Assembly (NCBI GenBank): GCA_012295275.1
Contig: CM022668.1
Location: 7,998,001 to 8,062,000 of the forward strand
Reading direction: 5' to 3'
Source: Chrysomallon squamiferum
Lineage: Eukaryota; Animalia; Mollusca
Length of the DNA stretch: 64,000 nt
The notes below the pieces were generated by a model. It ran no database searches and was not told where the DNA came from. It saw only the letters and a list, made by a program, of their open reading frames with translations. Position numbers and translations under genes: made by a program. Shown here in pieces: positions 1 through 64,000 of this stretch (position 1 is the stretch's first letter; each line of letters begins with the position of its first letter).

Positions 1-672
1 GATGATCATTCTGATTACGATGATGATGATGATGATGATGATTGTGATAATAAACATGACAAATAAAAACGAATACAGTGGCAGCAATAAACATGAAACG
101 TGATCAAATTTATAAAAACCTAATTTAATTTCTACCTTTTAACTGAACTCTTTCGTGTTGTTTTCTTGGTATACTTATAAAGAAGACATCTAAATGTTAC
201 TGCGGTAGTTCAAACCTTCTTCGTGTCGCCTTTGGTCTATTTCACATTCCAACAAGTGCTCCAAGATCTAAAAAACAATGTTAAGTCTATGGGAAGGTGT
301 ATATAAAATGTCACATGTTGCTAAAAGGTAAAAGTCTTTAATGGTCGAATGAGCTTTTCTTTCTCGAATCAAACAAGCACAGACAGCATCAACGCTGGTA
401 ACAGTCTATTAAGATATACTCTGTCATAATCCACTGACTTATTTTTAAAAACATTTAAATTGTGCACTAGGTTCATTTTGGCAATAAAACTGAAAGGATG
501 TAGGTAATAAATAGAGGCGCGTATAAGTAACTGATTGTGTGCGTGCAAATTAAATTTTCTACATTAAAATTACTTTGTACCGTTTCACTCCCTTTTTTTC
601 AGTTTTGTGTCTCTGTGTATTTCTACCTGTTACTTCATACTCAGCGTAAATTCTATATAACTTATCTTACTT

Positions 673-727
<55 letters not shown>

Positions 728-831
728 TTTTTGATTTTTTTCATGTTGAGACGAAAATTTACTTAATGTTTTAATAAATACATTTCGCTTTATTGCTTTC
801 ATTATAAATGGGCTTATATATTCAGAGAAAT

Positions 832-969
<138 letters not shown>

Positions 970-1254
970 GCAATAACTATAAGATAAGCGATATTCCTGA
1001 CGTATATAATAAATTAAATACACTGAAAATATAAATTTCGTATATATACATATTTTCACCAGTGAGTCTGTCGGAGCTGTCCGCGTTATCTCTCACACAT
1101 CAACACACAGACAACTCACAAGAATAAACCTCTTACTCAGACTTTGAAAACTGCGATAATGAAAAAGCAGATTTGATAAAAACAAGTAAATATATCTACT
1201 TTAATAAATGTTTTCTGATTACCTAGCATATACAGAACCTTTGAAATAACCGTG

Positions 1255-1419
<165 letters not shown>

Positions 1420-2300
1420 ACACACATCGAAACAGCATCAGTATATAACTGTATATGATAATACAAAATAATAAGTAATTTATATTTATATCATTATGAA
1501 TCAGTTATAAACTAGTTTCCACATCAGTTTAAAAGTTTTAAAACCTGCAAACCTTGCACTCCGATCTGACATTTTTTCTACATCTGTCTGTCTATGTCTT
1601 TCTTTCTTTCTTTCTGACTTTTTTGCACTTTTCCCTTTTTGAACTTTCGCCAGCTTATCGCTCTGTAACGTACCCCTTTCTGAATCCGTGTATTTAATTA
1701 TAATTAACTTTTAACACGCCACCTTAGTTCAGAAAAGTCAAAGCAATTTGGAAAGCAGAATAACATACATATTATACACATTCTAACTTACGTCCATATA
1801 AACACACACATATATATATATGTATGTATATAAGAAGAATGAATGATCTGAACGCACACACACACCTACATACATACATACACATATGAAAATATATATA
1901 TTTACTTATTTATTTATTTACTTATGTTTATATGTATAGATCTGTCTACGTGCGTATGTACCATGACTACTTATACAGCGCACATGATCATTCGCAACAA
2001 TGAAATAAATAAAACAATAAATTACGTCACTTTTCTTTTCTTTTTTGTTGTCTTTTATTTTTATTTATTTTTATTTTTTCTTATTAAATTGTGTTACAGT
2101 ATTACAGTCATACAGACATTTTTAAGAGATCATTTTTCAGATGAAACGTCTTTTTACGATCAAACACGAAATATCAAAAAACATCTTTCAATACACCGTC
2201 AATCACACAGCTTTGAAACGATAATATACAGTAATAAATAATACTATAAAGAGATAAAGTGAACAGATTTCTACAGGGTACACCTTAACTAATATATATC

Positions 2301-2402
2301 TGTGTGTGATTGTGTGTGTGTGTGTGGTGTGTGTGTGTGTGTGGTGTGTGTGTGTGTGTGTGTGGTGTGTGTGTGTGTGTGTGATTGTGTGTGTGTGTGT
2401 GT

Positions 2403-2441
<39 letters not shown>
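2301..2441. repeat. Interrupted (TG)n microsatellite
   Basis: Direct reading. Confidence 0.95.
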
Positions 2442-2443
<2 letters not shown>

Positions 2444-3123
2444 TTCATAATACCTGCACGACCTGTTTTGATGACAAATTTATTTAGTACTTTGACTAAA
2501 CAATTATTCAAGAAAAGGAAAAAATAGAAGCAAAGGAGAGAGATTTATTACGAGATGTAAAGATATCACAACAACAGCTATGAAACGAGAGTGTTCGGTC
2601 TGGCCAGCACACCTCACTCTGACAATTAAAAAGCACTCAGGTGAAAAAAAAAGTAAGTAAAAATAATAATAATAAACTCGTAAAATGAAGCTGATGATGA
2701 ATTTCCCCAGGGACAACTCTGACCCAGGATTTAGATAAAACTAGAAACATAATGAGAAAAAAGAAAAACAGAAACTAAGAATGATTTATTCATTCACATA
2801 CACACGTTATACACACATTATACATACATACATACATATATACATACATACATACATACATGCATGCATGCATGCATGCATACATACATACATACATACA
2901 TATCTACATACATACATACCAACCTATCTACATCAAACATACCGACATATATACATAAGTAAGTACGTACATACATACGTGTATGCATACAAGCACACAG
3001 AAACATGTGCATGTACACATTCAAACATAAACAAAGTGCATACGAAGACAGTTTGCATTTCAGACCTTATATTCTATATCTTTATGAATGCATGTATGTG
3101 TGTGTGTATGTAAGTAAGTATAT

Positions 3124-3226
<103 letters not shown>

Positions 3227-3275
3227 CGTGTTTGATTAACAACATAACCTAAACATAATAATGGTTTTATTATTA

Positions 3276-3342
<67 letters not shown>

Positions 3343-3470
3343 CATTATTATTATTATTATTGTTATTATTGTTAATATTATTATTTTATTGTCTTCTAAT
3401 GTTTTTGTTATTTGCCAATCACACAATGTATGTCTTCACAAATATGATTCAGTCATGTCTTTCATGGATA

Positions 3471-3533
3471 CGACCCTTGACCTGTCATGGACGTGACCTC
3501 TGACCTGTCATAGACACGACCTCTGACCTATCA
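3471..3533. repeat. Short 23-bp tandem repeat, ~3 copies
   Basis: GACC(CT/TC)TGACCT(G/A)TCA... repeated three times. Confidence 0.75.
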
Positions 3534-5547
3534 CCAACAACTAACTGTATGTGCCAAATTAAGACGTGTCTTTGTTTTGTAAATATCTTATCATTCTCCA
3601 ATTGGAGATTGTGCCATCACATGCTTGCCTGAGCCTTTTTCTCATGGAAACGTGCCACAAAATGGCATATGAAATAACGTGGCTATATTGGCAAACAGAC
3701 ATAGGAATTATCTATGATAAATAATTAAACAATTTCAGGCGTTGGTCCATGACTTTAGAAAGGGGTGACTTCATTGTAATACATCTAACTTTGAAGATAA
3801 TAATTCTTAGTTCCGAAAAAGGAAACAAACAACATCGGTCATAGAAAAAAAAAACAGCGTGAGGGGATCGATTATTCCCCACCCCTCCCGTTAATCTGCG
3901 CCTGGGTGTGGTATCTAGGGGCACCCAGTATCCAGTTATTTAGTCGCGTAGATCTGAGTAACCAACATGGTTGACGTACTCTGCTTTCTGCTTGATTTGA
4001 AGTTTAACAATGGCGTCTTTGTGTTCACAATAGCTGATTTTTAAACTTAATTTACTATCGGTGCGTTTATCTCTCTATTTTTCAAAAACTTTATTTATTC
4101 AAGTTGCAGGCTGATATAAAATAACTGTCGGGATTAACGTCTTTTCACAACGACAACAACGACGTGTTTTATAAAATTTTATCTGGTATGCGACTGGAGT
4201 TGCATGTTGTCCTGTGCAGCAAAACGATTTGAAGAATGCGTTTCGCCAGATATATGTATATTTATATCGACGTACTAAAACAGGTATATCAGTTTTCGGG
4301 TTTAATATACTGTTGTGTTTTGATATGTTATGTATACCAAATCTATTTGCATAGTCTCACGTACTTCAAACTCAGCGAAGAGATTAAAAAAAAAAAAAAA
4401 AAGAAGAAGTAATAAAAACAAGCATGCAAACATACTGATAGGTATTTAGACGGATAGATAGGTAAATAGGTTATTAAAGCCAGCAGGTAACAAGGTGAGA
4501 AGTTAGATAGACTGGTTTATAAGAAGCTGTGGAGTTACCAGGAGGTAGCAAGGAGGTAGCAAGGAGGTAGCAGACAGTTAAAAACGTTAGCAGAAAGATA
4601 AGATCAAAGCGGAAGGTAGATAAACAGGTAGAAATAAGATGGTAAGCAGATATAAAAACAGGAATAAAAAGGTAACAGGTTAAGTAGGTAGATCAGAAGG
4701 ACATTAAAACATAAAAAGGTAGTGGCTAGATATGAACGTAGTAGGAAGTTGTGAAGGAAGACGTCGGGGTGGTAGATATGTAGGTAGGAAGGCTATTACT
4801 ATGTAGATAGTTTTGTACGTGGCTAGGCAGGCTGAAACACTTTTATAAGTGATGTGACAAATGTGTGGATGGATGGATGGATAACCTGTCTGGTGGGTAA
4901 AAAATATTTTTATTTTAGACATCAAATTTAATACTATTCCGAGCAAATTATAATCTACTTGGATATGTTTAATAGAAAAAACATTAACAAGAAGAAGAAA
5001 ACAACAACAGCAACAACAACAGCAACAACAACAACAACAACAACGGCAGCAGGAACGAAATAAACAACAATAAAATCAAAATCAAAATCAACAGCTAACA
5101 TGAAGAACACCAGTACTTGAAAGTGACCAAACTACAAAAGACAGTAACAAAGAAAATAAAGTACAACAGCATCAACAACCGCACCACTACTTTAGTGACA
5201 ACGACAACATCGCCGAGTTTAGTTTATAGCACTGTAACATGCTATGTTTGTGTGGCAGTTGACGCTTTGACTGTTTAAAAAATCATGTTGATTCGTGTCC
5301 TGATTAGAATTCATTGTCTTTTCCGCAGGTTCTGCACTTTTAACTTTTGACTTGGTGCCAGCTTATCTCTCCTTTCTGAGTCCTAATTCCACGTCAACAG
5401 CGAACCTGACAGCTTTTCAAAATTAACCTTCATCACGCAAGTCTTAGTTTAGAAAAGTCACATTCTCAGAAACTGAAGATTACGTTTTTGGTGGGTTCTT
5501 TCTTTTTCTTTCTTTCTTTCTTTCTTTCTTTTCTCTGTTTTTTGTTG

Positions 5548-5579
<32 letters not shown>

Positions 5580-5606
5580 TTTCGTCTTCCTTTGATTTTC
5601 ACTATT

Positions 5607-5695
<89 letters not shown>

Positions 5696-6605
5696 CCATT
5701 AGAGCATAATAATGCATTTGACTAGGCTCAGTAGAAGAAACTCTAAATGAACGGTGGTTGTACAGCAGGAAATTACAGCTTACTCGACAAGCTTCGTGCA
5801 ATAAGCCGGTAAAGCACATCACGTCCATTTTGAAAAAACGAGATATTTCAGATCGGTTACCGGTTTATGACAAAATTGAAAAAAATAACAATATTTATAC
5901 CAAGTAACTTATTTATTTTCAGTCAAAAGCAAAAATGAATTATTTTGTTGATTTCTAGGTACACAAATTCATATTATGTGTGTTTGTCCGTAACTACAAT
6001 GTCTTTATAAACCTTATCAAACGTTCAACTGAAATTTCAATGAAATTATTATTATGATAATCATAATGATCATAATTGTGTTTGTTATGTCGCCGTCGTC
6101 AGAAATTTTCTACAAATAAATGTCTTCATTTCTTTTTATTTCACTAGAAATTTCAGATGCATCGACTTTTTCTCCATTGTTTTATGTCATACTGCTGATA
6201 GGTAGATAACGTAAGAGCAAAATTTAAGTTCAGTTAGGTCAAACAGCCGATTTCCCGGGTTTAACAGAGTTGACGTTATCGAGAAATGAATTTATTGCAC
6301 TTTCTGTTTGTTTGATATGAATGTCGCAGGTGCTTGCTTTTATATATTCAGAGAGGTTTATCGGGTGTAAAATGATAACAGAAAAACACCAACATGTTAT
6401 AAGTGTCCGTTACCGGATTCTTCCATGCAGGTTGTGAAATACATGTCAGTATTACACATCACTAGGACTTTCACTTCCAAAGATCAGTTTAATATGAATA
6501 CCAGTTATTTATCATAATTTAACAATCGAAAACAAATAAATAATTAAATAACGAATAAATAAAAAATAAATAAATAAATAACGAATAAATAAATAAATAA
6601 TGAAT

Positions 6606-6636
<31 letters not shown>

Positions 6637-6650
6637 GTAATAGAGAGAGC

Positions 6651-6716
<66 letters not shown>

Positions 6717-7041
6717 AAGAAGCACTTTTTGAATTATGGATGTATATTAAAGATATGATTACCTTTGAAATATGCAAAAGCTATTAAATCCACAAAGAAC
6801 GTTGTTTACAATGTATTTCGCTGTATTAAATAAAACGTTTAAATCCACTATTAGAAAACATATATGCTAAGGTAAGTTTTGCTGTTGTTGTTGCTGCTGT
6901 TGTTGTTGTTATTATTATCATCGTCATCATTACTGCTGTTACTACTACCATTACTTCTGCTGCTTTTACTATTGCTATTATTATTATTAGTTGTAGTAGT
7001 AGTAGTAGTAGTTGTAGTAATAGTAGTAGTAGTAGTAATAA

Positions 7042-7090
<49 letters not shown>

Positions 7091-7718
7091 TGTAGTAGTA
7101 GTTACTGAGAATTATTTACAGGGATATTTTTTGTAATTTTTAAAAAATAACAAAATTAATAAACAATTTAATTTATTAACTAAAGTACCTTCAAACACAC
7201 AAACAACCAGACAAACAAACAAATAAATAAATAAACGCTAGCACAGAAGCAAACATAATAAATATCTTTATTGAAATGTTCAGCGGTTATCTACAAAGGC
7301 CATCTTTTAAAATGGCTGCCTAACCGTACATCGCTGAAATCAGAGACGGGTTTTCAAACTCTGATACCACTAACGTTGATAAGCAAGACGAGGTTATCAA
7401 ACATGTCATACATATATCTCACGTCTACATAACGGCACGTGCTCGCTCAAACTGACAGCGGACAAAAAGACAAGTATTCAACAGCCGAAGACCTTTCAAA
7501 GGTTGCGTTATTGCAATTCTCTCCTTACCGGTGACAATGTTAACTTTATCCTGTTATTAGATACATAAATACGTATAAGTATGTATATATATAATTATAT
7601 TACTTTTTATTTGTTGTTGTTTCTTTATCAGGAAATTTATTTATTTATTTATTTATTTATTTACTTTAGTAATGTTCTTCTCATCTTGTTCATTATTAGT
7701 TGTAGAAGGTGTTCTTGT

Positions 7719-7750
<32 letters not shown>

Positions 7751-8486
7751 TACTACTACTAATAATAATAATAATAGTAGTAGTAGCAGAGGCAGCAACA
7801 GCAGTAGTAGTAATACTATGTACCATTGGTAATGCTGAGACTGTTGTTGGTAGATAGACACAGACATCAGAAATAATCCACAGATTGCACCCTTATTTCA
7901 GTATGGTGTGTCTACAGACAAGAAATAAATTTATATTTTCATCAAAACTCTCAATCATTTCCCAGTTTTTACATCAATACATTCATGCCATACGTCTGGT
8001 GTTTCCCCAACCCCAAGTGTGCCTCCCCAGTTTTCTGAAATCGTGGGCTCGGAACTCACATTCAAACTCGATGAGACTAGTCTTTCACAATTATGGCTTA
8101 AAGTAAAATGACTTCGAATAGAACACAGTGTATGGTAATCATATTTAAAAACTACAGGACATATAAAACCACTTGTATACAAAAAATGAAATAACGGGAG
8201 ATTTTTAAGGATATAGTTCAGTGGTTTTCTAGAAAATTCTCTGTTTTATTTCGAGAACCCACCCTGTTTACGTTCCTGGAGAACTTTAACGTGTTGTGAG
8301 TTTTCTGCGGGTCTGTAGATTATGTGTGTGTGGTCCTTTATCAACTTTCTACTAACAGCAAAACATGCCATCTAATGTTCACAAAAATAATCACTTCTTG
8401 AAACTGAAACCAGTAGCAACAACAATAACAACAACAACAACATAATAATAAAAAAATTATTAATAGTAATAATAATAACAGTACTG

Positions 8487-8537
<51 letters not shown>

Positions 8538-8690
8538 TACTACTACTAATAACAACAATAATAACCTAACAACCACAATAGCGTCAACGAAATTAACAAC
8601 AATAATAACAACAATAATAATATATGTATTACATGTATGTATGTATTTGTACGTATGTATGTGTTTTAGGATTTTTTAACATTCTCTGTG

Positions 8691-8778
8691 TTATGTACAT
8701 CTGATTAGACTCTGCACATAGACAATATTCGGGAACGCACTGGCGCAGGAGGACAAAGTCCAATCACGACTTCACAAA
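8691..8778 (-). mobile_element. Truncated copy of the same SINE (body only)
   Basis: 88-nt ungapped match to 18144-18231 with 7 mismatches, all transitions. Confidence 0.75.
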
Positions 8779-8950
8779 ATCTAATTCCATCTTCTACAGT
8801 CCAGCGAACTTCTGTGTCAAACATATCTTCTTGTGTGGTGGCCTAGATTTTACTAACATATATATTTTTTTTTCTTGCTGTTTTTACTGTATTTTATTAC
8901 TGTTGCTGCTGCTGTTGTTGTTGTTATTGTTGTTGTTGTTATTGTTGTTG

Positions 8951-8982
<32 letters not shown>

Positions 8983-9479
8983 GTTATTATTATTTGAAAA
9001 GAAAGGCACACTTTCATATCTGAATTACTTTTTCTTCTTGCTGTATGCACCTGTTGATTATAAAATATTAATTTCTGTAATATACATTTAGTATATTCTC
9101 AGTTTGCCAGTTTTGTATTATTCTAGTTGAATGCTGTTTGTTCCGGTCCGGCGACGCGTTCCCGGAGCCTACGAGTCTATGTGAACTGGTTTAAACGCAC
9201 TGTTAGTCATCCAGTGTTTTCAGTCTGCACATTAACGTCACTCAAGCAGTGTGTTACCGTATCGAGTGTTCCCGCGTTGAAGACGTTATCTGGCCCCGAG
9301 TCGCGACGTTGTCCTACGCCAAGACGTTGATACTGAATGAATGTCAACTGCGGTGAACAGCGTACAGAGTTGAAGGAGAGATAACAACGTCGTATCTGCC
9401 ACTGCAATGTCGCGGTCGTGCACCGTGAGTTCATCTACACAGAGAGGGGCGCACCGGTCACTGGTTGTGAGATACACCA

Positions 9480-10300
<821 letters not shown>

Positions 10301-11796
10301 GCTTTAATTATACTTAAAATTTTTCTCTGAATGTGTGTGTGTTTGTAAGCGGTTATGTGTGTTTGTGTGTATATTGTGTGTGTGTGCCACATGTGTGTGT
10401 ATGTACTACGTAAATATCCTCTCATATTCTCTGTATAGGTGTATATATGTGTACGTGTGTGTTGTGTGTATTCATTTATATACCTGTATCTATGTTCGTA
10501 TGAATGTATGTTTGAACATTCTGTCATATATTCTTTTTCCGTCTCTCTATGTGCTTCTGTTTTCCTCTCTCTTTCGTTCTTTCTACTTCTCTCTCTCGTT
10601 CTTTCTACTCTCTCTCTCTCTCTCTCTCTCTCGTTCTCTTTGCTACTTTCTCTTTCACTTTCTGTGTCTCTCCTCCTCTCCTTCCCTCTCTCTCTTAGAC
10701 TTTATCTCTTTTTGACCTCCTCTCTTCCCTTTCTCCCCTCTCTCTTTCTCCCCCTTCCCTGCCCCACCGCACACTTACACTGCAAATCAATAGCACACGA
10801 GAGTTTACTGTGATAAAGCTGTCTGAGTTATCGCACACCCACCTGACTCTATCTAAAGCTACCGTTTCTATCTGACACACGTCATATATCGACATGACCT
10901 CACCAGGTATTTGAACCGGCTCAACATACGTGTACAGTGACACGGTATCTTAGCGACACTGCAGACTGCCACATTTATCTGGGAGACGGCTGTCAAGGCA
11001 TGACACAAGCCAAGGAAAACCTGTTGGTTATCAGTGAGAAATTATATCATAAAGTCACGCGCAGTATCTCTCTACATTGTGTCTGCATGAACCCCCCACC
11101 ACCACCACCACCACGACCCGTGTTTCTATATCCAAAACAAGTTTAGTTCACGGTAGAGGTTATACCCCTTGACTGCCGTGCCGCTAGAGGTCGCAGTATC
11201 AGTCTTCCGTAATTCATATCTTTCCCGTTCCGGCCAGTGTGTTTTAACTGATTTATGAAACTTCGTGATTTCTGCGTCTACAGGAAGGTTAATTTTAAAC
11301 AGACCACGTTAATAAGAGTAACCCGTGAACCGTTACTGACTGTAGGCTTAATTAATATACTGCTTTCCTCTCCCGATTAACCTTTAATTCACGTAATATA
11401 TGTGCGTGTGTGTGTGTGTGTGTGTGTGTGCATAAAGACACGTTCACACATAAATATTGATAAATAGACTGAATGCAATGAATGCTAATAAACTTACATG
11501 TTCTTTCTCGTGCAATATATACAAGTGTTGTAAAACAAATATTAATTCTTTTTTTCCTTCACCACAACTTCATTACATCCAACAAGTAGGTCAGCTGCTA
11601 TTATCTAATTTTTCTGCTCGATAAAGTCGGATAATCTTTTTTTTTTTCCTTATTACTCCGCGCCGGGATGTTTATTACGAAACTCGAGTAACCAGCTACT
11701 TGTTCACAAGCAGACAGCGCGGACCCGCGTGTTTCAGAGTACCCCGACGTCTGACCACAGTAACACACTACACTGACTGCTTAGAGGTCATTGCCC

Positions 11797-12290
<494 letters not shown>

Positions 12291-12633
12291 GACCAATAAA
12301 CGACATCCTTGTAAAATTAATTTCGATTCACCCTGTTGAAGGGACAGACTCAGTGGTAAGCAGAAAAAGGACGTTTTAAGTGTTGGTGAAAACTGAGACG
12401 GGGCAGCAGTTGTTAACGTCGTCGACGATGACGGAATGATGAAACAGTATCTTCATTTAACAAAGGAAAAAAACCGTTGTGTAGTCGAGTGTTAAAACTA
12501 GATAGAGACGGGCGGACCCAGAAAGATTCATAGGAGAGGATTCTTGAATGTAGCTTTATAAAGAAATAAAAAGGTTGACGTGGTTAATATGGAAATGTAG
12601 TGTTTATGAGTAATAGTCTTGTTGAGTAATATT

Positions 12634-12930
12634 AAGGGCAGGGCCAGAAGTTTTCACAATTTATATAACGAGAGGACTGACAGTACATAAAGTGAATTCT
12701 AAAATGATTAATTCTATACCCGCACCGCCTTCAGAATCTGCACCTATTAAAAACATCGTCGGTTACAGTCCCCCACCACGCCTCAGCTCCCACCACCCCT
12801 CAGCTCAGCCCACCCCTCCCCTCAGCTCAGCCCACCCCTCCCCTAGTGTACAGTGGTAATGAAGACGAGTAGACAAATGTTTCTTCTCGCTGTGACGTTT
12901 CACTCAGGCTCGCTTGTAGATCCGCCCCTG
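12634..12930. mobile_element. MITE-like relic with GC-rich terminal repeat
   Basis: Right end GTAGATCCGCCCCTG and a degenerate left end AAGGGCAGGGCCAG. Related ends occur at 3878-3904 and 33535/34000. Confidence 0.4.
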
Positions 12931-15900
12931 GTGCAGATGAAAAGTATCTTCTTTCTTCATGTTAAAATGAAAGATAATTTATCTTCTGGAGTCGAGTGAG
13001 GGAAGGAACACTTGTTATTTAATCTGTCGTTAAAAAAAAACATGGAAAGATAAAGGAAGGGAGAAACAACGGAAAGAAAGAAAGAAAGAAAGAAAGGAAG
13101 AAAGAAAGAAAGAAAGTCAAAAAGCAGGATAGAAGCCAAGGGTAATAGTGAAAACAAAGAAAGAAAGAAGGCAAATAAAGAAAAAGAAAGGAAATAAAGA
13201 AAAACAAAAGCAAAAATAAGAAAAAGAGAGGAAAGAACAATAAAAGAAAATTAGGATAGAAAGATAAATATCAGGTAAACACCCCATGTATATATGTGTA
13301 TAAACAGATATTAAAAAAAAGTCTATAAACAACATCCGTGTAATATGTCGTAAATCGAACCCCAAGTAAACATTTTAAAGATGTTACCGAACTGCGCATA
13401 ATTATAAGTAAATAACAGAAGGTTATTGTTTTCTGTGTTAATTCCCTGCACGTTAAAACTGCTCTATAGTCCTTCTTGTATTAAAACATTAACGTTGAAA
13501 ATGCGGTCAACATCAACAAAATTTAATTAGAATTCTAATATCTCTTCTCATACATCAGTAACGTCGTGTTTAACTGTGTGTACGTGATTGATGGCGGAAC
13601 ATGTCAGTCGTTATTTCGCAATAAAGCATATTTCATGTAAACAGTAATATATGTACGCATTTAGCTGTGTTCACACGAAATGGAACATTATTCTCTTTTC
13701 GAGAAAAGCGTATTTTTATTTTCCGTCGTACATTTTATGTAAACGTTAATATCCGTACGCGTTCAAACTGAACGGAACATTTTCCTATTTGAGGTCAATT
13801 TTTGATTTTATTTTATAGTTTCCAGGAAACAATATTTCTTTATATTTAATTACGTTAAAATTAAACGCCCTGTTTTCACAGTTAAATTAAGTTCTTTTTT
13901 TCGAGAAGGTTTTTTTTTTTTTTTTTTTTGAGTAATGTTTGAATACATTTATCTATGTTTGAATACATTTATCTATGTTCAAGTTTGACAGAGCATTTTC
14001 CTTATTCAAGATAGATTAAGGTGTTTTTTTACTAAATTATTTCTGCGCTTTAATTTTGTTAACACTAAACGTATTTTTCCTAATCGCGATAAAGCAAGGT
14101 GCTACCATTTTTTGTTACTGTAATTTCGAGAAGGTATTAAGTTTTAATTAATATTTGTGTATATTTAGTTGTTTTTAAATTAAAGATGTATGTGTCTGTA
14201 TCCAGAGGTAAATTGAGGTGTGTTTGTTACTGAGTATACATTAAACAGTGTTTGAGTTAAAGGTGTACTAAGTTTCGAGACAAGTCAAGTGTTAAATATT
14301 TTGTGAAAATTTTGCACGCACTGAACAATGATTAAACTAAAGATCCACTTTTCCCTGTTCACAATAAACTTGAATTTGTTCTTCTGTCACTGAACATTTC
14401 GAGTAAACATCAACTTTAAAATACTCTGAAGTTTGTTCAAATTAAAGCTGCATATATTCATTGCTTCAAATAATTTAATTTGAGTAAAATTTCCACAGCA
14501 TAATACAGCCTTTTTTTCAGCTTTTTTCCTGGATAAATTGAATTCTATTTGAACTAAAGGCATTCAGTTGCCATATTCAGAACTGTTGATTATTTACATG
14601 GTATTTTCTATTACAACACATCCCACTTCGACTAATTTCAATTATAAAATTACTTACGTTCATTTTCCAAATTCAGAATTGTGTAATCCATTTTATGGCC
14701 ACTCAGATAATAAATGTGTTATATAATACAACAGTTAATTTGAATTTCATTTAAATCAAAGGTCATTATAGTCAAACCAGTAATTCAAACCTTATCATAA
14801 TTTATTAATTAAATTTCTCTGCTTAACAATACAGGAAAAGATTATTTGCAAAAAACCTGCAGAACATTTATCACTTTTTGCAGAAAACATAAACACGACG
14901 GACACCTTAAAAATATTTAAAAATATTTAAAATTATTTAAGCCTTTTTGCACTTGAAATAAATATTCTGTGATCTTTTACTACTGGATGTCAGTTATTTT
15001 ACAACTAATTAGATTTGTCAGCATGAAGCAATTGTTAATCTGTATCAGTGAGTGCATCAAACTGCGTTTTGTCAAAAATAGATCTAAGACTTTTAGTAAC
15101 TGAGTTCTTCGTGGATTCCCCAGTGCTAAATAAATAACAACTATAAAAAAAGTTCGACATAAACGTAATTCGACTTAAGACTAAAAAATAAAAAACAGGT
15201 TAGAACATACATACGTAGTAAGAGTAGTAGAAGTAGTAATAGTACTAATAGTAACAGAATAGTAATAGTACTGGTAGCAGTGATTGTCGTGGTCGTAGTA
15301 ATCGTAGCGGTGACGGTAGTGGTACTAGTAGTAATGTTAGTAGTAGCAGTAGTAGTAGCTGTTGTTGTTATTCCTGTAATAGCTCGTAAAAAATACCGAA
15401 AACAAAATATTTACCAGCTCAATACAAATAACGACAGGTTATGCAAACAAGCAAATATATAAATAAATAAACAAAATAGAAAAATAATATCCTGTTTGGT
15501 AATCAAAGAAAAAAATCAATGATCATAATGTAAAGAGAAAAAAATTTAAACTAATAAACAACACAGTCACACACACACACTACAGACACGTACGTACACG
15601 CACACACGCACACCTAAATACCTGCTTGGTTGTCAAAGATAAAAAGAATGAGTGGTGACAGGCAATGAAAACAAACAAAAAACAAACAAACAAACAACTT
15701 ATAAAAAAAAAAAAAAAAAAAAAAAAATACCCAACAGAGAAAAAGATCCTGCTCGGTTATCAGAGATAAAAATCAGAAATGACAGAGCAGACGCATCGCT
15801 CGGTTACCATGTTTTATTTATTAACTTGTTGTATCTACACGGCTCTCAGATTCCACGCAAATGCATCATATTTTAAGACAAAATTAACGTCAGCTTTTCT

Positions 15901-16465
15901 CCCTGCGGTGATTACAAAGACGATTTTCTGATTGTGTCAAGATTGGAGCTGTGAATGAATAACGCCTGTGGAAAGCCCAAACGATTGAAACCAGTTTTTC
16001 TAGGTGACGCAGAGTTCACTGGTCAGGTCATGCGGATTAAACTGTACGAAGCAAATTGTGCGGCTTCAGTTTGTGTTGTGGTAGTTAACGTGCTGCGTGT
16101 AGGGAGGCGGTGTTGTCGTTGTCGTTTGTTTTGTTTTAATTACGTAGTTTGTTGTTTATGTCGTGTTTGCAGTTTGTGGCTTCATTATGTGTGTGGGGGG
16201 TAGGTATTTGTGTGGCGGGTCATGTGTTTACATGTGGGTGGCAGACATGATATATGTGTGTGTGTTTGCATATCTCTGAATGTGTATGTATGTGTATGTT
16301 TGTACGTGTGTATGTATATATGTATGTGTGTGTGTGTTTGCATATCTATGGATGTGTATGTATGTGTATGTTTGTACGTGTGTATGTATATATGTATGTA
16401 TGGCTATGTATGTTTTATGTATGTATGTATGTGTGTGTGTCAGAAACGCGTTCACACCAAACATA

Positions 16466-16521
<56 letters not shown>

Positions 16522-17112
16522 ATATATCAATATGTTCGGACTGAAAAAAATTAACAAACGAAAAAACTGAAAAATTAAAAAAACAAAAAAACAAAAAAAC
16601 AAACCTAAAATACTCGTGGGTTTTCGGTTTAATGTTTTATCCTCTCCCTTTATAATCCTTCTACTACCCCACCACACCCCAACCCACCCCACCCACCCGC
16701 ATTTTCCTTTTACTGCATCTTTTTTCTTTTTTCTTTCTGATCTCGTACAGCTTTACATCACTCAAATGTCAAATCTAGCTTTTAATAAAAACCAATACAC
16801 CAGAACACGTTTTTGAAATATGCTTTTATACGTGAAAGCTTTCGTATAAATATTTGACATGATGCAAAATTTTATATACCAACATTGTTATTATTTACCT
16901 GATAGAAAATGACATTTAGTTATTAGAAAAATCCATTTTTGAAGTATGTTTTGTTCAAGTGCGCTCAGCTTGGTAGTTTTACAGCCTTGTTTGGTTAACC
17001 AGGCTTATCAGATTTGCATTAAACGTACCAAGAATAAAAAATATAAAAAATAAAAAGAAGTAAATTTATACCTGTTGTTTTTATTGTTGACAAGTATTAC
17101 ATTAAACAAAGA

Positions 17113-17380
<268 letters not shown>

Positions 17381-18143
17381 GTACTTGAGATAAAGAAAGA
17401 GAGAAGAAAAGATAAAAGAAAGAAAGAAGTAAAGAAAGGTTGTTAAAACTGATCTGACATTTCGCTGAAGGGACAAACACCTCGAGGTTCACTCATTCTA
17501 CCACACACTGACAGGTAGTTGTGTTTTTTAAAGTAGGCTTCTTACTTGGAGTAAATACATTCATTTCAGTCAACAGCTCATTTTGTTCTTCGATTTTGTG
17601 TCAGATGTGAACTTTTTTTTTTTTTTAAATGTTTACGGTAACAATGATTTAAAATAACGTTTTTAAAATATTGCTTAAAAAATAATTAATTCAGTTTCGG
17701 TGACGTGGAAAGCACAGTTCAGTTTTGGTCGCTCAGCAAAATTTTCCCGTTATAACGATTTTCCCAGAAACAAAAGTGTGATATTTAACATGTAGGCAAT
17801 ACATATATTCTATCCATCCATCCATATATAGATAGATAGATACAAAGAGAGAAAGCGACAGAGACAAAGAGAGAGAGACAGAAAGAGAGAGACAGACACT
17901 GTGACAGACAGACAGATAAATAATTTTTATACAGACACACACACTCACATACATACGTACATGCGTTTTACTCACACATCGATAAACAGAAAAAACACAA
18001 AATGACAGACACGTATATAAAATGTGAGCACGCACATACAGCTGTGTTTTCAGTGCATGTGGACGTTTAGGCGGGTGCTCCTATTATGACTGTTTATTTC
18101 GTTATGTGCGTCTATGTATGTATTTATTGATATAGTCTCTCTC

Positions 18144-18301
18144 TTATGTGCGTCTGATTAGACTCTGCACACAGACAATATTCGGGAACACACTGGCACA
18201 GGAGAACAAAGTCCAATCACGACCTCACAAACCCGTCAGATGCCGCTGACGAGACTTGAACACCGATTCCCACGCACTCAGAAGGTGGACGACGTTACCG
18301 C
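18144..18301 (-). mobile_element. tRNA-derived SINE copy (head truncated in the A box)
   Basis: Minus strand GCGGTAACGTCGTCCACC...GGTGTTCAAGTCTCG carries a B-box-like GTTCAAGTC (18253-18261). The body is shared with 8691-8778. Confidence 0.65.
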
Positions 18302-19394
18302 AAAAAACTGTTCAATAACCGAGGTTAATCATCGCTTCCCGTGAAGCTCGCCGTTCTTTGACTTTTCGTCATTTTTGCGTGCATCTATTTTTTGTAGGAA
18401 ACCTGGCACTGGCAGGTTTGTAGTTTAGTTTGAATATTCTCTGTCTATGAATGTATGTATATATGTATATATGAATGTATGTATATATGTATATATGAAT
18501 GTATGTATATATGTATATAAGTATGTATGTATATATGTAAGTATGTGTGTGTTTATCTGTCCGTTTGTGTATAAGCGTTATTTCTGACACCTCGCTACCG
18601 TCAACAACACAGACGTGGTGAACGTCACACCCACGCACACTGAAAACCCGGCGTGGTGGATGCTGCACGCGACGTGCACACTTTAACAAACATTGATCAG
18701 CGCGGACTCGCGCGCTCTCTCGTTAGATTGATGCGATTACCCCGGCGACTTTGACCCCTCAGTGTCCGGTCCGGCAAATAAATTCCTCATTAGTCCTGTT
18801 CACTTGTCTCGGTTCGCGTTTGAGAAATGATGTTAATTTAAATGCAGTGTCAGCACAATAACGTCACACATTGATTAATTGAAATTCGTTTTGTTCGGTG
18901 ACAAATGTGACCACTTTCCACAAAGGGCACTCTAAGTAACTGATAACACCACCGATTGATGCTTTGTGAAAGCTCTGGCACTTTTCAACAGTTCTGTGGA
19001 GTTTTAATTTTATTTTATTTTCAATATATATTTGTTTTTCATTATTTTTTGTTTTTATTTTATTATTATTTTAATTTAATTTAATTTTATTTTACTTTTT
19101 ATTTAATTATATTTAATCTAATTTTATTTTATTTTATTTTATTTTTGTTTCCTTTACCTTAAGTTTCTTTTTAATCGATTGATGCCATTTTTCTTCTATC
19201 AGAATAGTTTTATCCTATTTGAAAAATCCATGTTTCGTTTAATGTTTCTAAAAAGAATATTATAAGGCAAATTAGTACATGCATACAAGAAGAATGAATG
19301 ATTTTATATATTATATATTATTTATTCATTCATGTATAAATACGCAAATACATACCACATACACAAATATAATTTCACACACACACAAATATAA

Positions 19395-19451
<57 letters not shown>

Positions 19452-20199
19452 AAACACCCCACAAAAATACACAAAAAGCAACAAAACAACATTCATATCA
19501 AAACGCCAACATCATATATATGCACATACAGACAAACATACATAAAAACACACACACATACTACATACATACACATTTATACACACATACATTCATGCAC
19601 ACACACACACACACATACATACACACTTAAACACAACACACACACACTGACAAACCTACACACGTCAACACACAAACAACAACAGCTGAACACATAACAC
19701 CATCACCTGCGCACACACACATGTAATAAAAAAAACCGATGCACGGTGTCGGGTTTCCACTCTGACTAATTGATGAGAGTGAGCGGACAGTGAGCCGAGT
19801 GAGTGAGACTCACAGTGGGCGTGGCGTGTTCCAGGCAGACCCTGCTATCGCGCGCTCTATCTGTGTCTGCGGTGTCGGAGTTGCGTGCCACGCCGCTGTT
19901 CACGGGACACAACTTTATCAAGGTCATCTTCACAGGCCGGGAGAGGAAACGCCCATCCACCTATCACGTGAATAACATTTCCGTTGTTGTGTCATTTTCC
20001 TTTTCTTTTTTTTCTTTTTATTTAGTATGTTTTGTTTGCTTATTTATTTATTTATTTATTTACTTATTTATTTATTTATTATTAGTTTTTGCTTTTTTTT
20101 TTTTATTGCTCAATGCATGATACGCAAATGATAAAAGTTTCAGGTCTCTGAACGACGGAAGGCTAGTTAAATACCCGTGGACCTTAACTGCGAGGCAAA

Positions 20200-20277
<78 letters not shown>

Positions 20278-20776
20278 AAATAAAATAAACGACAGTGACA
20301 AGAACACTACCAAATACAATAATAATAATCGTGATGAATAAACTGAGAGTGTGATGATGTTGACGACACAAACACGGGTGTGATTGTAATGATGTGTTGA
20401 CGTTGTCCAGTGCGCGTTCACTTGCCAGCTGCTGTGTTTATGTTACTGAACCGTTAAATAAAATCTGGACTCGGTATGAAACATGATTAGCTGCTGGTTT
20501 ATCATTGAGCTTCTGTGCTTTTCCCGTTCCAGTCTTTTGACTAGTTCAACCATGTGTTTCATATTTATAAATATATGCATATAAGATATTCCGTATTATT
20601 AACAAGAAAGAGAAACACCATTTTTTTGTGTGTTTGTTTCTTTGTTTCTTTCTTTTTACCAATTTATTGTTTATATATATATAAATTCACACACACGTAC
20701 ATACATACATACCCCCATACATGAACATATGTACATGCATGTGTGTGGGTGTATGTATTGATGAAAGTTTCTCTCG

Positions 20777-20824
<48 letters not shown>

Positions 20825-21179
20825 ACGAAAAAAGACGGAGAAACAATCTGTAAAATAAAATATTCCAAATATTAATCAAATCATTGATTTATTAGGTTGA
20901 AATGTTAGAAGTTTTCCGATCGATTCACGCTAGTGCTTAGTATGACTTTTATGTACTCAGATGTGATTAAGCAGTTTACTAAACAAGAAAAAAAAACCAG
21001 TGTTACCTTGACAGGCTATCAGCTTAGAAACGTTTCTCAAGAACAGCTGAAGAAGTAAATTATCTTTTAAAATCTCATAAAGATCGCTATTCTATACACT
21101 AGTTTTACTTTTTACAGTCACAAAAACTGTTTTTCACTCCCGATGTTTTAATGTATCAAAACCCGGTGAATTACAAACT

Positions 21180-21233
21180 ATTATTAGTACTATTAATTAT
21201 TATTATTATTATTATTTGTTATTGTTATTGTTA

Positions 21234-21304
<71 letters not shown>

Positions 21305-21369
21305 GTTATTAGTTTTACTTTTTATCACAAAACTGTTTTTTTTGATGTTTTAATTATTGAATTACAAAC

Positions 21370-21424
<55 letters not shown>

Positions 21425-21483
21425 TATTATTATTGCTATTGTTTTTGTTATTGTTATTATTGTTATTGTTATTGTTATTATTA

Positions 21484-21545
<62 letters not shown>
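21180..21545. repeat. (TAT)n microsatellites
   Basis: Direct reading. Confidence 0.93.
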
Positions 21546-22275
21546 TCTTATAGTAGGTATAAACTATATTTTTACTATAAATGTTACTCTCTGTCTCTAC
21601 TGAAATACCAGTAGTTTAAAAATTAATTATATTTTCTTCCCCGCCAATGGGAAGGTGCATATAATATATCTATACTGCTAATCGATTACATTAACCAAGA
21701 AAAAGGCTAATACAGTGGGTTTCTTCTTTTTATCGTCATTATATAAAATTTTATATAACGTTCGATACGCAAATGTATTTAGATATCGTTAATCATTGAT
21801 TGATTTATACATTCATTCATCGTTTATAGATTCACTCGTTCATTTACTCATTCGTTCGTTCATTTATTCGCTCATTCATTCATTCATTCGTTTATTTATT
21901 CATTCATTTATTCTGTTTTTATAATGTTTACCTCAACACGAGAACAGAAAAACCTTGAGCTAGATCTAACGTTAGAAAAAAACATCTGTTAATCTTCACA
22001 AGTTTCTGCAATTATTTGACTTTCTCCTCAAGTTTTTGTGAAAATACAGATGTTTCGCCGTCAGAGAAAATCTAGGAGGAAAGCCACACGTGGCAGCGAG
22101 ATGAATCAGTTCCAGATTTCGCTGAATGGAAACTGGGATCGAAGAGAGGTTTGATTGAGAAGGAAAGCTTGAATGGAAGCCTTAATCGAGGACAGATAGG
22201 ATTAACAGAAGTCTCAGCTAGCAGGGGTGTTTCTCAAGGACGAATTTTGACTTATTTATTTATTGATTATTGTAC

Positions 22276-22466
<191 letters not shown>

Positions 22467-23228
22467 AATTCATAAATAATAATAATCAAAGAAACACAAA
22501 AAAGAGACAGACTGACCGATAGTAAAATGTAAAAAGAGAAGCATCGAGAGAGAGAAACACAGATTGGTAGGTAGATAAAAAGACAGACAGATAGAGATGG
22601 GTAGATACAGACAAAAAGAAACAGACAGACAGACAGAAAGGCAACCAAATAAAAGACAGGTAGATAGATCAGGAAAATATACCCCACTGATTACTGAAAA
22701 AGTCACCACCCACTTCGCTGGAAATGAAACAAACTAACAGAGAGACAACAAGTCACAACAAACAGTTCTTTGTTTAGTACAAAGCACTCGACAGTTTCTT
22801 TGTGTGCGCATTGAAAAAAATAACTACTGCTCATACATATCAAGCTTCAAACTTATAAGATTAAAAACTTTGTTGCTGCACAAATCGTGCTACAGAATTG
22901 AAGCTTTTGACTTAAATTTCCATAAATTTACATACGATTCTTATATCAGGTGCAATCTAAAACGACGAGGAAAAAAAAAATCCTTTAAAATATTTTTCCT
23001 TTGGTGTCATTGCAAATCATAAAAAAGATATATACAAAAAATAAATAACAATAACAGCAGTCGTTGTGATCTCAAATTTAACATCCTGTACTAGAGATTC
23101 AAATTAAAAAAAGAGTTATCCGCTCTTGCATATGCCTTTGCATGCGTGTCATCTGACGAAACCAAGTGAAAAAAGTACAAAGAATTGGGAATGTGTATTT
23201 TAGTTCATTTTTTTAAGAGAGAGAGAGA

Positions 23229-23260
<32 letters not shown>

Positions 23261-23294
23261 ATATCACATTTCAATTTTAAGAGTTATTCATACC

Positions 23295-23332
<38 letters not shown>

Positions 23333-23338
23333 TCTCTC

Positions 23339-23395
<57 letters not shown>

Positions 23396-23397
23396 AT

Positions 23398-23432
<35 letters not shown>

Positions 23433-24379
23433 GTTAACGCTGATTCCTAGAAAACCTCGCGAGGATTTTAATTCATCTTATCAAACAGCGACTTAGGTCT
23501 GTGAACTTTTGCCGTGAGTGGGAGCTGTTTAATCAAACTTTACGCTGCCAACGTTGTTGCTGATTCCATTAATAGTATGATGCATTGATATTCAACGTTC
23601 GCTGGGGTCTCCATAACAGCGAACGTTTAGCCGTTGTTATCAAGGATTATGTAGCAGACGCGATAAGCGAGGCTCATAATCCGGGCATTTTAGTTCGCTT
23701 TATTTCAAGATTTCTTGTGAAAGTCTCTGGATTAGGCTTCCTGCCGACGGAAGATCTAAACACCACAGTTTATTGAGATTTCCTGATTGAATGCAAATTC
23801 TAGTTGGTGTTAGAGATTAAAACCTGGGAGCACTTTATAACTTAGCTGTAATTTTAAATTTAGTAAAAGGAATTCTTAATATTTTTCTTAACTCTCGTTT
23901 CAGCGATCGCTTTATCTTTGTCGAACTTCACGCTGATAGTAAAATGTGACATTAAAACATCTGAGAAGCTGTGTAGATCGTTTTCGAGGCCGCTGGTGGT
24001 TCATGACCGCAGCTTAGCAATTGTTTTTGTGCTCAGTGTCCACAACATGAAGGCTTTAGCAGTAGAACTAACGTAATAAAAAGCGAACGACAGCAGGACT
24101 AATAAAAATTAGTTTTACTTTTGACTCGATTACCGTATTTATCTAGATTTACGCGCAGGCACAACAGGGATCCGGGCTAACAAACAATTTTCTCTTTTAC
24201 TGCTGATGGTGGATTTAGCTTGATAACATCTCAACTGCTCGAGGCATGAAGGGTCTCTGGATCGGTCCGCCACTATGGTCTTGCTGGATTATTTTCCGTT
24301 TCAGTATAAGCTGCGCCAGAGGTAAATCCCTTACGACACGTAAATAAGATCTTAGTAGTAGACGTAACAGAAACATGGC

Positions 24380-25989
24380 GATAAAACACTATCAGAGGCT
24401 TTCTGAAGAGTCACACGCTATAACTGTACAGCGGTGACGTAGATAAAACACTGTCAGAGGCTTTCTGAAAAGACACACGTTGTAACTGTACAGCGGTGAC
24501 GTAGATAAAACACTGTCAGAGGCTTTCTGAAGAGTCACACGCTGTAACTGTAAAGCGGTGACGTAGTTAAACACTGTCAGAGGCTTTCTGAAGAGTTACA
24601 CGCTGTAACTGTACAGCGGTGACGTAGATAAAACACTGTCAGAGGCTTTCTGAAGAGACACACGTTGTAACTGTACAGCGGTGACGAAGATAAAACACTG
24701 TCAGAGGCTTTCTGAAGAGTCACACGCTGTAACTGTACAGCGGTGACGTAGATAAAACACTGTCAGAGGCTTTCTGAAGAGTCACACGTTGTAACTGTAC
24801 AGCGGTGACGTAGATAAAACACTGTCAGAGGCTTTCTGAAGAGACACACGTTGTAACTGTACAGCGGTGACGTAGATAAAACACTGTCAGAGGCTTTCTG
24901 ACGAGTCACACGCTGTAACTGTACAGCGGTGACGTGGATAAAACACTGTCAGAGGCTTTCTGAAGAGACACACGTTGTAACTGCACAGCGGTGACGTAGA
25001 TAAAACATTGTCAGAGGCTTTCTGGAGAGAAACGTTGTAACTGTACAGCGGTGACGTAGATAAAACACTGTCAGAGGCTTTCTGAAGAGTCACACGTTGT
25101 AACTGTACAGCGATGACGTAGATAAAACACTGTCAGAGGCTTTCTGAAGAGAGACACGTTGTAACTGTACAGCGGTGACGTAGATAAAACACTGTCAGAG
25201 GCTTTCTGAAGAGTCACACGTTGTAACTGTACAGCGGTGACGTAGATAAAACACTGTCAGAGGCTTTCTGAAGAGACACACGTTGTAACTGTACAGCGGT
25301 GACGTAGATAAAACACTGTCAGAGGCTTTCTGGAGAGACACGTTGTAACTGTACAGCGGTGACGTAGATAAAACACTGTCAGAGGCTTTCTGAAGAGTCA
25401 CACGCTGTAACTGTACAGCGGTGACGTAGATAAACACTGTCAGAGGCTTTCTGGAGAGTCACACGCTGTAACTGTACAGCGGTGACGTAGATAAAACACT
25501 GTCAGAGGCTTTCTGAAGAGACACACGTTGTAACTGTACAGCGGTGACGTAGATAAAACACTGTCAGAGGCTTTCTGAAGAGTCACACGTTGTAACTGTA
25601 CAGCGGTGACGTAGATAAAATACTGTCAGAGGCTTTCTGGAGAGTCACACGTTGTAACTGTACAGCGGTGACGTAGATAAACACTGTCAGAGGCTTTCTG
25701 GAGAGTCACACGCTGTAACTGTACAGCGGTGACGTAGATAAAACACTGTCAGAGGCTTTCTGGAGAGACACGTTGTAACTGTACAGCGGTGACGTAGATA
25801 AAACACTGTCAGAGGCTTTCTGGAGAGACACGTTGTAACTGTACAGCGGTGACGTAGATAAAACACTGTCAGAGGCTTTCTGAAGAGACACACGTTGTAA
25901 CTGTACAGCGGTGACGTAGATAAAACACTGTCAGAGGCTTTCTGAAGAGTCACACGTTGTAACTGTACAGCGGTGACGTAAATAAAACA
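24380..25989 (+). repeat. Minisatellite, 26 copies of a 62-bp unit (60/61-bp variants), hammerhead-like fold
   Basis: Unit TCAGAGGCTTTCTGAAGAGTCACACGCTGTAACTGTACAGCGGTGACGTAGATAAAACACTG; TCAGAGG starts counted from 24392 to 25931. Confidence 0.97.
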
Positions 25990-26134
25990 GTGAACATAAT
26001 AACAATACCACTAACAATGACAAAAACAGTAATATGTTAACATAATCATTTTTCTGTTTCTTTCTCTCATTCTTTCTCATTCTTTTTTTTCTTTCTATCT
26101 CTCTTACTTGTTATCTGCTTACGTGTCTACCAAC

Positions 26135-26217
<83 letters not shown>

Positions 26218-26286
26218 TTTCATAACTGTTGCCTACGATAATCATATCAGAAGGGAGATACGGGGAAAAAAATAAAATAAAATAAA

Positions 26287-26351
<65 letters not shown>

Positions 26352-26716
26352 TAACATAATAATAATAGTAACTAATGAAACACGGTAATAACGAATGTCA
26401 TTTAAGTGCTTTTACGTAAAAACATCTGTTCTCGAGTCATTAACGGTTAAATATCGACAACTTTTGGATATTATTAATGATTTTTGACATGTTACCATTA
26501 TTAGCTTATAATAATTATTATTGATTTCAGCGTACAAAAAGGTTAAAGGCTATTGACGCTACCAGTATGAAATGATAGACTAGTATTAATAGAAATACAT
26601 TAATATTTATGAGGTTTGGTACGTCTGTACGGATATTTGGATTTGACTGCAAAAATTCTCTCATTTTTTTAATTTCATTTCATTTTCGTTATATTATATT
26701 ATGGTTATAATCTTCA

Positions 26717-26719
<3 letters not shown>

Positions 26720-26808
<89 letters not shown>

Positions 26809-28176
26809 ACATACACATCCAATCTCTCTCTCTCACGCACACACACACATCCAATCTCTCTCTCTCACACACACACACACATTCACATCCAATCTCTCTC
26901 TCTCTCTCATACATCCATCTCTCTCTCACATCCACATCCAATCTCTCACACACACATTCACATCCAATCTCTCTCTCTCACACACACACACACATCCAAT
27001 CTCTCTCTCTCACACACACATCACATCCAATCTCTCTCTCTCACACACACACTCACATCCAATATCTCTCTCTCACACACACATTCACATCCACTCTCTC
27101 TCTCTCACACACACACACACATCCAATCTCTCTCTCTCACACACACATTCACATCCAATCTCTCTCTCTCTCTTTCACACACATCCACATCCAATCTCTC
27201 TCTCTCACACACACATTCACATCCAATCTCTCTCTCTCACACACACACATCCACATCCAATCTCTCTCTCTCACACACACACACACATCCAATCTCTCTC
27301 TCTCTTTCACATCCACATCCAATCCAATCTCTCTCACACACACACACACATTCACATCCAATCTCTCTCTCACACACACATACACATCCAATCTCTCTCT
27401 CACACACACACACACATCCAATCTCTCTCTCTCACACACACACACACATCCAATCTCTCTCTCTCTCACACACACACACACATCCAATCTCTCTCTCTCA
27501 CACACACACATCCACCTCTCTCTCACACACACACATCCATCTCTCTCTCTCACACACACACACACATCCAATCTCTCTCTCTCACGCACACATACACATC
27601 CAATCTCTCTCTCTCACACACACACACACATCCAATCTCTCTCTCTCACACACACATACACATCCAATCTCTCTCTCTCACACACACACACATCCAATCT
27701 CTCTCTCTCTCACACACACATCACATCCAATCTCTCTCTCTCTCACACACACACATCCAACACATACATCAACATCAATCTCTCTCTCTCACACACACAT
27801 CCACATCCAATCTCTCTCTCACACACACACACATCCATCTCTCTCTCTCTCACACACACATCCACATCCAATCTCTCTCTCACACACACACACACATCCA
27901 ATCTCTCTCTCTCTTTCACACACATCCACATCCAATCTCTCTCTCTCACACACACACACACACATCCATCTCTCTCTCTCTTTCACATACATCAACATCC
28001 AATCTCTCTCTCTCACACACACACATCCAATCTCTCTCTCTCTCTTTCACATACATCCACATCCAATCTCTCTCTCACACACACACACATCCAATCTCTC
28101 TCTCTCTCTTTCACATACATCCACATCCAATCTCTCTCTCACATCCAATCTCTCTCTCACACACATACACATCCAA

Positions 28177-28207
<31 letters not shown>

Positions 28208-28509
28208 TCCAATCTCTCTCTCTCACGCACACACACATCCACATCACACATCCTCTCTCTCTCTCTCACACACACACACATCCAATCTCTCTCTCTCACA
28301 CACACACACACATCCAATCTCTCTCTCTCACACACACACATCCAATCTCTCTCTCTCTCACACACATCCACATCTCTCTCTCTCTCTCACACACACATAC
28401 ACATCCAATCTCTCTCTCACACACACATCACATCCAATCTCTCTCTCTCTCTCACACACACATTCACATCCAATCTCTCTCTCTCTCTCACACACACATA
28501 CACATCCAA

Positions 28510-28540
<31 letters not shown>

Positions 28541-29035
28541 TCCAATCCTCTCTCTCTCACACACACATACACATCCAATCTCTCTCTCTCTTTCACATAC
28601 ATCCACATCCAATCTCTCTCTCTCACACACACATGCACATCCAATCTCTCTCTCTCTCTTTCACATACATCCACATGCAATCTCTCTCTCTCACACACAC
28701 ACATACACATCCAATCTCTCTCTCTCTCTTTCACATACATCCACATCCAATCTCTCTCTCTCACACACACATACACATCCAATCTCTCTCTCTCTTTCAC
28801 ATACATCCACATGCAATCTCTCTCTCTCTTTCACATACATCAACATCCAATCTCTCTCTCTCACACACACACACATCCAATCTCTCTCTCTCTCTTTCAC
28901 ATACATCCACATCCAATCTCTCTCTCTCACACACACATACACACCCAATCTCTCTCTCTCACATACATTACATTACCATCCAATCTCCTCTCTCTCTCTC
29001 TCACATACATACATAGACATCCAATCTCTCTCTCA
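26720..29035. repeat. 2.3-kb compound microsatellite-derived array, (TC)n(AC)n-ATCCAA units
   Basis: A pure (TC)n run is followed by dozens of variable units of the form CATCCAA-(TC)n-(AC)n. Confidence 0.95.
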
Positions 29036-29083
29036 CTGCACTTAGTTGTAATTATGTTAGTACTACAGTGGCATCAACAGTAA

Positions 29084-29114
<31 letters not shown>

Positions 29115-29725
29115 TGTGGTGGTGGTGGTGGTGTTGATAACAGTAGTGGTAGTAGTAATAACAGTAGTAGTAAATTACTTTTCATACAAGCACTTTTTAC
29201 ACAAACAATTTAAAATGCTAACGTACTCATTTATATATTTTTTAATGTCGTTTGTTGTTGCGGTATTTTTATTTATTACTTTTTAATTATATTTTATAAT
29301 AATATTCTCTTTTTTTTTTTTACCTTTATTTAAGTTTGTACGTAGTAATATAATATGATTATTTTTATACGTTGTTATATTATATTTATTATACGGTCTG
29401 TGAATAACAATAGGCTATTTATCAGAAACAACAGACATGTTTAAGATTAGCGGAAATGAGACTAGACGGGTTAATGAATATTCATTAGGTTACACCCAAT
29501 TAACACTGTTCAGACAGTGATATCGTATTAGATGAAAAGAACATTGTTAGTACAATATGATGCTAATGCGTAAGAAATTTAGATAGACGAACAGACTGAT
29601 ATGTCTATCTGTCTCTTTGTCTGTCTGTCTTTTAATTCTAAGAGTAGAATATATTTGAAAGCTGGTTATAGAAATTAGAAGTTTGATCCATTGCTTGTAT
29701 CTAGCAGTAGGTTTTTCTTCTACAT

Positions 29726-29847
<122 letters not shown>

Positions 29848-30720
29848 GGTTTCTGCATCTGTCTCTGACTCCAGTGACGCCAGTGAATATCTTTATTAAT
29901 TAATTTGATATATTTTTGCAGAGAGGGGAGTGAGAACGACAGTGACCAATGTTTACATTTCAACATTTCAAACACTGTTTTAACAATTTTGCAAATTTAA
30001 GATAAAAAAATTCCGTCCTCCAATAAACTGCAACATAAAAAGTAAAAACCTCCTCAACACAGATTAACTTTCTCCAGCCGGAAGTGAAAAGATTGCTGCA
30101 AGGGATTCTGGACTTTGGCGTAGCCTTGCTGTGCTTCCGGTTTCGTTTCCTTGACAAAGTACACATTACATCCGGTATCGCTGTTCTTGTTAAAGTTCAA
30201 ATGAACTTCCGTTGTCTAACGGAAGATGTCGTCGACAAGATTTGATAGAAAATCCAGCAAACGAGTTAATGACTGGTACTTTAACAGCGCGTGTTTTTAA
30301 TCCGCGTCAGTCTGCGTTAAAATAAAGTCTTTTGTTAACCTTGTTTGTGTCGTACGAGTTTCGTCTTCAGTTCTGTTGGCAGCTGGTTTTGTTTCTTTTT
30401 TCTACATTTTTTATTTTTCTTCTTATCATTTTTTTTTCTTCTTCTTCTTTTTATTATTATTATTTCTTTTTTAATTTTAGTTTTGGATGTATTTTGTGTA
30501 TGAGTCTATTGAAATTATTTGTTTCATCTGTTTGACACAAATTGTTACAGAGATCACATTTTCGTTTCTTTCTCTCACCCCCCCTTCTCTAGCATTTCCT
30601 CTCTTTCTATCCTTCTCCCTCCTTTCCATCTTTCCATTTATTTATTTATTTTTATCAAATATTTTCATTTTATTTTTTTATTTTTATCAAATTTTTTCAT
30701 TTCATTCTCTCTCTCTCTGG

Positions 30721-30775
<55 letters not shown>

Positions 30776-31515
30776 CAAACATTCTTAAAATACATTCAGC
30801 TTAAACTAATCAAAGTACATTAAAACTACCCATACTGTTATCAAAAAAAATTCATCAAACCAGGCCACAAGATAGTTACCACTAAAGAAACATTTAAAAA
30901 AAAAAAAGCACTCCAAATATGCCCACAATGTAATAAATACACTCCGAACATAACATAAACTCAGTATGTTTGATATTACAATGTGTCTGGTATTACAGTG
31001 TGTCTGATGTTACAATGAAAGATGAAACTACTTCTGTTGTACTGAAATAATTACATTTCAAAAAGAGGTCGACACTGATTTTTTATTCTTTTTTTTTTTT
31101 TTTTTTTTACAAAATAAAATAAATTCTTTTGAGGCTAATGTTGTTAAAATAACTGACACTCAGTTTTTAAAAAGTCTTTTCATTTTGATAACCTATTTAC
31201 AAAACCTGAAAGGAAATAATTTATGATGTTATATTTTATTTCGTATTATTTTATTACATATAATCATCTTCTGAATTGACTTTCAAAAATTAATGTTAAT
31301 AGCTAAGTACCAAATGACCTTTCACAAGACCTTCCTTCACTGAAATGCTGGTGTTGTTGTTGATGATGATGGTGATAATGACGACGATGGTAAATGGTTT
31401 CTTTTCCACAGCAAAGATCATCAAGTACTAACTCGTGCTCTGAAATAGAATCCAGTGCTGACCTCAGTACACAGATTTCTGGAAACCATACAAGTATCAC
31501 CTACTTTTAATTAAC

Positions 31516-31666
<151 letters not shown>

Positions 31667-33534
31667 ACTTTCTCCTACTATGTTTCTTCATCTCAGTCTG
31701 TCTGTCTGTCTGTCTGTCTGTCTATGACTCTTTCTGAAATAAACTAACCATTATTTAAACCTTCATGACGACAATTCAGACTTTATAAACTTTGTTATTG
31801 TTGTCGTCATAGCTGTTGTTGCTGCCACCATTGTTGTTACATACACAGAATGACATTATATAAATTTATATTAACTGTGATCTCTAACTGGATAGTACTA
31901 TGTCATGATCAACTGAAATGGCAGTGTTGTAAGAAGATTTTAAAAATTAAAGAGTTTCGACAATTTTCAGATTCCAGGCACTGACATAATTGTATTAAAA
32001 ACTCTGTTATGTGCTTCTCTGTCTAAAGGAATGTGCATTAAAAAAGAAAAGAAAAAGAAAGAAAAAAAAAGTGTTTCTTCTCATATTTTAATCACTATAC
32101 AAAAACCTTACGTTAGTGGAGAAAAAATTAAATATATATTACAGAAACTAGCTAAGCTAATAAAGCGGGCACTGACATTGCCCATGGTAATATCTGTCCT
32201 TTGTTTAATACATAGCCTTGTTTAATTACTTATGCTACCAATCGGTTATACCTTATTCTCTTAATTACCAGCCTATGTTTATATCGTCATGACAAGCACT
32301 TCGCGCAGAGCATGCCACGTGTCACGTGCAGAGCATTACGTACATGTGCCAAGCGCGAGCGCTATTCCACACACTTGATGACCCGGGTGTCAGTATTAAT
32401 TAGCTAGACATAGTTTCGTATCCATTTTTAAGCGATATAATTTTTCTCAGAGTATTTTTAATTACGTTAAATAAGATAACACGTGGTTATTCACACTAAG
32501 AAACACGAAAATGTTGTTTACAGTAACAATATCAGCATCCCTCCTTCACGATTATAATCAACGTCATCGTCATCAGCTCCGTCATCATCAGTGTTATTTA
32601 TTTATTTATTTATTACACTGTTAAGGTTGTTGCAGTCATTGTTAATATTGTTGCTGATCTAATTTAATAGTTGTCGTTGTTTCTGTTTTTGTTGCTGATG
32701 TTACGTTATTGCTGATGTTGTTGCTGATGATGATGTTTTTATAATCTTATAGCTTTTAGTAGTAGTAGCAGCAGCAGCAGTAGTAGTAATAGTAGTTGTA
32801 ACAGTAGCAGTAGTGGTGGTAGTAATAGTAGTATTAGTAATAATAGTTGTAGTAGAAGTTACAGTGGTATAAGTAGCAGTATTAGTAATAATAGTAAAGT
32901 TGTTGTTGTAGTTGTAGTTAACAGTAGCAGTAGTAGTACTAGCGGCTGAGGTTTAGTGTACATGTACTGGTGATCTGTGTTATTGTTGTTATTTTACCTT
33001 TTTCCTTTCTGCTGTTAATATGTCATTTTTTTTTCTTTTGTTTCTTCTTTTTTTCTTTTCTTTTTTTCTTCTTTTGTTATTTTCAGGTCTCTTTCTCACC
33101 ATTTTTCCCCCTTATTATTATTCTTCACTTTTTTATTACCATTATTTTATGGGGTTTTTGTTTTTTGTTTGCTTTATTTTAATTTTTTTTTCCTTTTCGT
33201 TTTACTTTGCTTCTTTTATATTATTTCCTTTCTCATAACTTTTACAATACGTAACTAAACAAAAAATGAAAATACCTCCATTCATCACATCCGCCATGCT
33301 TGTTTACTAGTTAGGTACACATGCACTCGTCTGTATTTCTCATCAAACGGTCGGTCCAAAAATTGAGGATTGGTTAATCGGTGATTAGAAATTCAGAAGG
33401 AGTTTTTATCTATAAAGATAAAAGGGTTTAATTAGAAAAGAAAAAAAATCGGTCGATAAAAAGTGGTTTGTACACAATGTTCCCTACCCCTCCTGTAATT
33501 TCGCGTTTATGGTATGTAGCTGTAACTTCCATCA

Positions 33535-33689
33535 AAGGGGCGTATCCCCGATTTCTGAAAGGGGGTGCAATAGTTGTCGTCGATACTTCTAGATTATAAA
33601 CCTAAATGAGTTTAATTATAAAGAAAAAAGAAAAAACACTTGAAATTAATAAATAAAGAAATAAATAAACAACAACAACAATAACAGCA

Positions 33690-33724
<35 letters not shown>

Positions 33725-33769
33725 AATAATAATAACAATAATAGCAATAATAATAACAACAACAATAAC

Positions 33770-33824
<55 letters not shown>

Positions 33825-34003
33825 AAAAAAAAAAATAATAATAACAATAATAATAATAACAATAACAATAATAATAATAATAACAACAATAATAATAATA
33901 ATAATAACAATAATAATAATAATAATAACAATAATAATAATAATAATAATAACATTGCTAAGGCTTCTTCTCCACCCACCTACCCTCCTCCAGATCCGCT
34001 GAC
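33535..34003. mobile_element. MITE-like relic of the same TIR type, interior expanded by (AAT/AAC)n
   Basis: Left AAGGGGCGTATCCCCGATTTCTGAAAGGGGGTGC; right CCCTCCTCCAGATCCGCTGAC. Confidence 0.4.
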
Positions 34004-34710
34004 AATGTGGCTGCTATTCACATCACCTTCCCTGTTTGCTGACGTTGTCGAGTTCACGTCTCCCACTTTACTAATTTAGCAGACGTTCAGCTGGGATTTC
34101 TAACTCACTGAGCGTGTGTTTGTCGAACAAAGCTTAGCTAGTAAGTCACCGGCGTCTTACTTATCTTCACATCAAGCATGTTCGAGCACATCAAAGATGT
34201 TTTTATCACATTCACATGTGCACAGAATAATCATTTTCCACGACACGAGGGCAATTCGCCCAGAGGAGCTCGTAACATGAACATAACGATTTGTTTTCAC
34301 AAACGATGGTTACGTGGCTTTCGCGTTGTTTTTGTTTATTGTTTGAGAAAGTGCATAAATTTGAGTAGGTACGTGTGTACGCACATGTCATTGCGTCCGT
34401 ACGTATGTGTACGTGTGTGAACGATCGTACACGTGTTTATTGGTGTCTCGTGAGGACGCTGTGTTGGTGAGGTTGTTAACCCCGTGGGCAGTTCACGCTG
34501 TAGACACGCCAGTGAGATACGTGTACAGGCAAGTTAGACGTGGAGAAGTCGACACTGGCGATAGCCTGGTGTGTTACTGGTTACGCGTGATTAGCAAGGT
34601 TCAGTTGGTTACGATATTTTTACAACGTCCCACGCTGGCAGATAATTTCCTAAGCTAGCTGTGAGCGTCATGTTCTGACACTGCTACAACGTTCTGTGTA
34701 GTCGACACCT

Positions 34711-35171
34711 TTTCAACGTCTTATGCTGTACGCCCTAATTTCAACTTCTTATGCTGTACGCCCTAATTTCAACGTCTTATGCTGTACGCCCTAATTTCAA
34801 CGTCTTATGCTGTACGCCGTAATTTCAACTTCTTATGCTGTACGCCCTAATTTCAACGTCTTATGCTGTACGCCCTAATTTCAACGTCTTATGCTGTACG
34901 CCCTAATTTCAACTTCTTATGCTGTACGCCCTAATTTCAACGTCTTATGCTGTACGCCGTAATTTCAACTTCTTATGCTGTACGCCCTAATTTCAACGTC
35001 TTATGCTGTACGCCCTAATTTCAATGTCTTATGCTGTACGCCGTAATTTCAACTTCTTATGCTGTACGCCCTAATTTCAACGTCTTATGCTGTACGCCGT
35101 AATTTCAACGTCTTATGCTGTACGCCCTAATTTCAACGTCTTATGCTGTACGCCCTGATTTCAATGTCTTA
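34711..35171. repeat. Minisatellite, ~16.5 copies of a 28-bp unit
   Basis: Unit TTTCAAC(G/T)TCTTATGCTGTACGCC(C/G)TAA, near-perfect copies. Confidence 0.97.
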
Positions 35172-35967
35172 TTTCTTATTGACACCTTTTAAATGCTCTG
35201 TGCTAAATGGCAGATTTTTTAACGTTTTATATTAACTGACATATCTTCAGCATTCTATGCTCTGTGCCACATTTTCAGTTTTCTGTGGTGGCTGACAGAA
35301 CCGATCTTAGCTGAAATTGTTAATTGTGTATAACACGTTCATCTTCTAAGTTTATTAATACTGAAATGAATTTACATTGACTTTTGAATGGAAAATATGT
35401 TTAGAATGTAAAAAAAAAAGAGAGAGTATTTCTGTTTATTATCAATGTATTGTATATCTTCAAAAATAAGTCATTAATTCAAACATTCTGGACATTAAAC
35501 GGGCGATCGAAATGGATAGTAAATTAAAAAACTTCCTTCAAATAAAAAGTCAACGAGATCATTTTTTTTTTGTCTACACTATAGATCAACTCTTCGAGTA
35601 ACTTCAGGAACGTCTGCGTATCTGTCCACATCTAGTCATGGACGAGAAGGGGTGGGAAATGAGACTCGGAGAACGAGGGGTGGGGATGTTACCTGGGGGA
35701 TGGCAGTGTCTGAACCGCCCTGTTGAATGTCTAAGAGACGTAATTGCATTTCAGACGTTTTTACAGTTTTTTAATAATAAAAATATCTATATCGATATAC
35801 TCTTTGCTGAATAGCAAACATATGTTGTGTAATGAATATATGATGTACGTTATATTAATGTTTAATATCAGTCTATGTTTCATATATCACAGCACTATTG
35901 TTCAGTATTATTGAAAATTATGTCTGTCTGTATATGTTTGTATATATATATATATTTTTGTTTTATG

Positions 35968-36024
<57 letters not shown>

Positions 36025-36272
36025 GTTTGTATACATATGAATTTATTACCTCTTCTTTCTGCATCGCCCTCACCGTTGACCTTTGACCTTTCTCTTTTCT
36101 TTTTAACTAGGTAATTATTTATGTCTGAGTCTGAATCATTTTATCTTGAATTAATCAGATGTCTACTTCTACGCCAAATACCCACTTCTCCATTATAAAC
36201 ATTTGTCACAGCGGCCAAATGAACCCACTTAACGTCCGACGCAGACGTAGAAACGAGTTTATGGCGCGAAAT

Positions 36273-36337
36273 GGTCTGGCTCAGCAGTGATAAGATTATA
36301 AATCAGCAGGTCGCTGGTTCGCGGCCCGCTACTGATC
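36273..36337 (+). pseudogene. Degenerate tRNA-like / SINE head
   Basis: A-box-like TGGCTCAGCAG and T-arm-like AGGTCGCTGGTTCGCGGCCC at tRNA-like spacing; the cloverleaf is not intact. Confidence 0.4.
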
Positions 36338-36399
36338 TCTTTCCACAACTGAGCAACAGAATGTTTGAAGTCACTAGCAGATTTGTTTATATGCATTAT

Positions 36400-36929
<530 letters not shown>

Positions 36930-38084
36930 CTAGAGATAGAAAGAAAGGAAGGTAGAAACATAAAGTGGCAGAATTCTACAATGGGGCTGACTATTTTACA
37001 ATAATCCGAAGATTCGTAACTTTCGGTCGTACAGTGGCTCTCGCAGACAACTCAGATTTAAATTCCTGCAGCAGGATTAATTTTCTGTTATACGTACGAC
37101 ACAGGTACGCCTGTCATGGCAGAAATTAATATTACAGCTTCGGGCTACAGTCGATAAGAAAGCCCTGCTGTTTTAATAAGTCTCAAAACACGGTGAAAAG
37201 TTCGGCTCATATCGTTTACTTTCCGAACTTCACAAGGCTTCCGGTCTTCGGCGAATTCCGGAGATTTTAATGCTTCCGGGTCAGAGTTCATCGTCGCTTT
37301 AGCAGATAATTACCAGAAATGTTCAGAGGCTATTTCTGAATATCATTAGTGAAAACAAATTTCTGCAGCACAATTTTCTATTCAATAAATCATTTTAGAA
37401 AATCGTTTCATAATAAGCAGTTATAATGGTGTTATTTTATACGTTTCATGGATCTTTTTCACTGAAACTCCTTCCTTTTAGTTATTTATTTGTTTGTTTG
37501 TATTCTTGTTTGCTACTTTGATTCTTTTCTTTCTCATTTTTCTTTCTTTCTTTCTTTTTTTTTTTTTTTTTTTTTTTTTGTTGGTTTGTTTTCTTGCATA
37601 ATTGTTTGGCCGATACTCAATTTTTTTTTTTTTTTTTTTTTTTTTTCCGCCTACTTCATCAGTTATATTAATTGTCACTCTCCATAAATCGTTCTTTGTG
37701 TCAACCGGTACAAAAATAAAAAAATGTTAATTACCAAATAGCACAGACAACAGAATAATGGACTTCACCCGCCAATTCACGCCGTTGATCACAGCAGCTG
37801 TGACGGCGACAAAGTGTTCCCTCCACCGCAACGTTCACTCACGCAAAAAACTGATCGGTTATCAAGTACAAAACAATCAACTCTTCCATGATATTTGTTT
37901 CCTAGCGATGACAACAATTTTTAACAGTCTGGCTGATCGGCAGTTTCCGACAATGTTCGATATTTATTCGAGTGTTTCCAATATTTAAAACAAAAAACAA
38001 ACAACCAGCAACAAACAAAATAAAACAACAACAAACAACTAAACAAAAAAGGAAAGAAAGAAATCTGTCTTCTTTAGACTAAAT

Positions 38085-38232
<148 letters not shown>

Positions 38233-38633
38233 CAGTTTCTTAACAAAACTAAACAGGTGGTTTGTACATCAAAACCACGTCCAGGTCTGAATCTGCTACT
38301 AGAACAACAACAAAAAACGTTTTTATTGTTTATTTATTTCCTTACAGATAATTGCCTTTTCTCTTCTCCATTTCTCTTCTTTTAAAGACCCATTACTATT
38401 TTTTGGCCATTCTGTTATATTAAAAACGTTTCCATAGATGTTTCAAATTGGGCGTATGGCACTTTAATGCCAACTTTAAACCTCTGACATGTCAAACTCC
38501 ATACACAAACCTCCAAAGAAATGAATTTATGGTGACAGATGGAGGCTGCACACTGAAAATATACTGTAAAACAAAAAAACATTCTTTTTATGTACAGCGC
38601 TAACGGTTGGGAAGCAATGCTCGTGATTGTATG

Positions 38634-38825
38634 GTCACGTGACGCGCACGTTCGGCGCGCGTTTGAACTGTTGCCCTAAGTGAAATGGTAAAGTTACTAT
38701 CACTTCGTGGATGAATAAAAGAAATATAAAAATTACAAAAAGATCGTTAATTAGAGCGACACACGAGCAATGAAAGTGTTGTAGAGTTCTCAAGTAGTTC
38801 CCGGCCTTGGAATTAAAAATGGCGG
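38634..38825. promoter_or_regulatory. Promoter-like CpG-rich patch (E-box palindrome plus YY1-type motif)
   Basis: GTCACGTGAC at 38634-38643, CGCG runs, and AAAATGGCGG at 38816-38825. Confidence 0.4.
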
Positions 38826-39352
38826 ACACACCAATCAATTTTCGTGACACGTTTTGAAATATGTGCCACGCCTATACGTACGTCTGCACGAATAAAATGA
38901 AAACTGTATATATACATAATACTTCTTTGTCACAGACATGTTCCTTTTGACGTGAAATACCTTAACAAATTAAACATCTGAACTGAAGTCATCCATTAAA
39001 TCAAGACATTTTGTATTTGTAATTTGGCGGTAAATGTCAAACAGGTATCGAGATATTTTTAATTAAATTATTTTAAATGTGAAATATTTTTCGACTTTTT
39101 CGCTCAAGATATTAAGAATAAAACCCTAGATTTTTATTTTTATTTTTTGTTTGTTTGTTTTCTTATTTGTTTTTATTTACTTACTTATTTGTTTATTTAT
39201 ATATTTACGTATTTATTGTACTTTTTTTTATTTTTTTTCTCTTGACATCTGAAAATACAAAAATTACATTTACTAGAATCTTTAAAACAAATTAAAAAAA
39301 AAAAAAAAAAAAAACATGAAGCAAAAATGCACGTTTGTGACTATTTAAATTC

Positions 39353-39549
39353 ACTAGTAGACTTGTTTCTAGTAGACTTGTTTCTAGTAGACTTGTTTCT
39401 AGTAGACTAGTTTCTAGTAGACTAGTTTCTAGTAGACTTGTTTCTAGTAGACTAGTTTCTAGTAGACTTGTTTCTAGTAGACTTGTTTCTAGTAGACTTG
39501 TTTCTAGTAGACTAGTTTCTAGTAGACTTGTTTCTAGTAGACTTGTTTC
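39353..39549. repeat. Minisatellite, ~13 copies of a 15-bp unit
   Basis: Unit CTAGTAGACT(T/A)GTTT. Confidence 0.96.
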
Positions 39550-40277
39550 CAGTTCGCCACACACCTGCCATGCAGCGCTCGGTGTTGTTAATATCATATA
39601 ACACGTGTCATGGCGATTACTCACAGCTGCGATTCACACATCGCCAACGACGACCGCGTGGCTTGTCGAAACTGACAACTTTGTAACAACAGAGGTGTCC
39701 AAAGCTTTCACACCCGAAACACGCTTTTTAAAACAATACACATCGAGCCTGAGATAACCCAGAAATAAGAGCTGCTTCATGTCAGCCGGTGTCTAGTTTT
39801 GTCATTATTATCATCATTGTCGTCGTTGTCGTCGACATCATCATCATCGTACTTATTAATTCGAGCACACACAAAAAAAAAAAAAAAAAAAAAAAAATGC
39901 ATTGACTTACACGTGACATAGACGAACGTTCTAACCACTAGGCTACAGTGTCAATGAACTTCATTAGAAACTGACATTTACAACAACAATCGACTGCAGT
40001 CACGTCAGATGAAGTGTCAGATTGGGAATATATTAATTACTTTAGTGATTAATGGCTTTCTGTATCACAAACCTTTTTCATAACGATGATCGCTTTAAAT
40101 ATTAATACCGAAAAAATCATTATTGTTATTTAGTATGTTACGATTGTGATAGATCTGGTCATTGTGTTCTCGTCATCGTTTTTAATCATCATCATCGTCA
40201 TCATCATCATCATCAACAACATAATTCTTCTTCTTCGTCTTTGTCATCTTCTTCTTCTTCTTCTTCTTCTTATTATT

Positions 40278-40314
<37 letters not shown>

Positions 40315-42768
40315 CTGCTGTTGTTGTTATTATTATTATTATTATTTTACGAATCTATTTTACCTTATTCTAAAATTGCTTCTTGTCACAGGCTTCCTTT
40401 AAAGTAACGAAGTTCCGAACTGTCGATCGATGATGTTCAGTATTACGCCTAACGTTTATGACGTCATAATAGGTGAACTTTGACACGGATTATTAGTGAT
40501 GCAGATACAGAATGTAGCAACAGCCTTCAGGTATTTCTGTTGTTGTTGTTGTACGTATTTTTAGGCATTCTCTCAATAATTAAAAACTAATAGTAATAAC
40601 TAAATAAATAAAACCCCTGCTAACAAATATATACCATTCCGGCCATGAATACTTCATTATATTATAGTAAAACGTGTAATTTATTTTATACATACGAGTA
40701 ACTTTTTGCATTGTATGATATATATACTCACGTTTAAACGCATACACACACACATATACAGACGTATACACACACAATACACTTAGACAGATTCCTATAT
40801 AGATAAATATGCACACTCCTGTGAGCAAGAGGCTAACATGCACTCACACACACACACACATATACATACATTATGTGTGTGTGTATTTGTGAGTGTGTAC
40901 ACACACGCACATACGCACTCACACACACGCGCATTCATACATATAATTTATAAACATACTGAAGTACACGCATGCACACATACATGCTCGTTTTCTATGT
41001 ATAGAAAAAGGAAAAAAAATATATTGCTGAATCAGCGAAATAAATATGAGATTTCGCTTGGGGGCATTTCTTCAATCTTCTTTATCATGTTTCTGGTTAA
41101 ATAAATGCAGATGTATTAAACTGCACAAAGAAAAGATAAAGGAAAAAAATAAAGAAAAAATAAAGAGAGATTATAAAGAAAGAAAGAAAGAAAGAAAGAA
41201 AAAGAAACGAAGAAAAGAAAGAAAAAGAAACGAAGAAAAGAAAAAAAGAAAGAAAAAGAAAAGAAGAAAAGAAAGAAAAAGGAAACTATCACAGAGAGAT
41301 AGCTTGTTATTTCTGTAATGACCCATTTTCTATTCTGCCAAGCTTAGTTCAGATTTTTATTGCTGTGTTGAGAGCTGAAAAAAAAAAAAAAAAAAAATAC
41401 ATTTCAAGAACTGTGTGCCGGTTCAATAATACCAGTAGTAATAATAGTCGTAGTCGTTGTAATAGTAGTAGTAGTAGTTGTGTTACTATGGGCAGTAGTA
41501 ATTATAGTGGTAGTAGTAATAGTATCAGCAGTAGTAGTAAAGAAGTGATGATAGGAGTGGTAACTAGGTGTAACACTAGCAAGGATGGTCTACTGCCAGT
41601 GCTACTAACAGCTGATATTTCTAGTATGATAGTTAAAGCAGCAGCAACTATAGTTATAAAAATAATGAAGTAGTAGTTGTAGTAGTAGTTATAGTAATAG
41701 TAACAGTTGGACTAATATAAGTACTCACTCATGTCCTCTCTCTTTCGTATTCTCTCTCTTTCTTTTTCTCTTTTTCTCTTTCTCTTTTTTTTTTTTTTCT
41801 CTTTCTCTCTTTCTTTTTCTTTCTCTCTTTCTTTTTCTCTTTCTCTCTTTCTTTTTCTCTTTCTCTCAAACAGTGTGTAATGAACTTTATCAAAATCTGA
41901 TTCCCAGCTTTTTCAAATTTACTATTATATGTATAAAAAAAGAAAAAATTCCTGGGGCTTTTACTTAACAAACATCATCTGGTCATTTCGGCTGTCAGAT
42001 TCCTTTGTCCGTGTAAATAATCCATCAGTTTTCTGGTATCATCGCACCCAGCAGGCCTATAATTAATACATAACACGATATGTTTCGCAGAAAATATTTG
42101 TCTTTGTTTAAACATCTGAGCTTTAATAATGATGGTTTTAATGGGTAGCCCGTATTTGCAAAGATCTCGAAGACTCAGCTACACGCGAAGGTCGCCTTAC
42201 TTAAACAATACCACCGTTGTTAATCAATTTCGGAGAAAATCGTTGCCGGTTCCGAAAACAAAAGCCAATTTCGGCAAAAATCGTTAACGTTCGGAAACAA
42301 ACGTCTACAGGATTCGTCTTGTTTCGAACGACCATAAACAAAATTGTTATGGCGTTGTGACAAATCCAATATGGCTGTAAGGAAGAGTAAACAAGCTGTC
42401 CGTCCGTCATTATGTCCCGTTTGAAAATCGTTTTCTAGTGTTATTGGTAAACACAAGTAACGTCGTGTACCAGAAGTGATGACAAAAGCAGATTGTGTCG
42501 CCAGAGGCGCGAACTTCCAGACGACAAACCCAGCAGAGATTGATAAACAAATCATTTAATGAAATAATAATAATAATAATAATAACAATAATAATAATAA
42601 TAATAATAATAATAATTAAATGTCAACGTTTTCTTAAATTATTAAGACTCTACGATTGTTGCTATATTTATATAAAATACCATTATTACTAGTACTGCTG
42701 CTACTACTATTAGTACTACTACTACTACTACTACTAGTATTATTATAAATAAAATTTAGAAAAAAATG

Positions 42769-42907
<139 letters not shown>

Positions 42908-44109
42908 GACGTTGAATATTTTGGCTGACATACTGATAATATTGCAGACTTTTCAAACATTACGAGTATGTGTTTCAGTACGTCTGTATGTGTCGGTTCA
43001 TCTGTTAATGTTTGTGTGTCCACCCATGTGTTTTCGAGACTTCTGTACATGCAGACACATGTTAAACAGTCCAGCCAATGAAAACAACAAAAATTACAGA
43101 CGTATATACATTTTCCATCTTTTAACCTTTCGTTTACAGAACCCGCAATTACATGTACACATGCTAACATCTGTGACCAAAAGCAACACAAAAAACAAAA
43201 TAATAATAATAAAAAATAAAAAAATATATATATATCCTGCCAAAAAAGCAGAGCTTCTTCAAAGTTGTCCTCTTCAACTCGAGTCTATCAACTTTAAAGG
43301 AAACACCAAAGTATTTCGCTGCTCGTTATATCGCTAATTTCTAAACACAAAAAGACCGCTGCACGGCGCGCTGTTTACCTAAGTGGACAGTGTGTTATTG
43401 TGCGGCGCATCAGAGTGTATTGACCGGTTTATTCCACAATGGCGGCTCGGGTAATTCCAATATGGAACCACTTTAACGGTCAATGAACAACGGTCTTATT
43501 TAAGGAGTGATTTTGGGGAGACTTCCGTTTATTCGAGCTCAGAGAAATAATGGATTGGTAAAATAAAAGGAAAAAGAAAATTTGTTGTCATGGAAATTCG
43601 ACAAGGGTCCTCGTGAGATCGGCGGTTCTGGCACTGACAATGGACGTTTATAATTTGTCCTTGAAAGGAAAATTAAAAATCGTTTTAACTTGAGCTGTTT
43701 TTCTGAGATAATTGCTGATAAATAAATGGAGTCTGTTATTATCCGTTCTTCAAGATCAGTCATGACTAATCTGACCATATCAGTTCTCCCATATTTCTAA
43801 TTCGAACCCGCGACTTTGTAGTTACTCTCGTTCCCGAAGACGCAGTATTTATTCGTGTTGTAAGCAGCGATGTTACATAAATTAGTAACGCGGTTAGTTT
43901 CCCCCAGGATGCAGATATACGAGAGAAAACCTCACATTTGCATTTAACCGTCTTTACACAGAACATTTCACTTCTAGTTACTTTTGTACCAAATGAACTC
44001 AGCTTCCGTATTCAGATGTTAGGTTCACGCGTACTAAATAGCAGTAATTTACTGAGTCACATGCCTCGTATTGAACGATTTTTCAGTCGTCAGTTTAAAA
44101 TAAAAATAT

Positions 44110-44140
<31 letters not shown>

Positions 44141-44542
44141 TTCAGTCGTTTGAAATAGATAAATAAATAAATAAACATAAACAAACAAACATATATATAA
44201 ATATAACTAAATTATGCAATAATGATATAGATATACATCGACACACAAACACACATAATTTGTGACTCAGTCTGTCGAATATGAAACGTGTATAGATCTA
44301 CAGGCGTTCAAGCATATCTGCTGTGGACACAAAAATGCCACCTAGTAAAAATGGTTTCCACAGCTCCTAATTCTAGCCTCCATTGGTTGGATATAGCGAC
44401 TACGGGTTCATTCGGCGATAAATTTAGCAGTAAGCTACATTTTTGCACCATAGGCATTTTAGATTATATTTTCCTCACAGAATTGTTACTGTTATTGGTT
44501 GTTGTTGTCTTTTTTTTGTTTGTTTTTTTAATCATTTTAATG

Positions 44543-44593
<51 letters not shown>

Positions 44594-45277
44594 TGTACGT
44601 GTTTGTGTGTGCGTGCGTGACCGTTTTAGATTCTTTATTGTTAGTTTTGTTTTTTATAATTCGTTTTAATCGTACAATTTTATTTTTTGTTTGTTTTGTT
44701 TATTTTGTAGTTGTTTATGGCTGTTTTGTTTTTGTTGCTTTACATACTGACAGCGTTTGACACAACACTTTATGCTAATTTAATAAACCATACACAATGA
44801 CAGTTACATCCTGTTGATCAGCCAATCAAAGTAAGGGTTACATTTCGCTGATCGCGTAAGCGAACAGTGACTGAAATTCGAGATGTGATTGGACGCAGGG
44901 TTCAGTTCACTATTATGACTACTTCGATAAAAGTAGACACGGAACAAAAGCATGGCTGATGTATGCTTCATTATTTATTTATCGTGCGTGTTATTAGACA
45001 TATGATGAAAACCACCAATTCATCGATTACATCGATCTTTTTCTCTCTCCATTAACGATTCAGCCGCGAAAACAAAGAGTTTGGGTGTTTTCAAACAGCG
45101 GCGAAAAGCATTTTATGCAAGTCAGCAGAAATTAATGAATAATGCTGAACAAAAGCTTTTTAGTGTGGCCGAACCGTAGCTGTTAACAGAGAAAATGTTA
45201 GAAAGAAAGATTGAATCATATTACGTGTTTAACAACAACGTGACATGTTTTTAACAATAACAGTTATCAAGCGTCGT

Positions 45278-45374
<97 letters not shown>

Positions 45375-46970
45375 TTTCATAATCGTTAAATGCAGCCTAT
45401 AATATGATCTTGGTATGGTTTCTGTACTCAAAGAGTAGAAAATCTTTTCAACGTTACCTAGTCGTACACAGAATAATCACAATTAGAAATTACTTCTTGT
45501 ACTAGTGTTAGCAGTAACTACAACAAACAGGATTAGCAGCAGAATCGTAACATTTAAATCATGGGTTTCCAAAATGTTCAGTCCACAGATGTCGCCTAGA
45601 CAATTCAGACAATAAAAATCATCGGAGGTCAATAACTCACATTTCAGAAATCACAGAGCCTCGTCGACTAGGGGTAGATTTACATTCTCGAGTTTTGAGA
45701 TAAAATAAATACTGTAATAAATATCCCAAACTTTGTATAACTTCAGAAGCTGTGTGCATTTTCTTATGACACTTTTCAGTTTTCCTTCATAATACGAACA
45801 CTCTTTAATACAGAGTTAAAACTTACGTAAATAGATGGCTATATTTTGTACCGGAATTACAATTTTTTTTAGAGCTTTAAAGATCTACCCGCCATGATGC
45901 TAGCATAACATACCCAAGAGCTAATATCTTCAGCTGAATATAAACGATTAAGAGATTAATGGATTTTTCAAGTCGACAGCGTTGAAATGTTGTTAGTTTT
46001 ACGATAAACATCTCTCACTATACTCGAGCGACAAAGGTTTTTTAAAATTTCATAAGATGAGACTTCAACTCCGCTGGTGGTCAGAGAAAACAAGCTGCCA
46101 ATCAATTCACTGATTGCTAAACTGGATGAAAGAAAATGGATTTCCATTGTGTGGGTGAATTACATCCAGGTTTGATGGATTAGCGACAAGTCGACACTTT
46201 TATTTAACTCTTAATTAAAATGTTTCGCTCGTGATTCCTGTGAACGTGTCCGGCTTCAACGATGTCACGAAATGATTTTCATTTGTTCTTTATTCATAGT
46301 CGACTACAGGCCGGGTCACCGTTCTTTTTCATGTTGATGATCCACGGCGTTTTTATTATTATCATCATCATCATAATCATCATCATCGTAATCACCACCA
46401 TCATAATCATCATCATCGTAATCACCATCATCATCATTATTATTAACATCAGCGTCATCATCGTCATCATTTTATTTTTATTGTTATTATCATCATCATA
46501 ATCATTATCATCATCATCATCATCATTATTTATAAGATTATTACCATCGACATAATTTTATTATTACCATTTCATAATCATCGTTATCATTTTTATTATT
46601 GATGTTGTTGTTACTGTTATTAATTAATTAATTAATTCAGTATAATGAAAGTTACAGTTCTGTTGCCACCTTTCTGAAATCAAGTTATTTGATACGTCGC
46701 TTACATTACTGCCTAATCAGAGTAGTCAGTTTCTATACTGAACTTTTTACAGAAAAAAAACAAATGAATAATTAAAACTGATCGAAGCTATTTCTGCCGC
46801 TAAAAAGAAATGTTTAGAAAACGAAATTAGTATAAACATGATTTATGTTTCTTATTAACATAATATGAATATTTATGTTTATGTATAATTAGTTTATTAA
46901 AATTTATGTTTTTTTTATGTAGCGCTGTTTTAGTTCAGGACAACAATTACTTCCTTAGCGACATGAGAAG

Positions 46971-47111
<141 letters not shown>

Positions 47112-48417
47112 TAAGAAAAAGATATTCTGAGACAAGAAAGACAAAACAAGAGGCAGAGACAGAAAGAAACTGTAATCTGAAACAAGACTCAAACATTCTT
47201 AAACAAACATACATTATCTTCATTATTTTAGCAAACTGTTTCGTACAATAACACAAAGAGTTGTATCCCTTGTACACAAAGACGTAAGACTACGTACACC
47301 GATCCAACCAAGAATGATCCGCTGCTTCTTTACCGCCCTGTGCAAGGTCGGTGACTGTGAACCAGTCAATCGATACTGATTTATCCTGAGTAAACGGACC
47401 ACTCTTTGCACGAGCGTCGACATCAGAGAACAGCACGTTCACAATATCCCACTGGTGATAAAAATTATCCAAATGACGACTACCTCGCAGGCTGATCAGC
47501 GGGAAGCGGCACAAAGTCACGTACGTGCAGAACTCATTCATTAAGACTTGTTTATCATCCAGGAGAACTAGAAATTGCACTGATAATGTTTTCTAGAGTA
47601 ACGATGGTGCCAGCTAGCTTCTTATTGATAAGACATGACGGGGACAAACTTCAAGTACTTTTTGTTTGATGTAGGCGATATGAAGTTAAACAAAGATTTG
47701 TCAAAAAGCAAAGGCTTTACGAAATGAGACATTTTCTTTTATCTCACTGTGTCTGTACATACGTGTGCACTTCTCTAAATCTTTGCTCTGTATCTTTCTC
47801 TGTAATTACGTATGTCTCTTTGTTTACATATCCCTCTCTTTCTGAGTATAGTTCCTTTCTTTTTCTAAGTCCTTGAATACATATGTGTGAAATGTCTTCA
47901 TTCGTGTATTTCTTTTTCTTTTTTCATACAGATAGATAGATAGATAAATAGGTAAATAGGTAGGCAGATAGATTATAGACATAGATATACAGATTATAGC
48001 TATAGCTGCAGATATAATATTATGACTGAGTAGGTATGCACGTTGACATCTGTGTTATTTGTGAACCAGAGATGTATCTGCACAAATTTATTCTTCTTTT
48101 GAGAACAGCTAAAATTATTTTTAAAACATCTTTTGTAATTAAACGACTTATCTTCCTTTGAATATGTTTACAATCGAAATTTAATACTGAAACTATTACA
48201 AATTTTGTCAAATAAAATTATCTTTAGCTGAATGACTCTGGGAAATAAAACACGACTTAATATATGAAGATTCGTTCTACACGGTGCAAGAGAGATAACT
48301 CTTGAAAGTATAAAACGGAAAAACAAGAACAAAAAAAAAGTTACAGTATTATACGTTCGTTTCCCTGATGTATTTACTCACGAATTTTCAAACCGATAAT
48401 TCAGATTTCATTTCTGT

Positions 48418-48515
<98 letters not shown>

Positions 48516-48718
48516 AATTGTTATAATATTATGCTTATTTATTTACTTATAATTACGTCTTATTACCTTAACGTTGTTTTGTTGTTGTTAATTTTGCTAT
48601 CTTTTTTTGGTTTTTATTCTATTTTAATTTTTTTTTGTTACGATTTTGTAGTAGATTTATTTATTTATTTATTTGTGTGTGTGTGTTGTTGTTTTTTTGA
48701 GTGCCTGTCTGTGTGTTT

Positions 48719-48776
<58 letters not shown>

Positions 48777-49503
48777 AAGTTTTTTCGTTTTTTTTTTATT
48801 TCAGTAATACATTTATTCACATTTTGTCTTGCATCTTTCCCACTGTTGTAAATACAGTGTTTTAACTGATTACACTGTAATACACAATGTTTGCTTAAAT
48901 ATACTACTAGTATTAGGAACGTGTGTTTACATATGTATGTATGTGTCTGTGTGTGTGTGTGTGTCTACATACACAAAACATGTACATTTACAGATAGATA
49001 CACAGAATAAAAACACTCAAATATACTTTCATTCGTACATAATTACATACAATGATTCTATACAGTCAAAAAATAATAATAATAATTAAAAAAATATAAA
49101 TTTTGCAGTGATTAAAATTTATTAATACACACAAAAAAATGTAGTACAAAAATAAGTTTTCAAAATATAGTTACAAACATTTTACAGAAACAAAATCCAA
49201 ACTCTTTGAGATGTACATAAAGTCACAAATATATACAAAAACATTAATTAGATACACTAAAATTCAGCCACATAGATGAAGAAATATAGTTTTAAAAAAA
49301 TGTTAAAGCGATTTTCTAAGTGTATATAACATATAGGTAAATACATTTAGAAACTATCCGACTACTGTATCACAGTCTGCTTGAATAAAACAGATAAGAT
49401 CTGAAGTGTTAAAAATGCAGGGACTTCATAAGTTATTTTTTGGCTATGTTTGTTTTAAAATATTATAATTAGTTTTAAAAGAAGTGAAAAAATACAGACT
49501 CAG

Positions 49504-49555
<52 letters not shown>

Positions 49556-50095
49556 CAATAACAATAACAATAATAATAATAACAATAATAATAATAATAA
49601 CTAATAATAATAATAACAATAACAATAATAATAATAACAATAAGAATAATAATAATAATAACAATAACAATAATAATAATAACAATAATAATAATATAAA
49701 AAACAGTAACAATGATGATGATGATGATGATGATTACTATTATTAGTAGTAGTAGTATTTTGTTATAGATGATGATAATGATAGTTACCATAATAGTATT
49801 TTAAAATGAAACGAAACAAAACCACAATAAATAACGTAACAACAAAATTCAGATGGAAACCGTGTAACTAAATAATCCCTTTATTTATTTATTCATTTAT
49901 TATACTTTTTAAATTTATTTATTTATTTATTTATCTATTTATCATTAAATTATATTTTTGATAATTTCTGAGACCTAGATTGTTGAATTTCAGTTGAATC
50001 TTCGTCTTCTTCTTTTCTTCATTTGTAAGACCTACATTAATCAGGTGCATAGTTCATCAATCATTATATTTACAACTGTGTTTATCTTTAGATTT

Positions 50096-50571
50096 TTACC
50101 CATAATACTGCGGGGGCGGACTCGAATAATTCGCCGGGGGTGGCGTGATAGATTCATACGGGGGTGGCTGACCATCTGGGTAAACAGCAGGGGGCGTTAT
50201 ATCGGAAACTCCACCCTGGTAATCGTGATACCCGCTTTGATGTCCGAACGATGCCGGAGTCCGGGTGGCTGCGAACTTTCCGCTGTTGTTTGACGCCTGC
50301 GCGGTTGCCACGTGCTGCTGATACGCGGACGGGACGTTGGCGACTGGGTTGACGAAGGAGTACGGCGGCGGCATTGGCGGCCGTACAGCGGCGATCGTAC
50401 GTGATCCATGAATTCGTATCCGTTTTTTAGCGTTGCCCTTCGCTATCGCTACTATGACAACAAGCGCGATAACTGCTAACACGATTGTCCCGATGATGAT
50501 ACCAATGATCGTCCCCACGGAGTGGCCTTCGTCTTTGTCGCAGACGTCTTCGCTGTTGGTCTTCTGACTAC
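50096..50571 (-). CDS. CUB/TM/PPxY protein, terminal coding exon 5 (TM helix and Pro-rich cytoplasmic tail)
   Basis: Acceptor TTCTTCTTCAG|GT. TM VGTIIGIIIGTIVLAVIALVVIVAIA followed by basic KGNAKKRIR, then PPPY, PPPY and PPQY. TAA at 50098-50096. Summed exons 876 nt = 291 aa plus stop. Confidence 0.9.
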
Positions 50572-50745
50572 CTGAAGAAGAAAAGTGCACACAAAATGAG
50601 GTATTAGTAAGAGCAGTAACAACAACAACAACAAAGTTACAGTAGCATTAACGCCGAGTATAACGACAATGACAATAACCTACAACAACAGCAACGACAA
50701 TGACAATAACCTACAACAACAGCAACGACAACAACAACAACAAAA

Positions 50746-50784
<39 letters not shown>

Positions 50785-51211
50785 CAACAACAGCATAATA
50801 CAGGTGCTAGTGTATAATGTTGCTTCAGATTTTATTATACTGATTAAAAAAAAAACCTGGAACGGAAATATAAAACCTGGTTTCTCGATATGAAACTGTT
50901 TTTTATTATTTATTTTCTAAATTAGAGTCCCTCCAAGAATAATTAATTAATTAAAATAAGTAAATAGATAAATAAATTGGTAGTGATAGTAGTAATACTG
51001 GATAGTAGTGGTAGTAGTAGTAATACTAGTAGTAGTTGTAGTAATAGTAGCGGTAGTTGTAGTTGTTGATGTAATAGTAGTAATAGTTATATTAGCAGTA
51101 GTCGTTACAGTAGTAACAGTTTTATTTTTCACAGTAAATCGTTGATGATGTTATCAAATAAAAACATGAGAACGACAGAGATATCGTGGTCGATGCTGTA
51201 AAATAACTTAC

Positions 51212-51352
51212 TCCAGAATTTTGCTTTAAAGCCTCTTTCGCTGACGCTGCTGTCGCTGCTGAAAAAGATGGTCACTGTGTTGGAGCTGCTGACGAAACAT
51301 GGCTCCGACGTGTCGCAGAATTTTCCCAGTAAAGGTGAACTGACAGAGGGAC
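51212..51352 (-). CDS. CUB/TM/PPxY protein, coding exon 4
   Basis: Acceptor TTCACTGTTCAG|GT. Encodes PSVSSPLLGKFCD...SSSNTVTIFFSSDSSVSERGFKAKFW, the CUB C-terminal half. Donor A|GTAAGT (phase 1). Confidence 0.92.
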
Positions 51353-51732
51353 CTGAACAGTGAAAAATAAAACGATGAATGAATGAATGAATGAATGAAT
51401 CAATCAATCAAAGATGAATAAATGAATGATTGAATGGTGAATAAAAGACTGATAAATGATTGAATGGTCAATTAGTGAATAAATTAAAGAAAGGTAAATA
51501 AATGGACGAATGAATGAATAATGAATAAATAATGAATGAGTGAAAGTATAGTGAAAAACAGACCGCTGGACAGACAGACAGACTAAATACAGAGAACTAA
51601 ATATATGACAGACAGAAATAAAATAGAAGGGTCAGATTTTACAAAATCGGCGACGAAAAATATACTACAGAATAAGTTAATTAAGATATTTAAGAAATAA
51701 ATATTTCGTGGATGATAAAGATGTTGACGTAC

Positions 51733-51857
51733 CATCAAAGACTTCAACGTAGTCGTACGCGCAGTGCAAGCTGCCCTCGATTCGGCTGTCGTAAAACTTG
51801 ATGATGATGACGTCACTTGACGTGTTTGTGGTGATGAACCAATAGTCTGCTGATGAA
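51733..51857 (-). CDS. CUB/TM/PPxY protein, coding exon 3
   Basis: Acceptor TTTTCTGTTTCAG|T. Encodes SSADYWFITT...IIIKFYDSRIEGSLHCAYDYVEVFD(G), a classic CUB core. Donor G|GTACGT (phase 1). Confidence 0.92.
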
Positions 51858-51909
51858 CTGAAACAGAAAACCTTCATCTGAATACATTTTATAATTTATA
51901 TATTTATTT

Positions 51910-51961
<52 letters not shown>

Positions 51962-52427
51962 TTAAACTTTTAACAAAAAGCTTATATTTGTATATTTGCT
52001 GTAATACTACAACAGTAACAACTACTATTACTACTACTACTACTACTACTACTACTGCCACTACTTTTATTATTATTATTATAAGTTACTATTACTACTA
52101 CTGCTATTACTGCAACTACTACTACTAATGGTCATGATGATAACGATGGTGTTATTAATAACTTGCCACGTATTTATTATTATTATTGCTGTTGTTGTAA
52201 CTGTTGATGTTATTGTTATTATTGTAATACCTTATTATTAACAAAGATTGAATTCAAAAATACCTTTACTTTAACGTATCCATGTAGAAACAAAAATAAA
52301 AATAATGATGATATCATTATGATGTCAAAGATAACGCTGATGATTATGTTAACAACAACCAATAATGATGTTGTCAATGATGATATCAACAACGACGACG
52401 ACGACAAATAAAAATGGAGCTACTTAC

Positions 52428-52521
52428 TCATAATAATTATTTGGATAATTAACAGACGTGAAATATCCTGCTGTGTCATTGGCTATCAGATTAGTCACCA
52501 GTGACGTCACATGAGTATTAC
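52428..52521 (-). CDS. CUB/TM/PPxY protein, coding exon 2
   Basis: Acceptor TTGTATTGCAG|GT. Encodes (S)NTHVTSLVTNLIANDTAGYFTSVNYPNNYY(D), with the CUB G-x-F-x-S-x-N-Y-P-x-x-Y motif. Donor GA|GTAAGT (phase 2). Confidence 0.88.
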
Positions 52522-52953
52522 CTGCAATACAAGAACAGGCTAATTATAACACCTTTGTTACACCTGTATTTGTACACACCTGTATTTTTATGTAATAATC
52601 AGTGGACATAGATCTGAGGATAGTGCTTTCAGTTTCTCTACATTTTAATTATTTCTCGTCCTGACCAGTTTTTATTAAAACGATTTCAACAAAGAACACA
52701 CAAAGTGTCAAGTAACTGGTTCTTCTGTTGTGAAATAATCATAAATACATAAACTAGTTTAAATGTCTCGATCGTGATCTTGTGCCTGTGCCTGTGCGTG
52801 TGTGTGTTTGTATGTGAGCTTGTGCGTGTGTGTGTGTGTGTTTAAGAGAGAAGGATAGGTGGCGTTACAAGTAAGGTTTAATACATAAATGTTTTGTATG
52901 TAAGTGTGTATAATATATGTGCATGTGTATATATGTGTGCCAGTGTGTGTGTG

Positions 52954-52990
<37 letters not shown>

Positions 52991-53194
52991 ATCTATATAT
53001 ATATATATATATACATATCTATATACACACACACACACACACACATATACCTATATATATATATATATATATATTCATGTACAGAGATCCGCATATCTCT
53101 ATTTACCAGTATACCATAATATGAGTACGGCTTAAAAACAAATAACATATTCTACACAAAACTAATTAGAAACGTACAACGTAGCGGTACTTAC

Positions 53195-53234
53195 TGAACA
53201 TCAAGAAACATACAAACAGCAGGAATCGATCCAT
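53195..53234 (-). CDS. CUB-domain type I membrane protein with PPxY tail, coding exon 1 of 5 (signal peptide)
   Basis: ATG GAT CGA TTC CTG CTG TTT GTA TGT TTC TTG ATG TTC A|GTAAGT = MDRFLLFVCFLMF, a hydrophobic signal-peptide core; phase 1 matches the next exon. Confidence 0.78.
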
Positions 53235-53489
53235 CTTGTTTCTCTTAATAATTTATAAGTCGTGAAGATGTTCTCCTGTTCACAGCTCTGCAAAACACCA
53301 TCGGTAAACTGTAACTTGCTTTTCCCGTTATAATCCTTATTCAGTCCTTTACTGGTGTAACTTGTTTTAAACAGACAACAGACGTTACACTTGTTTACCA
53401 AATATGTGCTGGAGTTCACGTTCACGGCAAAATTCACCGCTGAATGATACGCTTGAAATCACACATCACCCAGACGACGTATCGGGTAG

Positions 53490-53499
53490 GTCACGTGAC
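53490..53499. promoter_or_regulatory. Palindromic E-box (CLEAR/USF type) upstream of the CUB gene
   Basis: Perfect GTCACGTGAC about 255 bp upstream of the ATG, in a locally CpG-rich patch. Confidence 0.45.
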
Positions 53500-53818
53500 T
53501 TGGATATATCGAGCACGCTTTTGCAACAACAGATGTTATAATTAATCCAGGCTTTTCACGATTTTCATTGTTGTAGGATTAACCGAAAGAAAGAGATTAG
53601 AATCTGTTGGAGTATCTGCGCAAAACACTTTGGCGACATTGCTGGGTGCATGGGTATGTGTATGTGTGTGTGTGTATTGTGTGATAGTATGTACGTACTG
53701 GGATATATATCTGTACGGATAGACAGAGAGACATGGTTAGCTGGATGAATATCTCGATGTATTTTATAAGTTTGTGTGTGTGTGTGTGAGAGAGAGAGTA
53801 CGTATTTGTGTGTGTGTG

Positions 53819-53849
<31 letters not shown>

Positions 53850-54300
53850 CCTGTTTGTCCACTTCTCACGGATCTCCACAGGGTTTTTCCTGTTTGTGTT
53901 CGTCTGATTACATAATTTACAATAAACCTTGCTGGTAATGGTATAATGATGCGGTATTCAAAAACGTTTTGAATGATACTCACGTAAATGTTTAAGTACA
54001 TACACAACATACAGAAAACAGATTAGCAGATTTCGTACATACTTTATAACTGGTTAATAATCATACATACTTACATAGATAACTGAGTACGTACAATATA
54101 TATATTGGCTCCCTAATTATATATGAAATTACTGTCACTTGATCATATGTGTAGTTTTTTTACTTAATTATTCAGCAAATATTCACTTTTATTGTAACAT
54201 TTTTGTGAAGAATTAAGCGCAAGAAAAAAATTAAATAAAGCAAAATCGTCAGTTTTGCTGTCTTTACTGAAAAAAACATTTAATTTCAACTGTTTAATTC

Positions 54301-54340
<40 letters not shown>

Positions 54341-54429
54341 GTAATGATAATAATAATAACAATAATAATAACAATAATAAATATACAACAACAAAACCAA
54401 AACAATGATTTTAATAAACAACATAATTT

Positions 54430-54625
54430 TCAGGAGTATTTGATTGTGAAATTATAAAATTTTTCAATGTCTCGTTTGACTTTCTCGACCCTGCTACTCA
54501 GCGAGATCTCGAAGTCGAGAAGGTCTGAGTCTGGAATACGTCTGTACTTGAAACACTGACGCTGTTCCATTTCCCTGCAGGACCTGTAGTGATGTAACGC
54601 CCCCACGTGACTGTCAACCCTCGCT
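54430..54625 (-). CDS. GT92/DUF23 glycosyltransferase, terminal coding exon 5 (absent from the ORF track)
   Basis: Acceptor TTTTATATTGTCAG|A (phase 2 matches). Encodes (G)ARVDSHVGALHHYRSCREMEQRQCF...TIKYS*, with the conserved GT92 HHYR motif. TGA at 54432-54430. Summed exons 1422 nt = 473 aa plus stop. Confidence 0.9.
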
Positions 54626-54821
54626 CTGACAATATAAAAGATAAACTAGAATGTCAGTTAACGTGTAAGTATGTAAGTGTTTTAATAAATAACCTAGCAG
54701 CTGTTTTGTGCGGGGTAGTAATTTTAGTGTGGAAACTGGAAATAAGAAGGTCAGGAAGTGATTCATATTTGTGTATCTAGATACATATACACGTACGTAT
54801 TATATATATATATCTATCTAG

Positions 54822-54924
<103 letters not shown>

Positions 54925-55261
54925 TAAATATAATTTCCACTTTCTAGACACTATATACTATGCCTATATTTAATGTTTCTAACTCTTCTGTTAAATACTG
55001 CAACAAGAAAATAATTATAATATTTAAAAAGAAAAGAAAAAAATAATAAACTTCGCTTTCTGTTTACTACATTTTCTGTAAAAATGTACAAAAACAATAT
55101 TATATATAATAAAATAAACTAAAAAGTAATAATAATACAAAATGTAAAATTCCCGAAAACAACAAACAAAATCTAGAATCCAGACGTTGTTACTTCATAG
55201 AACGATGATGATCTGTGTCTGATGAATCACACATTGACTAACTTATTTGGAAATATACAAG

Positions 55262-55347
55262 AACAATAAAATACGAAACTTACCCTGTATCTCTGTCGGA
55301 AAATGGTGTATGTTTAATTTATTTGTGTCATTTTAAATAATAATAAC

Positions 55348-55404
<57 letters not shown>

Positions 55405-55863
55405 AATAAATAAATAAATATGAAAGCCAGGCCCGCCTTAAATATCCCTACCTTGGCGCCCTAAACTGTGTATGTAGTTTACTAATGTCATTAAAAACAA
55501 ATAAATAATAAAATACCAAACTTAACCCTATATACCCATGCCTCTGATGATATTCAGTTTACTAATATTATTTTTACAAAAACAACCTAAAATCAACAGT
55601 AAAATACGAAATTTATTTGTTGGTATTCAGTTTACTAAAATTATTTTAATTTTTTTTTTAAAATAAAACATCCAAAAAAAATAAAATGCCCCTGCCTATA
55701 ACTATATTTACATTCAGTTTGTAATATACTAATTGAAAACAAAAGCCAATAAAATACGAAAATTATCATAAAAATACTACTGCCTATATTCCGTATTCAG
55801 TTTTTTAAATATTATTTAAGAACAAAGAGTAAAATACGAAACTTACCCTAAATACCCCTGCCT
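55262..55863. repeat. Degenerate ~75-90-bp tandem repeat overlapping the GT92 exon 4 / intron 4 junction
   Basis: AAAATACGAAA(C/T/A)TTA and TATTCAGTTT(A/G/T) recur at roughly regular spacing; the last copy runs into exon 4. Confidence 0.7.
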
Positions 55864-56064
55864 CGGCGCACAGTGATGCGTATCCACCCACGAGATTTTA
55901 AACGGAATATGAACCAGTTTGACTCGGTCTCGCTTTACAGATTTTCTCAGCGTGTACGACATGAACTGCAGAGCTGTGTTGTTGTTAGACTTGCCCCAGT
56001 TTGTTACGAAGTGTTCCACATCGAAAATGAAAGCACCGGCTTCCGGTTGCATCGATTCCATTTT
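55847..56064 (-). CDS. GT92/DUF23 glycosyltransferase, coding exon 4
   Basis: Acceptor GCTGTAG|AAA ATG. Encodes KMESMQPEAGAFIFDVEHF...RVKLVHIPFKISWVDTHHC, matching the GT92 K-x-x-x-x-P...HH pattern. Donor GG|GTAAGT (phase 2). Confidence 0.9.
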
Positions 56065-57125
56065 CTACAGCGAAATTGTTGTAATTTTAATTTTACTAGT
56101 TTTGCTTAATATAATTACTTGTACTTATGACAGAAAATAATATTTCTATAAATTAAAATGATTATGTAGCACAGACTTAAAACATCATTACGGAAGACAG
56201 GAATCGGTATTATGACGTCATAAAGAAATGACGTTAAGTATTAGCAGGTAAACGAGAAGGTGAGAACTGCACTTTACATTATTATAATTATTACTGTTGT
56301 TATTGTTACTGTAATTATTTTTATTTTGTTGTTGTTGATGCCATTGTTATTACTGTTTATAGTAGTTCACCATACCAATTCAAAAATTCATTATTTAATA
56401 TATTCATCTCTATCGATATCAGACCCATAAACATACTAATCATTTTTACTAATACTACTACAAAGTACTGTCTTTTTTACTACTATTACTGCTAGCTATG
56501 TTATTACAACTAGTATTATTACTGTTACTATTTCTACTACTGTTATTACTGTTACTACCACTACTATTACTACTGCAGCTACTTTAACGACTTCTTGAAC
56601 TACTACTAACCTTCTGTTGCTATTACTACAGCTACTACTGTCACAACAACAACCCTTGCGTTTACTACTTATATTACTATTATCACTATTGATGCTTCTT
56701 CTACTACAACTGTTTTTACTTTTACTACCAGAACTACTACTACGACTGCTACTGACAATAATTCTAGTTCTTCTATTATTACTGCTGCTCGAAATACTTT
56801 TATACTAAATTGTCCTCATTCTTGCCAGATGACAGAATTATTCAGTTATGATGTGTATGGTCATATTTCCGGACAGATAAATAAACAAAAAACAACAACA
56901 AAAAAACAAGATCTGCTTGTGCTTATCTTTCATATGAATAATAATATTATTTTTACTGTCACCACTATAACAATTAGGTCGAATAATACTAATTACCCCG
57001 GTAATTTTCGTTATTTACTTCAATGAGTTAGAAATGGACAAAAGATTTAATTTATTCATTCATTCATTGCTTGTTTACTTCTATTAAATACTATAGTAAT
57101 CATTATCAACATCATCAGCAGTACC

Positions 57126-57166
57126 ATTATTGTTATTATTATTACTATTATTATTATTACTATTAC

Positions 57167-57205
<39 letters not shown>

Positions 57206-57231
57206 TATTATTATTATTGTTACTGTTATTA

Positions 57232-57287
<56 letters not shown>

Positions 57288-57640
57288 TCTTACTACTAAT
57301 AATGCAGCTGTTTTTATTGCTCTACTAAAATACTACTAGTACCAATAGGATCACCACAAATAATAATACTTCTAATGCTACTAGTACTAGTTACTATTAC
57401 AATTAATACTTTTACTACTACTAGTTACTACTACTACTTCTAATACTAGTTTCTATTACTTAAACTAGTTACTACTACTACTGATACTAGTTACTACTAT
57501 TAATAATACTAGTTACTACTATCAATAATAATACAAGTTACTATTACTAGTACTGGTTACTACTATACTAGTTACTACTAATACTAATACTAATTACTAG
57601 TACTAGTTACTACTGCTACTACTACAACTACTACTACAAC
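57126..57640. repeat. (TAT)n and degenerate ACTAGTTACT repeats in GT92 intron 3
   Basis: Direct reading. Confidence 0.88.
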
Positions 57641-57711
57641 TGCCTTATAATCTCACCTTCTAAAGCTTCAATGTAAATATTTTATGCAGGTAAAAGAAAT
57701 TAAAAATTTAC

Positions 57712-57896
57712 TTTGAAAAACTGATGTAAACTATTATTGCGTTGTGATGGTACAATAATCTCGTCGATGTCGTAGAGGCCGACGTAGTCGTAACCAGACA
57801 GACGTGTGCCGCAGTCAAACACGGTGATCTGCTCGTCTCCTTGAAACTGGGCGTCGTCTGGGCGTTCCTCTGTAAGGTAACCACGCCCTGGAGGTG
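57712..57896 (-). CDS. GT92/DUF23 glycosyltransferase, coding exon 3 (DxD motif)
   Basis: Acceptor TTCTTCATAG|CA (phase 1 matches). Encodes ...QITVFDC...YDYVGLYDIDEIIVP..., the GT-A DxD(E) motif. Donor AAA|GTAAAT (phase 0). Confidence 0.92.
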
Positions 57897-59407
57897 CTAT
57901 GAAGAATAAATGAATGATATGTACAGTATACTCAATGAAATAAGAAAAGCAACAACAGAAATATACGATTTGAAAGCAGCAAACGAATCTCATTTAGAAA
58001 GCAGTTATGTATTAACAATGCATAACATACCATAAGAAATGTGTAATTAACCAAGAAGAGGGTTAACTGTGAAATAAACCATATTATACAAATAAATCAA
58101 TTTTTCGTTACTTCAGAAGTGTCCATTTAATGAAATGATATCTTGTTACACATACAAATATACTTTTTCTGAATATGTCGATAATCCTGTTGTGAAACTA
58201 TGTATCGTTATTATACTGCCGTGTATGTATTCTAAATACTAAATCATTTCCTATTCAAACTAATTTTTATAGTAATGTGTTAGTCCTGCTGTGAAATATT
58301 GAAAATAGATATTTCATACTCTGACAGATTTTATGGATCTTGAAGGATCCTTGGGGTCAGAAATTAAAGTTTACAGTTGACGTTTTTTTTATGTTAGTAG
58401 AGGGTGAAACCAGCAGATGTGTGAGACTTTCACTGAGTCACGAGGCGTACACAGTCTGAGTTTTCAAGTGTCTTTTCATGAAGTCTGTTCCTTCTGTGAT
58501 GCTGATCTACCGGTTTTGTTGTTTGAAAGTTAGTTCACTATTACAACAACACTACAGCTAATATACATTTCAATTTTCACAATTTGGTAGTTGCCCTTCA
58601 TCATTCTTTTCTTCTTCTTCTTTTTATTTATTATTATTGTTGCTATCATTATTTTAATATTTTTTGTTTTTGAAGACTGTGATACTTACAGAATGATATA
58701 ATAACAAAGTATGACAGTAAAATAGAACAGTCAAAATATTCGAGTTACCCCCATTTTATTCCTTCAAACTGGATTTGTGATATCATTGTCATATTTCTAC
58801 ATGTTTAAGAAGATTTGTGATAACATACAAAAAAAATATCATTACATCATCGTAAATGCAGTTGCAAAATACAATGATACTAAATATACAAGAGGTAAAA
58901 CAGATTTTAAAAATGATTTTTTGCGTGTCATTGCTATGGCTTGTGAACGTAAAAATAATAAAAAGCGAAAAAGTATTTCTTTATGCAGAACACTTTCACG
59001 TCTTCTGGATTGTGTCTTTCAGAAGATCTTATGCCAGTATATCCATTGCATATACAATGTGTCTTTTTAAATGAAATTCATTTATATTAATGTAAAATAT
59101 TATATTATTAATATCCGATTTATTTTCTGTATCCTATTGTGAAAGGATATAATTATTATTAAAGTACAAGCAGATTTGATCTATGAATCTGATCTATTTT
59201 ATTTAATTAACACATATCAAACATTTACATAATAATATTTTAAGTTTTAATGTAATTCAGCCTATACAGAGGTTTACTCCTAGCAGTCTGCAAAACTTAA
59301 TTTTTACGTCGATCTATTTATTTTCATTCTTGAGTCGAAATAAATAAGTAACGCAGAGGTCTTAAGAAATTTGCCTTTACATGCACTGAACGATTAGTGT
59401 GACTTAC

Positions 59408-59972
59408 CTGCCAACCCGACTGGGAACGTGTACGGGAGGAGAATGAGGTAGCCTTGTTTTTTGTAATATTGTAAAACCATCATCGGTTCTTTCTCCAGAT
59501 GGAAATGAAAAGCTTGAATCCTGCTCACACCTTGCAACCTCTGCAACTCGAACCATTCCACTATCTGTCCTGTGTTCACTTTGTTGTATAAAGTTTTAAT
59601 ACACACCGCCATTTTTCCTTTCCCCTCTTCCGGAAATTCGACGGGAATGCTTCTAGTCACGTGATTAATGCAGTTCGTTTTAGAGAAAAACACACGATTT
59701 ACAGTGGAAACGTTTCTTGGCAGATCGCATCTAAACTGGCAGGCTGACAACCATCCCTGAATGTGTCTGAACATGAAAACAGCTCTAGTCTGAACTACTA
59801 GTCCGTCTCGCGAGGGAAAGCAGCACGAGAACGGATTGTGGTGTTTGTAGTAGTACCACGCTGTGATATAGACAGTGAGGTGCGTCTTGTTAGAGGTGAG
59901 GAAATTAACAATGGCGGACTGAACAAACACTTCCTGTTTGACGACTTCTACTGGATACCAGTCTGTTTCCTT
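59408..59972 (-). CDS. GT92/DUF23 glycosyltransferase, coding exon 2
   Basis: Acceptor TTTCAG|AAG in frame with the 178-aa ORF (KETDWYPVEVVKQEVFVQSA...). Contains MAVCIKTLY and IVEWFELQRLQGVSRIQAF, the typical start of the GT92 domain. Donor GCAG|GTAAGT (phase 1). Confidence 0.92.
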
Positions 59973-61434
59973 CTGAAAGCAAACTGAAAATATTATAAAC
60001 TGGTTCTCTTTTTTATTTTATTTTTTGTCATCGTTGTTATTTATTTGTTTATTTGCTTGTAAACTTGTTGTTTGTTTGCTTGCTTGTTTTAGCGGGGTTT
60101 TTTTTTTGGGGGGGTGTATGTGTATGTTTTATTTATTTTGTTAGTTTGTTTTATTTTGTTTGTCTGTTTGTTTGTTTGTTTGTTTATTTATTATACGGCC
60201 TGCTACTTCAGTTACAATAACAAAACAACTGTTACTACTGTAGCTACAAACACAGTCAGGAAAGAAACCATGAACTTAATACCCAAAATAAATTTATAGA
60301 CATTCTAAAATTATTATTATTATTTTTTTAATAAAGAATGTTGTTGTTGTTGTACAAAAGCCCGCAGTCGTAATCTTCCCGGTCTCAAGCATTTCTTTCT
60401 GACAAAGGATTCTCAGTCTGTATTATTATTATTTATTTCTATTACTATTACTATTATTATTGTTGTTGTTGTCATTGTCGCTGTCGCTGTTGTTGTCGTT
60501 GTTGTTGTTTTAAGAAAGTATAAATGCGTGGTTTATGTGAGAACTGACCAATCACCGTTCAGCAAACAGACCAGCGCGAAAATGTCTAACAGCAGCAGTG
60601 GCGACTGTCATTGATCTGTGTCACACTTAAATTGGAATAAATTTGACTTGACTTCAGTTTTCGTCTGCGTCCTCCATATCGCAACACCTGTCTCTGCATA
60701 CTTGCGAAAATACAATACCAAAACCATAAACAGCGAAACACAGTATTGATAGAGCAATATCAAAATGGCGGCATTTAATTCACAGTAATTTCCAGCAAGA
60801 GGTTAAACTGACTGGCAACACGAAAACGCAAAATGTTTCAAGTTTAATGCTGTAAGAAGAAAAAAGTAGTATGCTTTTTCTATCAGCTCATTTTTATATA
60901 ATTTGCTTTATTTTATTCATTTGTAGTTATTTCTTTATGTATTTAGCTAGTTAGTTAGTTCGTTAGTTCCTTAGTTCCTTAGTTCCTTAGTTAGATAGTT
61001 AATTAGTATATTCATTAATTTATTTATTTTATACTGGTTTTTTTTTAAAATTATTGTTTAATTTGTGTACTTAAAAGTTGGTCCCAGAATCATCATTGTA
61101 TGCAAATCACATAGTTACTTTGATATATAAAACAAACGTCGATTTGCAAATACTGTTTTTGATTGCACAAAACAAAAAGAAATCAATTAATCAATTAAGA
61201 AAATAAACTAAAAAAAGTAAAGAAATATGCAAATTTTTATATTATTTGTTATATTTTTATTTTTATTTTTTAAAAGGAGATGTAAAATGAAATCCAAGAA
61301 ACGTAATTGACTTTACTTTTGAGTAACAAACGCAATCAAGGTGCAGATGTACTGACTGACTTACAGATAAATAAACAAAGACGGACAGAAAACAGCATGT
61401 TAGAATAGATGTCAATATAGTTTATTTTATTTTA

Positions 61435-61555
61435 TATTGTTATTATTATTGTTATTATCATCATCATCTTTATCATTATTGTTATCATTATCATTATTAT
61501 CGTTATTATTATTATTATTATTACTAGTACTATTATTATTACTACTATTATTATG

Positions 61556-61590
<35 letters not shown>

Positions 61591-61750
61591 TACTAGTACT
61601 ATTATTATTACTACTATTATTATTACTATTATTATTGTTATTACTATTATTATTACTATTATTACTATTATTATTATTACTACTATTATTATTAATATTA
61701 ACATTATTATTATTACTATTATTATTGTTGTTGTTGTTGTTGTTGTTGTC
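61435..61750. repeat. (TAT/TAC/TGT)n microsatellite in GT92 intron 1
   Basis: Direct reading. Confidence 0.93.
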
Positions 61751-61950
61751 ACTTTTACTGGGTCTCTTTAGGTTCTGTTATCTGGTGTGTAATCGATCAG
61801 AATTAATCTGTGTTACATAGTAAGTGTTAAACGTGAAACAGGTTGAAAGTAGCTTTTGTCAAAATATAAATTAAAAGTATGTTCGATGTAGTTATGCGTG
61901 TTTGCATGAATATGTCAACAGATATTATGCTAATAACAGAAACATATTAA

Positions 61951-62035
61951 GAAATCAACAAAAGAAATAACAGAAATCAACAAAAGCAATAACAGACGTC
62001 AACAAAAGAAATAACAGACGTCAACAAAAGAAATC
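61951..62035. repeat. 22-bp tandem repeat, ~4 copies, in GT92 intron 1
   Basis: GA(AA/CG)TCAACAAAAG(A/C)AATAACA repeated. Confidence 0.85.
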
Positions 62036-62183
62036 ATCGCAAGGAATGACTGGTATTAACGACAGAAATGTAACTGAAATTAAGGAATTATTAATTTTTC
62101 GAGTTATGGATTGAACAGAAATAGTCGGAAGCAGTAACAGTGATCAAACACACGAGTGGGAATGAGTAAGTGACAAGACTTAC

Positions 62184-62441
62184 CTCCTTCAATGTCTCAC
62201 TGTAAAAACTGCGCTGTAATCTCACAGACAGTCCTCCAATAACTAATCTGCTGTTGTTACCGATGTAACTTATGACCACCAACGTCGTCAACAACGAGCA
62301 GAAAAGCACGACGGCAAACGCAATCAAGGTGCAGTTCAGCAACGTCATCATAGGACAACGACAACGCCCCGAGAAGTACGGCCGTTTCGCAAAACGGTCA
62401 GCAGCCGAATCACCAGTGTTTTCAGTGTACAGATGTTGCAT
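62184..62441 (-). CDS. GT92/DUF23 family glycosyltransferase, coding exon 1 of 5 (cytoplasmic tail and signal-anchor TM)
   Basis: ATG at 62441; 86 codons including hydrophobic LIAFAVVLFCSLLTTLVVISYI; ends GAG|GTAAGT (phase 0). An upstream acceptor TTTTTTAACAG at ~62594 suggests the exon starts at 62593 with 5'UTR. Confidence 0.8.
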
Positions 62442-62995
62442 GAATTAACTTAAGTTCTCGTAGTTGTGTTTCTTCTATCTAAATAATATCTAAATAATCA
62501 ATTTATCTAGCTCAATTCGCCAGCTGTGCTATTAAAAAGAATTTTCGTGGATGATCGATAATTTAAATAAGTCGGATTAATAATCGCATTGACCTGTTAA
62601 AAAACTCAGAAATCAGATCACAGTAATAACAACAGTAAGTAGAAAGAAAGAATAAACGAATAAATGAAAGAAGCAAACAAAATAAAAAAACAGACATATA
62701 TAGGTAGATATTTAAATAAATATATATTCATTCACAAAAACAAACACATTCACACATACATAAATTAATTCATTCATACATATATACATACATACATATA
62801 TACATACATACATACATACATACATACATACATACACATACATACATACATACATACCTATTTAAAGGCACATTTTTTTCCCTCACTTATTCTTGTTTTT
62901 GATAACATTTGTTGATTTTTTCCTTCCATATTAATCGTTCGATTTCTATTCCGCCTTTCCATTTTCAAACAGTCTTTAATGTCCTTGAATACACT

Positions 62996-63286
62996 AATAA
63001 ATAAATATGTGAAGTATTGTTAAATCTAGTTCCCGCCTTCAGTTCACTGATAAATAAATATGTAAATTAGTTACATCTAGTTCCCGCCTTCAGTTCACTG
63101 ATAAATAAATATGTAAATTAGTTACATTTAATTTCCGCCTTTAATACATAAATAAATATGTAAATTAGTTACATCTAATTCCCGCCTTCAGTTCACTGAT
63201 AAATAAATATGTAAATTAGTTACATTTAATTTCCGCCTTTAATACATAAATAAATATGTAAATTAGTTTTATCTAATTCCCGCCTA
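62996..63286. repeat. Minisatellite, 6 copies of 51/47-bp units
   Basis: TAAATAAATATGTAAATTAGTTACAT(C/T)TA(G/A)TT(C/T)CCGCC...; spacing of the CCGCC cores is 51, 51, 47, 51, 47. Confidence 0.93.
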
Positions 63287-64000
63287 CATTCTGAAATGCA
63301 CCAGTTAAGTTGTACCTTTTGTAAAATACAGTCTAAATATATTCCCGTGCTTCCAAGATATTTATTTATTTATTTATTTTCAGTTAGTTTGCTAGTTAAT
63401 TATTTATTTACTTATTTATTACTTTCTTATTTTGTTACTTACATACTTTCTTGTTTTATCTGTTTATTTACTTTTACTTACTTACTTATTTTCTTTTTAT
63501 TACTTCGATTTTTCGTTCTTTCTATCCATTCTTAATTAATAACGAAGTAGATGACAACAAAACGCTGCTAGTTTTTCTGTAGTTGTGACGTCATCACGGC
63601 GGGGGTGTTATTTTGTACGTGATCACGTCTCCAGTTAAGAAGGAATAAATCTGACTATATTATCATTCATTGTTATGAGCGATAATCAAAGTAAAACACA
63701 TTATTAAATTATACTGGCCTTACACAGTAATATTTTGTTTCGAAACTGATCTCTGAGATTTTTGTCACTGAATATTCAAGAGAACAAAAAATTAAATATT
63801 ATACACAATATTTTTGTCAAATATATATTCAAAAATAGGCGGCCTGATTGTTTTCAAACTGAAATCTAAAATAGTTTTAGTGCTACCAAACACCATTTTA
63901 GTACAGGTTTCTTTTCTCACTATTTTAGTAACAACATATATTTTAATAACACTGACCTAAGTATTTTAAAATTTGAAACTCATAATATCCTTCAAGCATA

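What the first reader, a model, noticed from the sequence alone, without database searches (positions are those of the whole stretch)
24380..25989. 26-copy satellite whose unit folds into a hammerhead-ribozyme-like three-way junction
Seen in sequence (+ strand as RNA): GAGGCUUU-[CUGAAGA]-GUCAC.A.CGCUGUA-ACUG-UACAGCG.GUGAC-[GUA]-GAUA-AAACAC-UGUC-[A]-GAGGCUUU. This gives (i) an exact CUGANGA core, with one copy at ~24898 varying only the free N position (CUGACGA); (ii) a 12-bp stem II closed by the canonical G-C pair; (iii) a 3-nt linker GUA, which is the canonical GAA in one copy at 24686-24688; (iv) a 4-bp stem III with a pairing-compatible variant in the first copy (GAUA/UAUC versus GAUA/UGUC); (v) one unpaired nucleotide; (vi) a stem I from the self-complementary GAGGCUUU (8 bp, with four G-U pairs) that can only form between adjacent units. 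An alternative register gives AAAC-ACU-GUC with a palindromic ACA-C-UGU stem III and a 6-nt insert after G12. Established: tandem hammerheads occur in animal satellites, retrozymes and Penelope-like elements. Inference: this is a variant or decayed hammerhead array, possibly a very small retrozyme-like unit. Caveat: both registers deviate from the catalytic consensus (A13->U with a G15.1-C16.1 pair, or the insertion), and many copies carry disruptive changes (CUGGAGA, GACAC), so it may be inactive or coincidental.
Basis: partly seen in the sequence, partly recalled or inferred. Interest (0 to 1): 0.8.

Follow-up and report, generated by a model that had tools for sequence, protein, structure and literature searches.

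The report
Decayed hammerhead-like minisatellite at one locus
A 62-base sequence shaped like a self-cutting hammerhead RNA is repeated 26 times at what appears to be a single spot in an animal genome, but no copy has an intact catalytic core, so it is likely a dead ribozyme remnant multiplied by ordinary DNA copying errors rather than a working ribozyme array.

Summary
The array is real: 26 copies of a 62-bp unit at 24380-25989. The hammerhead-like layout is far beyond chance per unit (2 of 269,353 and 6 of 3,937,617 shuffles). It best fits a Penelope-type type I hammerhead with a 5-6-nt insert after G12.

It is likely inactive. No copy has GAAA after stem II, and 15 of 26 also break CUGANGA or the base of stem II. 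CUGA is predicted paired away (P unpaired 0.01-0.08, against a median 0.87 in 119 phage-contig hammerheads). Rfam finds no hammerhead.

Public DNA contigs show one locus with array/flank depth of about 14-26x and no dispersed copies at 80% or more. The one RNA run shows no enrichment. Both array ends sit on the same 8-bp direct repeat, as expected for in-place slippage. No Penelope ORF was found nearby, and no parent with an intact core, so chance origin stays open (about 0.27).

The scan noted similar decayed hammerhead minisatellites in other genomes. Verdict: new member of a known kind, interest 0.2.

The parts
24380..25989 (+). Minisatellite: 26 head-to-tail copies of a 60-62-bp unit plus 9-10 bp
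24381..24388 (+). Left copy of the 8-bp direct repeat ATAAAACA that bounds the array
   Evidence: sequence
25982..25989 (+). Right copy of the 8-bp direct repeat; same register as the left end
   Evidence: sequence
24703..24711 (+). Example copy 6: near-palindromic stem I segment (AGAG-G-CUUU); with its neighbours it also forms the competing UCAGA/UCUGA helix
24712..24718 (+). Example copy 6: CUGAAGA box (C3-A9); CUGANGA intact in 18 of 26 copies
24719..24747 (+). Example copy 6: stem II hairpin, 5+7 bp with one bulged A and a 4-nt loop, G10.1-C11.1; base of the stem broken in 12 of 26 copies
24748..24764 (+). Example copy 6/7: G12 (24748), 6-nt insert (24749-24754), A13-A14-A15.1-C15.2 (24755-24758), palindromic stem III ACA-C-UGU, would-be cleavage triplet GUC (24762-24764)
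24686..24688 (+). Single GAA variant (copy 5), in a copy whose stem II base is broken
25926..25992 (+). Terminal copy: CACUGU (25926-25931) pairs with ACAGUG (25987-25992, reaching 3 nt into the right flank), closing a type III-like three-way junction
   Evidence: MFE -23.9 kcal/mol contains this stem; AAAACA is followed by GTG in 2 of 204 places in the window, this one included
23437..24379 (.). Left flank: about 940 bp non-repetitive, single-copy-like depth, no Pfam match in six stop-read-through frames, no significant likeness to the unit

Best explanation
This is a 26-copy, 62-bp minisatellite, apparently at one locus, whose unit is likely the dead remnant of a hammerhead ribozyme, probably of the small Penelope-element type, and which likely grew in place by DNA slippage and unequal exchange from an 8-bp direct repeat. 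Shown: the array; the 8-bp repeat at both ends in one register; the CUGANGA / stem II / G12 ... AAAC-ACU-GUC / stem I layout; the lack of GAAA after stem II in all 26 copies; shared core-breaking variants; no dispersed copies in laid contigs. Inferred steps: (1) a hammerhead-bearing fragment, such as a piece of a Penelope pseudo-LTR, was left here. (2) Its 3' core box was interrupted by 5-6 A/U-rich bases at the very place where the unit boundary lies, so the interruption may be the duplication junction itself. (3) The branched hairpin (also predicted for single-stranded DNA, about -12 kcal/mol) helped the first duplication between the two ATAAAACA copies. (4) Ordinary minisatellite turnover then spread variants without regard to catalysis. 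Predicted: transcripts pair CUGA with the next unit's UCAG and do not self-cleave measurably. Whether the parent was a type I hammerhead (palindromic stem III) or a type III one (6-bp stem III still seen at the right end) is unresolved.
For: Layout rare in shuffles: 2/269,353, 6/3,937,617; 0/86,564, 3/127,071; 2/502,286. Traits outside my descriptor also fit metazoan Penelope hammerheads as described in PMC4209133: long stem II, 4-bp stem I with a pyrimidine 5' arm and purine 3' arm, palindromic stem III with C15.2-G16.2, GUC triplet. Dead: 0 of 26 copies with GAAA after stem II; 7 CUGGAGA, 1 CUGAAAA; 12 with a broken stem II base; 11 of 26 keep both. Hammerhead fold 2.5-11.3 kcal/mol above the MFE, with CUGA unpaired at 0.01-0.08 in the one-ribozyme span and 0.04-0.33 in a two-unit span. 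In 119 canonical phage-contig hammerheads the median is 0.0 kcal/mol and 0.87; 4 of 119 reach 2.5 kcal/mol and 0 of 119 reach 8.7. A13 and A6 changes cost 10-100-fold and A15.1 over 100-fold (PMC4075628). One locus: deepest array contig versus left-flank contig 893.8/47.7 (X1), 90.2/5.1 (X2), 323.9/22.5 (X3); right flank 41.5 in X1; no listed loose end puts a unit in another flank. Array origin at 5-10-bp flanking repeats is the Haber-Louis model (as reviewed in PMC6947457). Local amplification of Penelope ends into tandem repeats is proposed in bioRxiv 10.64898/2026.07.22.740005.
Against: No parent was found. No relative with an intact core turned up in metagenome contigs (0 matches; 22 matches, none of 22 continuing into the unit's stem II hairpin) or viral contigs (0). 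No RT or GIY-YIG Pfam match in the stretches translated (17501-24379, 25990-26720, 29001-36400), and no canonical hammerhead elsewhere in the window (0 hits). The extra base between A9 and G10.1, part of the Penelope hammerhead consensus, is missing, though a few listed natural motifs lack it too. Rfam gives no hammerhead hit even at E<=10. The descriptor was relaxed after seeing the sequence, and a scan of some 250,000 windows could meet a 1-in-10^5 coincidence. The fold control is mostly phage hammerheads, not Penelope ones; one listed Schistosoma motif has the same UCAGA/UCUGA competing helix, so the misfold alone does not prove death. Random array ends would share a register within about 10 nt roughly one time in six (my estimate), so the end repeat is suggestive only. 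Contig depth is not a true copy number.
Confidence: 0.62

Rival explanations
1. An ordinary minisatellite from a hairpin-rich seed between two 8-bp repeats; the hammerhead likeness is coincidence, noticed because the scan reads very many repeats.
For: The break in the consensus lies at the unit boundary, and the single-copy order (GUC first, CUGANGA second) is not that of a type I hammerhead. No parent, no Penelope ORF, no Rfam hit. A second minisatellite in the window (34711-35172) is also bracketed by a short direct repeat.
Against: Even with the hairpin given for free and one core event allowed anywhere, 3 of 127,071 shuffles match. The palindromic stem III, the GUC triplet and the 6-bp closing stem at the right end all fit a hammerhead.
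Confidence: 0.27
2. A still-active hammerhead variant or ultra-small retrozyme: multimeric transcripts would loop out the 6-nt insert (or tolerate U13 and G15.1-C16.1), pair the palindromic stems I and III between neighbouring units, and release 62-nt linear or circular RNAs.
For: 11 of 26 copies keep CUGANGA and the stem II base. Register 1 is only 2.5 kcal/mol above the MFE. A 1-nt insertion in the GAAA box (U13a) occurs naturally (PMC3088659). Retrozyme consensus units as short as 51 bp are reported. A 90-nt array contig is present in a metatranscriptome.
Against: No copy meets the core consensus, and core-breaking variants spread freely. Among 91 distinct viral-contig matches with a 3-8-nt insert after G12, only 3 formed minimal stems I and III, against 122 of 132 canonical matches (14 and 5 of 64 parts of the collection scanned). 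Array/flank depth in the RNA run (11.1 versus 2-2.4) is lower than in DNA runs, so no enrichment. No dispersed copies.
Confidence: 0.06
3. A tiny non-autonomous DNA transposon or fold-back insert with ends CAC(T)...(A)GTG (CACTA/CACTG-like, label recalled) whose interior was amplified.
For: The first copy reads CACTA at 24387 and the array ends in CAGTG at 25988-25992, each next to AA.
Against: The inverted ends match over only 6 bp. The same GATAAAA precedes CACT in the internal units and in the left flank. No second copy in laid contigs.
Confidence: 0.05

Closest known systems
Minimal type I hammerheads in pseudo-LTRs of metazoan Penelope-like elements (Cervera and De la Pena 2014, PMC4209133; main text parts 1-3 of 4 and supplementary file 2 part 2 read, file 1 not available)
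   Same: CUGANGA, long stem II with G10.1-C11.1, 4-bp stem I, small palindromic stem III, GUC triplet; a listed Saccoglossus motif has the same CA...UG stem III and no extra base after A9.
   Different: 5-6-nt insert between G12 and A13 in every copy; no extra base between A9 and G10.1; no Penelope ORF or pseudo-LTR found; not a dispersed family.
Animal non-LTR retrozymes (Cervera and de la Pena 2020, PMC7229834, passages; Li, Clavereau and Pollet, bioRxiv 10.64898/2026.07.22.740005, parts 1-3 of 5, supplements closed)
   Same: Head-to-tail array with one hammerhead-like motif per unit on one strand; 62 bp lies inside the 51-972-bp range of consensus lengths in the preprint.
   Different: No complete hammerhead in any unit (the preprint requires two consecutive complete ones); one locus; no sign of abundant linear or circular RNA; typical units are 150-450 bp.
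Minisatellites born between 5-10-bp direct repeats, often inside transposon remnants (Haber and Louis 1998, not read; seen as reviewed in PMC6947457, passages)
   Same: 8-bp direct repeat at both ends in one register; variants shared among non-adjacent copies; single locus.
   Different: The amplified motif looks like a ribozyme remnant; the host element is not identified.

Membership tests
Hammerhead ribozyme (consensus core) | C3-U4-G5-A6-N7-G8-A9 before stem II | tested here: met
   18 of 26 copies
Hammerhead ribozyme (consensus core) | G12-A13-A14 directly after stem II, then an A15.1-U16.1 pair and H17 | tested here: not met
   0 of 26 copies read GAAA after stem II; register 1 needs U13 (A13 in copy 5 only) and G15.1-C16.1; register 2 needs a 5-6-nt insert
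Hammerhead ribozyme (consensus core) | Three-helix fold with unpaired core is at or near the ground state | tested here: not met
   +2.5 to +11.3 kcal/mol and CUGA mostly paired, versus median 0.0 in 119 controls; nearest-neighbour model only
Hammerhead ribozyme (consensus core) | Match to an Rfam hammerhead model | tested here: not met
   none among 86 window matches at E<=1 or 2 array matches at E<=10
Hammerhead ribozyme (consensus core) | Mg2+-dependent self-cleavage 3' of H17 | not testable with these tools
   needs in vitro transcription; no raw RNA reads were offered
Penelope-element minimal hammerhead | Long stem II, 4-5-bp stem I, palindromic stem III | tested here: met
   register 2 against PMC4209133
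Penelope-element minimal hammerhead | Extra base between A9 and G10.1 (consensus CUGANGAH) | tested here: not met
   absent in the unit; consensus, with exceptions listed
Penelope-element minimal hammerhead | Lies in a pseudo-LTR beside an RT / GIY-YIG ORF, or belongs to a dispersed family | tested here: inconclusive
   no relevant Pfam match in about 15 kb of flank read through stops, not frameshift-aware; no dispersed copy at 80% or more in contigs; no genome held
Animal non-LTR retrozyme | [quoted passage not shown] | tested here: not met
   0 of 26 complete; criterion
Animal non-LTR retrozyme | Family spread over many loci | tested here: not met
   array/flank depth about 14-26x and no unit in another flank in six DNA runs; contigs can miss rare or more diverged copies
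Animal non-LTR retrozyme | Abundant unit-length linear and circular RNA | tested here: inconclusive
   one metatranscriptome as contigs: a 90-nt array contig at depth 11.1, flank 2-2.4; no strand or ends
Direct-repeat-born minisatellite | 5-10-bp direct repeat bounding the array in one register | tested here: met
   ATAAAACA at 24381-24388 and 25982-25989
Direct-repeat-born minisatellite | Variants shared among copies by turnover, without regard to structure | tested here: met
   CUGGAGA in 7 copies, all from copy 11 on; GACAC in 7; a 2-nt deletion in 4

The most novel reading that the evidence does not exclude
The whole 62-nt unit is a working ribozyme of a form I found no report of: a hammerhead that loops out six bases between G12 and A13 and has both stem I and stem III as palindromes around one base, so it can fold and cut only as a chain of neighbouring units, releasing 62-nt RNAs that are nothing but the ribozyme.
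Probability: 0.05. Interest if true: 0.65.

Novelty: new member of a known kind. Interest (0 to 1): 0.2.

Why it matters
As read here it matters little: one more case of a ribozyme-like remnant turned into a neutral single-locus minisatellite. It does caution that tandem hammerhead-like units need not be retrozymes. If native multimers did cleave, the tolerated hammerhead core would widen from the 1-nt U13a insertion to a 6-nt loop, current search descriptors would be missing a class, and the unit would be among the smallest self-processing repeats known.

Tried and rejected
No whole genome is held for this window, so no genome-wide family or Penelope search was possible. Rfam: no hammerhead. 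No other copy of the unit in the window; best outside match 11 bp. An older diverged copy in the left flank was suspected from shared ACGTA and CAGAGG words and rejected: 21-23 of 300 shuffles and 135 of 2,486 background windows score as well. The left flank as a coding remnant of a LINE or Penelope element: 0 Pfam families in six frames; the wider flanks gave 1 irrelevant low-complexity hit among 18 frames; 1-17500, 26721-29000 and 36401-64000 were not translated wholesale. Collections: exact unit words absent from metagenome contigs and viral contigs. The 28 viral matches to the core-plus-stem-base pattern were unrelated (1 of 28 followed by GAAA), as were the 22 metagenome matches to the stem I pattern. 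A natural class with a 3-8-nt insert after G12 was not seen in viral contigs (partial scans). Runs X9 and X10 (organism B) hold none of the words and X7 and X8 hold small shares; uncovered parts of the right flank in X3, X5 and X6 prove nothing. Two protein searches meant to place the organism found no homologue; 'snail' comes only from other agents' unchecked notes. Considered and dropped on inspection: H/ACA snoRNA (an ANANNA and an ACA occur but there is no pseudouridylation pocket), pre-miRNA array (the hairpin is only 29 nt), baculovirus-type hr origin (no viral match); these labels are recalled. The Luense et al. paper on dimer-cleaving Penelope hammerheads is not held and was seen only as cited in PMC6765202. 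No paper on G15.1-C16.1 was found; that this pair is inactive is recalled, not checked. A fold control on published Penelope hammerheads was not run, so how often natural ones misfold like this stays open.

Full report
Observation. The window is AT-rich, microsatellite-laden animal DNA; other agents' unchecked notes call the genome a snail's. At 24380-25989 TRF finds 26.1 copies of a 62-bp unit at 94% identity; the 26 copies are listed. The unit occurs nowhere else in the window. Rfam reports no hammerhead, neither among 86 window matches at E<=1 nor among 2 weak matches in the array at E<=10.

Is the likeness more than chance? I scored tandem units on both strands for CUGANGA, an R-Y-closed stem II with G12, AAA after an insert of 0-8 nt, a stem III with A15.1-U16.1, H17 and a 4-bp stem I. 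The native unit meets all of these with a 6-nt insert. So did 2 of 269,353 dinucleotide shuffles and 6 of 3,937,617 shuffles that keep the 29-nt hairpin whole. Allowing one core substitution, or one 1-8-nt insertion anywhere inside the two core boxes, gave 0 of 86,564 and 3 of 127,071. The layout is therefore about a 1-in-10^5 event per unit. The descriptor was relaxed after seeing the sequence and the scan reads very many repeats, so coincidence is unlikely but not excluded.

Which hammerhead? Register 2 resembles the minimal type I hammerheads of metazoan Penelope elements: long stem II, 4-5-bp stem I, small palindromic stem III (PMC4209133, main text parts 1-3 of 4). It lacks the extra base after A9 of their consensus (supplement), which a few listed motifs also lack; one of these has the same CA...UG stem III. 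A new observation concerns the terminal copy. CACUGU at 25926-25931 pairs with ACAGUG at 25987-25992, three bases of which are right flank, and this closes a type III-like junction that is part of the MFE. AAAACA is followed by GTG in only 2 of 204 places in the window, this one included. Stem I of such a monomer would be only 3-4 bp around a 1-3-nt loop, too small for an ordinary type III ribozyme, so the parent's type stays open.

Is it active? Probably not. No copy reads GAAA after stem II. The only GAA copy has a broken pair 10.2. Seven copies read CUGGAGA and one CUGAAAA, 12 have a broken stem II base, and only 11 of 26 keep both CUGANGA and that base. A6 and A13 changes cost 10-100-fold and A15.1 changes more than 100-fold (PMC4075628, part 1 of 2). 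The largest insertion in the GAAA box that I found reported is one base, U13a (PMC3088659, passages and section 8). In the energy model CUGA pairs with UCAG of the next unit: it is unpaired with probability 0.01-0.08 in a one-ribozyme span and 0.04-0.33 in a two-unit span, and registers 1 and 2 lie 2.5-5.2 and 8.7-11.3 kcal/mol above the MFE. In 119 canonical hammerheads from viral contigs the medians are 0.87 and 0.0; 4 of 119 reach 2.5 kcal/mol and none 8.7. Against over-reading this: the controls are not Penelope motifs, and one listed Schistosoma motif could form the same competing helix. I also asked whether hammerheads with a 3-8-nt insert after G12 form a natural class. Of 91 distinct insert-only matches, 3 formed minimal stems I and III, against 122 of 132 canonical matches (the scans covered 14 and 5 of 64 parts of the collection).

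Is it mobile or expressed? Eight of 10 listed public runs, all labelled organism A and from three studies, hold the unit wholly or in part. Laid at 80% likeness, the left flank is one contig (982-1014 nt) at depth 47.7, 22.5 and 56.1 in X1, X3 and X6. The right flank is at 41.5 in X1. The deepest array contigs are 893.8 (X1), 90.2 (X2, flank 5.1) and 323.9 (X3), about 14-19 times the flank; the summed depth at one array position in X1 is 26 times. Contig depth is not a true copy number, but this is what one array of this size would give. No listed loose end places a unit in another flank (14 loose ends, all, and 83 pieces were not shown; the shown ones are the window's own left flank or chance A-rich matches). 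The single RNA run holds a 90-nt array contig at depth 11.1 against 2-2.4 for parts of the flank, a lower ratio than in DNA, with no strand or end information. No RT or GIY-YIG domain was found in about 15 kb of flank read through stops, no canonical hammerhead elsewhere in the window, and no relative in metagenome or viral contigs.

How it arose. Both array ends fall on the same 8-bp word, ATAAAACA (24381-24388 and 25982-25989), which is also where the core is interrupted. Variants are shared among non-adjacent copies and are polar along the array: CUGGAGA appears only from copy 11 on. That is the pattern of a first duplication between short direct repeats followed by slippage, conversion and unequal exchange (Haber and Louis 1998, as reviewed in PMC6947457, passages). 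The unit also forms a branched hairpin as single-stranded DNA, which would favour such slippage (inference). A one-step rolling-circle copy of a 62-nt RNA would be expected to leave near-identical units with private errors; later turnover could hide such an origin, so it is disfavoured, not excluded. Local amplification of a Penelope end into a tandem repeat is the route proposed in bioRxiv 10.64898/2026.07.22.740005 (parts 1-3 of 5 read, supplements closed). That preprint reports retrozyme units from 51 bp and found cleavage in only 1 of 9 tested elements.

Comparison and verdict. It works, most likely, as an inert minisatellite. It is not a member of the hammerhead class by the core test, nor a non-LTR retrozyme by the two-complete-units and many-loci tests (PMC7229834, passages; PMC6765202, passages). 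Its ancestry from a Penelope-type hammerhead is inferred from layout alone, because no parent could be found without the genome. Searches for hammerhead plus minisatellite plus Penelope-like returned only the preprint. This scan has noted the same kind of decayed hammerhead minisatellite in other genomes (unchecked notes), and nothing for this sequence or place. Odds: decayed hammerhead remnant grown in place 0.62, coincidence 0.27, active variant or micro-retrozyme 0.06, tiny DNA element 0.05. Novelty: new member of a known kind; interest 0.2.

Noticed in passing
window 34711-35172: 28-bp minisatellite (16.5 copies) bracketed by a 10-bp direct repeat GACACCTTTT at 34704-34713 and 35181-35190; possibly the same repeat-bounded origin or a target-site duplication.
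   Followed up: partly
window 30352-30370 (-), 23153-23162 (+), 51289-51298 (+): Hammerhead-box-like words with no stem II: CTGAAGA directly followed by CGAAAC-TC-GTA at 30370 (-), and CTGACGAAAC twice; no stem I found, so chance or deleted remnants.
   Followed up: partly
window 50096-50647 (-): Likely last exon of a single-pass membrane protein with a proline/tyrosine-rich tail (PPxY motifs); only sub-threshold Pfam hits (Amnionless, CYYR1, TMEM154) and no homologue found.
   Followed up: partly
window 59394-60017 (-): Exon matching the start of glycosyltransferase family 92 (PF01697, E 1.6e-11); no homologue among longer proteins.
   Followed up: partly
window 26791-29009: 2.2-kb satellite of about 69 copies of a 32-bp unit built from CT and CA microsatellite runs plus CATCCAAT; gives spurious 790-codon open frames.
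   Followed up: no
window about 8705-8780 and about 18130-18230: Two near-identical dispersed segments (the same translated word appears), probably copies of a short interspersed element.
   Followed up: no
window 24330-24380: The 50 bp before the array hold several ACGT(A) words and AAACATGGCG, which look like bZIP and YY1 promoter motifs (labels recalled); run X6 has a C>T variant at 24368. Likeness to the unit is not significant.
   Followed up: partly
window 39354-39553: 15-bp minisatellite, 13.3 copies, 96% matches.
   Followed up: no
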